Made by a program: the position numbers and the translations under genes | Shown: in pieces, positions 1 through 32,000 of the stretch | How the letters are laid out: every line of letters starts with the position of its first letter | How positions within the stretch are numbered: the stretch's first letter is position 1 | The notes under the pieces: model-generated | Told to the model about the DNA's origin: nothing | Database searches by the model: none | What the model saw: only the letters and a program-made list of their open reading frames with translations | DNA from: Nanopusillaceae archaeon | GTDB taxonomy: Archaea > Nanobdellota > Nanobdellia > Nanobdellales > Nanobdellaceae | Direction of reading: 5' to 3' | NCBI GenBank assembly: GCA_049974095.1 | Contig: JBMFJD010000006.1 | Coordinates: 1 to 32,000, forward strand | Length of the DNA: 32,000 nucleotides

Positions 1-32
1 TGAAAAAAGAGATAAAAAGTATACATGGGGTA

Positions 33-353
33 ATGTCTCCATTAGGTCCAATTGATTTAAAGGGGAAAAGGATAGATATAGATAAAGTTATAAAGGCATG
101 GATAGAATACCTAAAAACTATGAGAGTAGAGTATGTTTTAGCATTAGAAAAAGATGGAATAATAGCATATCTATTAGAATATTTAGGCGATGATATTGAA
201 AATCTTAAGAATATTGATATGAGGGATATAGCTATTATAGGTGGTAACGTGTATAAAGTACATAAATATTGGATAATGTACATAACTAGAGAAATGGGAT
301 TGTGGTTAGATATTCCACCAACCATTAGAGAGGAAGAGGCTTATTATAAATAA
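33..353 (+). CDS. hypothetical protein (106 aa), no recognisable domain
   Basis: ATG-initiated ORF followed directly by a T7 run (354-360). K/E/I-rich with G-ending codons like the rest of block A. Confidence 0.65.
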   Translation: MSPLGPIDLKGKRIDIDKVIKAWIEYLKTMRVEYVLALEKDGIIAYLLEYLGDDIENLKNIDMRDIAIIGGNVYKVHKYWIMYITREMGLWLDIPPTIREEEAYYK

Positions 354-425
354 TTTTTTTCGGTTTTGATGTTTTTTAAAAAACATAATTTTTTAAAAAT
401 ATGTTATATCTAAATTATTATATAA

Positions 426-471
426 CCTGCCAATAGGCAGGGATGTATACCTTTACCTAAAGGTATGAAAG
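426..471 (+). repeat. two-hairpin module: GC hairpin, AT hairpin, then GAAAG (solitary copy of the 9741-9914 repeat type)
   Basis: CCTGCC-AATA-GGCAGG (426-441), then ATACCTTT-ACCT-AAAGGTAT (447-466), then GAAAG (467-471). It is a local GC-rich island in AT-rich spacer. The architecture matches the units at 9781-9914. Confidence 0.4.
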
Positions 472-1019
472 AAAGAATTATTAAGGGGAAAGTATGTCAA
501 TTAAGTTATTTATAAATACATGTTTATTTATAAATTGTTATTTCAATATATATATTATGATAAAAATTAATTATATCATTAAACTTAATTATCATGATTT
601 TCATCATGTTAAAAAATTGAATTCTAAAAAAAGAAATTTATTAAAAAAGTTATTGTTAAGAAAATTACAAAATTATTTTAATGATAATAATAAAGTTAAG
701 TATAGAATCAATATTATAGTTTATCTAAATAACAAAAAATCATTATATATACTAATTCAAAAAAATAAAAATAAGATTGATGTTAAATATAAATATGTTT
801 TGATGAATAAGAAATATTTGAATTTTTTATTACAATATTTAAATTTTATTTTTGATAAAAATGATTTTTAGTTTTCTAATTTTTGTTAAAAATTCTTTTT
901 TTAGTTAAGATTATGTCAATAAGATTATTTATAAATTTTTATTTTTTTCAAAAACTTTTTTTTATTTTGGGGGATTGTTATATATTCATATAATATATAG
1001 ATATATGTAGGTTATTATA

Positions 1020-1045
1020 ACAAATGTTTATATGTGTTTTTTATA
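1020..1045 (+). promoter_or_regulatory. promoter cassette ACAAATGTTTATATGTGTTTTTTATA (TATA box plus conserved downstream GTGTTTT)
   Basis: The identical 26-mer recurs at 4543-4568 and 5422-5447, each 36-45 nt upstream of an ATG. TTTATAT is an archaeal TATA-like core. Confidence 0.7.
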
Positions 1046-1057
1046 ATAATTATAATA

Positions 1058-1867
1058 ATGGTTTTGATGGTGGGGAAAGTAAAACATGAAAAGTTAAATG
1101 AATTAGAAAAGGAAAAATGGGAGGAATTAAACATAAAGTCATTAATAGATTATATAGAGTTAGTGTATAAAGTAAGTAGTGATGAGAGTGAGAAAATAAG
1201 AAAAGTGTTAAAAGATTTAGTGAATTTAGTAAATTTAGAAATTGAAAAAGAAAAAGATGAATTAATGAAAAAAGTAAATATAGAAAAACCTTTAAACATA
1301 AGCATTAAGGACATTGAGAGAGTTAAGAGAGAGATAGAGAGATTAAAGAGAGATTATAATTATAAATATAATGAAATAGAAAAAATAAGAGTTAATGATT
1401 TAGAATTATATATTAATTATGAAATATATAGTAAATTTAAAGATAAGATTAAAAATAATGCATTTTGGGATGAGGATAAAAAAGCATGGATTTTTAAAGA
1501 TGAAAATAAGTTAAAAGAAATTTGGGAGGAAATAAAGAAAATAAAAGATGAAAAAATGAAAGAATTGGAAAAAATTAAGAATGAGATAGATAAAAAAGAA
1601 AATGAATTAAATAAAATATATGATGATATAAAAAGTAGAATGTACATAAAAATTAAAGAAAGTAATTTAATAGATATGAGTAATGGACATTATAAGTTTA
1701 TAATATATAGAGTTTATAGTAAGTTTAAAGAGGATCTATTATTATTAATAGATCATATTAATAATTCATTAATGAAAAAAGCATATGATCTTAAAAGCTT
1801 TATAGTTTATGATGAGAGTATGGGAGTTTATTATATAGATTATATTGATTTTGTAATATATAGATAA
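1058..1867 (+). CDS. coiled-coil-rich hypothetical protein (cassette 0; divergent relative of the paralog array)
   Basis: The ORF-track start at 1034 is a GTG inside the TATA box. The first ATGs are at 1058 and 1067, within the GTTTTGATG motif. Long K/E heptad-like stretches are followed by a beta-rich C-terminus. Confidence 0.75.
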   Translation: MVLMVGKVKHEKLNELEKEKWEELNIKSLIDYIELVYKVSSDESEKIRKVLKDLVNLVNLEIEKEKDELMKKVNIEKPLNISIKDIERVKREIERLKRDYNYKYNEIEKIRVNDLELYINYEIYSKFKDKIKNNAFWDEDKKAWIFKDENKLKEIWEEIKKIKDEKMKELEKIKNEIDKKENELNKIYDDIKSRMYIKIKESNLIDMSNGHYKFIIYRVYSKFKEDLLLLIDHINNSLMKKAYDLKSFIVYDESMGVYYIDYIDFVIYR

Positions 1868-1952
1868 TTTTTTAAATATTTTTTTGATAAACATGTTTTT
1901 CATAAAAAAGGTTTATAAGATTTTTTTATAATATATGACGTATAGGGTTTTG

Positions 1953-2807
1953 ATGGGTAGGAAAGATAAAATAATGGGAGAGATAAAACTTTTTTTAGAT
2001 AAACTAAGGAAAAAAGGGCTAGAGATAAATATGAAAGAAAATAAAAGCAGTATTTTGTTAGTAATAAACTATATAAACTTTGAAAAGCAAAGGGAAATAT
2101 TAGAGAAAGTAATCGAAGAGAATAAGATAAAGAAAAGGCATTTAAAATATATTAGTAATCTATTAAATGAGTATATTAAGATAAATATTTATTTTACATA
2201 TATAGAAAAAAAGCTAAATAGATTGATAGAATTAAGAAATACATTAAGAGATTTATATAATGAATATGATGAGAGTAAATATTTAGAGAAATTGAGGAAA
2301 GAAATTTATGATAAATTTAATAAATTATTAGAGGATTTAGCATATGCGATTAGAAATGAAATGGAGGAAAAAAGAGTTTTAAGGAAATATTTAAAGTATT
2401 TGAATAAGGAAATTGATTATGATGAGGAAATAAAAAATGTTGAAAATGCATTAAATGATTATCGTGTTAGAAAAAAGCTTTATAGTTTTATGAATTTGTT
2501 AAAGAAAAAAGTAAGAAAAATTGTAAATGATGATAATGTTAGATTGTTTAAAATTCAAAATGGTATAGTTTTAGTAATGGTTTATGAAAGTAAAAATTTT
2601 AATCAAGGATGGAATTATTATAGAAACAAGTTTTATTTAGTAGATTTGAGAAATAAAAAGTATATCGATATTACTAATATGTTAAAAGAAAAGTATTATG
2701 ATAAGTACAATGTTGATATAACAAAACAAATATTAGATAGATATGGGGTATATACGGATATAGTAGAAAGCTTATATAATATTGATATATTGAATTTTTT
2801 AAATTAG
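1953..2807 (+). CDS. tandem paralog 1 of an unknown ~280-aa family (N-terminal MGxKDK..EI..L..LRKKGL, central coiled coil, C-terminal NKFYLVDLRNK motif)
   Basis: Start chosen at the ATG in GGGTTTTGATGGG by analogy with paralogs 3 and 4 (alternative ATG at 1935). Stop is followed by TAGTTTTTT. Clear alignment to 2823-3638, 3697-4536 and 4579-5415. Confidence 0.8.
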   Translation: MGRKDKIMGEIKLFLDKLRKKGLEINMKENKSSILLVINYINFEKQREILEKVIEENKIKKRHLKYISNLLNEYIKINIYFTYIEKKLNRLIELRNTLRDLYNEYDESKYLEKLRKEIYDKFNKLLEDLAYAIRNEMEEKRVLRKYLKYLNKEIDYDEEIKNVENALNDYRVRKKLYSFMNLLKKKVRKIVNDDNVRLFKIQNGIVLVMVYESKNFNQGWNYYRNKFYLVDLRNKKYIDITNMLKEKYYDKYNVDITKQILDRYGVYTDIVESLYNIDILNFLN

Positions 2808-2822
2808 TTTTTTATTGTTTTG

Positions 2823-3638
2823 ATGTGTGAAAAGAATAATTTATTATGGGAAATTAGGATTTTGTTAGAAAAATTAGTTAAAGATAAAGGGTTATATGTT
2901 TATGAAAATGAGGGGAAATTTGAGTTTGAGATTGGGATATATTATACTAATGTTAAAAAACAAAAAGAAATGGTAGAGGAATTATTAAGAAAATATAATA
3001 TTGATGAAAAATATTATAGGTTTTTTGATGATTTGTTAAATAAAAGTTTTAAGATTGAAATTTTTAGTGATATAGTAAGTAAAAGAATAGATGAATTAAA
3101 AAGATTAAGGGATAAGTTAAAAGAAATATATGAGAATTTTAGGGAGGATGATTATTTAAAGAAATTTGAGGATAGGATAAATGAGGAATTTAAACATGAT
3201 TTGGATCATTTAAATAATTATTTAAAGAAAGAAAAATTATATTTGGATTATTTAAATGGGAAAATTGATTATAATGATGATATAAAGAAATTTGAGGATG
3301 ATTTAATTTTTAATGATGAATTAAAATATAAATCATGGATTTATGGGAAAATAAAGAGATATATTAAGAAATCATTAAAAAGTAGAAAATTTAAAATTAT
3401 ATGGATTAAAAGAGGGTTTGTTTTAGTAATATTATATAAAGATATAGGATATTTTAGTAATGGCAAGCAAGTATATTTTAATAATAAGTTTTATCTAATT
3501 GATTTAAGAAATAAGAAAGTGTTTGATGTTAGCAAAAAAATAGGTAAAGATTTGAGACATTTATATATTAATGAATTTAGGGATGATGATATGTTTTATA
3601 TGTATAATAATGTAGATGTTAGTGATTTGCTAATTTAG
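2823..3638 (+). CDS. tandem paralog 2 of the same family
   Basis: ATG lies within GTTTTGATG (2817-2825), only 15 nt after the paralog 1 stop, with no separate promoter seen. Shared motifs include YYTN..KQ, LDYLNGKIDY and NNKFYLIDLRNKKVFDVSKKI. Confidence 0.8.
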   Translation: MCEKNNLLWEIRILLEKLVKDKGLYVYENEGKFEFEIGIYYTNVKKQKEMVEELLRKYNIDEKYYRFFDDLLNKSFKIEIFSDIVSKRIDELKRLRDKLKEIYENFREDDYLKKFEDRINEEFKHDLDHLNNYLKKEKLYLDYLNGKIDYNDDIKKFEDDLIFNDELKYKSWIYGKIKRYIKKSLKSRKFKIIWIKRGFVLVILYKDIGYFSNGKQVYFNNKFYLIDLRNKKVFDVSKKIGKDLRHLYINEFRDDDMFYMYNNVDVSDLLI

Positions 3639-3696
3639 TTTTTTGGTTTTGATGATTTTCAATAAACATTTATAAGGTTTTAATATAATAATATAT

Positions 3697-4536
3697 ATGG
3701 TTTTGATGGGAAAAAAGGATAAAGTATTATTTGAAATAAAGGAATTATTAGAAAAGTTAAGAAAGGATAAGGGGTTATATATTATTGAAAGCGATGGGAA
3801 AGTAATATATTCATTATATATATATTATACAAATATAGAGTATCAAAGGAAATATGTTAATGATTTATTGAAAAAGCATAATATTAGTAAAAGATATTAT
3901 GGATTCTTTAGATATTTGTTAAGTGATTATGTTAGAGTACGTGTTTATGAGGCATATATAAGTAAAAAAGTTAAAACATTGGAAAAGGTTAGGGATGATT
4001 TAAAAAGGATATATGATAACTTTGATGAAAAAGTATATTTAGATAAGTTAGAAAAAGAGATAAATAATATTTTTGAAAATGATTTATGGCTTATGAATAA
4101 ATATATAGATGATATGAATAAATTAAGAGAGTTGGAAGATTATTATTTAAAATTTTTAGATAAGAAAGGGGATTATGATTTTGTTGTTAGGCAATTTGAA
4201 AATGAAATAATAAATGGTTATATTACTAAATATAAGTATAGAATAACTAAGATAATAAAGGATAGGATCAAGAAAATTATTAATGATAATAATTTTTCTT
4301 TGATTTGGATTAAAAATGGATTTGCTTTAATAGTAAATTATCGCGATAAATATTTTGAAAATGGGGAATGGGTTTATATAGATAATGCATTTTATTTAAT
4401 TGATTTGAGGAATAAAGGGGTGTTTGATGTTAGTAAAAAGATAGATGAATTTGTTGAAAAGACGGCAACAAAGGAAATAAGTAGTTATAATTTTAATATG
4501 CTAAAAAGGTTAAAATTAGAGGATTTGTTAATATAG
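3697..4536 (+). CDS. tandem paralog 3 of the same family
   Basis: TATA-like AACATTTATAAGG at 3665-3677. ATG at 3697 (alternative 3706, in GGTTTTGATGGG). Motifs include IYYTNIEYQRK, WIKNGFALIV and FYLIDLRNKGVFDVSKKI. Confidence 0.8.
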   Translation: MVLMGKKDKVLFEIKELLEKLRKDKGLYIIESDGKVIYSLYIYYTNIEYQRKYVNDLLKKHNISKRYYGFFRYLLSDYVRVRVYEAYISKKVKTLEKVRDDLKRIYDNFDEKVYLDKLEKEINNIFENDLWLMNKYIDDMNKLRELEDYYLKFLDKKGDYDFVVRQFENEIINGYITKYKYRITKIIKDRIKKIINDNNFSLIWIKNGFALIVNYRDKYFENGEWVYIDNAFYLIDLRNKGVFDVSKKIDEFVEKTATKEISSYNFNMLKRLKLEDLLI

Positions 4537-4542
4537 TTTTTT

Positions 4543-4568
4543 ACAAATGTTTATATGTGTTTTTTATA
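4543..4568 (+). promoter_or_regulatory. promoter cassette, identical 26-mer to 1020-1045
   Basis: Exact repeat ACAAATGTTTATATGTGTTTTTTATA, lying 36 nt upstream of the ATG at 4579. Confidence 0.7.
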
Positions 4569-4578
4569 TATAGTTTTG

Positions 4579-5415
4579 ATGGGATGGAAAGATAAAATGA
4601 TGGGAGAGATAAGGCTTTATGTAGAAATGTTAAGGAAAAAAGGGTTAGCGGTTGAATATGAGGAATATTGGAAAAAGATAAAGTTAAGGGTATATTATAC
4701 AAATTTAGGGTATCAAAGGAAAATTATAGATGAATTAATGAAAAAGCATAATATACCAAAGAGTTATATAGATAAGATATATTATTTAGAAAAATATTAT
4801 TATGAGTATATAAAGTTAAGATATTTAAAGGTTGATTATTGGATAAATAAGAGAAATTTAAAGGATTTATTAGAGAAATTAAAGAGTATATATAATAATT
4901 ATAATGAGGAAGAAAATTTAAAGTATATAAAAAATGTTATTGATAGTAATGTTAAGTTAATTTTAGATGAGGTAGAGGATTTAAGGAAAAAAGAGAAAGA
5001 AAAAAGAAAGAAATTAAAATTATATTTGGATTATTTAAATGGGAAAATTGATTATAGTAAGGAAATAAAGGACATTGAGGGATGGTTAAGTGATACAAAA
5101 TTAAAATATAGTAAAAAAGTAAGGGAATTTATTAAAGGTAAAATAGAGGGGTTATTAAACAATAAAAATATTAAGATTTTCAAAATTGAGAATGGTATTG
5201 CTTTAGTAATGACTTATGAGGATAAATATTTTAAGGGAGGGTGGAATTATGAAAATAATAAGTTTTATTTGGTAGATATAAGGAATGGAAATTATAAAGA
5301 TATTAGTAATATAATAACTAAAAAAGTAGATACTGAAAACAATATTTTAGAGTTATTAGGACCTGATGAAATTTATAGGCTTGAGAATATAAATATTATA
5401 GAATTGTTAGTTTAG
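4579..5415 (+). CDS. tandem paralog 4 of the same family
   Basis: The ORF-track start at 4555 lies in the TATA box. ATG at 4579 gives MGWKDKMMGEIRLY, matching the paralog 1 N-terminus. Shared motifs include LDYLNGKIDY and NNKFYLVDIRN. Confidence 0.8.
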   Translation: MGWKDKMMGEIRLYVEMLRKKGLAVEYEEYWKKIKLRVYYTNLGYQRKIIDELMKKHNIPKSYIDKIYYLEKYYYEYIKLRYLKVDYWINKRNLKDLLEKLKSIYNNYNEEENLKYIKNVIDSNVKLILDEVEDLRKKEKEKRKKLKLYLDYLNGKIDYSKEIKDIEGWLSDTKLKYSKKVREFIKGKIEGLLNNKNIKIFKIENGIALVMTYEDKYFKGGWNYENNKFYLVDIRNGNYKDISNIITKKVDTENNILELLGPDEIYRLENINIIELLV

Positions 5416-5421
5416 TTTTTT

Positions 5422-5447
5422 ACAAATGTTTATATGTGTTTTTTATA
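5422..5447 (+). promoter_or_regulatory. promoter cassette, identical 26-mer to 1020-1045
   Basis: Exact repeat, 45 nt upstream of the ATG at 5467. Confidence 0.7.
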
Positions 5448-5466
5448 ATATATAATATAGGTTTTG

Positions 5467-6591
5467 ATGACAGAAAAACAAAGTACTTTGTTAAAAGTAT
5501 TTGAGAGAGCTAGAAAGGAAAGGATAGCAATAGGATTATTTGGGAGTTATGGGATAGGAAAGAGTAGCTTAGTGTATCAATATGCATTAATGAAAAGTAG
5601 GGAGACTGGTAGGGAATTAAAAATATGGCATGAATTGACGGAAAAAGAGAAAAAAGAGATATTAGAAAATCCTGAAAAGTACTTTATAGTAGTAGATATA
5701 AAGGGTAGTTTAATATCATTGGATAATTTAGTGATACCAATACCTGGGGAAAATGGGATAAGATGGGAAATACCTTTATGGATGAAAGTATTTGAAAATG
5801 ATAAAAGTATGGGGATATTGTTTATTGATGAGATTAATATGACATTGCCATCATTACAAAGTCTATTATTTGAGTTAGTATTTCAAAGAAAGTTAGGGGA
5901 AAGTACAATAAAGGGAGATGTATTAATTATAACTGCAGGTAATGATTTGGAAAGTAATAATGTAGCTAAAGAATTACCACAACCGCTTGTTAATAGAATG
6001 ATATTTATTAATGCAAATGAAATATTTGATATTGAGGCATGGTTAGAATATGCAAAAAATAACAAAATAGATAATAGGGTAATCGGATGGGTATTGTTTA
6101 ATAATAGAAATATTAATTATTCTGGTGATGTTATGAAACAATCAACAACACCTAGATCTTTGGAAATGTTAAGTAAGATGATTAATGGGGAAAGGGACAT
6201 AAATTATATAAGGATGGTAGCATATGGATTATTAGAACAAAATGATGCATTACAATTTACTACATTCGTAGAATTATATGAAAAGTTTAGTGATATAGAT
6301 AAGTATATTGATAATATTGAATTATTAAAGGAATTAAAAGAGGATGAGAGGATTATTATTATGATGAAAATAACGGAAAGGTATATTAGTGATAAGTTAA
6401 GTTTAGAGAAATATTATAATGTATTGGATAGGTTAAGTGATATAAGTAAAATGTTAGTGGTATTTGCATTAAGGTATTTGAAATATCAAAATGTTGATAG
6501 GTTTAGGATATTGTTAGATAAGGTAATAAAGGAAAATAGTAAGGTTTATAATTTGTTAGGGCAAATGTTAGAATTTGAAAATAAATTATGA
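5467..6591 (+). CDS. MoxR-like AAA+ ATPase (AAA_5-like)
   Basis: Walker A GSYGIGKS, Walker B ILFIDEINM, sensor-1-like IITAGN. Size is ~375 aa. Its stop overlaps the ATG of the VWA gene (ATGA at 6588-6591), the classic MoxR-VWA pairing. Confidence 0.8.
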   Translation: MTEKQSTLLKVFERARKERIAIGLFGSYGIGKSSLVYQYALMKSRETGRELKIWHELTEKEKKEILENPEKYFIVVDIKGSLISLDNLVIPIPGENGIRWEIPLWMKVFENDKSMGILFIDEINMTLPSLQSLLFELVFQRKLGESTIKGDVLIITAGNDLESNNVAKELPQPLVNRMIFINANEIFDIEAWLEYAKNNKIDNRVIGWVLFNNRNINYSGDVMKQSTTPRSLEMLSKMINGERDINYIRMVAYGLLEQNDALQFTTFVELYEKFSDIDKYIDNIELLKELKEDERIIIMMKITERYISDKLSLEKYYNVLDRLSDISKMLVVFALRYLKYQNVDRFRILLDKVIKENSKVYNLLGQMLEFENKL

Positions 6592-7916
6592 TGGATGAGG
6601 AATTATTAAAGTTAGTAATTGCTAAAAATTTTCCATTATTTGCACCAATATTAAGTAAGATAAGGATAAAGGAAGATAAGAGTTTACAATATCCTGCAGG
6701 GTTGAATTATAGAGAAAGAACAATATATATTAATCCTGATCAATTTGATGAATGTAATAGTAAAGAAAAGATGTTTATAATAGCACATGAGATAATGCAT
6801 TATCTATTAGTACATGATCCTAAAGCATTGAGGGATAAAAATTTATTGTTAGTATTTAATTTAGTTAGGGATGCACAAATCAATCATATATTATATAAAC
6901 AAATGAACTATATGGCAGAGGGGGTTATAACATTAGATATATTAGAAAGTATGAGTGATAAGGTAAGGGAATACTTTGATGGGGATGTTGAAAAATTCCT
7001 TAATGAGGATGAGTATTTTATTGTTAAGTTAATGTTAGAGGATGAGAAAGTTAAGGGGATGATCAATAAGATGATTGATGTATTAGAAAGCGGGGATGAT
7101 CTTGATGAAATTAGTAAGAAAATTAAGGATATATTAAGAGAGAATGGGGTTAATGTGGATTTAGATGAGATTAGTAGGGATATAGTAAAAGAATATAATG
7201 AAAGTAAGGAATTGGGGGAAATGAGTGATGAGGAAATAAGGAAAATTGTTAATGAGGGTATGGAAATGTTAGAGAAAGGTAGGTTATTAAGTAAAATGTT
7301 TAATCCTGAAAGTAAGGAATTAGATATAAAGTTAAGGAAAAAAAGGATTAAATGGAAAGAGGCATTAAGGCAGGTAATGAGTGAGATAGGGGCATTGGCT
7401 ACGGATTATGATTTAACAAAATTGGATAAGAAAGCATGGGTATTAAAGACATATGTACCTGGTGTTATAAAGGAAAATGAAAGTATTAATGTAATAATTG
7501 GTATAGATGTAAGTGGTAGTATTAGTGATTATGAATATATGGAATTTATTAATGAGGTATATAATTTAATGAGTGATGTAAAGGTAAATGGGAAAATAGT
7601 ATTATGGGATGATAAGGTTGAGAGAGTGGTTAAGGTGGATAATGGATGGAATAATGAAATATTGAGAGAATTAAAGAATAGAGTAGGTTATGGGGGTACA
7701 ATAATAAAGGAATTCTTTAATAAGGCTAATGAGTTAGTAAGGAATAAGAGAAATAGTTATTTGATAATATTGACTGATGGGGAACATGAAAAGGTAGATA
7801 GAGAATGGGTTAAGGATTATAAGAAAGTGGTATTTGTTATAAGTAAGAATGGAAAGGTTGAGAATCTGATGGGTATAAAGGATATGAAAAATGTATATAT
7901 TACTTTTTTAGAATAA
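6588..7916 (+). CDS. VWA-domain protein with N-terminal HExxH putative metallopeptidase domain (DUF2201-like architecture)
   Basis: HEIMH in IIAHEIMHYLLVHD. MIDAS-like GIDVSGS followed by LTDGE in the C-terminal half. Translationally coupled to the upstream MoxR gene. Confidence 0.75.
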   Translation: MMDEELLKLVIAKNFPLFAPILSKIRIKEDKSLQYPAGLNYRERTIYINPDQFDECNSKEKMFIIAHEIMHYLLVHDPKALRDKNLLLVFNLVRDAQINHILYKQMNYMAEGVITLDILESMSDKVREYFDGDVEKFLNEDEYFIVKLMLEDEKVKGMINKMIDVLESGDDLDEISKKIKDILRENGVNVDLDEISRDIVKEYNESKELGEMSDEEIRKIVNEGMEMLEKGRLLSKMFNPESKELDIKLRKKRIKWKEALRQVMSEIGALATDYDLTKLDKKAWVLKTYVPGVIKENESINVIIGIDVSGSISDYEYMEFINEVYNLMSDVKVNGKIVLWDDKVERVVKVDNGWNNEILRELKNRVGYGGTIIKEFFNKANELVRNKRNSYLIILTDGEHEKVDREWVKDYKKVVFVISKNGKVENLMGIKDMKNVYITFLE

Positions 7917-7932
7917 TTTTTTTAAAAAAATT
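7915..7932. terminator. bidirectional oligo-T terminator / perfect palindrome AATTTTTTTAAAAAAATT
   Basis: It sits between convergent stops (7914-7916 plus strand, 7931-7933 minus strand) and gives a T7 run on each strand directly after each stop. Confidence 0.6.
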
Positions 7933-8662
7933 AGAGTAAACCGGAATTGTATAACCTTATTGCTTTCCTTATGCTTACACCATCACTAAATAGTTTTTCA
8001 TATTTTTCATCAGGTAATATTACACCTGCTTTTTGTAGAATTTTTTTATATTTATCCTGGTCCATTTTTATCTCAAATTTTAAATCAAACCTATCTAATA
8101 TATACTTTGGTATTTTTGTTATATCATTTGCTACACCTATGACTTGAACACCTTCATTATATACATCTATTAATGCATCTTGTACTGCTCTAGGCATTTT
8201 ATCAATTTCATCTATTAATATACCAAATCCATATGGTTTTGCTACGGTTTTGTAAAATAGTAATTCATTTTTCTTTGTAGTACTTCCTACTGTAAATATG
8301 TATCTTTGTAATCTTGATATTTCTTCTAATAGGTATGATTTTCCAATACCTGAACCACCTACTATTAATATCCATAGTTTGTTTTTCAATCCTATTAAGA
8401 ATTTGTCCCTATCATTATCATCTAATATTGTTAAGTCTATATCATTTATGTCTGCTTTACTGTTCTCAAAATCTGCAATATATTGTTTTCCATCTTCAGT
8501 TATTCTTACATACATGTGTCTATTTGTTATGCTTATCTCTACTAATCCTTCGCTATACATTTTTTTGAACAATTCTTTTATGTTTCTCTCATATCCGCTT
8601 ACTTCTACATAGTCACCTTCTTTTGCTATCTTCTTCAACAATATGTATTTTAGTACGTCCAT
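7931..8662 (-). CDS. compact AAA+ ATPase with N-terminal winged-helix domain (Orc1/Cdc6-RFC clade-like)
   Basis: N-terminal wHTH-like 70 aa. Walker A GGSGIGKS, Walker B ILIDEIDKM, GVAN sensor-1, ILDRFDLKFEI. Lid ends in SDGVSIRKAIRL, which resembles the GDxRxAI motif of clamp-loader/initiator AAA+ proteins. Confidence 0.65.
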   Translation of the reverse strand: MDVLKYILLKKIAKEGDYVEVSGYERNIKELFKKMYSEGLVEISITNRHMYVRITEDGKQYIADFENSKADINDIDLTILDDNDRDKFLIGLKNKLWILIVGGSGIGKSYLLEEISRLQRYIFTVGSTTKKNELLFYKTVAKPYGFGILIDEIDKMPRAVQDALIDVYNEGVQVIGVANDITKIPKYILDRFDLKFEIKMDQDKYKKILQKAGVILPDEKYEKLFSDGVSIRKAIRLYNSGLL

Positions 8663-8708
8663 AATATATTATTGTCTTTAGTATTTATAAACATGTGTTT
8701 GACACATG

Positions 8709-9269
8709 TTAACCATTAGTTAACTTTATAAATTCATTTTGTATATTTGCTAAGTGTTTTAGTACTATTGATTTATCTAAATATGTAAATGATACGATGT
8801 TATGCTTAAAGTCTATTGGGGCAGACCTGTCAACTATTTTAATCCTGCCCTCTTTGTTTACTTTATTCATAAAGAAATCGATAAATAACCCTAATACTGG
8901 TGTGTATTCATCAGCACCAATATATAGCCATATATTTATTGGTTTGTTATAGTCCTCTAGTACATCACCATTTACAATTACTGGTCTGCCATTTTCATCT
9001 AGTAATACATCATAATCTATTATCCATTTATATCCCGCTATCTCTTTGTCTTTATGTTCTTTTAACATTTGATCGATTTCTTGGTATGGGAATACTAGAG
9101 TATCTGGATAGTTTACAGTTAAGTATATACCTCTGTCACCTATAGATACATCAGATGTTTGATAGAAAAATTTTAAGAGATCGTTAAATACTTTTTCAAT
9201 TTTCTTATACTTGTTGTATTGGTTGTCCTTGTTCATACTGGTTTTGTAGGATTTGTAGTAATAATTCAT
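8709..9269 (-). CDS. hypothetical protein (186 aa)
   Basis: ATG ORF. It overlaps the upstream gene by 65 nt; an alternative ATG at 9236 reduces the overlap to 32 nt. No motif recognised. Confidence 0.65.
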   Translation of the reverse strand: MNYYYKSYKTSMNKDNQYNKYKKIEKVFNDLLKFFYQTSDVSIGDRGIYLTVNYPDTLVFPYQEIDQMLKEHKDKEIAGYKWIIDYDVLLDENGRPVIVNGDVLEDYNKPINIWLYIGADEYTPVLGLFIDFFMNKVNKEGRIKIVDRSAPIDFKHNIVSFTYLDKSIVLKHLANIQNEFIKLTNG

Positions 9270-9651
9270 TATCTGATATTAAATCTTTTGAATCTATTGG
9301 TAAGCCTAATTCTTTCATCTTATTAATTAATTGTAGTGTCATGCTTTTGTCAATCCTTTCTAGTAAGGATAATGAAAATATTATGCCTTGATGGAAATTT
9401 TTGTTTAGGTTTGGTATGATATCTTTTCTTGTTATTATGTATAGTGATCCTACTTTGTTTATTGCATATTTATCTAGATTGTTTATTACCCTATCTAATA
9501 CTCTGTGGTATACTATCTGGGCTACTGTCCTGCTAACCTGTTCATGTTTTATTATTTCTGGTATTGATAGATATAGTACGCCTTTCTGATCTACTTCTTT
9601 TAAAAGAGAATTTACATGTAGTTCAAGTTCTTCTTTACTTATCCTGCCCAT
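9205..9651 (-). CDS. hypothetical protein, possible winged-helix DNA-binding protein (148 aa)
   Basis: ATG ORF. The segment LSIPEIIKHEQVSRTVAQIVYHRVLDRVINNL..SLYIITRK looks like an HTH plus wing. Confidence 0.6.
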   Translation of the reverse strand: MGRISKEELELHVNSLLKEVDQKGVLYLSIPEIIKHEQVSRTVAQIVYHRVLDRVINNLDKYAINKVGSLYIITRKDIIPNLNKNFHQGIIFSLSLLERIDKSMTLQLINKMKELGLPIDSKDLISDNELLLQILQNQYEQGQPIQQV

Positions 9652-9740
9652 AAAATATTTTATCGATAAATATGTTTTTAAATATTTGTTTTCATGTGTG
9701 ATGTTAGATTTATGAAAATTTAGTATATTTATTATATATC

Positions 9741-9914
9741 GTTTAAAGAAAACTAGTAGTATTGAAAGAAATGTATTGAAGGAAATAGATCCGTTTAAAG
9801 TAAACTAGGAGTAGATGAACCCGATAAGGGGGATTGTTAAAACAAACCTAGAAGGTTTGAAAGATGGGGCTCGATAAGAGCCGACGGGTTATAAAAAACC
9901 TAGAAGGTTTTTTT
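9741..9914. repeat. four degenerate 27-28 nt CRISPR-repeat-like direct repeats, period 52/43/52 nt
   Basis: R1 9741-9768 GTTTAAAGAAAACTAGTAGTATTGAAAG. R2 9793-9820 GTTTAAAGTAAACTAGGAGTAGATGAAC. R3 9836-9863 GTTAAAACAAACCTAGAAGGTTTGAAAG. R4 9888-9914 GTTATAAAAAACCTAGAAGGTTTTTTT. Inter-repeat segments are 24, 15 and 24 nt and carry small GC hairpins with GATAA-type loops. Confidence 0.55.
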
Positions 9915-10824
9915 ATTCTATTTTTCCAAAGATTACTATTAATGGTTTTTGTAGATCTTTATCTTCTGTAAATACTTTTGCGTTTGTTATAGATCTTAAG
10001 TACATGTCTATTAGTCCTTGACCTTCATAGAATTTTTTAACACCTTCTCCCATTGTATAATATCTCATACCTTTAGATGCTTCTCTTATATCGGACATAA
10101 ATAGACCTGTGTTTAGTAATACGTATTTCCATGCCTCATATACATATTTGTTTTCTGGTGTTTGGTCTATTCTTTTACCATTAAATAATATATAGTAGTC
10201 CCATGGTTTCATCACGTACTCTACCTTGTCAACACCTATTTTATATTTAAGGTCTAATTCTATATCACTGCCATTTTCTACCCTATTTTCACCAAATATT
10301 CTAATTAATTCATTTTTTACATTTGTAAATTCTTTTCTTGATAACCAGTTTATGAATTTATCATCCCACAGTACTTTTGCGTTTAATTTTGTTAATGATG
10401 TTGTAACTAATAGATTCCAGTCATCATTTTCTTCCATTGATACATAACCATCATATCTGGCAGATACGTATAGGTTTTTCATTGTATTACCTGTTGATAC
10501 ACCAACATCTGGTGTTATATAACATACGTTTTTACTACAGGTATCTTCTAATTCTTCTACTAATTCTTTTAATCTTGGGTTTCTATTATGGAAAATATAA
10601 TAATTGGAACCTGGGGTAAAATCATTACCTGTATTTCTACTAATTGCTCTTAATGATGCATCTGTAAATCTAAATTTTTTACCATCACCAGTTTCACATG
10701 TATAAAAGTTATAACGAACTTTACTGGTCTCTAATCTACAGACCATTTCGTTAGAATTTTCGAATATCTTTCCTACTATGTATAATGAATATGTTGATGA
10801 GTCTATTATGTATGTATCTGTCAT
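9913..10824 (-). CDS. hypothetical protein (303 aa)
   Basis: ATG ORF. Its stop is embedded in hairpin R4 (9893-9913). No motif recognised. Confidence 0.7.
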   Translation of the reverse strand: MTDTYIIDSSTYSLYIVGKIFENSNEMVCRLETSKVRYNFYTCETGDGKKFRFTDASLRAISRNTGNDFTPGSNYYIFHNRNPRLKELVEELEDTCSKNVCYITPDVGVSTGNTMKNLYVSARYDGYVSMEENDDWNLLVTTSLTKLNAKVLWDDKFINWLSRKEFTNVKNELIRIFGENRVENGSDIELDLKYKIGVDKVEYVMKPWDYYILFNGKRIDQTPENKYVYEAWKYVLLNTGLFMSDIREASKGMRYYTMGEGVKKFYEGQGLIDMYLRSITNAKVFTEDKDLQKPLIVIFGKIE

Positions 10825-10885
10825 ATATTATTTATTGCTATTTTTGTTTAAATGTCTAGTTCTCATAAATATTGAAACATGATTA

Positions 10886-12871
10886 TCATTCGCTCGATTT
10901 TCTTCTTTTCTTTATTAATATTAATGGGATAAGTACTAATGCTGAGATGGTAAATATTGTAGATGTAATTGTTATATAGTTGAATTCTCTGGTCATTGTT
11001 GAGTGTAGATATATTTGTATTGATTTGTTTATGGTTATATTTTTTGGATCTATTGTATATATGTCATAGTAAAAGAAATGGTCTTCTACCAGTACTGATT
11101 TATTGATATATATTTTCTGGTCTGCGGGTAAATAATCTGAATATGATTTTATATTTGTTATTGTTGTATTTCCTATGGTTATATTTATTGGTATTTGAGA
11201 GTCTATTTTCACATAGTATTCGGGGGTACAATAGTTTAGTAATTGTATTTCTCTTGATCCGTATGTTGTTATGTATATTTGATTTGGACATTCATACCTT
11301 AGATCATTATAGTAGTAGTATTTTTCTAATGATATAGATAATGTTGTACCATTCTTAGCATAAATAGTACCTTTACCAATGTATTTTTGACCATCTACAT
11401 AATATACACCGGCAGGTATTGTAAAGTTAACCTGGTATTCTGGTACACAATAGTTTAGTAACTGGACTGTTCCTGGACTGTATACTGGTACATATACTAA
11501 ATAAGGACATTCATATCTTATAGCATCGTAGTAGTAGTATCTATTAAGGTATACTATTATAGTTGTACCATTTTCGACAGTAAAGGTATTTCTACCCTGG
11601 TACTGTTTACCATCTATATAGTATGTGCCATTTGGTAGGATAAGATCAACATAATAATATAGAGTATAATCTGGATTAATCGTGTAAGATTTATTAATTA
11701 GTAATGGTATAACCGGACCAGGGTAAGATACGTTATTTACATATATGCCTTTTAGGTAATAATATCCACCAGGTACATATATTTTTGGTTGGAAAGTATA
11801 TATTTTGTACAGGACTACTGGGTATTGTTCTATATGATATCTTTTTGTTATTGGGTCATATATGGTTACTGTAAATGGTTTGTATGGTACATTGCCTAGA
11901 TAATCTGGACGGAAATTATCAGTATTTAGGTATACTGATGTTGAGGATACTGGTAATGGATTGATATTTGTTGATGTTTCTGCTGTGGACAGTCCATAGT
12001 TAAATACGTAAGGGACTGGTGTTAATATACCGTTGTTATTGTATAGTAATGTTAGATACCCACTTACTTGAGTTACATACACACAGTCCTCACCACTTAA
12101 ACCACCTATAACTAATTCAAGATTTTGTGGTGATTCTACTGGTGTTAATTGTGGAGCAACCTGGAAATATGCAGATTTTGATGGTACTTGTATTGTTACA
12201 TTATCATACCAGATTATATTATTACCATCTGTTGAATATCCAAATTGTATTACTGGGTAATTACCAGACATGGTTACATTGGTAATTAAGTATATTACAA
12301 AGGGGTAGGCTAATGAGTATTTGTTAGTGTAATATATGTAGACATAAGTATAACTTAGAAGAGGTGGATAACCATACATACTACCTTTACCAGACAATAG
12401 TTTACTTTTAGCTATTGTTTGATACTTATCTATTTCCCAGATATTATTTACTAATCTATAATAGTTGTTATCATTATTTATATCTACTGTATTCTGGACC
12501 CATAGATAATATGTTTTTCCATCATCAGCATTAATTAATAGTACGCCGTTTAGTTGTATGGATGAAGCATCATAATATTTTTCTTTATTACATTTGTTAC
12601 CAGGTCTGACATGTAAGTAATCTAAATATACAAAGCCAATTATTTCGTTTGTTATATATGAATACTGGTATGCTTCACCATTTTTAATTGCAATACCATA
12701 GTCTGAAATTCCTATTGGCATATAGATTAAATTTGGGTTGGACGGGTCTGGTTTAAAATTTTGTACAAATGAGTCATAACAACCATAACCATTAATAACA
12801 CATGTTTGTGCTATTGAAAAAGGATATATGGCAGGTAGAGATACAGATAGGGATAGACCAAAAAGATCCAT
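10886..12871 (-). CDS. thermopsin-family (peptidase A5-like) protein with two C-terminal ~73-aa repeats and a C-terminal membrane anchor
   Basis: Residues ~45-305 align by eye to Sulfolobus thermopsin as I recall it: PIGISDYG, YITNEIIGFV, SIQLNGVL, YYLWVQN, NNIWE, ELVIGG and ILTPVPYVFNYGLSTAETS. Tandem repeats occupy aa ~406-479 and 480-552. The C-terminus is a TM segment followed by KKRRKSSE. Many N-x-S/T sequons. Confidence 0.65.
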   Translation of the reverse strand: MDLFGLSLSVSLPAIYPFSIAQTCVINGYGCYDSFVQNFKPDPSNPNLIYMPIGISDYGIAIKNGEAYQYSYITNEIIGFVYLDYLHVRPGNKCNKEKYYDASSIQLNGVLLINADDGKTYYLWVQNTVDINNDNNYYRLVNNIWEIDKYQTIAKSKLLSGKGSMYGYPPLLSYTYVYIYYTNKYSLAYPFVIYLITNVTMSGNYPVIQFGYSTDGNNIIWYDNVTIQVPSKSAYFQVAPQLTPVESPQNLELVIGGLSGEDCVYVTQVSGYLTLLYNNNGILTPVPYVFNYGLSTAETSTNINPLPVSSTSVYLNTDNFRPDYLGNVPYKPFTVTIYDPITKRYHIEQYPVVLYKIYTFQPKIYVPGGYYYLKGIYVNNVSYPGPVIPLLINKSYTINPDYTLYYYVDLILPNGTYYIDGKQYQGRNTFTVENGTTIIVYLNRYYYYDAIRYECPYLVYVPVYSPGTVQLLNYCVPEYQVNFTIPAGVYYVDGQKYIGKGTIYAKNGTTLSISLEKYYYYNDLRYECPNQIYITTYGSREIQLLNYCTPEYYVKIDSQIPINITIGNTTITNIKSYSDYLPADQKIYINKSVLVEDHFFYYDIYTIDPKNITINKSIQIYLHSTMTREFNYITITSTIFTISALVLIPLILIKKRRKSSE

Positions 12872-13440
12872 TATAATTTTTTGCCTGAGAATATTCCAAA
12901 TGGATTATTTAACCATACAAAGAACGTTATTGCTAATATTGCTATTGTAAGTAATATTTGTATTATTAAGACTAATTCTACCTTTGATATTGCTTTATCT
13001 ATGTTGTTTTTATTTCTTAAATATAATATTATTGCTATTATTAGGAATATGAAGAATAAGAACCCGTAAGAGAATGCTCCAAATAATGAGGATAGATAAT
13101 TGTTTTTAGTTATTGCATGAGCAATTGATGCTATTATTAGTCCCATAGCAACAGATAGTATTGATATTAATGATTTAGTTAATAGGCTTAAGATGAAAGT
13201 TATTATTAGAAATATATATATTAGGGTTCCTGCTGTATTTCTTGATTCTGGTGCAGATCTGGCAACTAGTACTACTACTAGAGTTAATACCATCATTAAG
13301 AACATTGCTACATATGCTATTAGAAAACCTGTATACGACAATTCTATATTTTGGCTAAATAGTATTTTTACTAAAACATATCCTGCTATAAATGATATTA
13401 TTGCAATAAATGTATTTAGGAGGTTATTTTTCTGGGCCAT
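12871..13440 (-). CDS. polytopic membrane protein (~6 TM)
   Basis: The ORF-track start at 13458 is a TTG; the first ATG is at 13440 (MAQKNNLL). The sequence is highly hydrophobic throughout. Its stop overlaps the thermopsin-like ATG (TAATG). Confidence 0.7.
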   Translation of the reverse strand: MAQKNNLLNTFIAIISFIAGYVLVKILFSQNIELSYTGFLIAYVAMFLMMVLTLVVVLVARSAPESRNTAGTLIYIFLIITFILSLLTKSLISILSVAMGLIIASIAHAITKNNYLSSLFGAFSYGFLFFIFLIIAIILYLRNKNNIDKAISKVELVLIIQILLTIAILAITFFVWLNNPFGIFSGKKL

Positions 13441-13454
13441 AGTATTATATAGAA

Positions 13455-13476
13455 ACAAATATTTATATGTGTTTTT
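13455..13476 (+). promoter_or_regulatory. promoter-like element ACAAATATTTATATGTGTTTTT pointing into the inverted repeat, with no ORF downstream
   Basis: It matches the block A promoter cassette at 20 of 22 positions. Its first 20 nt are identical to the reverse complement of 31333-31352, upstream of the RHH gene. On the plus strand the only downstream reading is ATG GTA AAA AAC TAG. Confidence 0.45.
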
Positions 13477-13601
13477 GGTGGTATGGTAAAAAACTAGTTT
13501 TTCTAAATATATATATTATGAAAGTTATTACCGATTTTTGCATGTTAAGTCGTATATTAGGAAGATATGTATAAAGGTAGGGAATTTTGGTAAGCCATAG
13601 A

Positions 13602-14401
13602 GGAATGAGTTTATAAATGTTTGCGCCTCAAAATTTGACTAAAATTTATCTTTTATTTCGGACCCCCCTTAACAAAAAAGAAAATCACCTTTCTGTTCCA
13701 ACTTTGAAGTGATAAAAATAGTATATTATATTATGTTTTGTTTAGAATATATACAATATATAATATAGAAAAAATTTATAAATTTTTTATAATATGTGTT
13801 AATATGTGTTACATTTGTTTTTATTTGTTCACATATTTATATTTGTTATTTGCTATATGTGTTATTATGTGTATATGTTACTATTGTTACTAAGTAGTAG
13901 TTACATAAATGTATTTATAAATATATCGATATAAATATATATTATATAGAATAGCATGTTTAAAAAATATATATAGAAAAATATATATTAAAAAAAATAT
14001 ATAGCTAGAAGTATGTCAAAAAATAAATGTCACTACTTATTAATAATAAATAGTAACATAATAATTTAAATAATTTTTTAATAATAATAATAATTTATTA
14101 TTATTATTAATAACAACTACTTAGTAATAATAGTAAATATAAGTAACTACTGTATAGTGGTAGTAGTAAAAATAACACATATTTACACATATAACACATA
14201 AAAACACATATATAGAAAAATTTATAAATATTAAGTACAATATATAGTATAACTATTTCTATGTTAACAAATAATTGATATCTATGTTATCACTTTTTAG
14301 TAAGGGCAGTTTTTGGTAAAAGTTTTTGTGAAAGGGGGGTCAAAAAATAAATGATAAATTTGAGTCCAATTATGAGGCGTAAAAATTTATAAATACATTC
14401 C
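13602..14401. repeat. large imperfect inverted repeat: arms ~13602-13904 and ~14110-14401, spacer ~205 bp
   Basis: Arms align as reverse complements at about 75-85% identity by eye. C6 (13663-13668) mirrors G6 (14334-14339). TTACTATTGTTACTAAGTAGTAGTTAC (13878-13904) mirrors 14110-14136. Confidence 0.85.
13905..14109. other. nearly pure A/T core of the inverted repeat (candidate DNA-unwinding element or terminal-repeat junction)
   Basis: (A)nTATATA(T)AG direct repeats at 13962-14005. ATATCGATAT palindrome at 13923-13932. The (AAT)5..(ATT)4 palindrome at 14080-14111 runs just past the core into the right arm. Confidence 0.5.
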
Positions 14402-14514
14402 AAAATATACAAAAATACTTTCTATAGGAATACCTGTACATTCTATAAAGTCATGATAGACGTTCAAAAATAAGATGCGAATTTCTTTTAAAGTTATCTG
14501 AAATAATATATTTT

Positions 14515-15081
14515 ATGGAAAATACCTATAGGATAGTACAAGGGATACGCAATCTTTATAGTGGAGTACCTCCCTATGCTGTTAGTTTTAGAAAGAGAGG
14601 TAAATTTCTAAAAGATGCGTTTAAAGCATTAGAGAAACTTTTTGAAGATGGTACTTATAAAGATATATCAAAAGCTGCAATTAATTTATTAGAAATATCA
14701 ATAATGTATAATATTACAGAAAGAGCTTCTAGAGATTATTTAAAAGATTTCCATTATTTGTTTGTTGATGAATCATCGAATAAAAACTATGCTTATTTTG
14801 ATGATGAAAAGATTAAAATTGATAATAATAATGAAAGGAAGGTTCAGGCTTTAATTATAGATATTGATAAAATAAAACAAGATATCTATACAACAATAGA
14901 GATGGCTAAAAAAGTGTTAGATCAAGAAGGATCTTTTATATATAGATATACTGATTATTCTGTACCAGAAAAATTTATCGGAATCGTATTAGAGAATGAA
15001 TTTAAACCAACGCATAAAGTATGTAAAACAAGTTATAAAAAAGATGGCCTAATCAAATATATCATTATAATTACGGTATAA
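14515..15081 (+). CDS. hypothetical protein (188 aa), paralog of the next gene
   Basis: ATG ORF and the first gene right of the inverted repeat. Shares ISKAAI..ASRDYLKDF, YFDDEKIKIDNN and GSFIYRYTDYS with the equivalent positions of 15083-15631. Confidence 0.7.
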   Translation: MENTYRIVQGIRNLYSGVPPYAVSFRKRGKFLKDAFKALEKLFEDGTYKDISKAAINLLEISIMYNITERASRDYLKDFHYLFVDESSNKNYAYFDDEKIKIDNNNERKVQALIIDIDKIKQDIYTTIEMAKKVLDQEGSFIYRYTDYSVPEKFIGIVLENEFKPTHKVCKTSYKKDGLIKYIIIITV

Positions 15082-15082
15082 G

Positions 15083-15631
15083 ATGAGTGAATTTGAGATA
15101 GATTTAGGTAGTAAATTGTATAGAATAAATGGTATTATGTTTACTTTTTATCCTCGTAGATTAAATAAAAAAGAAGAACTTGCATTATCGTTATCTGAGA
15201 TACTATATGAGATTGCTGAAAAAGGTTTTTCATATATACTAATAGGATCAAAAGGTATAATAAGCAAATCTCAAATAATGTCAGTATACGATGTAGACTC
15301 TAGTACAGCAAAAGAGTACCTGGATTTTATAAATAATGAAATGAAAAAGCTTGGCGATGATATATCATATATCGACAATGATGTATTATACATAAATTTA
15401 GATAAATTTGTTGAGAGGATTATAGTAATATTGAAAAGATTAAATAAAAAAATAAGAAAGAAGGGGTTTGTTCTTATAACTTATACAGATAAGGACATAA
15501 TAAAAAATATATTGGTTAAATTCTTGAAAGTTAGGTATATGACCAATGACTATAAGATCTACGAAGACTATTTACCTGTTGGACGTGGAAAATTTTACAT
15601 AATGGTACGTAGAAATTATAAAATATATTAA
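15083..15631 (+). CDS. hypothetical protein (182 aa), paralog of the previous gene
   Basis: Starts 2 nt after the previous stop. Carries ISKSQI..TAKEYLDFI, YIDNDVLYINLD and GFVLITYTDKD. Confidence 0.7.
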   Translation: MSEFEIDLGSKLYRINGIMFTFYPRRLNKKEELALSLSEILYEIAEKGFSYILIGSKGIISKSQIMSVYDVDSSTAKEYLDFINNEMKKLGDDISYIDNDVLYINLDKFVERIIVILKRLNKKIRKKGFVLITYTDKDIIKNILVKFLKVRYMTNDYKIYEDYLPVGRGKFYIMVRRNYKIY

Positions 15632-15680
15632 TTAAATATGGTGATTAAATATTAAAAAAGATTTTTGGTAATACAAATAT

Positions 15681-17813
15681 ATGGCAGCGGAAAAAGGAAA
15701 AAAAGATAAATTTGTTTTTAGCGGATCCATTATATCACTACAGCAACTCGAGGCCTATATACCAGATAAATTGAAAGAAATGTATATAAATTTTTTGAAG
15801 CAACAAGCCCAACAAATTACACTTGTTGACCAGTCAGCAAGATACTATTTTGAGATAATTAAAAAGCAAGCTATCGAAAATTTCTTTAAATTAGAAGATT
15901 TTGAATATACTTTTATAAATTTTGAAGATTTATATAAGTTTTTACATTCTTTAAAGAAAGGATCAGAATTTAGTAAAGCAGGAAGTGTAATTAAATATTT
16001 ACTACAACATTATGTGAATGAAGATCTACAGATCACATGGCACCTTCCAATATTCGTAAAAAATATTCCTGATAATTATACAAAAACTGTAAAAGAATTT
16101 TTTAAATCAAATGATGACGATATTGTTATCTTGAAAGGCATTATCAATTCTATAACATATATAGAAGGTATTCCAAGATATTTTCTAATTCAACACTCAT
16201 TGTGTGGAGGTAGGTTCTTAATTGAGAATGATATACCAACTAATAAAGATTTGAGGAATATACTAAAAGTTAAAGTAAATTCATGTCCATTGTGTGGCTC
16301 TCCTGAAGGCCAATTTATTGTTGAGCATATTGTTACAACAAATGCATATAAGTTAACAATAACCGATATTCCTAAAGATGAAGGAAAAGAAATACAATCT
16401 ATTGAGGCATATCTATTTGGTAGTGCAATAGATATGTATAGTGTACAACATACAAGAGTTAATTTGGTTGGTATTGCCAGGAGGGTATTTGATGGTAAAG
16501 AAGCAAGAGCATATTTAGAAGTTATTGGTATTGAACCTACAGAAAAAACAGTAGAAGATATAGAATTAAAAGACGAAGATATAAGAAAGATTGAAAATAT
16601 TGTTAAGGAATCCGGATATGATATAATTGATATGGTAGCGGAATCTATGTTACCAAATATAAAAGGAGAGCATTACAAATATATTAAAAGAGCTGTGTTA
16701 TTACAGGCTATATCTGTTAGTCAACAAAAAGAAATTGATTTATTAGCAGATAGATTACATATAAATATATTGTTATTAGGAGATCCAGGTACAGGTAAAT
16801 CTACATTATTAAGAACAATTGCAAAATTAATACCTAGATCAAGATATACTGTAGCTACTTCCTTAACAAAGGCAGGTTTACTGGGTACAGTTACAAAATC
16901 TGAAGAGGGTAAATGGGTATTAGAAATTGGTGCATTACCATCCGCATCTGGTGGAATATTATGTATTGATGAAGCAAATAAGTTATCTTTCGATGATATA
17001 AAATCGTTAAATGAGGCAATGGAACATGGAACAGCAACAATCGATAAGGCAGGTGTACATGTAACATTAAGGGCAAATGCAGCAGTATTAGCAGCGGCAA
17101 ATCCAAAATATGGAAGGTGGGATCCAAATAGGGAATTAATAAGCCAGATAGATATAGAACCAACGATGTTATCAAGGTTTGATTTAATATTCGTATTGAG
17201 GGATATACCAAACAAAGAACAAGATATATTAGAAGCTATGGAGATATTAGGAAGAAATAAAGTTAAAAAGATGTTATTCGATAAAGATTTTATATTAAAA
17301 TACATAGCATATGCTAGAACAATAAACCCAGAATTAACTAGCGAAACGGAAGCATATATTGCAAAATTATATGCTGATCTAAGGGATAAAACCAAAGAAG
17401 AATTTCCAGTAACTAGAAGGCAATTACAAACAATAAGAAGGTTGGCAATTGCTATTGCAAAAGCAAGATTAAGCAATGTTGTTACAAAGGAAGATGTTGA
17501 TTATGCATGGGAAATAATGTCAAATAGTATATATAGCATTATTGGTAAAAATGCTACTGTTCTGGATTTTGGTGTTGTTGAAACTGGAGTTAGGAGTAGC
17601 ACAAAAACCAGAACAATGTTAGTAAAAGAGGTTATTCAACAATTAAATAAAATGTATGGTAAAGGTGTTACCTTTAATGATATATATAATTATCTAAAAG
17701 AAAAGTATAATCTAGATATATCTCAATATGAGCTTAGAGAAATTATTAATGTATTGAAACATACTGGAGATATATATGAACCAGATGAGGGTTTATACCT
17801 TGCAATATTTTAG
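15681..17813 (+). CDS. mcm: MCM replicative helicase, full length (710 aa)
   Basis: N-terminal Zn-motif HSLCGG...CPLCGS. Walker A GDPGTGKS (DNA ~16779-16802), Walker B ILCIDEANKL, sensor-1 AAANP, arginine finger SRFDLIFVL, lid RRQLQTIRRLAIAIAKA, C-terminal winged helix. Confidence 0.9.
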   Translation: MAAEKGKKDKFVFSGSIISLQQLEAYIPDKLKEMYINFLKQQAQQITLVDQSARYYFEIIKKQAIENFFKLEDFEYTFINFEDLYKFLHSLKKGSEFSKAGSVIKYLLQHYVNEDLQITWHLPIFVKNIPDNYTKTVKEFFKSNDDDIVILKGIINSITYIEGIPRYFLIQHSLCGGRFLIENDIPTNKDLRNILKVKVNSCPLCGSPEGQFIVEHIVTTNAYKLTITDIPKDEGKEIQSIEAYLFGSAIDMYSVQHTRVNLVGIARRVFDGKEARAYLEVIGIEPTEKTVEDIELKDEDIRKIENIVKESGYDIIDMVAESMLPNIKGEHYKYIKRAVLLQAISVSQQKEIDLLADRLHINILLLGDPGTGKSTLLRTIAKLIPRSRYTVATSLTKAGLLGTVTKSEEGKWVLEIGALPSASGGILCIDEANKLSFDDIKSLNEAMEHGTATIDKAGVHVTLRANAAVLAAANPKYGRWDPNRELISQIDIEPTMLSRFDLIFVLRDIPNKEQDILEAMEILGRNKVKKMLFDKDFILKYIAYARTINPELTSETEAYIAKLYADLRDKTKEEFPVTRRQLQTIRRLAIAIAKARLSNVVTKEDVDYAWEIMSNSIYSIIGKNATVLDFGVVETGVRSSTKTRTMLVKEVIQQLNKMYGKGVTFNDIYNYLKEKYNLDISQYELREIINVLKHTGDIYEPDEGLYLAIF

Positions 17814-17866
17814 TTCAATTTTTTTATACCATAAATTTTTAAATATGTATCTTAATATTTACTAAT

Positions 17867-18892
17867 ATGAAATTGAAGTATCTGGCACTTGCTACATTTA
17901 TTATATTTACATTTAATATATTTGCTCAACCACCATTCTGGCCAATAGCATCAATAAAAACAGTTAGTGGAACATCTACACAATTACCACTTTATACAAC
18001 TCAACTAGTATACCAGCTAGATATACCACAAAATACTACATTACAGTTTGTTAGAATAAAGATACCAAGTTCAGTAATACAACAGCAATATCAATACTGT
18101 AAAACATACGATTCGTATATAACAAATAATATACGCGACATAAAACAATGTGTTCATGCATACCCTGCAATAGTTTTTCTTTATAATCCGAATACCAGAT
18201 CTACATCAGCACATGATGTAACATATGCTATTGTACCAGTATCATACGATAGCACTACTGGTTTGCCAGATACATTTGATATATTCTTAAATAATCGTAT
18301 TGGTGCACAAGCACCTGGTACATACTATTTATATGTATATTATCCATCGCCATATTATCTTACATTTGATACAATATTTGATCCATATACAATGCCACAA
18401 TGTGTAGATCCTAGTTATGCTACATCTAAAGACTTTAATGGTGGATGGTGTTCGGATACTGGAGGATTTGGTAGCTTTTATAATGCTGAAGCCTTTCCTG
18501 GATATGTTTATCCTTATGCACAATCGCTTTATTATCATGGGGGTAGTTATGGTTGTGTTGGCGTGGGTGGTGTCAATTTAACAAGATATTTTAATGTAAA
18601 ATTTGATCCTCAATATCCTGTATTAATTGGATTTATGTCAACAGGATTTACTCCTGCTTTTGGTGGTTATATTACAGTAGGAAATCCGTCTACAGGCCAA
18701 ATTCAAACAATATATGTCCCTGCAGGAAACGTATTATATGACTTAAGAACGTTAGAGTTAGGTCAAGGATTGAATCCATATCAATGGAATTTAATAATAA
18801 ATGTAAAACATGGCGCTAAATCACAAGGTGTTTGTTATGATGTTGACTTTTATCCAACAGGTATATATCTACAATATGTACCTGCAACATAG
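17867..18892 (+). CDS. secreted protein (341 aa), Y/T/P/Q-rich
   Basis: N-terminal signal-like MKLKYLALATFIIFTFNIFAQPP. Contains sequons NTT and NLT. Inserted between MCM paralogs. Confidence 0.7.
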   Translation: MKLKYLALATFIIFTFNIFAQPPFWPIASIKTVSGTSTQLPLYTTQLVYQLDIPQNTTLQFVRIKIPSSVIQQQYQYCKTYDSYITNNIRDIKQCVHAYPAIVFLYNPNTRSTSAHDVTYAIVPVSYDSTTGLPDTFDIFLNNRIGAQAPGTYYLYVYYPSPYYLTFDTIFDPYTMPQCVDPSYATSKDFNGGWCSDTGGFGSFYNAEAFPGYVYPYAQSLYYHGGSYGCVGVGGVNLTRYFNVKFDPQYPVLIGFMSTGFTPAFGGYITVGNPSTGQIQTIYVPAGNVLYDLRTLELGQGLNPYQWNLIINVKHGAKSQGVCYDVDFYPTGIYLQYVPAT

Positions 18893-18932
18893 AGTATAAC
18901 CAATATAAATATTTGTTCATAAAATATGTATT

Positions 18933-19790
18933 ATGGATTTCCAAGATCTAGTGAATGGTCTATTCCCATCACTAAAAGGTCATATTTACAAATATATTAG
19001 ACAAGCTGTTGCATATCAGTTAATCTCTATAGGAAAAACACCTTTCTTTAGAGATTCTATACATATATTACTTTTAGGAGAACCTGGTACTGGTAAATCT
19101 CATATGTTAAAATATGTTAGCATGATACCTGGTAACAAATATGTAAATGGTGAGAATCTTACTCTAGCTGGTTTGGTTGGATATATTAGCATGTACACCA
19201 TGCAACAGGGTGTTGTATCAACAGTAAATGGTGTATTATGTATAGATGAAATAACAAAATCAAGTAAAACTGTTAGGGAGAGGATGAATGAACTATTAGA
19301 AGAATTATCTGTTACTATTACAAAAGCTGGTAAAACGATAAAATATGATGTAAATCTTGCTGTACTTGCTGCTACAAATCCAAGGCATGGGGTATTTAAA
19401 GGTAAGGATATTATTGAACAGATAGAGTTACCTCCAACAGTTATTGACAGGTTTGATTTGATATTTGTATTAAAAACACAAAATATAGATAAAATAACAA
19501 ACGAGACCTATGTATTTGATAATAATGAATTGGTAAAATATCTTAATGAAGTAAGAATGATAAATCCATCTTCTAGTACTGTTGATTTGAGTAAATTAAA
19601 TATAGGCTTTCCAACATCTGGTGTTTATTTATCTGACAGAAGATTGATGACTGTAATAAGATTAGCAAAAGCAATAGCAAAGTCCTATAAAGATAATGTA
19701 ATTAGGGACGAATATATACAAGAGGCCGAAAAATTCTTTATCAAAATAGTAAATAGATTATTTGGGTATGATATACAAGATTTTGACTAA
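18933..19790 (+). CDS. MCM AAA+ core-only protein (285 aa; lacks the N-terminal OB/Zn domain and the C-terminal wH)
   Basis: Begins at the linker motif LFPSLKGHIYKYIRQAVAYQL (compare MLPNIKGEHYKYIKRAVLLQA in the 710-aa MCM). Walker A GEPGTGKS, Walker B LCIDEITK, LAATNP, DRFDLIFVL, lid LMTVIRLAKAIAKS. Confidence 0.8.
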   Translation: MDFQDLVNGLFPSLKGHIYKYIRQAVAYQLISIGKTPFFRDSIHILLLGEPGTGKSHMLKYVSMIPGNKYVNGENLTLAGLVGYISMYTMQQGVVSTVNGVLCIDEITKSSKTVRERMNELLEELSVTITKAGKTIKYDVNLAVLAATNPRHGVFKGKDIIEQIELPPTVIDRFDLIFVLKTQNIDKITNETYVFDNNELVKYLNEVRMINPSSSTVDLSKLNIGFPTSGVYLSDRRLMTVIRLAKAIAKSYKDNVIRDEYIQEAEKFFIKIVNRLFGYDIQDFD

Positions 19791-21570
19791 TAAAGATCCA
19801 TACAATTTTGTATATAACAATAACCCATATGATGTAGTCATAGGTTTATATTACAATAATTCTTTAATCATAGATCTAGACCAGTACAACAACATAATAT
19901 CATCTGTTACTAACGATTATTTTAATTTACCAAAAACATTAGTACCATTTTCAACAATATTAAATGCATTACTTAATTTGCAAAATTCTCTAGATATACT
20001 TGATACTGGTGCTATTATACAGTTGTTATCTGGTAATGTAAAGGTATCGTCAAATAAACCATTGATATTCTTTATAGTAAGGGATAGAAATAACCCTCTA
20101 TACAATATATTGAAGTCAAAATATAATCTGTATGAAGTATCTCTCAAGACTGCCCGCATAAAAGATCATTCTATATATCTTAGGAGGATAGTGTGTTCAT
20201 CTGGTCACTATATAATAACATGGAAGAAATATCCTCCAATTGTTTGTCCAATATGTACTATGAAAGGACAAATATCTAAGATTGTCGGATTCACAGATTT
20301 CATATATTCTGATAAGATGATTGTATTACATGACGAATATGGAAAGATGAACATAATTACAGATACAGATCTATATGATTTTATGAAAAAACTAGATACA
20401 GATTACAAGTTAATAATAATGGATATTTCTCCCTATAAACATGAATTAAAAGAAACAAGAATAAATAGGTTATTCTATGCTGTCGGACTATTAATTGAAG
20501 ATAAGAGAACCTATAATTATGATGAGATAATAACATTCTTTAACCTAAATATTGATGATAAGATAAGATATATGTTAAATGGTAGTAGGGTTGATGATCT
20601 GGTCATATCTTTACCATTGATGTTACAACAAATCGATAAATTTACAGTATTATATATTGATATTAACCAGAAATATATCCCACTAATATTTGAGTCTTAT
20701 AGTAAATACAATAATGCATCTATAGAAAATCTAACAGAAGTAGAAAATCCTGTATTGATGAATGTACAAGATTTACCTGCAGGTATAAGGTATAAAATAA
20801 ACAACATATTATTAAACCATGAGATGAATCTGGTCATGTTATTTAAATATTCTTATGGATTTAGGGTTGTAGATTTTACATCATTTGATTCATTTTATAA
20901 CTCATTGTCAAGATCATTTTTAACTTTCTTTGATAAAATAGATTTTATTGTTCCATATATTGTTGATTTTGAATTTGAAACAACTGGTAAAAATTTGAAT
21001 AATATATTTAGTTTCATTAGACATACTATTAGATCTATAAAAATATATGATAGAAATTTTGATAATATGTTTTATTCAGAAGTTGAAAGATTGGGTAGAG
21101 TATATAGTCAATACAGTGAAATGATTGCATATAAAAAACAAACTATATATAAGTTATCAAAGATATTTGCCATATTGAATAAAAAGAATAGGATAGATCT
21201 TGATGATATAAGATATGCTATTGGTTATTTTAGTGTGATACACCTATTACCATTTACAATAACAGATATGAAGGCAAAAGATGTTTTAGACCTATACAAA
21301 GATTATATAAAGTTCATATATAATAGATATTTGAATGTACAGGAACAAAAAAGAGTTATTGCTACTAAAAAGGATGTAGAGGAATTAGTATATGAAGTAT
21401 TGAGAACTGGTCCTAAAACAATAATAGAAATTAGAAGAACAATAGATAATATGCGTAACAAATTCGTAATAAAAAGTGGTATTAATCTATACATAATGGT
21501 TGAGAGAGTTCTTAATGAGCTAACATCTCAGGGTAGGATTAAATATAACAATGGTATGTATTCCATATGA
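19768..21570 (+). CDS. MCM-like protein with degenerate ATPase motifs (about 600 aa)
   Basis: OB/Zn-like segment RRIVCSSGH..VCPICT..FIYSDKMIVLHDE fits the MCM N-domain pattern. Positions equivalent to Walker A/B read FTVLYIDINQKY and RVVDFTSFDSF, with no GK[ST] and no DE. Lid-like YKLSKIFAILNKKNRIDLDDIRYAI. C-terminal wH ends in GRIKYNNGMYSI. ATG at 19768; the TTG at 19762 is in the ORF track. Confidence 0.5.
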   Translation: MIYKILTNKDPYNFVYNNNPYDVVIGLYYNNSLIIDLDQYNNIISSVTNDYFNLPKTLVPFSTILNALLNLQNSLDILDTGAIIQLLSGNVKVSSNKPLIFFIVRDRNNPLYNILKSKYNLYEVSLKTARIKDHSIYLRRIVCSSGHYIITWKKYPPIVCPICTMKGQISKIVGFTDFIYSDKMIVLHDEYGKMNIITDTDLYDFMKKLDTDYKLIIMDISPYKHELKETRINRLFYAVGLLIEDKRTYNYDEIITFFNLNIDDKIRYMLNGSRVDDLVISLPLMLQQIDKFTVLYIDINQKYIPLIFESYSKYNNASIENLTEVENPVLMNVQDLPAGIRYKINNILLNHEMNLVMLFKYSYGFRVVDFTSFDSFYNSLSRSFLTFFDKIDFIVPYIVDFEFETTGKNLNNIFSFIRHTIRSIKIYDRNFDNMFYSEVERLGRVYSQYSEMIAYKKQTIYKLSKIFAILNKKNRIDLDDIRYAIGYFSVIHLLPFTITDMKAKDVLDLYKDYIKFIYNRYLNVQEQKRVIATKKDVEELVYEVLRTGPKTIIEIRRTIDNMRNKFVIKSGINLYIMVERVLNELTSQGRIKYNNGMYSI

Positions 21571-21826
21571 TATATACTTTGATGAAGGAGTAGAATTGGG
21601 TAAATTATTTAATATGCTGAATGATGACAATATTAAAAAGATTAAGGAATTTTTAAGCAAATATATAAATAGCAGTAATTATCTGGAGATGATAAGCGAT
21701 GTTGATATCCAAAATAACCAGGATATCATATATATTATGAAATATCTTGGTATTATCACTGAAATCTCTGGTAAGTATTATGTTATAATACCTGTAGCAA
21801 AAACACTTATAAATATTTGTCAATAA
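21551..21826 (+). CDS. small hypothetical protein, possible winged-helix (91 aa)
   Basis: ATG overlaps the end of the upstream gene by 20 nt. The C-terminal IIYIMKYLGIITEISGKYYVI looks like a recognition helix plus wing. An alternative start exists at 21614. Confidence 0.55.
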   Translation: MVCIPYDIYFDEGVELGKLFNMLNDDNIKKIKEFLSKYINSSNYLEMISDVDIQNNQDIIYIMKYLGIITEISGKYYVIIPVAKTLINICQ

Positions 21827-21829
21827 TAT

Positions 21830-22435
21830 ATGAGTATGGAATACAAACTTGAGGTACTAACTCCAATAATAGGTGGTTTATCTAATGATTATTTTGATTT
21901 TAGGATTTTTGCTAAAATTGATTTCTCTGATTTTAAAATAATACCAAAGATAAAGTTAACTAGTGAGGATTTGGCCGGATACGAGAAAGAACTAGAAGGA
22001 AAAGATAAAGATGCAGTGCTTAAAAAATTATATGAGAAGAAAAAAGAAACAATAGAAAAAGAATTTATTAAAAATGGGTATCTAAAATTAGCATACATAT
22101 TTCCCAGAAAACATTATGAAATATCATCCATAAAAACAAAAGAAGATTATATAAATTGGATAGATTATCATGTAGAATTCTCAAGAGGACTGGTTATCGC
22201 ATTACAAAAAGATCATAAGATAAAGGTTAAAATACAGGAGATAAAACCAGTAAAAATAAATATTGGTGTAAGTGTGTTTTACTATGATAACATAAAATCT
22301 GTTATAGCATACGAATCTATATTACCAGGTTCAATTCTATCAGTTAGATTTGATTCCAAAGTAGATACAGATATTACTGTGAATATTGGCGGATTAAAAA
22401 GATTTGGTTATGGTAGGGTGCTAATAAAAACATGA
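21830..22435 (+). CDS. RAMP-like protein (Cas7/Csm3/Cmr4/Cmr6-type motifs), orphan
   Basis: N-terminal YKLEVLTPIIGG fits the RAMP h-x-h-x-TP-h-h-G-G strand-loop. C-terminal NIGGLKRFGYGRVLIK fits the glycine-rich loop GGxxxxG[YF]G followed by a hydrophobic strand. 201 aa. No other cas genes are nearby. Confidence 0.4.
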   Translation: MSMEYKLEVLTPIIGGLSNDYFDFRIFAKIDFSDFKIIPKIKLTSEDLAGYEKELEGKDKDAVLKKLYEKKKETIEKEFIKNGYLKLAYIFPRKHYEISSIKTKEDYINWIDYHVEFSRGLVIALQKDHKIKVKIQEIKPVKINIGVSVFYYDNIKSVIAYESILPGSILSVRFDSKVDTDITVNIGGLKRFGYGRVLIKT

Positions 22436-22539
22436 AGCTGAGATATATCATCTATGTAATATTAGCCTTGTATACAATATTTACAATATATCAATATCCG
22501 TTTACACTAAATGCGATAGCAACAATTATAAAACCTTAA
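22432..22539 (+). CDS. small hydrophobic peptide (35 aa, one predicted TM), not in the ORF track
   Basis: Its ATG overlaps the RAMP-like stop (ATGA at 22432-22435). Sequence: MKLRYIIYVILALYTIFTIYQYPFTLNAIATIIKP. Confidence 0.35.
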   Translation: MKLRYIIYVILALYTIFTIYQYPFTLNAIATIIKP

Positions 22540-22703
22540 ATTTAATATAATATAAGGACAAGATGACTGTGACAAGTTATGGGTGTAAATCACCTCTATA
22601 AAGTTACCTGTATAGTGTAACCTGGTAGCATGTATCTGTCAACTGTATCATGTTGCAAGTACCACATTTAACACTTAAAAATATTTGTTGATTACACAAT
22701 AAT

Positions 22704-23336
22704 ATGGATAAAAAATACATCCTTTTATTGATATCAACAATATCTGCTATAGTATTAGCTATACTGTTTTCATCATATACTTCGCAAGATAATATAGGTT
22801 ATAAGATACTATATGCAATCGCTACAACTGGTCATACTTATATACAGGGTGGTGATAAAATACTTACTCTATATTTTTCCACAAACGACATATATTCATT
22901 ATTATTCATATCTTTCAATTTACCACAATATCTGAAAAATAATTTTACAGTTATACTTAAGCCAATTGATATGTCTGATAAGTCAATGTTGATATCGTGT
23001 TATGAAAATATTACTTACGATCAACTACTCAGCATACTTACTAACTTTACATATGCTTATGAACATTCAGAAGATTATGTAATTAAATGCTTTAATAGTA
23101 ATCAATCTAAACAGTATATACTAAATAATTATGAAATATTTGTAGGGACCAGAATGCTAGGAACTCCAGCATACTTTATTGTTTTCAAAGATGGTAATAT
23201 AACTGCAATAAATGAAACATTAAAAACTGTCGGTGTATATGTAAATCCTGTAGTATACAATGATAGATATATAATGCTACTGTATGGGTATTTACCAACA
23301 AATATCACCGAGCGAATATTATCCGAAATAAGATAA
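22704..23336 (+). CDS. N-terminally membrane-anchored protein; weak resemblance to a DsbA-like thioredoxin fold but without CxxC
   Basis: TM segment YILLLISTISAIVLAILF. LGTPAYFIVFKDGN resembles the GTPTFFI-NG motif of DsbA/BdbD-type proteins. No CxxC is present. Several sequons. Confidence 0.6.
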   Translation: MDKKYILLLISTISAIVLAILFSSYTSQDNIGYKILYAIATTGHTYIQGGDKILTLYFSTNDIYSLLFISFNLPQYLKNNFTVILKPIDMSDKSMLISCYENITYDQLLSILTNFTYAYEHSEDYVIKCFNSNQSKQYILNNYEIFVGTRMLGTPAYFIVFKDGNITAINETLKTVGVYVNPVVYNDRYIMLLYGYLPTNITERILSEIR

Positions 23337-23358
23337 ATATTTATAAGTGTTTTTTATA
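23335..23358 (+). promoter_or_regulatory. promoter, variant of the conserved cassette (AAATATTTATAAGTGTTTTTTATA)
   Basis: Lies 35 nt upstream of the ATG at 23370 and shares the TATA plus GTGTTTTTTATA layout with 1020-1045. Confidence 0.55.
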
Positions 23359-23369
23359 CAACATACTTT

Positions 23370-25199
23370 ATGAAATATGAAACATGTTGCATGAAAAATT
23401 TTGTTAGGAGATGGGGTATAAAATTATTTGCTATATTATTTATAGTGTTTATTTCAAATTATATCAATTCCCAGCCAGCAATAGTATTTAAAGATTGTAT
23501 CCAACAATCTCAACAATCATATGTATGTAACATAGATCCTAATAAACCTTTTGTATATTTTAATGTGTATAATACTATTACACCACTGGAGTTAACAATA
23601 ACATATAATGGTGTACCAGTTGCTTTATATGAATCTGGTATTTACATAGGTAGTGGTACAGCATTCATGTCTACTGTAAAAATACCAGTTGATACAGTTC
23701 CTTTTCAAATGTCTGTATCAATGCCTGGTACATCAACAATTTCGTTCTCATTTAAGGGACAATACAATAATGAAACATTAAGATATGATTATACATATAC
23801 ATTGATAATAAATATGCAACAGACACAAAATATAACCCAAAATGTTACTACTAACAATAATGTAACAACAAATAATACACAACAATATTATCAGGAAAAT
23901 GTAACTGCAACACCAGTTACTCCAATATATTCTACAATATACCTAACATTATATCCAAATAAAACTTATCAGTATCCAATAGGTCTGGTAGCTACATCTA
24001 ATCGTAATGTTACCGTATTATCTGTAATAATACAAGGTATGCCTCCTCAAAATGCTAACATAGAAGGATCTTTTGGTACTATGCAACCTGGTGATGTTGC
24101 ATATGGTGTGTTAAATATAAATACAGCAGGGATGCAACCTGGTCAGTACACATTTAACATATTGTATTCTGTAAAGGTAGATAATCAGGTATATCATACA
24201 CAAACTACTGTTACACTAACAATTGTATCTGGATTGTATCAACAGATGGATCAAGATAAACAAAAGCAAACCACACCACCTTTTTTAGAAAATAAAACAT
24301 ATCCTCTATATGTTGATTATAATATAAATGGTAATTATCTGTTCATAGGTGGAGCATATACTATTTATGAAGGTCAAAAAATATACCTATCCGGAGTTAA
24401 TATATTAGTCATAGGACCTGGTGGACAAGCGCTAACATACTTATATCCTATACAGGTATATCCTGGACAGACATATTGTATATATGCATATGCTCCTGGA
24501 TTCATACCATATTTTGAGTGTCGACAAATACCACCAAGACCATTATGTTACATATTGCATCCAAAAGGTCAGCAATATGATAATAAAATATATTATCTTG
24601 TAGGGGAAGAAGTTACAATAAAATCTGTATATGATTGTCAGACTCTTCAACCAGTCTATGGTGTTGTGATATATTATAACAATCAACCAGTAAATCAACA
24701 AACATTTAAGGTTGAGGATGGTGTAAACAATATAGCCATATCAGCTCCAGGATATACATTAACAAACATAACATTATATGGATATACTACTGTACAAGTA
24801 GATACCATTCCCACTACACCTGGTGAATATAATATAACATTAACAGGTACCTTTAAAGACAGAGCTAGATTAGAATTATATACTTATATTAATGGAACAA
24901 AAACAACACTAGCAACGGGTACTGGATATTTGTATTATAACTTTACTAATGGTACATATTATTTGGTGTTGGAAGCTCCACTACAAAATGAAACCACATA
25001 TACAATAATAATCACTCCACCAATAACTACAATAGAAACGAAATCATTTGATTTATTACAATTTTTTATCAACAATATATGGTATATAATAATAGGATTC
25101 TTAATATTTACATTGATATCTGTTATACTGTACAAAAAGAGCCAAAAAGATGTATCGGAATTAGCAAAGCAAATTGTTGAAGAATCTAAAAAACTATGA
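23370..25199 (+). CDS. large surface glycoprotein candidate (609 aa): signal peptide, N/T/Q linker, C-terminal TM anchor
   Basis: Signal-like IKLFAILFIVFISNYINSQP. Low-complexity QNITQNVTTNNNVTTNNTQQ. More than 10 N-x-S/T sequons. C-terminal TM WYIIIGFLIFTLISVILY followed by a charged tail. Confidence 0.75.
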   Translation: MKYETCCMKNFVRRWGIKLFAILFIVFISNYINSQPAIVFKDCIQQSQQSYVCNIDPNKPFVYFNVYNTITPLELTITYNGVPVALYESGIYIGSGTAFMSTVKIPVDTVPFQMSVSMPGTSTISFSFKGQYNNETLRYDYTYTLIINMQQTQNITQNVTTNNNVTTNNTQQYYQENVTATPVTPIYSTIYLTLYPNKTYQYPIGLVATSNRNVTVLSVIIQGMPPQNANIEGSFGTMQPGDVAYGVLNINTAGMQPGQYTFNILYSVKVDNQVYHTQTTVTLTIVSGLYQQMDQDKQKQTTPPFLENKTYPLYVDYNINGNYLFIGGAYTIYEGQKIYLSGVNILVIGPGGQALTYLYPIQVYPGQTYCIYAYAPGFIPYFECRQIPPRPLCYILHPKGQQYDNKIYYLVGEEVTIKSVYDCQTLQPVYGVVIYYNNQPVNQQTFKVEDGVNNIAISAPGYTLTNITLYGYTTVQVDTIPTTPGEYNITLTGTFKDRARLELYTYINGTKTTLATGTGYLYYNFTNGTYYLVLEAPLQNETTYTIIITPPITTIETKSFDLLQFFINNIWYIIIGFLIFTLISVILYKKSQKDVSELAKQIVEESKKL

Positions 25200-26353
25200 A
25201 AAAAATTGGTAATCCATTTAAGACAATAGTAGATGCATATAAGTACACAATATCTTATTTTTATAATTATTTAAAATATAAATTAAGTAGAAAGGTATCT
25301 GGTCAAAGAGAAATTAAAATAGATATATCGCAATTACCTAAAGATGATCAGGTAAGAATACTAACGGAACAGCTATTAAAAGAAAGGCAAGAAAAAATAA
25401 TATACGAACAGAAGGTAAAAGAGTTAGAGTCACATCTAACAGATATCCAAACAAAACAATTTGCTAAAATATTAGAAGAACTATATAAAGAAGAAAAAGA
25501 AACTGGTAAGCTACCAATATCATTATATGATCTATTAAGAAAAGCCAGATCAGCAGGTGTACTTCCATTTAGAAAACCACCTGTAGTATATGATATAACT
25601 ATGCAGAGATTAGGCAGATTATATGATATTATTATACATCCTGATGGTGGAATTGCATTTGTTATAAAGGTTGGTAAACAATATATTATGACTCCACCTT
25701 TTGGATCACTATGGGATGCAATATTTCATCCAGAAAATTTGGCATCACAATTACCAGATTCTATAACATTACTAGTATATAAAGATCCAAATGGTAATAT
25801 TCTAAAGGTACCTTCAGCATATCTAAATAGATTATATGGTGGTGAACCTGTAGAGAAAATAATTTCTGAGTTACAGTCACAGATAAATAGACTATTAAAC
25901 GATTTAGAATCTACTAAAGTAAATGCTGAAATGATATCATTGCAAAATAAGATAGAGAAAATATACAGATCTGTATCTGACTCTGTAAGTACAACAGCGC
26001 TAAATCTATTCGAGAAGAATATGAAAGATCTAAAGAATATATTAATACCTACTACATTAGCAGCAGTAGAAGCATCAACTACAATGCAATTAGATGTAGC
26101 TCAAGAAAGATCAAAATCAGAACATATGCAAGATATCTTACTACAGTATTCTGACAGACTAAAGACACTTGAATCTTCGCTTGCACCAGAGAGAATAATA
26201 TCTATACAAAACGAAATTATAGATAGGTTGAGGCAATTATCTGCAGATCTCGCGCAAATAAGGGCTGCCTTACAAGTACCACCATCAATACAACAAGGAG
26301 AAACGGGAGAGGCTAGGCAGCAAGGTCCAAAACAAGAAGGATCTGAACAATGA
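25196..26353 (+). CDS. hypothetical coiled-coil protein with Q/E-rich tail (385 aa)
   Basis: ATGA overlap with the upstream gene. Coiled-coil-like segments flank a globular middle. The tail reads QQGETGEARQQGPKQEGSEQ. Confidence 0.7.
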   Translation: MKKIGNPFKTIVDAYKYTISYFYNYLKYKLSRKVSGQREIKIDISQLPKDDQVRILTEQLLKERQEKIIYEQKVKELESHLTDIQTKQFAKILEELYKEEKETGKLPISLYDLLRKARSAGVLPFRKPPVVYDITMQRLGRLYDIIIHPDGGIAFVIKVGKQYIMTPPFGSLWDAIFHPENLASQLPDSITLLVYKDPNGNILKVPSAYLNRLYGGEPVEKIISELQSQINRLLNDLESTKVNAEMISLQNKIEKIYRSVSDSVSTTALNLFEKNMKDLKNILIPTTLAAVEASTTMQLDVAQERSKSEHMQDILLQYSDRLKTLESSLAPERIISIQNEIIDRLRQLSADLAQIRAALQVPPSIQQGETGEARQQGPKQEGSEQ

Positions 26354-27348
26354 CACTCTATACTAAAGCAATAAGAAACTTAATATATGAAGATCATGAT
26401 AAATATAGGTTTCTTATATCTACTGGTTTGTACCATAGGTACCTAGATTCAATAGTATTATTGGAGAAAATGAAACATTTGTATGAGCATGAAGAACTAG
26501 AAGAACTAATAAAGAGGGGTAATTGGATAGATATAATAAGAGCTACTGCTATAGATTATGTTGTATCATATATATTATTTAGAGATCCAAATAAAAAAGA
26601 GATAGCTGAAAAGATTGCAGAAATTATTAATTTGCAAGTTACCGTTATACAAAATCATATACAGGCAATACTAGAGACTCTATTAGTTAGATCTAGGGGT
26701 GAATCTCCAAGAATTTTAGCAATATCACAAGCATTATCTTATTTTGGAGACCTTATATCATTCTTTGAAGAAATATTTTTGAGACCAATTGATGATGTTT
26801 TGTCATATGTATTATATAAGAGAAATTATATTAAAACTCTAATAGAACAAAAGGCAACTGTTGCTAGAAAACTAAAAGAGGTTACAAAATCTATGGAGGA
26901 ATTAGCTGCTGAGCAGGAGCAATCTCAAGTACCTTCTGAAGAATTATCTAAGGCAGCTACTGATCTAAAGTTAGAATATATATCATCATTATATGAAAGA
27001 CCATTAATTAAACCAACACCGATATTTACAGATAAAGAAGTAGAGTTAATAACAACATTAATACAGAGGGGGGCGTTTTATCCAAAGTTATCAGTATCTG
27101 ATGATGATTTATCATCCACATTATCAGTAGGCAAAAAAGAGTTATTTTCAATAATAAACTCTATATGGGGAAAATGTAAAGAATATAATATGGATCTATT
27201 TATTGTTGTAACTACCGAGAAGGACCCAACAGGCAATGAAATAAATTATATAAGTATAGATCCAAATTTATTCAGAAAATCAACAAATAGATTAATAAAG
27301 GCTCATCCAGATCTGGTAGAATTATTCTTACAGTTTTATGGTACTTAG
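26350..27348 (+). CDS. hypothetical protein (332 aa)
   Basis: ATGA overlap with the upstream gene. No motif recognised. Confidence 0.7.
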   Translation: MTLYTKAIRNLIYEDHDKYRFLISTGLYHRYLDSIVLLEKMKHLYEHEELEELIKRGNWIDIIRATAIDYVVSYILFRDPNKKEIAEKIAEIINLQVTVIQNHIQAILETLLVRSRGESPRILAISQALSYFGDLISFFEEIFLRPIDDVLSYVLYKRNYIKTLIEQKATVARKLKEVTKSMEELAAEQEQSQVPSEELSKAATDLKLEYISSLYERPLIKPTPIFTDKEVELITTLIQRGAFYPKLSVSDDDLSSTLSVGKKELFSIINSIWGKCKEYNMDLFIVVTTEKDPTGNEINYISIDPNLFRKSTNRLIKAHPDLVELFLQFYGT

Positions 27349-27664
27349 ATTCTTCATTTCAGTAAAGGATCCTTTTGTAGAATCTTGGTTAGGAATTTAT
27401 GGTAATACCGAGTTTAATAGACTATTATATTTATATGAGTTAGATCCAATTACGAATAGGATAGAGTTTTTAGGTGTGGATAAGGATACACCATTAAATA
27501 GAAGGAAATATATGAGTTATGGATTTAGAGATCTATCAGAAAAGTTAAACAAAATATTAGAAATAAAACCAACAGAAATAGATCTATTTACATTTAATAT
27601 AACGGAGCTAATATATAGAAATCCAGAACTGGCCAAAAAAATATCCAAGTTTATTAGAAAATAA
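27338..27664 (+). CDS. hypothetical protein (108 aa)
   Basis: ATG overlaps the upstream gene by 11 nt. Confidence 0.6.
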   Translation: MVLRFFISVKDPFVESWLGIYGNTEFNRLLYLYELDPITNRIEFLGVDKDTPLNRRKYMSYGFRDLSEKLNKILEIKPTEIDLFTFNITELIYRNPELAKKISKFIRK

Positions 27665-27665
27665 T

Positions 27666-28115
27666 ATGTGGATAACTAAATTTGCAAAGTGGTGTCCTTT
27701 CTGTATGTATGCCTTAAAAAGATTAGTACAATTTCCAGGATATCAATATCAATTTAGAATAAAGTTAGATTTTTCATATGAACACTATTCCTTGACAGAT
27801 ATAAGCACAAAAGAACCATTATTTTATAATCCAACAATCAAAGCATACGTAGTTGGTATAAAAAACGATCCAATATTAGCGGATATGCAAATATCATTTT
27901 TAATGAGACTAGATAGAGAGATGACATTACTCAAGACAAATAGATTACCAATGCCAGAATTAACATTACTATATGATAGGATAATATCTTCTAATTTGAG
28001 CACTATATATAGACTTGTATATTCTAAAGCATATGAGGTACAATATAAAAGCCCAGTTGCTAATGAGTCAACTATAAAGGTCTTAGAAAGGATTGGTGCC
28101 TTATTAGAAAAATGA
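27666..28115 (+). CDS. hypothetical protein with N-terminal glutaredoxin/thioredoxin-like CPFC motif (149 aa)
   Basis: ITKFAKWCPFCMYALKRL matches the strand-CPxC-helix layout of Grx/NrdH-type proteins. A later NPTIKAYVVG could be the cis-Pro strand. Confidence 0.6.
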   Translation: MWITKFAKWCPFCMYALKRLVQFPGYQYQFRIKLDFSYEHYSLTDISTKEPLFYNPTIKAYVVGIKNDPILADMQISFLMRLDREMTLLKTNRLPMPELTLLYDRIISSNLSTIYRLVYSKAYEVQYKSPVANESTIKVLERIGALLEK

Positions 28116-28735
28116 GTCCAATACCAATATCATTTAATGTAACAGATATACAAAATATAACATCATCAGTAGCTCATATTACAAGTAATATTAGTTTAGG
28201 CTTTATTGTAGCAATCATGTTAATATTTACTGCCATTATATTACTTACTTTGGTTATCAAAAATATATTATCAAGTATAATACCAAAATTATCACTTTTA
28301 GTATTTATTTTAGCGTCATCATATTTGCTTGCTTTTGCATATTATGTTCCAAAATATATACCTAATACATTTACTGTTGTATCAAATAATACAGTAATAG
28401 TTAATACTAATGTAACATCAGATTTGCTGTCACCATATAATTTTATACTAATAACAAAATTCTATGACAATTTATTATACTATATGGCACAGTATAATGT
28501 ATCTATATCTGATTTGTTAGTACCTTATGTAATATTAATCCTATTTTATATATATTTTGCATATTCATTGTACGATAAGACAAAAAAATGGGCAATACTG
28601 ATAGCAGCACTATTGTTGTTTGTAACTACTGTTGGGCTTAAAGGTTTAATATACGCTAGTATGACATATACTACTTTACTATTTCTAGATATAATTGTGG
28701 CCTTATTATCTATGATTATACTAGTACTAATATGA
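28112..28735 (+). CDS. polytopic membrane protein (207 aa)
   Basis: ATGA overlap with the upstream gene. About 5 hydrophobic segments, plus a sequon-rich loop (NNT, NVT, NVS). Confidence 0.7.
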   Translation: MSPIPISFNVTDIQNITSSVAHITSNISLGFIVAIMLIFTAIILLTLVIKNILSSIIPKLSLLVFILASSYLLAFAYYVPKYIPNTFTVVSNNTVIVNTNVTSDLLSPYNFILITKFYDNLLYYMAQYNVSISDLLVPYVILILFYIYFAYSLYDKTKKWAILIAALLLFVTTVGLKGLIYASMTYTTLLFLDIIVALLSMIILVLI

Positions 28736-29823
28736 GTGCTATAAATTTTATAGAGGATTACAAAAAAAGAGATGGACTACTAGGATTATTAAAATCTTTT
28801 AGAGATAAGTTGGTTAATGATTTTCAGAATGAATTTACCAGGATATGGAAGTTGGCATTTCCGAATACAAGGGTAGAGGTAATACCACTAGAAGCAATAG
28901 GTAGATTTTATGGCATATTTATATCAGCATATCAAAGAGCTAGAGCAGATAGGAAAGCATTATTAGAGCAATATTTTAATGAATTTACAAATTTATATAA
29001 TAGATATAGAAGTATAATGCAAAATATTACATTTGGTCAATTATTGAGACTAATCGATACTGGAGAAAGATTAAGAGAAACAGTAAATGGTACTACTTAT
29101 ATGGATTTTTTAATAAAACTACATGATTGGATTGATGAAATAGTCTATATATTTAAAACAAATGAGCAAAATATTAGGCCATATTATCAAGATATATATA
29201 ATTATTATGATAAAATGGTTAAGGTACTTGTGGATATATCAACAGACTATGTTGGAGGAGTATTTGAAGGAGCGTTCGAGTTTATATTTGGTGGATTTAT
29301 ACATGTAGAGAATTTCATGTATACTGTTACAAATGATCTTCAAATTGGTACATGGGAACCTTTCGTATACTATATTGTAAAGCTAATAAAGACTTTATCT
29401 ATACTTGGTGGATATGATGTAGTATTCCCAACAGACTTCTTTAGTCCAGAGGAATCTATAATGGGATATGGTGCAGTTGGAGATTGGGAATATGTTTTAA
29501 CAGTATACCCAAAAGAGAGTATTGGTACAGAAGCATCCAAGATTACAGAGAATACATTATTATCTATGGCTGCACAGATAGGTATTGATGTAAAAGATGA
29601 TATAGCAGAATTGAGGAAAATAGATAAAGATCTTAGAAGGATGGTAGATGAATTTCCAGCATATTTCTATATAGTTGCATTAACTGGAGGAATGTATAGA
29701 GAAAGAGTAGTATTTAGAGGATATATTCCATGGGACTTTTTGGCATATCCAATACATGAAATAGCCAATAAATTAGAAAAATATAGGTATGCGCTAAAAC
29801 CAAGAAGAAGAAAAAGACGCTAA
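28732..29823 (+). CDS. hypothetical protein (363 aa) with basic C-terminal tail KPRRRKRR
   Basis: ATGA overlap with the upstream gene. Last gene of the overlapping operon. Confidence 0.7.
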   Translation: MSAINFIEDYKKRDGLLGLLKSFRDKLVNDFQNEFTRIWKLAFPNTRVEVIPLEAIGRFYGIFISAYQRARADRKALLEQYFNEFTNLYNRYRSIMQNITFGQLLRLIDTGERLRETVNGTTYMDFLIKLHDWIDEIVYIFKTNEQNIRPYYQDIYNYYDKMVKVLVDISTDYVGGVFEGAFEFIFGGFIHVENFMYTVTNDLQIGTWEPFVYYIVKLIKTLSILGGYDVVFPTDFFSPEESIMGYGAVGDWEYVLTVYPKESIGTEASKITENTLLSMAAQIGIDVKDDIAELRKIDKDLRRMVDEFPAYFYIVALTGGMYRERVVFRGYIPWDFLAYPIHEIANKLEKYRYALKPRRRKRR

Positions 29824-30476
29824 CGTTTATTTAATAGATATATTGACGCTACTGCAGATAATACTCCAATTATAGCTGTTATAATAAATACTGGCACATA
29901 AATTGTTGGACCTGCAGTTATTGTGAATGGGTATAGAAATGCGGTAGTTGATAGATGACCGGTTACAAATCCTGCAGCTATTCCAAAACCTGACAATATA
30001 GCTATTGTAACAGCTTTTTCTGATGTTATTTTACCAACTGATGCATTGATGATTGCATAAAATACTAATGCTAATGATGCTCCTATTATTATGAATCCTA
30101 ACCATGCACCAAGTGTTTCTATAAATGTACCATATTGAAAAGTTAATAATTTTATTATTTGATATATTGCTGCAGTTGGACCTTTTGCTCCCAATACTTC
30201 TAATGTTGTACCAGTGACCGCTTTCTTTGCTAATGAATAACCAAGAGCTCCAATTAATGGGAAAAATAATAATATAGGATTGAACGGTTCTTTTTTAGAT
30301 ATAAACATAGCTACTTCATAGATTAAAAATATTGATAGACCAAAACCTAGTGCAAAAGCTATAAAACCGATATATAATGAAAGAGTAGGATATGTTAAAA
30401 TACTGTTATAACCTATATATAATAATATAAGGCTTATTATTAATAACGTTAAATATATCTTATCAATTTTGTCCAT
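29820..30476 (-). CDS. polytopic membrane protein (218 aa, G/A/I-rich TM segments)
   Basis: ATG ORF. Its 3' end overlaps the convergent gene by 4 nt. About 6 hydrophobic segments. Confidence 0.7.
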   Translation of the reverse strand: MDKIDKIYLTLLIISLILLYIGYNSILTYPTLSLYIGFIAFALGFGLSIFLIYEVAMFISKKEPFNPILLFFPLIGALGYSLAKKAVTGTTLEVLGAKGPTAAIYQIIKLLTFQYGTFIETLGAWLGFIIIGASLALVFYAIINASVGKITSEKAVTIAILSGFGIAAGFVTGHLSTTAFLYPFTITAGPTIYVPVFIITAIIGVLSAVASIYLLNKR

Positions 30477-30508
30477 TATTTATAATTGTTTTTGTATATT
30501 TAAAATAT

Positions 30509-31105
30509 ATGGATAACAAATATTTATATGGGTTGTATCTCCACTATAGGGCATTATTTAATACATATAGTGATATGTATACGGCGTATTTGTATATTGA
30601 TGTAGATGGAGATACAATTAGATCTATATCAATGTTGATACCAGGTGATGAAATAAAGCAGGAGAATGACATAGTATATACAGAAACAATACTAAAAGAG
30701 GTAATATTTTATGGTGATGAGAAAGCACTGATTGATAGAATGAATAAATATTTATATAATAAATTGGTTGGAAAAATTGTTACATATGGTTTCAATAATT
30801 ATATAACACTAGTTAATAAATCTATAACATATGGATCTAGGATGTTATATAGATTCATTACTATACCAATTATCTTTGATTTATCATATCCTGTATCGTT
30901 ATATATGTACAAGAAATATAGAGAATTTAAAGTATTTACCATAGATGAAGCAATAAGTATTATATTAAATGAAAAAAATGATGAACAAGATGCTTACAAG
31001 AAAAGCATTAAATATGTTAACTACATAAAAATGATTTATGATATATTAAAAGAAGAATTTATGGATAAAAAGTTAGCCTCATTGTTTACCAATGCACGAT
31101 TGTAA
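30509..31105 (+). CDS. hypothetical protein (198 aa)
   Basis: ATG ORF diverging from 29820-30476 across a 32-nt AT-rich spacer. Confidence 0.65.
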   Translation: MDNKYLYGLYLHYRALFNTYSDMYTAYLYIDVDGDTIRSISMLIPGDEIKQENDIVYTETILKEVIFYGDEKALIDRMNKYLYNKLVGKIVTYGFNNYITLVNKSITYGSRMLYRFITIPIIFDLSYPVSLYMYKKYREFKVFTIDEAISIILNEKNDEQDAYKKSIKYVNYIKMIYDILKEEFMDKKLASLFTNARL

Positions 31106-31315
31106 AATGTTTAATATTTTATCTAATTTTTCACTTATCTCCTTTAATCTATCCTCAAGATTCAAATTATTTTGTTTATTATACATCTTTGATGCAACTT
31201 CATATCCGATCAAGATCAAGTGAGATATTTTTAAATTTTTTTTCTTAATATCATGGTATATATCATCTGGTATAGTCGTTGTGATATTTCTAAGTTTTCT
31301 TTCGCTTTTATCCAT
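31079..31315 (-). CDS. ribbon-helix-helix (CopG/Arc-like) DNA-binding protein (78 aa)
   Basis: Start moved to the ATG at 31315 (MDKSERK); the ORF-track start at 31357 lies in the promoter. RNITTTIPDDIYHDIKKKNLKISHLILIGYE fits strand-helix-helix. Confidence 0.5.
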   Translation of the reverse strand: MDKSERKLRNITTTIPDDIYHDIKKKNLKISHLILIGYEVASKMYNKQNNLNLEDRLKEISEKLDKILNILQSCIGKQ

Positions 31316-31332
31316 ATAAATATAATTAAATG

Positions 31333-31352
31333 AAACACATATAAATATTTGT
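31333..31352 (-). promoter_or_regulatory. promoter ACAAATATTTATATGTGTTT (minus-strand reading) for the RHH gene
   Basis: Its reverse complement is identical to 13455-13474. It ends 17 nt upstream of the ATG at 31315. Confidence 0.55.
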
Positions 31353-31405
31353 ATCAATAATGTTAAACTAAGAATACATAAAAATAAATATCGAAATATA
31401 TATTT

Positions 31406-31996
31406 ATGGTAAAAAAAATATTAGCAGCGCTTTTATTAATCATGGCACTATCAATACCAATATTTTCCGAATATGTAGAGGCGAAACTAGTAGGAGTATA
31501 TAGCATACAAGTAGGGTCAAATAAGTTAACAATTTCTAATGGTCATGTTGATCTACCATTTATGACAACAAATGGAACACTAGTAGTAGAAACAAAGCAT
31601 GGAAACTTTAATATGGTATTTCATGGAGAGATGACAGTAACTCAAGAGGGAACAAATATGACAGTAGTAAAGTTTGTACATGAAAATAGAGTAACATATA
31701 TCAATATAGCTGTATACGAGAATATGACAAAGATAACAGAAAAATTCTTTGAGCACTTTGTACATACATATGGAGTAAATCTAACACAAAACATTACAAT
31801 AAGACCAGTTGATAATGATACATTTGTATTAGAAGCAAAGCAAAATGCTACTGCAATGTTGTTATGGTTTATACCAATACGTGTGGTAATAGGGGAACAA
31901 ATGTATGTAAATGCAACTAATGGAAATGTAGAGAAAGTAGTATATATAAGGCCATGGTGGTGGTTCTTAGTATTTGGATATAAGACTGAACAATGA
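31406..31996 (+). CDS. secreted/anchored glycoprotein candidate (196 aa)
   Basis: Signal-like KKILAALLLIMALSIPIF. Sequons NGT, NMT, NLT, NIT, NDT and NAT. C-terminal PWWWFLVFGY hydrophobic segment. Confidence 0.7.
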   Translation: MVKKILAALLLIMALSIPIFSEYVEAKLVGVYSIQVGSNKLTISNGHVDLPFMTTNGTLVVETKHGNFNMVFHGEMTVTQEGTNMTVVKFVHENRVTYINIAVYENMTKITEKFFEHFVHTYGVNLTQNITIRPVDNDTFVLEAKQNATAMLLWFIPIRVVIGEQMYVNATNGNVEKVVYIRPWWWFLVFGYKTEQ

Positions 31997-32000
31997 AAAA

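Follow-up and report, generated by a model that had tools for sequence, protein, structure and literature searches.

At the left end of the window, by which is meant the whole 32-kb stretch of DNA analysed (of a 59.9-kb contig), a run of same-strand genes leads from a conserved small basic protein to genes for a MoxR-like AAA+ ATPase and a VWA protein that overlap by 4 nt; between them lie the genes A to E and their junctions (Table 1). The window appears to be part of a mobile element, a virus or plasmid, that is found with Nanopusillaceae (Nanoarchaeota), tiny archaea of hot springs; NCBI assigns the window's proteins to a MAG of this family. The element has MCM genes of its own and an origin-like region; its only PHROG matches are to MCM, AAA+ and VWA, and the remaining proteins are ORFans, some of them secreted or membrane proteins and one with a thermopsin domain. 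A search for capsid or packaging hallmarks found none in the window, no relatives of the element were found in IMG/VR, and no Pfam integrase or recombinase matched any ORF of at least 90 aa in the 32 kb. An extreme avoidance of C in the DNA largely dictates the composition of the encoded proteins.

Table 1. Genes, junctions and motifs of the cassette array and its flanks, in window coordinates
Feature	Position	Strand	Evidence and remarks
Conserved small basic protein, 104 aa; left anchor of variable cassette region	557..871	+	79% identical to L001/L010 gene at 306-635; also in L005/L007
Promoter-like 26-mer, copy 1 (BRE/TATA-like, TTTATATG), upstream of A	1020..1045	+	exact copies also at 4543, 5422
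Protein A, 266 aa, K/E-rich, unrelated cassette	1067..1867	+	hhalign probability 0.4%; BLAST within shuffle range (z <= 2.2)
A->B junction: T-run, degenerate promoter (1907-1926), GGTTTTG before ATG	1868..1952	+	homologous to L010 587-668 (anchor gene 3' end + promoter)
Paralog B, 284 aa	1953..2807	+	BLASTP + shuffles; ortholog in L001 73% identical, dN/dS 0.23
B->C short promoter-less junction TTTTTTATTGTTTTG, 15 nt	2808..2822	+	same 11-17-nt type in L010 and L003, also beside unrelated cassettes
Paralog C, 271 aa	2823..3638	+	BLASTP + shuffles; ortholog = last copy in L001, 80% identical, dN/dS 0.23
Central LYLDYLNGKIDY motif within C; shares a 41-nt identity with E 5016-5056	3233..3273	+	marks a gene-conversion tract or recombination hot spot
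C->D "scar" junction: T-run, vestigial GGTTTTGATG (3645-3654) opening 7-codon ORF, degenerate promoter, real GGTTTTG-ATG	3639..3705	+	
Paralog D, 276 aa	3706..4536	+	BLASTP; copy used for AlphaFold2 model; nearest relatives 45-54% identical (P0005, L002)
D->E junction: T-run + exact 26-mer promoter (4543-4568)	4537..4578	+	
Paralog E, 278 aa	4579..5415	+	BLASTP; ortholog in L001 83% identical, dN/dS 0.30
E->AAA junction: exact 26-mer promoter (5422-5447), GGTTTTG-ATG	5416..5466	+	equivalent in L010 and L003
MoxR-like AAA+ ATPase, 374 aa; Walker A GSYGIGKS, Walker B ILFIDE	5467..6591	+	phrog_1297 at 1e-40; weak Pfam AAA_5, Sigma54_activat
VWA protein, N-terminal zincin-like peptidase domain (HEIMH), MIDAS (DVSGS)	6588..7916	+	Pfam DUF2201_N 1.3e-10, VWA_CoxE 3.8e-8, DUF2201 2.9e-7; phrog_1314 1e-40

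A preliminary description of this DNA had taken B to E for four tandem paralogs, and the comparison bears this out: they are homologous over their full length at 31-43% identity (BLASTP with composition correction, E 1e-22 to 1e-55), and their scores of 136-219 bits compare with at most 51 bits in 200 shuffles (z = 20-41). The same description had conceded that the likeness might be merely compositional, a product of K/E/I/N bias; in an AT-rich genome there might then be no true family behind it. The region is indeed only 20% GC and its proteins draw on a very skewed set of amino acids, and protein A resembles B-E in just this way, by composition only; but the shuffles and the composition-corrected E-values, the 26 columns invariant across 11 sequences, the purifying selection on orthologs from independent metagenomes and the confident AlphaFold2 model all speak against such a reading, which is already refuted for B-E and to which we give virtually no weight. 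The four ORFs lie where they had been placed, save that the likely starts of A and D are the ATGs inside GTTTTGATG, at 1067 and 3706 rather than 1058 and 3697.

Protein A itself, counted earlier as the fifth coiled-coil protein of a five-cassette set, is unrelated to B-E and was rejected as a family member by both profile and BLAST comparison (Table 1). Over its C-terminal half it matches a 192-aa gene of L007 (37% identity, E 4e-13), and it sits in an insertion of about 1 kb relative to L010, flanked on both sides by an imperfect direct repeat of about 22 nt, TTTTTGATAAANATGNTTTTT. The backbone DNA to the left (window 378-868) matches L010 129-617 at 82%.

The three-part design ascribed to the family finds support in the AlphaFold2 model of copy D (pLDDT 91, pTM 0.69), in which an N-terminal alpha/beta part (residues 1-86) is followed by four helices (89-192, including one of 44 residues) and by a six-strand beta-meander with short helices (197-275); the C-domain modelled by itself reaches a pLDDT of 90. 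The middle region is the least conserved, with 16-30% identity against 50-73% in the C-domain (30-residue sliding windows). The C-terminal -LL[IV] tail is conserved while its codons vary synonymously, and at least six unrelated cassette families in L006 end in a similar -[LSIY]I tail, which suggests that these tails may be a shared recognition tag acting at the protein level. The proteins are K-rich with a net charge of +6 to +16, and no TM segment or signal sequence was found in them. The family is a near-orphan of narrow distribution: an exhaustive HMM search recovered just 12 proteins, all close relatives, among 1.84 billion representatives. As had been claimed from inspection, curated libraries hold no recognisable homologs, each of the four paralogs lacking a Pfam match at E <= 0.1 as well as any match in PHROG, PADLOC or PDB, nor did tblastn of D match any of 50,697 phage and archaeal-virus records. 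The Foldseek comparison that had been proposed returned no fold match (best E-values 0.4-0.8), and a Foldseek search of BFVD, with a best E-value of 0.03, gave no homolog.

The cassette boundaries are stereotyped, as first described: within 11-67 nt they combine a T-run and GTTTTG, some of them with a promoter as well. The sequence TAGTTTTTT comes after the stop codons of B to E (four of its seven occurrences in the window, where 1.8 would be expected); it had been claimed for every cassette. A ends in TAA, not TAG. The 26-mer ACAAATGTTTATATGTGTTTTTTATA recurs exactly at 1020, 4543 and 5422, just as reported, yet it is not peculiar to the array, since close variants occupy 11 sites on both strands across the 32 kb (0.5 expected). 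The start context GTTTTGATG occurs nine times, always on the + strand and between 363 and 5469, against an expectation of 0.32. Most cassettes have their own promoter; the B->C boundary, previously listed with the others, has none, and its 15 nt read ATTGTTTTGATG rather than beginning with GG, so that B and C are probably co-transcribed. The composite "scar" type seen between C and D is also present at L010 4242-4316, L010 1524-1650 and window 354-371. The identical flanks are largely generic expression signals of the element, namely an oligo-T run, a window-wide BRE/TATA-like promoter and a start context.

The expectation of a diversifying family fares worse. Between the window and a sister element, whole-gene Nei-Gojobori estimates for three ortholog pairs, with two sequences per subfamily and hence not at site level, give dN/dS of 0.23-0.30, against 0.08-0.28 in eight flanking backbone genes; this resemblance to the neighbours argues against rapid or positive selection, and values so low indicate that the orthologs are under purifying selection and each copy is maintained. 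Identity is 73-93% between orthologs of different elements and 28-49% between paralogs, as befits old subfamilies, by our alignments at least eight, that are retained across elements. Copy number was compared among related contigs, as had been advised, and both number (1-5 per contig) and order vary, and unrelated cassettes with identical boundaries lie among the copies. Truncated copies also exist, and their starts, along with a mosaic breakpoint, map to the central LYLDYLNGKIDY motif. At this motif the window copies share GGG, whereas the C' and E' copies of L010 share GGA over a 43-nt identity, a pattern that points to concerted evolution. On these comparisons the array evolves as cassettes are gained, lost and reordered, and through gene conversion and mosaicism, but not by fast point-mutational diversification.

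The one positive clue to what the family does is its invariant adjacency to the two genes immediately downstream. As read from the translation, the Walker A/B, MIDAS (DxSxS) and HExxH motifs of the AAA+/VWA pair are intact, and some of the AAA+ homologs are named MoxR-like ATPase by JGI. Wherever the junction is visible (the window, L010, L003, L002 and L005/L007/L004), the last family copy lies 0-56 nt upstream of the AAA+ gene. In the distant L006 (AAA+ identity 44%), a 281-aa gene immediately before the AAA+ gene matches the family profile (hhalign 86.7%, E 4e-6, 234 columns); this copy is recognisable by profile comparison only, and is the sole match among 41 neighbouring proteins, the next best scoring 4.4%. 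The pair is also found in the more distant L009, L012 and L014, where no family member was detected in the available contig parts, implying that it does not need the family.

These observations can be drawn together, as our best though tentative guess, by viewing the family proteins as dedicated partners, either clients or adaptors, of the MoxR-VWA-peptidase module. The locus is the variable accessory-gene region of the mobile element, an array of separately expressed cassettes, four of which constitute one narrow orphan family; in its proteins an alpha/beta part at the N-terminus is joined through a helical middle that varies to a conserved beta-rich C-domain ending in -LL[IV]. The VWA MIDAS site would capture the family protein by an exposed, conserved peptide, acidic or C-terminal, the AAA+ ring would remodel or release the captured protein, and the fused peptidase might cleave it; several non-redundant paralogs could differ in specificity or assemble into a hetero-oligomer. 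Cassettes of the array are inserted, deleted and reordered at its stereotyped boundaries, and the central LYLxYLNxxIDY motif is a site of gene conversion and mosaicism. We infer both the physical and functional coupling to MoxR-VWA and the ultimate role, be it assembly and morphogenesis or conflict; virion or filament proteins and conflict-system modules, both named in the preliminary description, are possible functions. Against partnership, the adjacency could simply reflect synteny across a small clade, most cassettes are driven by a promoter of their own and so form no strict operon with AAA+/VWA, the pairs of L009, L012 and L014 stand without a family member in the parts available, the element shows no capsid or packaging hallmark, and the family has no detected sequence or fold likeness to VMAP-C, to the virion proteins of Acidianus two-tailed virus (ATV) or to any known MoxR client.

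If the adjacency is incidental, the cassettes could instead encode independent accessory proteins of host takeover or anti-defence, acting on the nanoarchaeon or its crenarchaeal partner; variable regions are where archaeal viruses and plasmids commonly accumulate genes of that kind. The array does lie between conserved backbone blocks, its content differs in every related contig and mixes in unrelated small ORFans, and the variable copy number with truncated copies, the strong individual promoters predicted and the orphan status are all in keeping with such genes; but the dN/dS is no higher than that of backbone genes, the subfamilies are old and retained, a member holds the same position in distant L006, and no PADLOC or other defence-related match was obtained, and we regard this account as somewhat unlikely. 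It is less likely still that the proteins are sensors or adaptors of an element-borne MoxR-vWA "ternary" conflict system, serving superinfection exclusion or an abortive response, with the helical middle recognising invaders and the VWA-fused peptidase as effector. For this speak the architectural parallel with VMAPs (three parts, of which the all-alpha middle varies and the alpha+beta C-domain is conserved; PMC7159879), the weak conservation of the middle relative to the C-domain and the multiple paralogs with mosaics. The described cases, though, are bacterial and chromosomal, the orthologs here are under purifying selection, the VWA effector is a single constant peptidase, and the paralogs lack Pfam matches at the threshold given above, with no VMAP-C-named model among the results; the Pfam copy used does contain bpMoxR (PF20030), a model for MoxR-vWA ternary systems.

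The positive charge, the lack of TM or signal sequences, a helical region that could dimerise and an element with its own MCMs and origin-like region would also suit basic nucleic-acid-binding or scaffold proteins in genome compaction, segregation or accessory replication roles. This is improbable, for no HTH, RHH, Sm or other such fold was detected, the best Foldseek E-values were 0.4-0.8, and the basicity may be a by-product of the C-avoidance in the DNA. A bolder proposal, and a long shot, is a previously undescribed cassette system of nanoarchaeal elements, in which genes would be marked off by an oligo-T run with a TTTTGAT(G) core and would be inserted, deleted and reordered through recombination at the core, and proteins of several unrelated families bearing a common C-terminal hydrophobic tag (-LLI/-LSI) would be delivered to the MoxR-VWA-peptidase, the four paralogs being its core obligatory clients; the vestigial GGTTTTGATG scars, the direct repeats around the A insertion and the boundaries common to unrelated cassettes are its basis.

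Among known systems, the closest parallels to a partner of MoxR-VWA come from bacteria and archaeal viruses. In MoxR-vWA ternary systems the third component is a VMAP, whose helical middle varies and whose alpha+beta C-domain is conserved (Kaur, Burroughs, Iyer & Aravind 2020, PMC7159879). As in those systems, a MoxR-type AAA+ gene and a vWA gene here stand beside a third, tripartite protein, and the vWA protein carries a fused effector domain, in this case a zincin-like peptidase. The tripartite likeness is one of resemblance only, in modelled secondary structure and sliding-window identity, with no homology detected to VMAP-C or any Pfam family; moreover, the genes here belong to an archaeal mobile element and not to a bacterial chromosome, the third component exists as 4-5 tandem paralogs, the peptidase domain precedes the VWA domain in the protein, and the family orthologs are under purifying selection. 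In ATV, the MoxR ATPase p618 and the VWA protein p892 interact with the virion or filament proteins p387, p653 and p800 (PMC4124505). The present element likewise is a thermophilic-archaeal mobile element encoding MoxR-type AAA+ and VWA proteins, along with several helix-rich proteins of unknown fold that are candidate clients; unlike ATV, it is at most a candidate virus, its AAA+ has 374 aa rather than 618, and tblastn of D found no sequence similarity.

The AAA+/VWA pair itself is a widespread viral module, the window proteins matching its phage form (phrog_1297 and phrog_1314) at about 1e-40, but the upstream paralog family is absent from PHROGs and from the available parts of L009, L012 and L014. 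The "HNH endonuclease" label carried by phrog_1314 is doubtful. With integron arrays the locus shares tandem same-strand cassettes with stereotyped boundaries common to unrelated cassettes, an order and content that differ between close relatives, and scar junctions; it departs from them in that no integrase was found in the 32-kb window, junctions are as short as 11-17 nt with no attC-like hairpin and no stem-loops found in 1-8000, and most cassettes bring their own promoter. Archaeal viruses and plasmids carry tandem multicopy ORFan paralogs of variable copy number, clustered in variable regions, and the element-specific paralogs of this locus fit that pattern. Unlike those families, the proteins described here are larger (about 275 aa) and multi-domain, fall into old subfamilies, and are linked to AAA+/VWA wherever the junction is visible.

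Four consecutive genes, B to E, encode products of 271–284 aa that are alignable end to end, with pairwise identities of 31–43% and composition-corrected BLASTP E-values of 1e-22 to 1e-55. Against 200 shuffles of each partner, the real scores, taken without composition correction, were 136–219 bits as compared to a shuffle maximum of 51 bits (z = 20–41); therefore, the suspicion of an only compositional similarity falls away for B to E, and the rival reading as a compositional artefact is refuted, retaining practically no probability. The four paralogs named in the preliminary description are thus homologous at full length, a real finding with structure beyond chance. The fifth protein that it had placed in the array, A, fares differently: its BLAST scores against B to E lie within the distribution from the same shuffling procedure (z ≤ 2.2), and a profile–sequence hhalign comparison gives a probability of 0.4%, the similarity being compositional only. 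Judged by these alignments, A is a separate K/E-rich cassette outside the family, and the paralog count is four rather than five. The C-terminal half of A has a homolog in a related contig (37% identity, E 4e-13). All genes of the left 5.5 kb are on the + strand.

Coordinates of the cassette genes, their junctions and further features of the element
Feature	Position	Strand	Remarks
Conserved gene	557–871	+	104 aa
A	1067–1867	+	K/E-rich cassette
B	1953–2807	+	ORF, family member
C	2823–3638	+	ORF, family member
D	3706–4536	+	ORF, family member; other possible ATG at 3697
E	4579–5415	+	ORF, family member
Scar junction, C to D	3639–3705
Scar junction	354–371
MoxR-like AAA+	5467–6591
VWA protein	6588–7916		zincin-like peptidase domain
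Short MCM/AAA-like protein	7931–8662	-
Thermopsin-domain membrane protein	10886–12871	-	661 aa; Pfam 9.4e-51; internal repeats, C-terminal TM anchor
Origin-like non-coding kilobase	13460–14510		near MCM genes
Full-length MCM	15681–17813		Pfam 1.8e-64
MCM fragment	18933–19790		AAA core only; Pfam 1.3e-38; 602-aa ORFan next

The three-part design proposed from the sequence is confirmed in the predicted structure of D (AlphaFold2, 7-sequence alignment; pLDDT 91, pTM 0.69). In this model, residues 3–86 form a helix, a beta-hairpin, two helices and a strand, residues 89–192, the putative coiled-coil middle, form four helices, one being of 44 residues, and residues 197–241 form a six-strand beta-meander, with short helices from there to the C-terminus; the C-domain modelled alone takes the same fold (pLDDT 90). 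The earlier statement that the family has no recognisable homologs also holds, with no significant match in curated libraries, PDB sequences or fold searches. Pfam, PHROGs and PADLOC scans of the paralogs returned sub-threshold noise only, and the best hit of the profile among PDB sequences was ribosomal L35 (E 0.017), deemed spurious. With Foldseek, the full D model reached at best E 0.79 (PDB) and 0.03 (BFVD), and the C-domain model at best E 0.4 against PDB, among beta-propeller blades, Sm and Tudor folds, none of them significant. Neither 12 kb queried by Megablast against phage and plasmid sequences nor D queried by tblastn against phage sequences had a match, and IMG/VR held nothing with the family profile, the AAA+, the VWA, the AAA+ profile or the promoter 24-mer. 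Word-seeded profile searching through 5.8 billion proteins turned up 6 family members; searching 1.84 billion representatives exhaustively with HMMER gave 12, each at E ≤ 1e-19 and lacking any remote tail. Thus, its sequence relatives are confined to a handful of hot-spring-type metagenome contigs, with no detectable fold relative, and on these searches B to E constitute a new and very narrow orphan family in nanoarchaeal mobile elements.

The proteins of the window are deposited at NCBI under the name 'MAG: Nanopusillaceae archaeon' (locus tags ACP5GJ_02435–02450, 59,894-bp contig), the Nanopusillaceae being placed within Nanoarchaeales. Elsewhere in the window are a full MCM helicase, a truncated MCM, a third MCM-like AAA protein and many secreted or membrane ORFans, while tRNA or housekeeping genes are absent from the rest of the window and Rfam and tRNA scans of the whole window gave no match. 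These genes, together with the origin-like region and the lack of tRNA and housekeeping genes, mark it as a mobile element, virus or plasmid. Among deposited archaeal viruses, none has an MCM more than 33% identical to that of this element. Three MCM-related genes on one element are observed here. The thermopsin-domain protein has a counterpart of 593 aa in the sister element, L010. The origin-like kilobase contains 84-nt imperfect inverted arms (13746–13829 / 14174–14257), repeated ATATGTGTTA motifs and mirrored GGACCCCCC (~13661) and GGGGGGTC (~14333). The spacer preceding the conserved 104-aa gene, of 20% GC, contains two GC-rich hairpins at 427–468, CCTGCCaataGGCAGG and ATACCTTTacctAAAGGTAT, neither with an Rfam or tRNA match. 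The left 5.5 kb as a whole has 20% GC and a GC skew of about +0.77. The composition is unusual: the sense strand has only 1.5–3.3% C in genes A–E (1067–5415), 4–6% in the AAA+/VWA genes (weaker, to 7916) and 8–18% in the remainder of the element. As a result, the C-depleted genes encode proteins from a reduced amino-acid alphabet, P+H+Q+T+A making up only 2–5% of residues. The depletion might come from deamination on a strand under heavy transcription, from purine loading, or from C-containing targets being avoided.

The cassette boundaries are as stereotyped as the preliminary description had it: all four family genes stop with TAG followed by TTTTTT, accounting for 4 of the 7 TAGTTTTTT occurrences across the window, and the 26-mer ACAAATGTTTATATGTGTTTTTTATA recurs in exact copies at 1020, 4543 and 5422. 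Its TATA-like core has 11 close variants on both strands across the entire 32 kb (0.5 expected), which points to a putative general promoter of the element rather than a cassette-specific feature. The motif GTTTTGATG occurs at 9 sites, all on the + strand and restricted to 363–5469 (0.32 expected). Three kinds of junction can be distinguished: short promoter-less ones of 11–17 nt (e.g., B to C) comprising TAG, 4–8 T, an optional ATT and GTTTTG-ATG; those with the promoter (D to E and E to AAA+); and "scars", in which the stop runs straight into a vestigial GGTTTTGATG, after which come a degenerate promoter and then the genuine start. From general knowledge of archaeal transcription, we take the T-run to be a putative terminator, TTTATATG a putative BRE/TATA promoter and GTTTTG-ATG a putative start context. 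A Shine-Dalgarno role for GGTTTTGATG was rejected by reasoning, as only its UGAU could base-pair with the 3' end of archaeal 16S rRNA, and this stretch overlaps the start codon. A sigma-70 and hairpin-terminator scan uses bacterial signals and is uninformative for an archaeal element. An integron-like reading was rejected, the 32-kb window giving no integrase hit and the junctions no attC-like hairpin.

Comparison with the related contigs (L001/L010, L002–L005 and L007) places these boundaries in an evolutionary context. The backbone is collinear with L010 over 378–868 and 5016–10852 of the window at 82–87% DNA identity, whereas the segment from the conserved 104-aa gene to the AAA+ gene is different in each locus. 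Before the AAA+ gene, the window has A-B-C-D-E, L010 has B'-x150-E'-F-x137-G-C', L003 has x150-F-G, and L005/L007 begin with a series of unrelated small genes and continue with an A-like gene, H and a truncated G. Cassette number, content and order differ from contig to contig. The non-family cassettes x150 and x137 have boundaries exactly as those of family cassettes, and the A cassette, with its promoter, sits on a ~1-kb segment inserted relative to L010. An imperfect ~22-nt direct repeat that contains TTTTTGATAAA borders this segment on either side (TTTTTGATAAANATGNTTTTT, at ~851–872 and ~1884–1905); in L010, which lacks the A cassette, the repeat is present once. The flanks that the preliminary description called identical represent, for the most part, generic expression signals, although cassettes do appear to be gained, lost and reordered at the TTTTGATG/T-run boundaries. 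The MAG ACP5GJ holds both the window contig and a 28,986-bp contig with an L001-type AAA+ gene (ACP5GJ_04400); therefore, two related elements co-occur or were co-binned. Their AAA+ proteins (ACP5GJ_02450 and ACP5GJ_04400) are 89% identical and their cassette arrays differ. L005 (JAGDVT010000029.1), an 8.5-kb archaeal-type element contig, is assigned in GenBank to a MAG of 'Candidatus Paceibacter', a CPR bacterium, probably through a binning error.

At least 8 subfamilies can be recognised, orthologs being 73–93% identical across elements and paralogs 28–49%. The expectation of a diversifying family is contradicted by the ortholog dN/dS between the window and L001 (B 0.23, C 0.23, E 0.30; flanking genes 0.08–0.28), values that indicate purifying selection and conservation of B, C and E. 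Variation in the family arises instead via recombination. C (3233–3273) and E (5016–5056) share 41 identical nt at the central LYLDYLNGKIDY motif, with GGG, while C' and E' of L010 share 43 nt there, with GGA; paralogs within one element being closer at this motif than orthologs between elements indicates gene conversion or concerted evolution. A 30-nt E-type patch also lies within B' of L010. A relative, P0005, and the L002 copy (6–623) match at 100% along the last ~130 residues and at 23–43% in the N-terminal part before them, with the changeover at the central motif (YLKFLNKEIDY); this mosaic could be real recombination or a metagenome assembly chimera. Stand-alone truncated C-halves (P0012, P0013/L005) begin just upstream of the same motif. 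Together, boundaries, reshuffling and gene conversion offer a small natural system for accessory-region remodelling in archaeal mobile elements.

In all loci that show the junction, the MoxR-like AAA+ gene starts 0–56 nt downstream of the final family copy; it overlaps the VWA gene bearing an N-terminal zincin-like domain. The catalytic motifs, read from translations, are intact (Walker A GSYGIGKS, Walker B ILFIDE, MIDAS DVSGS and HEIMH). The arrangement extends to L006, a distant element whose AAA+ is only 44% identical to that of the window: a 281-aa gene at the same position matches the family profile (hhalign 86.7%, E 4e-6, 234 columns), the sole match among 41 neighbouring proteins from six loci (runner-up 4.4%). 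A search seeded with it recovered only itself. Over positions 613–12795, L006 is in essence a single array of 17 cassettes, all on one strand and separated by spacers of ~30 nt that are nearly identical (TAA TTTTTT AAATTTTAAA..AATTTTTG ATG). Its internal paralog sets are of 248/267/338, 133/135/141 and 185/188/192 aa. Most proteins of L006 end in -[LSIY]I, in at least six unrelated families with synonymously varying codons, and the codons of the -LL[IV] tail of the window family vary in the same way; such variation argues for selection of the hydrophobic C-terminus at the protein level, and this terminus may be a shared tag.

To our knowledge, mobile elements of Nanoarchaeota are almost undescribed, and the MoxR-VWA-peptidase pair is a widespread viral module for which we know of no clients. 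The locus defines a new, confidently folded family tied to this pair by conserved synteny, and we tentatively favour a model in which the family proteins would be its dedicated clients or adaptors, a possibility held with well under even confidence. The cassettes could instead be independent anti-defence or host-takeover genes, an unlikely reading that still deserves weight, or, rather less probably, sensors of a conflict system carried by the element. The proteins have a net charge of +6 to +16 and no TM segment or signal sequence, and a role as basic nucleic-acid-binding or scaffold proteins is more doubtful still.

Were the client or adaptor partnership real, the family would be a set of viral MoxR-VWA clients amenable to study and, after ATV, a second case from archaea. 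Two precedents lend it support. One is the MoxR-vWA ternary systems with a VMAP third component (PMC7159879); in the other, ATV, the MoxR protein p618 and the VWA protein p892 interact with virion and filament proteins (PMC4124505). Homology of the family to VMAP-C (Pfam scan) or to ATV proteins (tblastn of D and Foldseek against BFVD) was looked for and not found. For the B–E family, the ATV and VMAP precedents are thus functional analogies rather than memberships.

Follow-up and report, generated by a model that had tools for sequence, protein, structure and literature searches.

What does an AAA+ ATPase act on when it is encoded together with a VWA protein bearing a metallopeptidase motif, immediately behind an array of duplicated genes? 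The question is raised by a locus in a 32,000-nucleotide stretch of a hot-spring nanoarchaeal contig (hereafter the window), the features of which are listed in Table 1. The initial annotation had described a MoxR-like ATPase and a VWA/HExxH protein co-regulated with a coiled-coil array, and had suggested for them a role either in virion or filament morphogenesis or in an uncharacterised defence-type system, with proteolytic activation by the HExxH domain. Here we examine each part of that description and arrive at a different, tentative view of the function of the pair.

The pair encodes an AAA_5-clade ATPase and a predicted zincin-VWA protein

All five AAA+ features that we considered were present and conserved in the ATPase: Walker A, Walker B, sensor 1 (N159), the arginine finger (R177) and sensor 2 (R230). 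Across 21 homologs these last three residues were invariant, as were G26, G29, G31, K32, S33 and D121, with E122 nearly so. Profile searches gave a mixed result, in that the ATPase itself fell under the Pfam cut-off for AAA_5 (PF07728; 15.5 versus 22 bits) and AAA_3 (PF07726) was not reported, but 12 of the 21 homologs matched AAA_5 at E ≤ 1e-3 (best 4e-11). The MoxR-related matches of the ATPase profile in the PDB were to midasin AAA domains (1e-13), MoxR 2r44 (2e-3), McrB (5e-3) and NorQ (9e-3), and the same profile also matched LonB (8e-7) and NtrC-type ATPases (2e-5). Together, these data support the annotated MoxR-like identity in the form of a MoxR-related ATPase of the AAA_5 clade, with both Walker motifs where they had been placed.

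The second gene encodes a DUF2201 protein in which an N-terminal DUF2201_N peptidase domain (PF13203, residues 10-269, 41.8 bits, cut-off 23.2) is followed by a C-terminal VWA domain (DUF2201, PF09967, residues 302-404, 31.1 against 26.4 bits); VWA_CoxE (PF05762) also scored over its Pfam cut-off. In 11 homologs with identities down to 23%, H67, E68, H71 and H76 of the putative peptidase and D307, S309, S311 and D397 of the MIDAS site were invariant, and T396 was nearly so. The family profile matched the solved minigluzincin MJ1213 (projannalysin; E 8.6e-6), aligning across the HExxH helix, and an AF2 model (pLDDT 81.4) placed the HExxH helix after a sheet of three strands and also displayed a VWA fold. 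A Foldseek search with the whole model returned VWA matches at 2e-5, including the MIDAS domain of MDN1; because this search was dominated by the VWA domain, it gave no independent confirmation of the N-terminal fold, and the zincin assignment of that domain as an HExxH metallopeptidase is drawn from sequence profiles and model topology. In the archaeal clade, alignment and the AF2 model both indicated that the zincin and VWA domains are separated by a long, K/E-rich helical insert. The annotated VWA/HExxH architecture was thus borne out, with its motifs at the proposed sites, and the match to MJ1213 answers the concern that the HExxH region might resemble no metallopeptidase fold.

The two genes overlap, as the ATPase stop codon TGA (6589-6591) shares two nucleotides with the VWA start codon ATG (6588-6590) to form ATGA. 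The proposed geometry of translational coupling is therefore seen in the sequence, and 10 of the 12 loci of the archaeal clade preserve a tight junction (-22 to +2 nt). T-runs act as terminators in archaea, and the T8 run at 7917-7924 likely ends the transcription unit.

Table 1. Positions of genes, motifs and promoter-like elements at the locus, numbered from the first nucleotide of the window.
Feature	Position	Strand	Length	Evidence or comment
Promoter-like 26-mer, copy 1, BRE/TATA-like TTTATATG, ahead of the first K/E-rich gene	1020..1045	+		Exact match
K/E-rich protein, outside the paralog family	1061..1867	+	268 aa	BLASTP 4e-12 to L007:885-1463
Paralog A, degenerate promoter at 1906-1930	1953..2807	+	~284 aa	L110 ortholog 73% identical, dN/dS 0.23
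Paralog B, without its own promoter	2823..3638	+	271 aa	L110 ortholog 77% identical, dN/dS 0.23
Paralog C, orphan GTTTTGATG remnant at 3646 and degenerate TATA ahead	3706..4536	+	276 aa	
Promoter-like 26-mer, copy 2	4543..4568	+		Exact match
Paralog D, modelled	4579..5415	+	278 aa	L110 ortholog 83% identical, dN/dS 0.31
Promoter-like 26-mer, copy 3 (5422-5447), with the stop codon and T6 run (archaeal terminator-like) ahead of it	5413..5447	+		
AAA+ ATPase, AAA_5 (dynein/midasin/MoxR) type, N4 gp24 homolog	5467..6591	+	374 aa	
Walker A, GSYGIGKS	5542..5565			
Walker B, FIDEIN	5821..5838			
DUF2201 protein, N4 gp25 homolog: N-terminal zincin (predicted), helical middle, C-terminal VWA	6588..7916	+	442 aa	
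HEIMH	6786..6800			
MIDAS, DVSGS	7506..7520			
TDGE	7773..7784			
T8 run right after the VWA stop codon, likely transcription-unit end	7917..7924	+		Sequence

The closest known relatives of the pair are gp24 and gp25 of phage N4

PHROG searches linked the ATPase to phrog_1297 (E 1.3e-40) and the VWA protein to phrog_1314 (E 9.5e-41). By profile comparison, the closest known relatives of the pair are gp24 and gp25 of phage N4 and not p618 and p892 from Acidianus two-tailed virus (ATV): hhalign paired the ATPase with gp24 at 99.8% over 289 columns and the VWA protein with gp25 at 98.3% over 329 columns. A tblastn search of phage records with the VWA protein gave no match at 1e-5, so profile methods are needed to see the link to gp25. 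Both phage genes belong to the 14-gene core genome conserved in all N4-like phages (Schitoviridae), and studies of these phages list them as being of unknown function (PMC2784036, PMC4193335). They are expressed with the middle and not the late structural genes (PMC4193335), and sit among genes for replication and nucleotide metabolism.

These properties raise the possibility that the pair here acts as gp24 and gp25 do, serving a mobile element in an early or middle role directed at host or replication proteins, and that the paralogs are adjacent without being related to it. The genomic setting is compatible with this idea, since the pair adjoins an MCM-P-loop-like AAA gene and lies 6-8 kb from a candidate origin and the MCM gene. 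We consider this reading somewhat unlikely on the strength of the linkage and composition data described below.

The contig itself is probably a mobile element or virus-like. The window, which covers 32 of the contig's 59.9 kb, holds almost no Pfam-recognisable genes besides MCM, AAA and thermopsin, and its only virus-like resemblance was that of the MCM gene to archaeal-virus MCMs (25-33% identity). No capsid, portal, terminase or other virion hallmark was recognisable in the window. Searches of the large ORFs against PHROGs and the PDB and by phage tblastn gave no virus identification, IMG/VR single-protein scans with the VWA protein and one paralog returned no relatives, exact look-ups of the window's proteins met with no record, and scans for tRNAs and with Rfam came back empty.

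The array and the pair share a promoter that is general to the contig

The 26-mer ACAAATGTTTATATGTGTTTTTTATA occurs in three exact copies, ahead of the pair and of two upstream genes, as had been annotated; none of 100 dinucleotide-preserving shuffles matched the 25-mer searched. The identity between the second and third copies extends over 35 nt (4534-4568 and 5413-5447), with the preceding stop codon and T6 run included. A second contig of the same MAG, L110, keeps the promoter ahead of its ATPase gene with one mismatch. Within the array, degenerate copies were found at paralogs A and C and none at paralog B, which starts 9 nt past the T-run that follows paralog A.

Versions of the 26-mer with 3-4 mismatches also lie ahead of other genes, at 13456(+), 23334(+), 21795(-) and 31327(-). 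These near-copies precede unrelated genes, indicating that the 26-mer is a general strong promoter consensus of the contig, and we rejected it as an array-specific regulatory signature. The proposed co-regulation of array and pair is consequently only partly upheld: they have the same promoter, but a promoter in such general use is weaker evidence than was originally stated, and its general use also speaks for the paralogs being unrelated neighbours of an N4-like pair. The operon-like abutment of the genes in relatives is stronger evidence for co-expression than the common promoter.

A second signal, GTTTTGATG, forms a start context common to the array and the pair. We rejected it as a promoter or initiator element, as its distance from the TATA varies (4, 13 and 15 nt) and paralog B carries the motif but lacks a promoter; the signal is instead part of the 5' end of each cassette.

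The array contains four paralogs of a rare family and shares a distinctive base composition with the pair

The upstream array had been described as one of paralogous coiled-coil genes. It does contain four true paralogs (A to D), but the first gene of the array is not detectably related to them and a long helix takes up only the middle third of each paralog. The first, K/E-rich gene was ruled out as a fifth paralog (no match to the paralog HMM, hhalign probability 0.3%) and is instead related to 192-aa ORFs that likewise lie upstream of arrays in two other loci, L001 and L007. The paralogs, of about 275 aa, begin with an alpha/beta domain, continue as a long helical segment and end in a beta domain. 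The AF2 model of paralog D (pLDDT 81.9) comprised an alpha/beta N-domain, a long helix at residues 110-153 and a beta-rich C-domain, so that over half of each paralog would be globular and not coiled coil. The modelled paralog had no fold match in the PDB or BFVD, and the paralogs gave nothing significant in Pfam, PHROG, NCBIfam or PADLOC; sequence profiles against the PDB yielded only sub-significant, coiled-coil-like noise at E ~0.01 (keratin coil 2B, designed helical bundles). The family is rare, as 1.84 billion proteins contain only some 12 cluster representatives of it.

The shape of the paralogs bears on the suggestion that the pair chaperones a virion or filament built from helical proteins, as in ATV. 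The account of ATV given with that suggestion was accurate, as the MoxR-type p618 and the VWA protein p892 do interact, and p618 also interacts with the filament-forming p800 (PMC4124505). The long central helix, the faint similarity to keratin and the mobile-element-like window would suit such a role, against which stand the globular majority of each paralog, the window's want of a capsid or other virion hallmark, and the position of the true homologs, gp24 and gp25, outside the late structural module. Nothing we found ties the pair to virion morphogenesis, and we regard this explanation as quite unlikely.

For all parts, dN/dS was 0.18-0.31, a sign of purifying selection which indicates that all of them are real genes. 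Diversifying selection on the paralogs was not seen, their values being 0.23-0.31. Copy number and order differed between this contig and L110, two contigs of one MAG, with four paralogs in the window and five full-length paralogs plus two short ORFs in L110. Such turnover, on a mobile-element-like contig, could be expected if the pair were a MoxR-VWA switch controlling diversifying effector or sensor paralogs in defence or counter-defence, and MoxR-vWA pairs are known to lie at the heart of NTP-dependent conflict systems (Kaur, Burroughs, Iyer and Aravind, 2020; PMC7159879). Several observations make this very unlikely: PADLOC gave no significant match for the nine proteins tested, the third component that defines MoxR-vWA ternary systems was missing (we recognised no VMAP, iSTAND, FtsH or beta-propeller protein and no effector domain), selection on the paralogs was of the ordinary purifying kind, and lytic N4-like phages have homologs of the pair in their core gene set.

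The array and the pair also stood out in base composition. Cytosine was depleted on the coding strand at third codon positions (C3) of all seven of their genes, at 0.7-2.7% compared with 3.2-18% elsewhere, and within the window this depletion was confined to these seven genes. The locus is therefore a clear example of gene-set-specific cytosine depletion, and the fact that no other gene of the window has such a composition argues against a merely accidental juxtaposition of paralogs and pair.

The paralog family adjoins the pair in archaeal relatives

The archaeal clade of the pair is rare, amounting to about 15 close proteins among 5.8 billion and a few short metagenome contigs. In seven distinct relatives, members of the paralog family adjoined the ATPase-VWA pair, frequently with zero intergenic gap, so the association that had been noted at this locus recurs elsewhere. 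Paralogs lay directly 5' of the pair with gaps of 0-3 nt in L001, L002, L007, L004 and L088, and formed arrays in the window and L110. Two loci whose ATPase is only 38-44% identical, L111 and L006, have remote family members beside the pair (hhalign 92.5% and 96.3%, respectively). Persistence of this adjacency to such identities, on either side of the pair and often gaplessly, weighs against the paralogs being chance neighbours.

Other loci lacked the association. In the archaeal-clade loci L005, L112, L113 and L121, neighbouring ORFs had no detectable similarity to the paralog family; L121 was the only one of the short contigs added by a metagenome scan to give a full-length neighbour ORF. 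Among 40 sampled distant bacterial and viral loci, the ATPase gene lay beside the DUF2201 gene in 39, and in a neighbour census of distant homologs the ATPase alone recurred, with no common third gene. The paralog family was not found beside bacterial or phage homologs of the pair; the paralogs therefore cannot be its universal client, a point in favour of an N4-like function independent of them. Judged from gene order, the conserved adjacency shows a functional link, not an enzyme-substrate relation.

A proposed chaperone/protease module with co-encoded clients

The interpretation that we favour, while placing it a little short of an even chance, is that the pair constitutes an ATP-driven chaperone/protease module, the counterpart of N4 gp24/gp25, whose likely clients are the co-encoded paralogs. 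According to this proposal, an archaeal version of the phage module, carried on a mobile-element or virus-like contig, would have gained a third partner in the archaeal lineage, namely a restricted cytoplasmic family of ~275-aa proteins that is co-expressed, duplicated and reshuffled. By analogy with CbbQ-CbbO, midasin and RavA-ViaA, the MIDAS site of the VWA domain would capture an acidic residue of the client, the bound client would then be remodelled by the hexameric ATPase, and the fused zincin domain would cleave the client or a partner. The likeliest clients would be the paralogs, which may thereby be matured or assembled. Physical interaction, proteolysis and the identity of the clients are parts of this scheme that we infer from the analysis as a whole.

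A more specific version is speculative and, in our estimation, improbable: the locus could represent a three-component system, so far unrecognised, that belongs to nanoarchaeal viruses or plasmids and in which the ATPase-protease matures fast-duplicating, orphan-fold proteins that act where parasite and host meet, for instance in counter-defence or host takeover. On this reading, the extreme cytosine depletion of exactly these genes would be the mark either of intense transcription in a hot environment or of selection against C in their mRNAs.

Since one small family consistently accompanies the pair in the archaeal lineage, the paralogs are a concrete client candidate. If clients are indeed encoded in cis, the chaperone/protease module would offer the first experimental handle on two core genes of N4-like phages, and the paralogs would make the question of what gp24 and gp25 do a testable one.

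Comparison with known systems

ATV resembles the present locus in that an element from a thermophilic archaeal setting encodes an AAA+ ATPase and a VWA partner, with a helical protein as a possible client. The resemblance is one of analogy only: hhalign aligned only generic cores (AAA, 129 columns at 82% with p618; VWA, 97 columns at 77% with p892), no zincin domain is seen in the aligned part of p892, p800 has no relation to the paralogs (0.1%), and the genes for p618, p892 and p800 are dispersed in the ATV genome.

CbbQ-CbbO, NorQ-NorD, RavA-ViaA, CoxD-CoxE and midasin likewise combine an AAA_5-type ATPase with a MIDAS-bearing VWA partner, and the matches of our ATPase profile to midasin, 2r44 and NorQ, together with the VWA_CoxE score, reflect this likeness. 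Unlike these cellular systems, the VWA partner here carries a fused, predicted metallopeptidase domain, the ATPase is too divergent for the Pfam AAA_5 and AAA_3 thresholds, and no metalloenzyme client is encoded nearby.

Like the conflict systems, the locus combines a MoxR-like ATPase with a vWA protein and a third, variable component, and the vWA component of those systems occasionally has a fused metallopeptidase (PMC7159879). It differs in the nature of the third component, which belongs to none of the types defined there, in having no recognisable effector domains, and in its ATPase, as bpMoxR matched only three distant homologs and not the ATPase of the window.

The bacterial and uncultured-virus proteins with DUF2201_N and DUF2201 domains are paired with AAA_5 ATPases as here, and such pairs are widespread, being frequent in marine viral contigs and in numerous bacteria; the archaeal clade is set apart by its rarity and its K/E-rich helical insert. 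N4 offers the closest parallel, with homology of both proteins over nearly their full length, the same gene order of ATPase then DUF2201 protein, and both HExxH and MIDAS motifs. The differences are that identity is only ~20%, that the carrier here is an archaeal, nanoarchaeon-binned contig and not a bacteriophage, that gp24 and gp25 are separated by 167 nt in N4 while the genes overlap here, and that N4 has no homolog of the paralog family beside the pair. The locus thus adds a gene module common to bacteriophages and DPANN-associated elements.

Domain architecture of the pair

The two genes encode an AAA_5-type ATPase with all catalytic residues and a partner in which an HExxH zincin domain and a MIDAS VWA domain, both intact, are fused. 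They are tightly translationally coupled: as the initial annotation had noted, the ATPase stop codon overlaps the VWA start codon (ATGA, 6588-6591), and every motif that it named in the two proteins is present (see Table).

The ATPase is too divergent for the Pfam AAA_5 model (15.5 bits, cut-off 22) and matched PHROG 1297 at 1.3e-40. In a 21-homolog profile, Walker A, Walker B, sensor 1 (N159), the arginine finger (R177) and sensor 2 (R230) were invariant or nearly so. This profile matched midasin AAA modules (1e-13) and MoxR 2r44 (2e-3) in the PDB, along with archaeal LonB, NtrC-type ATPases, McrB and NorQ, and 12 of the 21 homologs matched AAA_5. "MoxR-like, AAA_5 clade" is therefore a fair description; the earlier label of MoxR AAA+ holds in this looser sense, with strict membership of the MoxR family no more than a possibility.

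The partner exceeded the Pfam cut-offs for DUF2201_N ("putative metallopeptidase"), DUF2201 and VWA_CoxE, and its H67, E68, H71 and H76, together with MIDAS residues D307, S309, S311 and D397, were invariant in 11 homologs, down to 23% identity. Among solved structures, its profile matched the minigluzincin MJ1213 (projannalysin) along the HExxH helix (8.6e-6), so the proposed metallopeptidase domain has a counterpart of known fold. The Wss1 and Spartan proteases are counted among the minigluzincins (PMC4559962). The AF2 model (pLDDT 81.4) runs from a three-stranded sheet with the HExxH helix behind it, through a K/E-rich helical middle and a low-confidence linker, to a Rossmann-like C-terminal domain. 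For this last domain Foldseek returned VWA domains (from 2e-5), the MIDAS domain of MDN1 among them. The protein also matched PHROG 1314 (9.5e-41), whose label, "HNH endonuclease", is also the RefSeq product name of phage N4 gp25 and was probably inherited from it; no result of our analysis supports an HNH nuclease.

Table. Coordinates of genes, motifs and repeated elements in the window
Feature	Position	Strand	Basis or remark
Unrelated K/E-rich gene	1061-1867		
Paralog A	1953-2807	plus	
Paralog B	2823-3638	plus	
Paralog C	3706-4536	plus	
Paralog D	4579-5415	plus	
ATPase gene	5467-6591	plus	
Walker A GSYGIGKS	5542-5565	plus	sequence
Walker B FIDEIN	5821-5838	plus	sequence
DUF2201 zincin-VWA gene	6588-7916	plus	
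HEIMH	6786-6800	plus	sequence
DVSGS	7506-7520	plus	sequence
TDGE	7773-7784	plus	sequence
243-aa AAA protein	7931-8662	minus	Pfam; N-terminal winged-helix-like region, MCM-type P-loop
Thermopsin, membrane-anchored	10886-12871	minus	Pfam 9e-51
MCM helicase, full-length, winged helix	15681-17813	plus	Pfam
Truncated MCM-like ATPase, 285 aa	18933-19790	plus	Pfam; MCM P-loop only
26-mer, exact	1020-1045, 4543-4568, 5422-5447		
26-mer, 3-4 mismatches	13456, 23334, 21795(-), 31327(-)		ahead of unrelated genes
GTTTTGATG copies	363, 797, 1061, 1947, 2817, 3646, 3700, 4573, 5461	plus	

A lineage-restricted paralog family adjoins the pair

Paralogs A to D share 32-40% identity with one another. The first gene of the array is unrelated to them and resembles 192-aa ORFs that likewise lie upstream of arrays in two related loci (L001 and L007). 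A profile search of 1.84 billion cluster representatives returned only 12 members of the paralog family at E<=1e-10, so the family is restricted to this lineage, and Pfam, PHROG and other family searches gave no match. The AF2 model of paralog D (pLDDT 81.9) comprises an alpha/beta N-domain and a beta-rich C-domain, between which lie helices at 91-107 and 110-153 and two shorter ones; it matched no fold in the PDB or BFVD, and the sequence contains no signal peptide or membrane segment. Helical segments are present, but the initial annotation's label "coiled-coil array" overstates their share of the protein. Compared with orthologs on a sister contig (L110), the paralogs have a dN/dS of 0.23-0.31, close to the values for the VWA protein (0.23) and the ATPase (0.18), and are therefore constrained proteins.

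A gene-neighbourhood survey indicated that the association with the pair is conserved, only within this archaeal clade. In L110, a 29-kb contig of the same MAG whose ATPase is 89% identical, the pair is preceded by five full-length members and two short ORFs, in another order than in the window. A 274-aa member and a 160-aa C-terminal fragment adjoin the ATPase gene with gaps of 0-3 nt in L001, L002, L003 and L088; one member adjoins it in L007, with another farther upstream on the opposite strand, and in L004 a member overlaps the called ATPase start. Remote members occur directly upstream in L111 (281 aa; ATPase 44% identical; HMM 2e-8, hhalign 92.5%) and directly downstream of the VWA gene in L006 (309 aa; ATPase 38% identical; HMM 5.5e-9, hhalign 96.3%). 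The neighbouring ORFs in L005, L112, L113 and L121, three of them 245-270 aa long, have no detectable similarity to the family, which is also absent beside bacterial and phage homologs of the pair. The pair may instead act on other targets, with the paralogs merely adjacent; set beside the conserved co-location within the clade, we consider this unlikely.

The sister contig (JGI Ga0453806_32047, 28,986 bp) and the window are syntenic versions in one MAG (locus-tag prefix ACP5GJ), with proteins 73-93% identical and differing paralog number and order; they are either two strains or elements binned together or two copies in one genome. In the distant relative L111 (5945-11651), a long co-directional ORFan run, spaced by about 30 nt, follows the pair, and two more small paralog families (247, 266 and 337 aa; 132, 134 and 140 aa) form part of it. 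It seems typical of these elements to carry orphan genes duplicated into arrays. Another family travelling with the module is that of a 303-aa ORFan (9913-10824, minus), with a second paralog in L110 (36%; 10499-12446) and a homolog in L111 (30%; 12826-13794). An N/K/I/L-rich 125-aa ORF at 494-871 (plus; G+C 11.9%) has counterparts in L001 and L110 at 78-79% identity; for all its unusual composition, it thus seems to be a genuine, conserved gene.

Promoters, cassette starts and cytosine depletion

The 26-mer ACAAATGTTTATATGTGTTTTTTATA, which resembles an archaeal BRE/TATA promoter, occurs in three exact copies (0 expected by chance), the two downstream ones identical over 35 nt that include the preceding TAG stop and T6 run. 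T-runs are the usual archaeal terminator signal, and each gene ends in one. Co-regulation had been proposed from the copy ahead of the pair; that exact copy is there, as ahead of two upstream genes, but it is no array signature, since near-copies precede unrelated genes. It is rather the contig's general strong-promoter consensus, recently copied. Co-expression of pair and paralogs is probable. The copies at paralogs A and C are all degenerate; paralog B lacks one, and its transcription must be read-through from A.

By contrast, GTTTTGATG, whose ATG is the start codon, is array-specific: the window has nine copies (0.3 expected), all plus-strand and within 363-5469, where they mark the starts of all cassettes and of the ATPase gene, and L110 carries eleven in the same arrangement. 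Because its spacing from the TATA box is variable, the motif is part of the cassette 5' end rather than of the promoter. Nothing more than mini-ORFs of 7-14 codons follows the orphan copies at 363 and 3646. These look like remnants of deleted cassettes, which suggests that the array evolves by unequal recombination at the T-run/promoter/GTTTTGATG junction.

Cytosine depletion marks the seven genes from 1061 to 7916 as one unit. Their coding strands contain 1.5-5.6% C (C3 0.7-2.7%, G3 16-25%, GC skew 0.59-0.85), against 4.5-18% (C3 3.2-18%) in all other window genes. Third positions also show the depletion, so it is not an amino-acid effect alone. The array and pair of L110 (669-8505) and all of the more distant L005 share the depletion; L001 and L004 show a milder form, and L111, L112 and L006 none. 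Possible causes are non-template-strand deamination during very intense, high-temperature transcription, mRNA-level selection against C, or import of the block from a C-poor genome.

Genomic setting

The window is AT-rich (G+C 20-32%), and only a few of its roughly 35 ORFs have Pfam matches, namely the pair, the 243-aa AAA protein, the thermopsin, the MCM helicase and the truncated MCM-like ATPase. tRNA and Rfam scans of the window gave no match, and housekeeping genes, ribosomal ones included, are absent; such a gene content is more in keeping with a plasmid, a virus or a variable island than with a core chromosome. The Nanopusillaceae label derives from metagenome binning, which placed the close relative L088 in a bacterial "Paceibacter" MAG; the host assignment is therefore provisional. 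Within 12 kb there are three MCM-related ATPases, of which the full-length one shares 25-33% identity with MCMs of haloarchaeal, Methanocaldococcus and Altiarchaeum viruses. A 1-kb stretch between divergent gene blocks (13500-14500), situated about 1.2 kb upstream of the MCM-containing block, lacks ORFs of at least 60 aa and carries long, imperfect inverted repeats (e.g., 13602-13679 with 14324-14401 and 13746-13829 with 14174-14257; 74-78% complementary), TATGTGT/ACACATA units and tandem repeats of AT-rich sequence, and we regard it as a candidate replication origin. The thermopsin-family acid protease has a ~160-aa internal duplication in its C-terminal half and a membrane anchor at its end, and a thermopsin gene adjoining the module is also kept in L004 and L110.

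Proposed function and relation to known systems

In MoxR-VWA pairs, the client is held through one of its acidic residues by the VWA MIDAS site and remodelled by the ATPase (PMC7159879). By extension, the VWA domain would capture a client, the ATPase would remodel it, and the fused peptidase would cleave that client or a partner protein. The best candidates for the client are the paralogs encoded in cis, and this whole package is the reading that we tentatively prefer.

The initial annotation had drawn a parallel to Acidianus two-tailed virus (ATV). The ATV biology it described is accurate (PMC4124505), but alignments to the MoxR-type ATPase p618 (82%, 129 columns) and the VWA protein p892 (77%, 97 columns) are limited to generic AAA and VWA cores, and the filament protein p800 is unrelated to the paralogs (0.1%). 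The resemblance is thus analogy, not homology. No virion hallmark was found among the window genes, and we regard an ATV-like assembly role as improbable. A defence-type system had also been raised initially; a role in defence or counter-defence is in our estimate more improbable still. Overall, the observation behind the initial annotation was borne out, and its interpretation is partly supported.

Closer relatives are found in phages and bacteria. tblastn of the ATPase against phage genomes matched 271 records, including Bacillus phage G and N4-like phages. The N4 match is gp24, with gp25 the next gene, and profile-profile comparison gave 99.8% (gp24) and 98.3% (gp25) over nearly full lengths. 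Both belong to the 14-gene core genome of N4-like phages, are transcribed in the middle phase and are listed with function unknown (PMC4193335, PMC2784036); pfam13203 is annotated on a gp25 ortholog (PMC6992544). The DUF2201 gene has an ATPase neighbour in 39 of 40 distant bacterial and viral loci, which share no second neighbour across lineages. The pair therefore forms a two-gene module that is autonomous, widespread and uncharacterised; the searchable literature yielded no functional study on DUF2201. The pair described here is a new archaeal member of this known module (N4 gp24/gp25, or AAA_5-DUF2201). What is novel at the locus is a conserved third partner and its array organisation, and its main value is that it nominates a client for a widespread orphan module.

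Follow-up and report, generated by a model that had tools for sequence, protein, structure and literature searches.

Bacteriophages have recently been recognised to counter host defence with RNAs that mimic CRISPR repeats. Four groups of described systems, together with the regular CRISPR arrays of the host lineage, are closest to the locus analysed here. Virus-borne repeat mimics such as RacrIF1 and RacrIC1 act as RNA anti-CRISPRs; the published screen for solitary repeats left out matches accompanied by further partial repeats (Camara-Wilpert et al. 2023, PMC10651486). An RNA counts as a viral Cracr RNA if it has at least 9 PAM-proximal matches to the promoter of a cas gene or of creT; the spacer-like parts of these RNAs have a median length of 19 nt, while those of the host RNAs CreA and CreR measure 23–27 nt (Liu et al., bioRxiv 10.1101/2024.10.29.618823). 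CreA and CreR are degenerate mini-CRISPRs of the host in type I-B, I-E, I-F and V-A loci (PMC8501985; bioRxiv 10.1101/2023.03.10.532045). In creA genes with two repeat-like parts psiR1 keeps the 5’ handle and psiR2 the 3’-handle part, and psiR2 may merge with the terminator (PMC8501985). Finally, the Saccharolobus portogloboviruses SPV1 and SPV2 carry mini-CRISPR arrays (reviewed in PMC11656645).

The stretch described here is located on contig C6 of a Nanopusillaceae bin (764 kb, 48 contigs). The window, i.e. the whole stretch of DNA that was analysed, comprises 32,000 nt (C6:1-32000). A gap at 9652-9912 separates two minus-strand ORFs of 303 and 148 aa, and the four direct repeats reported for this region in the original prediction were recovered by a repeat search (families D1 and D2). 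Their span had been given as 9741-9914; the positions of R1 to R3 were exact, whereas R4 runs one base further. The start-to-start period of 52/43/52 nt is correct and leaves intervals of 24, 15 and 24 nt. Pairwise identity is more variable than the ~75–80% initially estimated: R1 and R3 agree in 78% over 32 nt, but R1 and R2 only in 69%, and R3 and R4 in 91% over 23 nt. All units have a core AAAC(C)TAGnAG in common, which includes the palindrome CTAG. The predicted hairpins are all present, namely CCC-GATAA-GGG (9820-9830), GGCTC-GATAA-GAGCC, a 7-bp internal hairpin in R3 and the hairpin with T-run of R4, which overlaps the 3’ end of the 303-aa ORF; the last three bases of R4 (9913-9915) are the complement of its stop codon. 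The description as a GC-rich island was weak, with a GC content of 0.32–0.33 against 0.22–0.31 nearby. Rfam yielded no match at gathering score in the window, a permissive threshold gave only chance-level matches (E > 3), and ARAGORN found no tRNA. A tRNA fragment or att site was considered and rejected: CCCGATAAGGGG is also found in the genome G015, where it forms the variable arm of a class II tRNA, but the tRNA-Ser arms of the host differ and the flanks are unmatched.

We found two further copies of the locus, one on contig C9 of the same bin (84% identity) and one on the metagenome contig L033 (2625 nt, 89%). In C6, C9 and L033 the locus sits between the same flanking genes. The features of the C6 copy are listed in Table 1.

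Table 1. Features of the repeat locus and of genes discussed in the text (positions in the window)
Feature	Position	Strand	Remarks
148-aa gene	9205-9651	-	divergently placed; no Pfam or PADLOC family
TATA-like box TTTATTATATAT	9728-9739	+	directly 5’ of R1; predicted from sequence
R1 (psiR1, unit A)	9741-9768	+	24/28 to a same-genus type I-B repeat; last 8 nt ATTGAAAG, 8/8 to the 5’ handle
S1 (spacer-like part, unit A)	9769-9792	+	24 nt in C6; 18 nt in C9 and L033
R2 (psiR2, unit A)	9793-9820	+	first 12 nt identical to the host (G005) repeat; first 20 nt 17/20; last 8 nt 3/8
Linker with small hairpin CCC-GATAA-GGG	9820-9835	+	same sequence in 3/3 copies
R3 (psiR1, unit B)	9836-9863	+	ends with TTTGAAAG, 7/8 to the handle in C6
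S3 (spacer-like part, unit B)	9864-9887	+	hairpin GGCTC-GATAA-GAGCC at 9868-9882
R4 (psiR2, unit B), merged with two-way terminator	9888-9915	+	hairpin, then T7 run at 9908-9914
303-aa gene	9913-10824	-	adjoins R4; no assigned function; found only on this element family
201-aa RAMP-fold protein	21830-22435	+	possible partner or second CRISPR-derived part; 12 kb from the repeats

A DNA search of 40 relatives led to real CRISPR arrays in same-genus and same-family genomes. Arrays of this lineage consist of identical 28-nt repeats that start with GTTT(A/C)A and end with TTAGAAATATTGAAAG, at a repeat spacing of 66–84 nt and with spacers of ~38–56 nt. In the complete same-genus genome G006 the genes cas6b, cas4, cas8b, cas7, cas5, cas3, cas1 and cas2 adjoin an array of 27 repeats (G006:C1:504726-506525) with a leader of ~280 nt, and this is a type I-B system. 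R1 matches the repeat of the same-genus genome G005 best; its agreement with the repeats of G006 and G013 is 23/28, and R1 of the C9 copy reaches 25/29 with a second repeat type of G005. R2 and R3 both score 20/28, in register with R1. The comparison with host repeats, proposed in the original prediction as a check, has linked R1 and R3 to the 28-nt repeats of same-genus Nanopusillaceae.

We analysed the chance level of these matches with 30 order-2 Markov genomes of 764 kb each, which were matched to the G005 repeat. The best match in the 30 simulated genomes was 21–23, compared to 24/28 for the real R1. Positions with at least 20/28 are rare in the real bin (62 of ~1.5 million), and R2 and R3 are among them. 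When the whole bin was scanned with a position-weight matrix, R1 of C6 ranked first and R1 of C9 third, just behind a solitary repeat relic on contig C7. Three unrelated CRISPR fragments of the bin match R1 at only 13–17 positions. The presumed CRISPR-repeat nature of the stretch has therefore been borne out, but a kinship with Sulfolobales repeats has not: one of the three fragments is Sulfolobales-like and likewise ends with GGAATTGAAAG, and its repeat agrees with R1 in only 16/28. For R1 as well as for the true repeat, no structure is predicted. Taken together, the comparisons indicate that the four units descend from the type I-B CRISPR repeat of same-genus Nanopusillaceae. With the canonical arrays as in G006 the locus has the 28-nt repeat family, the orientation and the 8-nt handle in common, in contrast to which those arrays have identical repeats, longer spacers, a leader and adjacent cas genes. 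As originally stated, there are no adjacent cas genes at the locus (0 of ~30 window ORFs tested with Pfam or PADLOC), and the type I-B cas genes of G006 gave no tblastn match in the whole bin, which is 93% complete, so that their absence is not certain.

The contig itself differs from the core of the bin. C6 has a GC content of 28%, compared to 23–25% for the core contigs. All tRNAs are located on core contigs and none on C6, C9, C11, C12, C13 and C16, the GC content of which is 28–31%. C6 is collinear gene for gene with C17 and C9 together and more distantly with C11; a further collinear set is formed by C13, C16 and C12, and protein identities among these sister elements are 30–90%. This arrangement indicates that the bin contains three or more related elements, each up to ~60 kb long. 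C6 carries MCM genes (one full, two partial) and a gene for a thermopsin; most of its other genes are orphans. That C6 is a mobile element (virus or plasmid) is a well-supported inference from its composition, the lack of tRNAs, the MCM genes, the sister elements and the 303-aa gene, which had no match in 18 other genomes of the family. No capsid or integrase gene is among its recognised genes, and a search for overlapping contig ends as a sign of circularity found none. The 148-aa gene on the other side of the repeats has its own TATA box at ~9675-9687; its protein shows weak leads to an N-terminal winged helix (TM < 0.5), and no close homologues were detected in 300 genomes of the class.

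In each of the three copies, which differ by 10–17%, the four units are all retained and their order is unchanged. The intervals also correspond between the copies, apart from point changes and, in S1, indels: in C6, S1 contains a slipped second copy of GTATTGAAGG. S3 measures 24–25 nt, and the 15-nt hairpin linker joins the two halves of the locus. The four units have not degenerated evenly. The last 8 nt match the handle at 7–8 positions in R1 and 4–7 in R3, but only at 2–3 in R2 and at 2 in R4, whereas R2 keeps 15–17 of its first 20 nt (the 3’-handle part) across the copies. Degeneration thus alternates: R1 and R3 keep the handle end (A/T)TTGAAAG, R2 and R4 only the 5’ part. For this reason the 52/43/52 rhythm is best read as two units, R1-S1-R2 and R3-S3-R4. 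Within S3 the stem of the C9 copy reads GGCTT/AAGCC, i.e. a C-G pair has become T-A and the loop is different, and it folds at -6.4 compared to -9.4 kcal/mol. Since the stem is kept despite changed bases, this points to structure rather than to guide sequence. A long-range fold was dropped: the 175 nt fold on either strand, and the pairing GAUCCGU/ACGGGUU is not kept in C9 and L033. Outside these copies no repeat mimic was found on the contigs of the C13 set. Neither protein queries (the flank protein and the alignment of the RAMP family) nor four DNA patterns returned anything related from IMG/VR (the matches were coding sequences of the LEILK type), and a phage collection contained no match. 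All statements on conservation rest on three close copies.

This architecture resembles that of CreA and CreR: it has the psiR1-psiS-psiR2 build, a psiR2 merged with the terminator and no leader. However, CreA and CreR are encoded within cas loci, where they repress the promoters of creT or of cas genes, whereas the locus is on an element in a bin without cas genes, and no toxin partner or target is evident there. A position-weight scan for a native CreA or CreR in the cas locus of G006 gave chance-level matches only.

We propose, as a reading for which we see even chances, that the stretch serves a Nanopusillaceae element for counter-defence at the RNA level, as a decoy or a regulatory guide, and arose from copies of the host repeat. 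The evidence is computational throughout and derives from three close copies. Of the four readings offered originally, the mobile-element-borne repeat mimic or RNA decoy is favoured in view of the mobile-element character of the contig, and the decayed array has stayed a live rival. According to this proposal the locus would be a small non-coding RNA gene on the plus strand with a TATA-like box before R1, a terminator in R4 and two tandem crRNA-like units in between. Unit A would consist of R1 with the intact handle, a spacer-like part of 18–24 nt and R2 with the 3’-handle part only; unit B would comprise R3, the 24-nt hairpin-bearing part and R4. Cas6b of a host with a type I-B system would bind the RNA and cut it where necessary, and the processed RNA would carry AUUGAAAG at its 5’ end. 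It would then be loaded onto Cas5/Cas7, and in this way Cas proteins would be drawn off the real crRNAs, which amounts to an RNA anti-CRISPR decoy. A point against the proposal is that the bin is without cas genes, so that the element would meet a type I-B system only in other strains. The comparisons show the origin from the CRISPR repeat, the location on the element, the alternating degeneration and the kept hairpin of S3, whereas transcription, the transcribed strand, Cas binding and the inhibitory effect are features that we infer.

Like the Racr RNAs, the proposed decoy mimics the host repeat and is carried by a mobile element; a promoter-like box lies directly upstream and no cas genes are beside it. 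By analogy its expected action would be competition for Cas6 and Cas7. Unlike these, the locus has four tandem units and is thus not solitary; it is moreover archaeal, mimics an unstructured type I-B repeat and has G+C hairpins in its intervals, and its activity is a prediction. By its build the locus would belong to the general kind of mobile-element-borne CRISPR-repeat mimics and may work like Racr, Cracr or CreA. It is distinctive in its location on an element of a DPANN symbiont, the unstructured type I-B repeat, the tandem build of two units and the hairpin-filled spacer-like parts. In the literature we did not find a repeat mimic described on a DPANN or nanoarchaeal mobile element, or one against an unstructured archaeal type I-B repeat. 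If the proposal is true, the mimic assigns a family of orphan elements of ~60 kb to CRISPR-bearing Nanopusillaceae hosts, which spacer matching did not. It would also provide a compact, synthesisable test case for what a type I-B Cas6b/Cascade must see to be caught by a decoy, as it combines one intact handle with three units degenerate to different degrees and with spacer-like parts filled by hairpins.

Expression signals on the plus strand frame the repeats: the TATA-like box abuts R1, and the T7 run follows the hairpin of R4. We calibrated the distance from TATA box to transcription start on the neighbouring leaderless 148-aa gene, in which the TATA box ends 24 nt before the ATG. Transferred to the repeats, this predicts a plus-strand start at ~9759-9763, which coincides with the expected Cas6 cut in R1 (before 9761). 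The unprocessed transcript might thus already start with the mature handle, so that no Cas6 would be needed at the 5’ end; a start further upstream followed by Cas6 cutting is equally possible. A consensus promoter and terminator scan did not call R4, as its stem has only 2 G-C pairs; the scan is of bacterial type and not informative for archaea.

In a variant of the same proposal the RNA would, in the manner of viral Cracr RNAs, guide Cascade to a promoter of the host. We consider this variant the less likely one and give it roughly a third of the weight. The decoy is favoured over a promoter-directed guide because the best-kept features of the intervals are hairpins and because no target was found. 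With the Cracr arrays the locus shares degenerate flanking repeats, short spacer-like parts, stacked units and a location outside CRISPR-Cas loci on a mobile element. In contrast to them it has no match to a cas or creT promoter in the cas locus of G006 and the 21 genomes of the order, where no PAM-proximal match of at least 9 nt to S1 or S3 was present. Furthermore, the Cracr arrays described belong to types I-C, I-E and I-F and are bacterial, whereas the locus is archaeal with a conserved hairpin as spacer-like part. All variants of S1 to S3 were without a credible target in the bin, in the G006 cas locus with its leader and in the 21 genomes of the order. The best matches were at chance level, one of them inside a ribosomal protein gene, and an 18/19 match in C11 is without repeat context. 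Against the sister elements C9, C11, C12, C13 and C16 the intervals gave no match besides the homologous locus. So far a guide function thus appears to be without support in the genomes covered (the bin, G006 and 21 genomes of the order).

We also looked in the opposite direction. The 152 spacers from seven arrays of the order (G005, G006, G013, G014, G019 and G020) contained no credible match to the element, nor did the spacers of the array fragments in the bin itself (C21, C33 and C44), so that these spacers give no sign of targeting of the element by this system. As to the portogloboviruses SPV1 and SPV2, their mini-arrays are likewise array-like sequences without cas genes on a mobile element of hot-spring archaea; however, their repeats are identical to those of the host and their spacers are of full length and target sibling viruses, none of which holds for the locus.

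The strongest competitor of the counter-defence reading is a decaying relic, for which we see a limited though real chance. The element would have captured the leader-proximal part of an array or a mini-array, which has been drifting since and is kept only as terminator of the 303-aa gene and as promoter spacing of the 148-aa gene. The rate of change is consistent with this: identity between copies is 83–90% in the locus and 75–91% at third codon positions of the flanking genes, so that conservation alone does not prove constraint. The indels of S1, the end of R3, which in C9 and L033 retains only 4–5/8 of the handle, and the internal hairpin of R3, which is present only in C6, point in the same direction. 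Solitary repeat relics are moreover found in host chromosomes, at C7:174-201 (minus strand) and on contig C41 of G013; the former is solitary and 3’-degenerate and looks like the relic of a lost array. Drift alone does not readily account, however, for four units in the same order in three copies 10–17% apart, nor for a degeneration that is patterned, with handles in R1 and R3 only, instead of random. The paired changes by which the S3 stem is kept and the TATA-like box and terminator that frame the repeat-sense strand likewise argue against a mere relic. Against the decoy it counts that the identity between copies is no higher than at third codon positions and thus gives no sign of purifying selection, and that two copies are losing the handle of R3.

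It is rather doubtful that the repeats act at the level of DNA, as operators or iterons for a protein of the element such as the putative winged-helix protein of 148 aa, with the CRISPR likeness reflecting ancestry only. The period of 52/43/52 nt corresponds to about 5, 4 and 5 helical turns, the shared core with its palindrome could be a binding site, the neighbouring gene has weak winged-helix leads and the region lies between two promoters. However, the winged-helix assignment is weak (TM < 0.5), and a homologue of the 148-aa gene on C27 has a promoter but no repeats. Conservation is highest in the 8-nt handle of R1 and in the hairpin stems, which are relevant for an RNA, and not in a common DNA box.

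The element encodes one further protein with a possible connection to CRISPR. The 201-aa protein belongs to a family with 16 homologue clusters in 1.8 billion proteins, and its AlphaFold model has a pLDDT of 92. Foldseek matches were mostly CRISPR RAMP proteins with weak E-values of 2e-3 to 0.1. An independent structural aligner returned Cmr3 (Z 9.5), the Cmr-beta subunit (Z 8.5), Csf5, the Cas6 of type IV (Z 8.2), and Cas6b (Z 8.1). When its profile was compared with that of the host Cas6b, the alignment was confined to the glycine-rich motif at the C terminus and not significant (E 0.13). According to the model the protein has a confident RAMP fold, of no particular subfamily by these data. 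For the decoy reading it speaks as a possible second CRISPR-derived part of the element.

Two suggestions arise from this protein. The repeats may be the RNA partner of the element’s own RAMP protein in a self-contained RNP that is not aimed at host Cas proteins, which we regard as improbable. Similarly speculative is the idea that the protein binds or processes both crRNA-like RNAs and that the complex either poisons Cascade assembly or is an RNA-guided regulator independent of host cas genes; if true, neither an archaeal virus nor DPANN archaea would have provided such a pair of RAMP protein and repeat RNA before. A partnership is in agreement with the RAMP fold, with Cmr3, Csf5 and Cas6b among the best structural matches, with the motif aligned to the host Cas6b (not significant) and with the presence of both parts on C6 and C9. 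In contrast, the two parts are 12 kb apart on C6, the third sister element C13 carries the RAMP gene while no repeat mimic was found on the contigs of its set, and one distant RAMP locus of this small family in the genome collection (L091) has no such repeats. The structural matches, moreover, spread over several RAMP subfamilies.

A working mini-CRISPR array that uses the host Cascade against competing elements is highly improbable and largely refuted: its location on a mobile element and the presence of several relatives of this element in the sample would suit it, and orientation, promoter-like box and terminator are array-like, but it is contradicted on every defining feature examined, as the units are only 69–91% alike with none identical to the host repeat, the intervals of 15–24 nt compare with 38–56 nt in the real arrays of the lineage, recur with point changes in all three copies and match neither the sister elements nor the rest of the bin, and two of them are hairpins. 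The statement in the original prediction that the spacers are too short for a working array is valid for interference, but a length of 18–27 nt is normal for crRNA-like regulatory RNAs (bioRxiv 10.1101/2024.10.29.618823).

In the host part of bin G000 a lone CRISPR repeat was found on the core contig C7, which agrees with the array repeat of the comparison genome G014 at 24 of 28 positions and is degenerate at its 3' end. It has no adjacent repeats, and cas genes were not found anywhere in the bin. It looks like the remnant of a type I-B array since lost from the host chromosome. The genes flanking the type I-B locus of the complete same-genus genome G006 map in G000 to the extreme end of C5 (60784-61071) and to C15 (10016-10913), where the homologues are without cas neighbours. 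The CRISPR-Cas island of this strain is therefore either missing or located inside an assembly gap. Three small array fragments were also present in the bin, one of them Sulfolobales-like with the repeat terminus GGAATTGAAAG. A search of their spacers against bin G000 gave 0 matches, and these fragments are probably misbinned DNA from other organisms.

Features located in the window and in bin G000
Feature	Location	Strand	Remark
Solitary 28-nt repeat GTTTCAGAAGATTTAGAAATATTCCAAC	G000:C7:174-201	minus	host core contig, outside the window
Small CRISPR array fragment	G000:C44 1-148		unrelated repeat
Small CRISPR array fragment	G000:C21 2520-2827		unrelated repeat
Small CRISPR array fragment	G000:C33 314-408		unrelated repeat
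20-codon ORF MNPIRGIVKTNLEGLKDGAR	window 9815-9877	+	GGAG upstream; spans linker hairpin and R3
196-aa ORF	window 31406-31996	+	faint Pfam match, anti-CRISPR family Acr30-35/AcrF1

Among relatives in the family, an array end in G005 (L076, G005:C132, 522-820) consists of five units, all with different repeats and with spacers down to 30 nt, and G013 carries a near-perfect single repeat in host-like surroundings (L077, G013:C41, 2348-2375). Degenerate or solitary repeats thus occur host-side in the family, and those of G005 and G013 could be native genes similar to CreA/CreR, the degenerate mini-CRISPR RNAs of hosts. One unit resembling R3/R4 of the window, GTTAAATCAAACCTAGAAGGTT followed by a T run, is located directly 3' of a gene's stop codon on a related element from a different same-genus bin (L079, G005:C69, ~990-1030, minus strand), where it forms a two-way terminator-like hairpin.

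Within the window, the faint match of the 196-aa ORF (E 0.0047; 17.6 bits, below the cut-off of 30.5) is probably noise. The 12-mer of the linker hairpin between R2 and R3, CCCGATAAGGGG, recurs unchanged as the variable arm in a class II tRNA of which G015 has three copies (L085, G015:C2 1460-1545), and the tRNA-Ser arms of the G000 host read CCCCGAAAGGGG; a tRNA origin of the linker was rejected, the identity being judged a coincidence of small GNRA-like hairpins. The 20-codon ORF is intact in the third copy of the repeat locus (metagenome contig L033) and reduced to 8 codons by a 1-nt insertion in the sister-element contig C9, which argues that this reading frame is probably non-coding. With an SD, an AUG, GC-rich codons that look rare and a hairpin, the ORF bears a faint likeness in layout to CreT RNA toxins.

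In C6 only, a 14-nt slip at 9759-9786 duplicates the end of R1, giving GTATTGAAAGAAAT and then GTATTGAAGGAAAT. The interval S1 between R1 and R2 therefore contains a second sequence, ATTGAAGG, similar to the handle (the last 8 nt of the repeat); in C9 and L033, which are without the duplication, S1 measures 18 nt.

Follow-up and report, generated by a model that had tools for sequence, protein, structure and literature searches.

A conserved inverted repeat around an A/T-rich core as a candidate replication origin of a probable nanoarchaeal mobile element

In a contig of 59.9 kb that binning assigned to a Nanopusillaceae MAG, two divergent gene blocks are separated by an 800-bp inverted repeat (positions 13602–14401) whose arms enclose an asymmetric A/T core. 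On balance, and with modest confidence, we read this repeat from its sequence as the bidirectional, Orc1/ORB-independent origin of the element that carries it, combined with symmetric divergent promoter/operator modules. All coordinates refer to the window, that is, the whole stretch of 32,000 nucleotides that was analysed. To our knowledge, hardly anything has been established about how archaeal MCMs borne by viruses or plasmids locate and melt their own DNA, and almost nothing is known of the mobile elements of Nanoarchaeota, which are tiny and depend on a host; NAV1, a 35.6-kb circle, is reportedly the only nanoarchaeal virus described. If the more specific version of our reading that is set out in the Discussion holds, the repeat would provide Nanoarchaeota mobile elements with their first defined origin and offer a compact system in which to study the loading of viral or plasmid MCMs. 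The locus is a compact candidate of ~800 bp with a separable core, oriented arrays and exchangeable outer modules, and the adjacent small candidate proteins, two winged-helix paralogues together with the MCM, are testable in vitro.

Results

Structure of the inverted repeat

We aligned 13500–14010 with the reverse complement of 14011–14520, using 200 dinucleotide shuffles as the control. This self-comparison, called for by an earlier note made from the sequence alone, bears out its claim of reverse-complement arms: the gapped local alignment pairs 13602–13960 with 14055–14401 over 380 columns, with 267 matches (70%) and 54 gap columns, and scores 162 against 35.6±5.3 for the shuffles (shuffle maximum 62). 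The arms themselves (~13602–13904 and ~14110–14401) are ~70% identical when gaps are included. An identity of 75–85% had been estimated by eye, which holds for the ungapped blocks (74–92%) but not overall. These blocks are 13602–13679/14324–14401 (78%), 13746–13829/14174–14257 (74%) and 13878–13903/14111–14136 (92%, 24/26); the last had been described as a mirror of 13878–13904 and 14110–14136 at 24 of 27 positions. The C6 and G6 strings that had been pointed out are both present and mirror each other (13663–13668 and 14334–14339). On folding as single-strand DNA the arms pair, at −134 kcal/mol versus −66.9±5.9 (z = −11.4). A window-wide search for inverted repeats with arms of at least 40 nt lying within 3 kb of each other identified the repeat around 14.0 kb as the sole one of such size.

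Both gene blocks diverge from the repeat, leftward at 7931–13458 and rightward at 14515–29823, which confirms the orientation reported before. Genes at 1–7916 are oriented back toward the repeat, and on the left the co-orientation of genes with outgoing forks spans 5.5 kb only. Local GC and AT skews in the window follow the coding strand, and for this reason we rejected them as evidence for an origin.

Each arm consists of an outer module, a spacer and an inner arm. The outer modules (13602–13680 on the left, 14324–14401 on the right) pair with each other at the 78% given above. The left one contains a palindromic TTTATAAA box (13610–13617) that faces outward, as a BRE-like GCAAACA lies ahead of it on the minus strand. 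Its right counterpart holds GGCGTAAAAATTTATAAAT, which comprises a BRE-like sequence and a TATA-like box (14386–14393) directed outward toward the gene at 14515; the G-string and GGCGTAAAAATTTATAAAT also occur upstream of the HTH1 homologue in a distant relative, L003. The spacers between outer and middle boxes (13681–13770 and 14229–14323) are less conserved relative to the related loci L001 and L007, the left one being arm-specific at 62–66% and the right one standing at 63–66%. Their lengths mirror each other: the distance from box to box is 165 bp in both arms of the window, 168 and 171 bp in the left and right arms of L001, and 168 and 170 bp in those of L007. In total, 5 of the window's 12 TTTATAAA boxes fall in the intergenic region.

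The left inner arm (13771–13905, plus strand) shares 93–96% identity with the orthologous arms of L001 and L007. Its middle TTTATAAA box lies within a 20-nt palindrome, AAAAAATTTATAAATTTTTT (13769–13788), and the arm also contains forward TATGTGT units starting at 13793, 13803, 13856 and 13866, degenerate TTTGTT units and a dyad-like element, TTACTATTGTTACTAAGTAGTAGTTA (13878–13903); Tandem Repeats Finder (TRF) reports TAATATGTGT at 13790–13811 with a period of 10. On the right, a dyad element, AACTACTGTATAGTGGTAGTAGTAA (14145–14169), in which ACTACT and AGTAGT are separated by 10 nt, precedes the inner arm. It was found as AACTACTGTAYAGTGRTAGTARTAA in four junctions and with one more change in the junction of the pair L015/L016, and a pattern scan turned it up in no unrelated contig. 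The right inner arm (14173–14228, minus strand), 96–99% identical to the L001 and L007 orthologues, is made up of four reverse-oriented units, TAACACATAT (14173–14211; period 10 and 4 copies in TRF), and its own middle TTTATAAA box (14221–14228).

Counting both strands, the window has 13 copies of TATGTGT, 8 of which lie within the repeat, where 0.33 are expected. Their polarity is strict, with four forward units on the left arm and four reverse units on the right, 9–11 bp apart, and the arrays sit 250–330 bp from the proximal promoters. The right-arm array is longer in the relatives, by 18 nt in L001 and L008 and by 37 nt in L007, with a longer array also in L013. These are locus-specific, phased short repeats whose copy number varies among relatives, as is characteristic of iteron-type arrays.

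Between the arms lies the asymmetric A/T core (13906–14144), a candidate unwinding element. The nearly pure A/T centre that had been described is borne out by a G+C content of 9.5% at 13912–14112, the least stable 200-bp duplex of the window, and the core is the stability minimum at 100, 200 and 400 bp alike (z 3.70, 3.85 and 3.56). The arrangement is that of an A/T-rich unwinding element between inverted repeats. The core includes a central TTTATAAA box (13914–13921), the stretch ACTTATTAATAATAAATA (14034–14051), a 22-nt run, AACATAATAATTTAAATAATTT (14055–14076), that is identical across four aligned junctions, and TAA/TTA runs. It also carries the direct (A)nTATATAG repeats noticed earlier, in three copies with a period of 14 (13963–14004), which in part represent a window-specific 25-nt expansion absent in relatives. 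Over its ~250 bp the core is conserved in a single orientation, and the palindrome at the centre of symmetry is only 6 bp long (TAGCTA). Core identity between loci is 0.85–0.95 versus 0.70 for shuffled sequence (0.96 with 3 gap columns for L001 against L008); calibrated in this way, its conservation is modest and roughly level with that of MCM coding DNA. We had entertained the idea that the core is far more conserved than coding DNA, and dropped it, as the shuffled baseline of 0.70 for gapped, A/T-rich sequence leaves a modest excess.

Flanking genes and nature of the replicon

Proximal promoter blocks lie outside the repeat on both sides. That of the leftward operon (13441–13547, minus strand) is 92–94% identical to L001 and L007 and, by sequence reading, places TATA-like boxes ~25–35 nt ahead of the start codon at 13440. 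The block of the rightward operon (14402–14514, plus strand) carries CTTTTAAAG at 14486, 29 nt before the ATG at 14515, a box that is conserved in L001, L013 and L003. A scan for bacterial-type promoters and terminators was uninformative here (19 sites versus 16 expected, no terminators). The first gene of the leftward block (12871–13440, minus strand) encodes a hydrophobic product of 189 aa from the ATG at 13440 that has no family matches and is probably a membrane protein.

On the opposite side, two predicted winged-helix proteins adjoin the repeat. HTH1 (14515–15081, plus strand; 188 aa), with accession MGC9133244.1, is predicted to combine an N-terminal winged helix with a C-terminal Alba-like alpha/beta domain, in an AlphaFold2 model with a pLDDT of 90.9. 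Its best whole-chain match in the PDB is the iteron initiator RepE, at a level that is not significant (E 3.7e-3, TM 0.22); the C-terminal part matches Alba with a probability of 0.99 and an rmsd of ~3.2 Å over ~70 residues, and further structural matches of HTH1 include the TFE and TFIIE winged helices. HTH2 (15083–15631, plus strand; 182 aa) is a distant paralogue of HTH1, detected by profile–profile comparison (76.6% probability, E 2.1e-5, 143 columns).

A full-length MCM helicase, with accession MGC9133246.1, follows at 15681–17813 (plus strand; Pfam MCM E 1.8e-64, MCM_lid and an archaeal MCM winged helix), 1.3 kb from the repeat, and an MCM AAA+ core alone (18933–19790, plus strand; 285 aa, Pfam MCM E 1.3e-38) lies 4.5 kb away. 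Only four close relatives of the full-length MCM were found among 5.8 billion proteins, the next matches being at most 38% identical. The earlier note counted three MCM-derived genes and a Cdc6/RFC-like AAA+ gene, which is too many: besides these two genes we found one that encodes a 243-aa AAA+ protein (7931–8662, minus strand) whose best Pfam match, to the MCM P-loop, is weak (E 4.3e-7). We found no evidence of either Cdc6/Orc1 or RFC.

Searches for the hallmarks of a canonical archaeal origin were negative. The pattern TTCCAGTGGAAA with up to 3 mismatches has 13 matches in the window versus 27 expected, and TTCCNNTGGAA with up to 1 mismatch has 4 versus 5.4 expected; none of them falls in 13602–14401. 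No Orc1/Cdc6, Rep or primase was identified among the window ORFs scanned with Pfam and NCBIfam. The proposed likeness to an oriC with inverted ORB elements consequently fails, for the repeat has no ORB or mini-ORB and no Orc1/Cdc6 gene was detected. The origin reading itself retains partial support, from the junction conserved in five assemblies, the stability minimum, the oriented phased units and the symmetry that has been kept.

From its gene content the replicon is probably an extrachromosomal mobile element, a cellular chromosome being less likely, even though the contigs are filed under a Nanopusillaceae MAG. Recognisable genes are the MCM-type AAA+ genes, a thermopsin-like protease and a VWA metallopeptidase; the others match nothing known, which makes a plasmid or virus probable. 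The window contains no tRNAs and no Rfam matches, either at the gathering score or at E = 1. Modules reassort among relatives, and two related copies occur within one MAG. As a point against this status, pattern scans of the viral contig collection yielded neither a relative of the aligned MCMs nor the 25-nt dyad; the repeat has no nucleotide match in the phage or plasmid collections, and the 609-aa ORF matches no phage protein.

Conservation and turnover among relatives

Five independent assemblies carry an equivalent structure at the equivalent divergent junction. In L001 this inverted repeat with its A/T core scores 163, in L007 135 (versus 34.6±4.2) and in L008 150 (versus 31.7±4.7), and the pair L015/L016, which overlap by 30 identical bases, carries it as well. 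The fifth junction was completed by a short contig matched through its left-flanking gene, in a search swamped by hydrophobic words. A scan of metagenomes for the dyad yielded one further contig only, of 1 kb, and the element family therefore appears to be rare.

The outer arms of the window and of L008 cannot be aligned as orthologues (z 0.3–0.7), yet the left and right outer arms of one and the same genome do match each other, at z 15.5 for the window and z 17.5 for L008. The inner arms are 93–99% identical to their close orthologues, but left and right are only ~75% identical to each other. The symmetry of the arms has been maintained through complete turnover of the outer arms and is not a relic. 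Comparison of L001 with L008 locates this turnover: from left to right, identity is 0.88 in the left gene, 0.56 in the left outer arm, 0.96 in the core, 0.51 in the right outer arm, 0.59 in HTH1, 0.80 in HTH2 and 0.85 in MCM. Both outer arms thus diverge along with HTH1 across a conserved core and, since the two arms have been replaced together while the core remained unchanged, the inverted repeat is kept by function rather than by descent.

Further combinations occur in nature. L007 has an L008-type MCM (97%) but HTH1 and outer arms of the L001 type, and the proximal promoter regions likewise co-vary with HTH1. HTH2 reassorts independently, the window gene being 96% identical in DNA to that of L007 and 65% to those of L001 and L008. 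This natural reassortment already hints at how the proteins pair with the DNA segments that they read, and HTH1 is the candidate specificity factor of the outer arms.

Discussion

We infer that proteins may bind the repeat, that a helicase may be loaded there and that replication may start from it. In the origin reading, the phased TATGTGT units, of opposite polarity across the core, would be bound together with the flanking dyads by a conserved factor; this could be either the element's MCM, using the divergent zinc domain at its N terminus, or a partner protein with a winged helix. The symmetric sites would position a head-to-head pair of MCM hexamers over the ~200-bp A/T core, which would melt first, and the forks would depart co-directionally with transcription of the flanking gene blocks. 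The outer arms, with their outward BRE/TATA-like boxes and lineage-specific repeats, are probably recognised by HTH1. As HTH1 would recognise both of them, this one specificity factor could couple the expression of both operons, and possibly origin firing too.

A more specific version of this scheme is possible, and we hold it only tentatively. Here, the Orc1/Cdc6-independent origin would have the element's MCM loaded symmetrically and would form a two-tier replicator. The first tier would be the family-wide core of A/T element, dyads and mirror-image arrays of 10-bp units; the second would consist of exchangeable symmetric outer modules read by a new protein of winged-helix/Alba fold. Given that no primase is visible, we further propose that the inward- or outward-facing TATA-like boxes in the arms may also be sources of RNA-polymerase transcripts, by which the origin would be activated or primed.

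The main and serious rival is that the region serves transcriptional control only, as a duplicated, inverted promoter/operator set through which HTH1, perhaps with HTH2, controls both divergent operons in an early or immunity switch without origin function. Such an operator would account equally well for the five intergenic TTTATAAA boxes and for the co-variation of the outer arms, and of the proximal promoter regions, with HTH1; it is also in keeping with the BRE-like sequences that precede the outer boxes and point outward toward the flanking genes, and with TFE and TFIIE winged helices among the structural matches of HTH1. We nevertheless consider it less likely than an origin, as both flanking genes own a conserved proximal TATA-like box 25–35 nt from the start and outside the repeat, the TATGTGT arrays lie at a distance from these promoters, and the ~250-bp conserved asymmetric core, the stability minimum of the 32 kb, has no obvious operator role. 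Moreover, inner arms and core are conserved where HTH1 has diverged to ~40% identity. Another kind of cis-acting site, for partition (centromere-like) or packaging, with phased repeats bound by the neighbouring small proteins, is improbable. The phased 10-bp arrays, in two clusters around the promoter region, recall parC of R1, and two small predicted DNA-binding paralogues are adjacent, but the arrays here are inverted where those of parC-like centromeres are direct, no ParA/ParM-type or terminase-type gene was detected among the window ORFs, and the conserved neighbours are MCM genes rather than genes for segregation or packaging.

The mirror-image arms could also suggest a linear virus or plasmid whose inverted terminal repeats have become joined, be it in a circularised or concatemeric form, at a hairpin-telomere replicative junction or at a site of telomere resolution. 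The fused terminal repeats or head-to-head junction offered in the earlier note are of this kind, and we now regard them as very improbable. The TTGTT/TGTGTT repeats in the arms recall the termini of lipothrixvirus AFV1, and 7 of 12 related contigs end within the region; they do so, however, at differing positions, one examined break coincides with an assembler overlap of 30 nt within a pair of palindromic repeats, and contigs from five datasets cross the junction. The arms are only ~70% identical with many indels, and the inner arms are nearer to their orthologues than to each other, the opposite of termini homogenised by replication. The centre, ~250 bp long, asymmetric and conserved in one orientation, has no more than its 6-bp palindrome, and no protelomerase, tyrosine recombinase/integrase, protein-primed polymerase (with terminal protein) or Rep nickase was found in the 32-kb window. 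The flanking genes differ between the two sides, which likewise rules against a fold-back artefact. The least probable account that we weighed takes the repeat for a MITE-like insertion bounded by terminal inverted repeats, or for a small RNA or peptide gene present in two inverted copies. The ends GGAATG and TTTATAAAT do mirror each other, and there are mirrored arm ORFs of 51 and 39 aa as well as an 18-codon ORF in the core. An insertion is at odds with a position fixed across all relatives, with the lack of a second copy in the window or elsewhere in the related loci and with the lack of a target-site duplication; the arm ORFs are by-products of the TGT/TAT repeats, and in relatives a 7-nt indel disrupts them; in L007 a stop codon interrupts the core ORF, whose 3′ two-thirds are invariant even at synonymous sites, and the absence of Rfam matches even at E = 1 speaks against a small RNA.

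Comparison with known systems

Archaeal origins typically comprise an A/T-rich unwinding region, inverted initiator-binding repeats and an adjoining initiator gene (PMC4010727). The candidate origin described here resembles them in that an A/T-rich unwinding region lies between inverted repeated elements with replication genes adjacent. Archaeal replicators and their specificity factors evolve as pairs and are exchanged as modules (PMC4010727), and the outer arms and HTH1 show the same behaviour; the initiator of Sulfolobus oriC3, WhiP, is a winged-helix protein (PMC4010727). In contrast to archaeal oriC, the repeat is without the ORB/mini-ORB core TTCCAGTGGAA with its invariant TTCC and GAA (PMC1904270) and no Orc1/Cdc6 gene was detected in the window, the neighbouring replication gene encodes the helicase itself, the units are phased at ~10 bp and the replicon is apparently mobile.

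An element-borne MCM as the main recognisable replication gene is a trait shared with haloarchaeal tailed viruses, Methanocaldococcus fervens tailed virus 1 and Thermococcus elements, although the MCMs of these archaeal viruses and plasmids are at most 33% identical to the MCM of the window. We know of no origin of such architecture in any of the MCM-encoding archaeal viruses or plasmids.

Iteron origins, such as those served by RepE of F, RepA of pPS10 and pi of R6K, offer another parallel: phased repeats of variable copy number lie beside an A/T-rich element, the locus also encodes a small winged-helix protein, and the inverted sites near its own promoter could allow autoregulation. The classical iteron origin, however, has one direct array of 17–22-bp units, whereas two mirror arrays of ~10-bp units surround the core here. 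The proteins differ as well, RepA and RepE being double winged helices where the HTH1 model joins a winged helix to an Alba-like domain, and the helicase is in this case an element-encoded MCM.

The core origins of SV40 and other polyomaviruses and of papillomaviruses place inverted short repeats at an A/T tract between divergent early and late promoters, and these repeats assemble two virus-encoded AAA+ helicases head to head. Their helicase belongs to an unrelated superfamily, SF3, while here it is an MCM whose own recognition of the repeats would be putative, and their origins, at ~64 bp, are much shorter than the repeat of this nanoarchaeal element.

A unique inverted repeat conserved in related elements

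The earlier note had claimed an imperfect inverted repeat at 13602–14401, and alignment bears this out. Within the region 13300–14700, comparison of the left half with the reverse complement of the right half paired 13602–13960 with 14055–14401 over 380 columns, of which 267 are matches (70%) and 54 contain gaps. The alignment score was 162, against 35.6 ± 5.3 (maximum 62) in 200 dinucleotide-preserving shuffles. Ungapped blocks reach 78% identity (13602–13679/14324–14401), 74% (13746–13829/14174–14257) and 92% (13878–13903/14111–14136), and in single-strand DNA folding the arms pair with each other (−134 versus −66.9 ± 5.9 kcal/mol). No other long inverted repeat occurs in the 32-kb window, and the gene orientations originally described around this one agree with the ORF layout.

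This same divergent junction was found in four further datasets: L001 (JGI 3300041912, inverted repeat score 163), L007 (JGI 3300039096, 135 versus 34.6 ± 4.2), L008 (ENA ERZ1669249, 150 versus 31.7 ± 4.7) and Logan SRR6344961, where two unitigs (L015 and L016) share an overlap of exactly 30 identical bases. Members of the family are rare in the viral contig and metagenome collections searched. Seven of 12 related contigs (the seven being among L002, L003, L009–L013, L015 and L016) terminate within the repeat region at differing positions, either 208–468 nt upstream of the neighbouring gene HTH1 or at the dyad; the L015/L016 break is the 30-nt overlap, within a palindromic ACACATA..TATGTGT pair. 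These ends seem to reflect breaks introduced during assembly, at repeats and in very A/T-rich stretches.

Three-tier architecture of the junction

Alignment of four junctions, together with landmark positions, resolves three tiers: core, inner arms and outer arms. The core is asymmetric, A/T-rich and approximately 250 bp long, and is bounded by two dyad-like elements, TTACTATTGTTACTAAGTAGTAGTTA on the left and AACTACTGTAYAGTGRTAGTARTAA on the right. Its centre (13912–14112) has 9.5% G+C and the lowest duplex stability in the 32 kb (z of 3.70, 3.85 and 3.56 over 100, 200 and 400 bp). The (A)nTATATAG direct repeats reported there are present at 13933–14004, but are partly an expansion specific to the window, with 25 nt (12 + 13) absent from the other junctions of the four-way alignment. 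Core identity between loci is 0.85–0.95, compared with 0.79–0.97 for MCM DNA and 0.63–0.94 for MCM four-fold sites; conservation of the core is thus roughly equal to that of coding DNA and exceeds that of synonymous sites, but goes no further. The idea that it is much more conserved than coding DNA was abandoned after calibration, since gapped alignment of shuffled sequence of equal composition already yields 0.70.

An 18-codon ORF lies inside the core (14013–14069, + strand; MSKNKCHYLLIINSNIII and a stop). Four of the five junctions keep it intact, differing by conservative K/R and H/Y substitutions, and in L007 it is interrupted by TGA at codon 5; synonymous positions in its 3′ two-thirds are also invariant, which points to constraint at the DNA level. 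We therefore rejected it as a small gene. ORFs in the arms were likewise rejected, being by-products of TGT/TAT repeats that a 7-nt indel breaks in relatives, as was an RNA family, for which Rfam gave no matches.

The inner arms are made of TATGTGT units: 8 of the 13 occurrences in the window fall here (0.33 expected), all four in the left arm forward and all four in the right arm reverse, spaced 9–11 bp apart. The right array (14173–14211) has a period of 10 and four copies according to TRF; relatives carry extra repeat sequence in it, L001 and L008 having 18 nt more and L007 37 nt more, and L013 has a longer array. The outer arms extend from the middle to the outer TTTATAAA box, a distance of 165–171 bp on left and right alike, and in the window contain the C6 and G6 runs. 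Repeat units of both tiers vary by lineage. The L008-type outer arm (L008 2332–2400 and 2961–3030) has three CTACTTTATAAAT units on each side, plus a GCGTCAAATTGACGC hairpin and a C7 run, and L003 (60–90) has TTATCGATAA palindromes in place of TATGTGT units.

Outer arms diverge together with HTH1

The tiers have evolved differently. Inner arms are 93–99% identical among the window, L001 and L007 and 75–94% identical to those of L008, whereas within a genome the left and right inner arms share only about 75% identity. Outer arms of the window and L008 cannot be aligned as orthologues (z 0.3–0.7), yet left and right match strongly inside one genome (z 15.5 in the window, 17.5 in L008). Arm symmetry has therefore been retained despite full replacement of the outer-arm sequence, which requires copying between arms, selection for symmetry, or both.

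Segment-by-segment comparison of L001 with L008 gave identities of 0.88 for the first gene of the leftward block (12871–13440, − strand), 0.56 for the left outer arm, 0.78 for the left inner arm, 0.96 for the core, 0.84 for the right inner arm, 0.51 for the right outer arm, 0.59 for HTH1 (14515–15081, + strand), 0.80 for HTH2 (15083–15631, + strand) and 0.85 for MCM (15681–17813, + strand). HTH1 and both outer arms thus diverged jointly, even though the left outer arm adjoins a conserved gene and the conserved core stands between it and HTH1. L007 combines an L008-type MCM with L001-type HTH1 and outer arms: the MCMs of L007 and L008 share 97% identity, their HTH1 genes 71%. HTH2 DNA of the window shares 96% identity with that of L007 but 65% with its L001 and L008 counterparts. 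Judged from these sequences, the relatives are mosaics in which HTH1, HTH2, MCM and outer arms reassort as modules. Such natural reassortment gives the best indication of which protein recognises which DNA: it pairs HTH1 with the outer arms, of which HTH1 is the predicted reader.

The HTH1 model is confident (pLDDT 90.9) and shows a winged helix at the N terminus and, at the C terminus, an α/β domain that resembles Alba-fold proteins (probability 0.99, r.m.s.d. approximately 3.2 Å over some 70 residues). Whole-chain ranking against the PDB placed the iteron-binding initiator RepE first, followed by TFE and TFIIE winged helices, none significant (E ≥ 3.7e-3, TM approximately 0.2), and HTH1 had no significant match in viral protein models, nor in the PDB by sequence profile. 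HTH2 is its distant paralogue (hhalign probability 76.6%, E 2.1e-5).

Replication genes and nature of the replicon

The earlier note counted three MCM-derived genes and a Cdc6/RFC-like AAA+ gene nearby. One full-length MCM (15681–17813) and one MCM AAA+ core (18933–19790) stand; the 243-aa AAA+ protein at 7931–8662 has the MCM P-loop as its best match, a weak one, and its assignment to Cdc6/Orc1 or RFC is unsupported. Scans of the window ORFs with Pfam and NCBIfam found no Orc1/Cdc6 gene. The N-terminal ~300 aa of the MCM (15681–16580) lack a Pfam MCM_N or MCM_OB match and retain an invariant H-x2-C...C-x2-C zinc motif; this divergent domain could be a carrier of origin recognition.

The MCM is identical (100%) to MGC9133246.1, which is encoded on a 59,894-bp contig of a Nanopusillaceae MAG. 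Among 5.8 billion proteins it has just four close relatives, and the next matches are at most 38% identical. A 35,048-bp sister contig of the same MAG carries a copy of the module that is 75–80% identical. The recognisable genes are MCM-type AAA+, a thermopsin-like protease, a VWA/DUF2201 metallopeptidase and a weak MoxR-like AAA; the remaining window ORFs have no match in Pfam, PHROGs or NCBIfam, and the window holds neither tRNA genes nor Rfam matches. Taken together, this gene content (rare MCM, unmatched ORFs, no tRNA or Rfam match), the sister copy and the mosaic relatives suggest that the replicon is extrachromosomal, either a plasmid or a virus.

Both contigs bear the locus-tag prefix ACP5GJ_, so that one Nanopusillaceae MAG contains two related copies of the element, which may be misbinned extrachromosomal DNA. 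The weak MoxR-like AAA protein adjoins the metallopeptidase (5464–7916) near the protease (10886–12871; 661 aa, Pfam E 9.4e-51), and L001 has the same order of these genes. At 1034–5415, five tandem genes encode paralogous ~280-aa proteins without known family (22–29% identity to the first), in DNA of approximately 20% G+C with an extreme coding-strand GC skew of +0.7 to +0.8. An AcrF1 anti-CRISPR Pfam match at 31406–31996 falls below threshold (E 0.0047; 17.6 bits, cut-off 30.5) and is probably noise.

A putative origin with predicted HTH1-specific modules

The alternative that terminal repeats were fused here, or that the repeat marks a telomere junction, did not survive comparison with relatives. 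Five datasets span the junction; the two arms share about 70% identity, and each inner arm is more similar to its orthologues than to its partner; and the centre is long, asymmetric and constant in orientation. Contig ends differ in position, one being demonstrably an assembler break, and the family scans of window ORFs found no protelomerase, recombinase or protein-primed polymerase, which also counts against this reading. A MITE-like insertion was rejected because the unit is single-copy and lacks a target-site duplication. The main rival, a purely transcriptional switch, would account for the five TTTATAAA boxes and for outer arms that co-vary with a winged-helix protein; against it, each flanking gene has, outside the repeat, its own conserved TATA-like box in a proximal position, 250–330 bp away from the unit arrays, and it is not obvious what part the conserved A/T core would play in an operator. 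We regard such a switch as rather unlikely.

We lean, with some reserve, towards a putative origin combined with symmetric promoter/operator modules. Two MCM hexamers would be set up head to head at the repeat, and the symmetric outer modules would be specific to HTH1. Local skews track the coding strand and so are uninformative on replication. The origin first proposed for this site gains support in its layout and not in its class: with the ORB core (PMC1904270) absent from the repeat and no Orc1/Cdc6 gene found, it lies outside the ORB/Orc1 class. The general plan of archaeal origins includes Sulfolobus oriC3, with a winged-helix initiator instead of Orc1/Cdc6 (PMC4010727). The repeat resembles that plan in its easily melted core, in the mirror-image arrays of short phased units that flank it, in the adjoining helicase genes, in transcription that diverges outward, and in a replicator and specificity factor that seem to evolve as a pair, and it is these shared features that favour an origin with promoter/operator modules.

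What the first reader, a model, noticed from the sequence alone, without database searches (positions are those of the whole stretch)
15681..21570. Three MCM-derived genes in 6 kb: one intact, one AAA+ core only, one full-length with eroded ATPase motifs
Gene 1 (710 aa) has every MCM hallmark.

Gene 2 (285 aa) starts precisely at the N-domain/AAA+ linker motif. It retains Walker A/B, sensor-1, the arginine finger and the lid, but has no OB/Zn domain and no winged helix.

Gene 3 overlaps gene 2 by ~23 nt. It has an MCM-like OB/Zn N-domain and a C-terminal winged helix, but the Walker A/B-equivalent positions have lost GK[ST] and DE.

Genes 2 and 3 therefore look complementary: an active motor without a DNA-binding collar, plus a collar with a dead motor. 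That could be a two-subunit or hetero-oligomeric helicase.

The paralogs are diverged (roughly 35-40% identity in the AAA+ core by eye), so this is not a recent duplication. A secreted-protein gene is wedged between genes 1 and 2.

Extra MCM copies carried by mobile elements, and co-assembling MCM paralogs, are known in Methanococcales and Thermococcales. I do not recall a domain-split active/inactive pair.
Basis: partly seen in the sequence, partly recalled or inferred. Interest (0 to 1): 0.75.

Follow-up and report, generated by a model that had tools for sequence, protein, structure and literature searches.

The report
Conserved triad of MCM-derived genes
An uncultivated low-GC archaeal replicon, binned as Nanopusillaceae, carries next to a likely replication origin a normal MCM helicase gene plus a conserved, overlapping gene pair: an MCM motor domain on its own, and a full-length MCM-shaped protein whose ATPase site is gone, so the pair may be a naturally split or heteromeric helicase.

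Summary

- **Gene 1** (15681-17813) is a full-length MCM.
- **Gene 2** (18933-19790) is an MCM AAA+ core plus lid only. All ATP-site motifs are intact, but the helix-2-insert hairpin is shortened.
- **Gene 3** (19768-21570) has no Pfam, NCBIfam or PDB sequence hit. Its AlphaFold model matches only MCM subunits over its full length (Foldseek E 3e-10). It keeps a zinc ribbon, a lid and a winged helix, and has no Walker A, Walker B or arginine finger.

The triad recurs in seven fully read loci from five diverged lineages. The gene 2/gene 3 overlap is always present, in two different relative frames. This rules out a frameshift error and gene decay. dN/dS is 0.10-0.26.

Genes 2 and 3, a 91-aa ORF and a 201-aa ORF form one operon. 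A 1-kb palindromic AT-rich spacer upstream looks like an origin.

That genes 2 and 3 act as partners is inferred, not shown. Gene 2 keeps both cis and trans ATP-site residues, which argues against a strictly alternating 2/3 ring.

Whether the replicon is a virus, a plasmid or a chromosome is unresolved. I lean towards a mobile element.

I rate this a new variant of a known kind, of moderate-to-high interest.

The parts
13459..14514 (.). Candidate replication origin: a 1.05-kb non-coding AT-rich spacer at the point of divergent transcription. It is a nested imperfect palindrome with inverted TATGTGTTA repeats flanking an AT-rich centre.
   Evidence: Inverted arms: 13602-13679/14324-14401 (78 nt, 78%), 13746-13829/14174-14257 (84 nt, 74%), 13878-13903/14111-14136 (92%). 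All 5 exact TATGTGTTA in the window lie here, 3 on + and 2 on -, against 1.15 expected. The same architecture is in L012 7707-8799. Function is inferred, not tested.
14515..15081 (+). 188-aa ORF, first gene after the spacer; no family hit
   Evidence: An ortholog of 193 aa is in L012. Weakly similar to the next ORF (E 0.006).
15083..15631 (+). 182-aa ORF directly upstream of gene 1; no family hit
   Evidence: An ortholog of 183 aa is in L012.
15681..17813 (+). Gene 1: full-length MCM. It has an N-domain with an H-x2-C...C-x2-C zinc motif, an AAA+ core with Walker A GDPGTGKS, Walker B CIDE, sensor 1, arginine finger SRFD and sensor 2, then a lid and a winged helix.
   Evidence: Pfam MCM 1.8e-64, lid 7.6e-22, WH 1.6e-7. 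NCBIfam NF040949 E 2.4e-104 over aa 76-706. Invariant motif columns in A3. dN/dS 0.26.
17867..18892 (+). 341-aa ORF with a signal-peptide-like N-terminus. It is a lineage-specific insertion between genes 1 and 2.
   Evidence: No family hit. L012 has three such ORFs here (305, 340 and 318 aa). The other lineages have none here, and gene 1 is divergently oriented in them.
18933..19790 (+). Gene 2: short MCM, consisting of the AAA+ alpha/beta core plus lid only. The ATP site is intact and the helix-2 insert is truncated.
   Evidence: Pfam MCM 1.3e-38. 36% identity to gene 1. Eight family members of 278-286 aa at 53-87% identity. Motifs in A5/A8. Model against PDB: all top hits are MCM, TMq 0.69-0.78. 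The hairpin is shorter than in solved MCMs. dN/dS 0.17.
19768..21570 (+). Gene 3: a 600-aa protein with the MCM fold and a dead ATPase. It has a helical subdomain, an OB fold with a C-x3-H...C-x2-C zinc ribbon, a minimal AAA+ core, a lid and a winged helix. At the motif positions, Walker A reads SLPLM, Walker B reads NVQ and the arginine finger reads DKID.
   Evidence: No HMM hit. AF2 pLDDT 71. Foldseek top 50 are all MCM. hhalign mapping of motifs. Invariant C143, H147, C160, C163. dN/dS 0.10.
21551..21826 (+). 91-aa ORF overlapping the end of gene 3 by 20 nt. It is conserved in all lineages and looks like a winged helix by eye.
   Evidence: Orthologs in 7 loci, alignment A7. Overlap of 17-23 nt everywhere. 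dN/dS 0.09. No family hit.
21830..22435 (+). 201-aa ORF, the last gene of the operon. It is conserved in all lineages and its function is unknown.
   Evidence: Alignment A6, 37-64% identity, 35 invariant columns. No Pfam, PDB, PHROG or PADLOC hit. dN/dS 0.17.
7931..8662 (-). 243-aa protein with an N-terminal wHTH-like region and a minimal AAA+ core that has MCM-like signatures (IDEIDK, ILDRFD). It may be a fourth MCM-related ATPase of the same replicon.
   Evidence: Pfam MCM 4.3e-7 over aa 92-137 and AAA 3.3e-6. hhalign against the short-MCM family: probability 96%, E 2e-9, 128 columns. 93% identical in L012, dN/dS 0.08.

Best explanation
The region is the replication module of an uncultivated, very AT-rich archaeal replicon binned with Nanopusillaceae. 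Its order is: a candidate origin, two small ORFs, a canonical MCM (gene 1), then an operon of four translationally coupled genes.

The operon encodes:
- gene 2, an MCM ATPase module without an N-terminal collar or winged helix;
- gene 3, a full-length MCM-fold protein that keeps the zinc/OB collar, the lid and the winged helix but has lost every ATP-site residue and both DNA-translocation hairpins;
- a 91-aa protein;
- a 201-aa protein.

Shown:
- the domain content of the three proteins;
- their common MCM origin (by sequence for genes 1 and 2, by predicted fold for gene 3);
- the age of the arrangement and its conservation;
- purifying selection on all three;
- the reality of the gene 2/gene 3 boundary.

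Inferred:
- Genes 2 and 3 are made in fixed proportion and act together as an accessory MCM-derived assembly. Gene 3 is the non-catalytic DNA- or partner-binding scaffold. Gene 2 is the ATP-driven component.
- Gene 2 conserves its trans-acting arginine finger and sensor 2 as well as its cis-acting Walker A, Walker B and sensor 1. It therefore most likely forms gene 2-gene 2 (or gene 2-gene 1) interfaces. This points to a homomeric ATPase ring or arc docked on gene 3, not a strictly alternating ring.
- Its shortened helix-2 insert and variable pre-sensor-1 lysine suggest an ATP-dependent switch, loader or remodeller working with gene 1. A second autonomous helicase is less likely.
For: - Identity of the genes: genes 1 and 2; gene 3 fold; all top 50 PDB hits are MCM.
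- Conservation: the triad of full MCM, short MCM and gene 3 homologue, followed by ORFs of about 91 and about 205 aa, is found in the window, L012, L001, L002, L004, L006/L007 and L009.
- Coupling: the gene 2/gene 3 overlap is 23, 14 or 7 nt, in the +1 or +2 frame. The gene 3/91-aa overlap is 17-23 nt.
- Selection: dN/dS 0.26, 0.17 and 0.10 for genes 1, 2 and 3.
- Gene 2 is the best-conserved member: mean 63% identity, against 43% for the gene 1 AAA+ core.
- All five ATP-site motifs are invariant in gene 2.
- Gene 3 lacks them in all 8 members.
- NJ tree: G2 monophyletic at 100%, G1+G2 clade at 76.5%, with matching sub-clades in the two families.
- Candidate origin next to the module.
Against: - There is no direct evidence of physical interaction; no multimer model could be run.
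- The MCM ancestry of gene 3 rests on a medium-confidence model (pLDDT 71, pTM 0.55, TM to targets only 0.3-0.36) built from a 7-sequence alignment. Sequence-profile evidence is marginal (E 0.0025; with a broad MCM profile only a 32-column lid segment aligns).
- The gene 2 model is poor (pLDDT 66; only one of five models above 40).
- The NJ tree is a simple distance tree with long branches.
- The origin assignment is by architecture only.
- No primase, polymerase, GINS or Orc1/Cdc6 was recognised in the window, so the 'replication module' label rests on the MCMs.
Confidence: 0.55

Rival explanations
1. Gene 3 is a non-catalytic regulator, chaperone or loader of the canonical MCM (gene 1), working like eukaryotic MCM-BP or a licensing factor. 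Gene 2 is a separate ATPase whose adjacency to gene 3 reflects co-regulation only.
For: Gene 3 keeps the full MCM architecture, including the interface-bearing N-tier and the winged helix, but has no catalytic residues. That is what an MCM mimic that inserts into or caps an MCM ring would look like. Gene 1 is always within 0.1-3 kb of it.
Against: Gene 3 is always overlapped with gene 2, never with gene 1. Gene 1 changes strand and distance between lineages while the gene 2/gene 3 junction is fixed. There was no Pfam hit of any kind, MCM_bind included, at E<=1.
Confidence: 0.2
2. Genes 1, 2 and 3 co-assemble into one heteromeric ring, analogous to Mcm2-7. Gene 3 fills one or more inactive 'gate' positions and gene 2 fills collar-less positions.
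For: All three derive from one MCM lineage and co-diverge. Gene 2's cis and trans ATP-site residues would be satisfied next to gene 1. Co-assembling archaeal MCM paralogues are reported in the literature (from memory: Methanococcus maripaludis, Walters and Chong 2010).
Against: Gene 1 is not in the operon and evolves at a different rate. A subunit with no N-domain would leave a gap in the N-tier. This was not tested.
Confidence: 0.12
3. The short MCM and its partner are not replication proteins at all. They would be a defence or conflict module, for example BrxL-like MCM-family ATPases, or an anti-host device of a virus.
For: Gene 2 gives weak BrxL hits: Pfam BrxL_ATPase 5e-6, NCBIfam BrxL 5e-5, PADLOC BrxL 1.5e-4. 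The neighbourhood holds a MoxR-like AAA+/VWA pair and many orphan secreted proteins.
Against: The MCM score is far higher (132.8 against 26 bits). No other component of a defence system was found. The genes are consistently linked to a canonical MCM and a candidate origin.
Confidence: 0.06
4. Gene 3 is not MCM-derived: the AlphaFold model is a low-depth artefact and the resemblance is convergent or spurious.
For: There are no HMM hits. hhalign probability is only 11-12%. TM-scores are 0.22-0.36.
Against: The model was built without templates and without any MCM in its alignment, yet 50 of 50 top PDB hits are MCM chains aligned end to end. The zinc ribbon, the lid helix and the C-terminal winged helix fall in MCM order. 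The gene sits between two MCM genes' worth of context in every lineage.
Confidence: 0.07

Closest known systems
Multiple or mobile-element-borne MCM paralogues of archaea (Methanococcales, Thermococcales; Krupovic et al. 2010, cited in PMC4104785)
   Same: Extra MCM copies arise by duplication or MGE capture, evolve fast and are clustered. Viral and plasmid MCMs are the nearest annotated relatives of gene 2, at 24-32% identity.
   Different: Those paralogues are, as far as I know (memory), full-length and catalytically competent, or plainly decaying. Here one copy is reduced to the motor and another keeps the whole fold with no ATP site. The two are locked in one operon across five lineages.
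Split MCM of Thermococcus prieurii virus 1 (JQ010983: 'N-terminal part' of 200 aa plus 'C-terminal part' of 554 aa)
   Same: An archaeal virus encodes MCM as separate polypeptides, with N-domain and motor on adjacent genes.
   Different: TPV1 is a simple split of one MCM. In the present pair the collar-bearing partner still carries its own (dead) AAA+ core, lid and winged helix, so the pair derives from two MCM copies rather than one.
Eukaryotic MCM-binding protein (MCM-BP)
   Same: From memory (Sakwe et al. 2007): a highly diverged MCM-like protein without Walker motifs that associates with MCM subunits. Gene 3 is likewise an MCM-fold protein without ATP-site residues.
   Different: There is no sequence relationship: no Pfam hit, MCM_bind included, at E<=1. 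The lineage is different, and gene 3 is paired with an AAA+-only MCM. The resemblance is functional analogy only.
Isolated AAA+ domain of Sulfolobus solfataricus MCM (engineered N-terminal deletion)
   Same: From memory (Barry et al. 2007; Pucci et al. 2007): the AAA+ tier alone retains ATPase and some helicase activity, and the N-tier adds processivity and substrate choice. Gene 2 is a natural version of such a construct.
   Different: Gene 2 also lacks 6-7 residues of the helix-2 insert. In one clade it lacks the pre-sensor-1 lysine. Both are reported to be needed for unwinding in archaeal MCMs (memory: Jenkinson and Chong 2006; McGeoch et al. 2005).
Inactivated paralogues as structural subunits of archaeal and eukaryotic replication complexes (inactive RecJ/Cdc45, inactive PolB domains; PMC3307487, PMC4104785)
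   Same: The evolutionary theme is the same: a duplicated replication enzyme loses catalysis and is retained under selection as a structural partner.
   Different: I did not find this described for MCM in archaea or their elements in the searchable literature.

Membership tests
MCM (Pfam PF00493 / NCBIfam NF040949) - gene 1 | Significant match to the MCM P-loop domain and to the full-length model | tested here: met
   PF00493 1.8e-64. NF040949 E 2.4e-104 covering model 35-679/682, although 350 bits is below NCBI's 940-bit naming cut-off.
MCM - gene 1 | Walker A, Walker B, sensor 1, arginine finger (SRFD), sensor 2, zinc motif, lid, C-terminal winged helix | tested here: met
   G367-K373, D430/E431, N474, R499, R580, H172/C175/C202/C205 are invariant in A3. 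MCM_lid 7.6e-22, MCM_WH_arc 1.6e-7.
MCM - gene 1 | Pfam MCM_N / MCM_OB N-domain models | tested here: inconclusive
   Not among the 25 of 33 hits shown, and absent from the precomputed list for P0017. The relatives in L004 and L009 do hit MCM_OB.
MCM - gene 2 | MCM AAA+ core with all ATP-site motifs | tested here: met
   PF00493 1.3e-38. Invariant G49-K55, D105/E106, N149, R173, R236/R237. Foldseek TMq 0.69-0.78 to MCM chains.
MCM - gene 2 | N-terminal OB/zinc domain and C-terminal winged helix | tested here: not met
   The protein starts at the equivalent of gene 1 residue 314 and ends in the post-lid linker. All 8 members are 278-286 aa.
MCM - gene 2 | Full-length helix-2 insert and pre-sensor-1 hairpin lysine (DNA-translocation elements) | tested here: not met
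   There is a 6-7 residue deletion at the hairpin in all members relative to gene 1 and to solved MCMs. The lysine is replaced by L, A or I in P0011-P0013.
MCM - gene 3 | Significant sequence-model match | tested here: not met
   No Pfam or NCBIfam hit at the thresholds used (E<=1 and E<=0.01). Family profile against PDB: none. Against 1.84e9 representatives: only its own 3 clusters. hhalign E 0.0025, probability 12%.
MCM - gene 3 | MCM fold and domain order (N-domain with zinc/OB, AAA+ core, lid, winged helix) | tested here: met
   The AF2 model gives top 50 PDB hits that are all MCM, about 600 aligned columns, probability 1.00. This is a predicted structure, not an experimental one.
MCM - gene 3 | ATPase motifs | tested here: not met
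   SLP replaces the P-loop, [ND][VI]Q replaces Walker B, and [KY][IV]D replaces the arginine finger, in all members.
MCM-BP (Pfam MCM_bind) | Match to the MCM_bind model | tested here: not met
   No Pfam family at E<=1 for gene 3.
Orc1/Cdc6 initiators | AAA+ with initiator-specific motif plus winged helix, detectable by Pfam or NCBIfam | tested here: not met
   No such hit for gene 3, for the 243-aa AAA+ protein or for the small ORFs.
BREX BrxL-type MCM-like ATPase | BrxL ATPase plus Lon-like domain within a BREX gene set | tested here: not met
   Only weak BrxL ATPase hits for gene 2. There is no Lon domain and no other BREX component.

The most novel reading that the evidence does not exclude
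Genes 2 and 3 encode a naturally 'tier-split' MCM machine. In it, a catalytic AAA+ ring (gene 2) and a non-catalytic MCM-fold scaffold with the zinc/OB collar and winged helix (gene 3) are separate polypeptides that assemble on the adjacent origin. They would either load or activate the canonical MCM (gene 1), or act as a second helicase. This would be the first prokaryotic or viral counterpart of the eukaryotic division of labour between active and inactive MCM-family subunits (Mcm2-7 asymmetry, MCM-BP). It would sit in a previously undescribed virus or plasmid of Nanoarchaeota.
Probability: 0.3. Interest if true: 0.78.

Novelty: new variant of a known kind. Interest (0 to 1): 0.62.

Why it matters
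How a homohexameric archaeal MCM became a heterohexamer with unequal, partly dispensable ATP sites and dedicated non-catalytic partners is an open question in replication evolution. This locus is a compact, conserved natural experiment. It holds one intact MCM, one copy reduced to the ATPase, and one copy that kept the whole fold but lost catalysis. All three are under purifying selection, and two of them are translationally coupled.

The three proteins are small and could be expressed. ATPase, helicase, loading and co-assembly assays would show directly which MCM functions can be separated onto different chains.

Gene 3 also defines a protein family that is invisible to current HMM libraries. 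The module marks a group of uncharacterised replicons from hot-spring-type metagenomes that are binned with Nanopusillaceae.

Tried and rejected
- **Frameshift or assembly artefact at 19760-19790: rejected.** The overlap is present in 7 independently assembled loci and in two different relative frames.
- **Programmed frameshift fusion of genes 2 and 3: rejected** for the same reason.
- **Gene 2 as a decaying fragment: rejected.** It has 8 conserved full-length homologues, it is the most conserved of the three genes, and dN/dS is 0.17.
- **Sequence-based proof that gene 3 is MCM: failed.** I tried Pfam, NCBIfam, PHROGs, PADLOC, a PDB profile search, the 1.84e9-representative hmmsearch, and hhalign with a narrow and a broad MCM profile.
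- **Searches for more loci or longer contigs gave nothing useful.**
  - GTDB species representatives: no relatives of gene 3, and only distant bacterial AAA+ hits for gene 2.
  - IMG/VR: no relatives.
  - JGI/ENA metagenome contigs: only four short contigs.
  - GenBank phages: no match for gene 3.
- **Exact-protein look-ups** of three window proteins to extend the contig returned nothing.
- **Virus versus chromosome could not be settled.**
  - No tRNA or Rfam hit.
  - No PHROG hit of note.
  - No integrase or capsid was recognised.
  - The NAV1 nanoarchaeal virus paper is not held.
- **The 201-aa ORF** looked RAMP/Cas6-like by eye (N-terminal LEVxTP..G, C-terminal G-rich GYG), but nothing supports this.
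- **The AF2 model of gene 2** is too poor for hairpin-level conclusions. The hairpin statement therefore rests on alignments.

Full report
**What is there**

The window is very AT-rich (GC 20-32%). By exact protein identity it comes from a 59.9-kb contig of a MAG labelled Nanopusillaceae archaeon (locus tags ACP5GJ_).

**Gene 1 (15681-17813, 710 aa)** is a full-length MCM.
- Pfam MCM 1.8e-64, MCM_lid 7.6e-22, archaeal MCM winged helix 1.6e-7.
- The NCBIfam full-length MCM model aligns from residue 76 to 706 (E 2.4e-104).
- The zinc ligands, Walker A, Walker B, sensor 1, SRFD arginine finger and sensor 2 are invariant among its orthologues.
- The Pfam N-domain models are silent, so the N-domain is divergent.

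**Gene 2 (18933-19790, 285 aa)** matches only the AAA+ part of MCM.
- Pfam 1.3e-38. NCBIfam model positions 286-475.
- It is 36% identical to gene 1 residues 314-609 (E 7e-45).
- It begins at the N-C linker and ends just after the lid.

**Gene 3 (ATG 19768-21570, 600 aa)** overlaps gene 2 by 23 nt.

**Is gene 3 MCM-derived?**

By sequence the answer is 'not detectably':
- no Pfam or NCBIfam hit at the thresholds used (E<=1 and E<=0.01);
- no PDB sequence hit with a family profile;
- only its own three clusters among 1.84 billion representatives;
- BLASTP to genes 1 and 2 not significant;
- hhalign to the local MCMs at E 0.0025, probability 12%;
- with a broader MCM profile, only a 32-column lid segment aligns.

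The weak hhalign alignment is nevertheless co-linear over 344 columns and pairs the right elements:
- zinc ribbon with zinc ribbon;
- 'LVISLPLMLQQ' with 'LLLGDPGTGKS';
- 'MNVQD' with 'CIDEA';
- 'DKIDFIV' with 'SRFDLIF';
- the 'TIYKLSKIFAILNKKNRIDLDDIRYA' helix with the sensor-2/lid helix.

I then built a template-free AlphaFold model from a 7-sequence family alignment that contains no MCM. It reached pLDDT 71 and pTM 0.55. Foldseek against the PDB returned 221 hits at E<=0.001. The top 50 are all archaeal or eukaryotic MCM subunits, aligned over about 600 columns at 9-13% identity, with E 3e-10 to 7e-8.

The order of secondary-structure elements is that of MCM:
- a helical subdomain;
- a beta-rich OB region with the invariant C143-x3-H147...C160-x2-C163;
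- a five-stranded alpha/beta core;
- a helical lid;
- a three-helix winged helix with a beta-hairpin wing.

The core is stripped down. There is no room for a helix-2 insert or a pre-sensor-1 hairpin.

I conclude, at about 0.9 confidence, that gene 3 is an extremely diverged MCM with a dead ATPase.

**Is the arrangement real and maintained?**

Gene 3 has homologues at 86, 84, 37, 32, 31 and 30% identity. Gene 2 has eight homologues of 278-286 aa at 53-87% identity.

Fetching their contigs gave seven fully read loci in five lineages: the window, L012, L001, L002, L004, L006/L007 and L009. Every one has a full MCM (683-714 aa), a short MCM, a gene 3 homologue (593-623 aa), an ORF of about 91-100 aa and an ORF of about 199-213 aa. 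Where the contig continues, a long syntenic block of orphan genes follows.

The gene 2/gene 3 overlap is 23, 14 or 7 nt. Gene 3 is in the +1 frame in four loci and the +2 frame in three. This excludes a sequencing frameshift and a conserved recoding fusion.

Gene 3 and the 91-aa ORF also overlap, by 17-23 nt. The 201-aa ORF follows after 3-22 nt. Together they form a four-gene operon.

Between the window and L012, dN/dS is 0.26 for gene 1, 0.17 for gene 2 and 0.10 for gene 3.

Gene 2 is the most conserved of the three. Its mean AAA+ identity is 63%, against 43% for gene 1 orthologues.

A bootstrapped NJ tree of AAA+ cores gives the gene 2 family 100% support and a gene 1 + gene 2 clade 76.5% support. 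The same three sub-clades appear in both families. The duplication therefore predates the divergence of these lineages and probably happened within this replicon lineage. This is a simple distance tree with long branches, so I treat it as indicative only.

Gene 1 is co-directional with the operon only in the window lineage, and divergently transcribed elsewhere. The secreted-type ORF between genes 1 and 2 is a lineage-specific insertion: one copy here, three in L012, none elsewhere.

**What the motifs say about mechanism**

- Gene 2 keeps the cis elements (Walker A GxPGTGK[ST], Walker B CxDE, sensor 1 N) and the trans elements (DRFD arginine finger, sensor-2 RR) invariant.
- Gene 3 offers neither a P-loop nor an arginine finger in any member.
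- MCM ATP sites are formed between neighbouring subunits (established knowledge). A strictly alternating 2/3 ring would therefore have no complete site. Conservation of both faces in gene 2 implies gene 2-gene 2 or gene 2-gene 1 contacts.
- Gene 2 lacks 6-7 residues at the helix-2-insert hairpin in all members, relative to gene 1 and to solved MCMs.
- The pre-sensor-1 hairpin lysine is replaced by L, A or I in one of its three clades.
- In archaeal MCMs both elements are reported to be needed for unwinding but not for ATP hydrolysis (from memory: McGeoch 2005; Jenkinson and Chong 2006).

The 'active motor' is therefore better described as an intact ATPase with relaxed DNA-translocation elements.

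My preferred reading is that gene 2 forms a homomeric ATPase assembly docked to a gene 3 scaffold. This assembly would serve the canonical MCM or the origin as a loader, switch or remodeller, or would act as a second low-processivity helicase. The strictly invariant N-terminal peptide of gene 2 (MDFxDLxxxLFPxLKG) and its conserved C-terminal LxGY tail are candidate docking elements. That last point is speculation.

**Surroundings**

- **Candidate origin.** About 1.2 kb upstream of gene 1, at the switch from minus-strand to plus-strand genes, lies a 1.05-kb non-coding AT-rich spacer (13459-14514). It is a nested imperfect palindrome. All five exact TATGTGTTA copies in the window lie in it, three forward in the left arm and two reverse in the right arm, flanking an AT-rich centre. 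L012 has the same architecture. This is the layout expected of a replication origin. It is inferred, not tested.
- **Fourth MCM-like ATPase.** A 243-aa wHTH + AAA+ protein (7931-8662, minus strand) aligns to the short-MCM family at hhalign probability 96% over Walker A to arginine finger, with both hairpin inserts absent. It is 93% identical in L012.
- **Other recognisable genes.** These are a MoxR-like AAA+/VWA-metallopeptidase pair, a thermopsin-family protease and five tandem K/E-rich paralogues.
- **Absences.** No tRNA, Rfam family, ribosomal gene, polymerase, primase, integrase, capsid or defence-system hit was found among about 30 ORFs scanned.

**Virus, plasmid or chromosome?**

This is unresolved. 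Four observations favour a mobile element:
- more than 30 kb has no housekeeping gene, in a lineage with genomes of about 0.6 Mb;
- synteny is conserved at only 27-37% protein identity;
- no relatives were found in GTDB species representatives, although the pattern-based scans would miss distant ones;
- gene 1's nearest relatives outside its own lineage are generic MCMs at 31-38% identity, and none of the top 120 hits is named Nanoarchaeum or Nanopusillus.

In addition, the same MAG holds three versions of gene 3 on three contigs of 59.9, 35.0 and 17.1 kb, at 100, 86 and about 37% identity.

Three observations argue against, or are neutral:
- no match in IMG/VR or GenBank phages;
- no recognisable virion gene;
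- the contig is long.

I put a virus or plasmid at about 0.65.

**Comparison with what is known**

Extra, fast-evolving and MGE-borne MCMs are well known in archaea (Krupovic et al. 2010, cited in PMC4104785). Viral and plasmid MCMs are gene 2's nearest annotated relatives, at 24-32% identity.

Thermococcus prieurii virus 1 is annotated with an MCM split into N- and C-terminal parts. That is one MCM cut in two.

Retention of inactivated paralogues as structural subunits is an established theme for RecJ/Cdc45 and PolB (PMC3307487, PMC4104785). In eukaryotes it is also known for MCM-BP (from memory).

I found no description of a conserved operon pairing an AAA+-only MCM with a full-length catalytically dead MCM-fold protein (literature searches). 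The library is incomplete, so this is absence of evidence only.

**Verdict**

Novelty: a new variant of a known kind. Interest: 0.62.

Noticed in passing
window 13459-14514 (and L012 7707-8799): A 1-kb AT-rich non-coding spacer at the divergent-transcription point. It forms a nested imperfect palindrome with inverted TATGTGTTA repeats (5 of 5 window copies lie here; 1.15 expected). It is a candidate replication origin, and the architecture is conserved in L012.
   Followed up: partly
window 7931-8662 (-): A 243-aa protein with a wHTH-like N-terminus and a minimal AAA+ core with MCM-like IDEIDK and ILDRFD motifs. hhalign probability is 96% to the short-MCM family. It is 93% identical in L012, with dN/dS 0.08. 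It may be a fourth MCM-related ATPase or an initiator.
   Followed up: partly
window 1022, 1907, 4545, 5424, 13457, 21795(-), 23335, 31327(-): The 24-nt motif AAATRTTTATAWGTGTTTTTTATA occurs 8 times against 0.03 expected, mostly just upstream of ORF starts. It is probably a shared promoter element with two TATA-like boxes. It is not found upstream of gene 1 or gene 2.
   Followed up: partly
window 1034-5415: Five tandem paralogous ORFs of 272-290 aa, K/E/N-rich and coiled-coil-like. GC is about 20% and GC skew is extreme (+0.7 to +0.8, almost no C on the coding strand). No meaningful family hit.
   Followed up: no
window 5464-7916: A MoxR-like AAA+ ATPase (375 aa, weak hit) overlapping a 442-aa DUF2201 metallopeptidase-like/VWA protein. 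This is a typical MoxR-VWA pair and is conserved in L012.
   Followed up: no
window 10886-12871 (-): A 661-aa protein with a thermopsin-family acid protease domain (Pfam 9.4e-51). It is one of very few recognisable genes in the window, and an orthologue is present in L012.
   Followed up: no
window 21830-22435 and orthologues in 6 loci (A6): The 201-aa last gene of the operon has a conserved N-terminal 'LEVxTPxxxG' and a C-terminal glycine-rich 'IGRxRxxGYG', which recall RAMP/Cas6 motifs by eye. There is no Pfam, PDB, PHROG or PADLOC support.
   Followed up: partly
window 17867-18892; L012 12202-15289; L006 4044-5099: A family of Y/P/T-rich proteins of about 305-351 aa with signal-peptide-like N-termini. 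It varies in copy number and position between lineages (one copy between genes 1 and 2 here, three in L012, one upstream in L006). It looks like a mobile or rapidly diversifying surface-protein cassette.
   Followed up: no
MAG with locus-tag prefix ACP5GJ (contigs of 59.9, 35.0 and 17.1 kb): The same MAG carries three versions of the gene 3 family (ACP5GJ_02515, _03500 and _04100) at 100, 86 and about 37% identity. This suggests either several related elements or strains co-binned, or multiple copies of a mobile replicon.
   Followed up: partly
L001 1025-1399, L002 834-1223, L006 7508-7888 (all -): In the lineages where the full MCM is divergently oriented, it is followed by a 124-129 aa double zinc-ribbon protein. 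This protein was not seen next to gene 1 in the window lineage.
   Followed up: no
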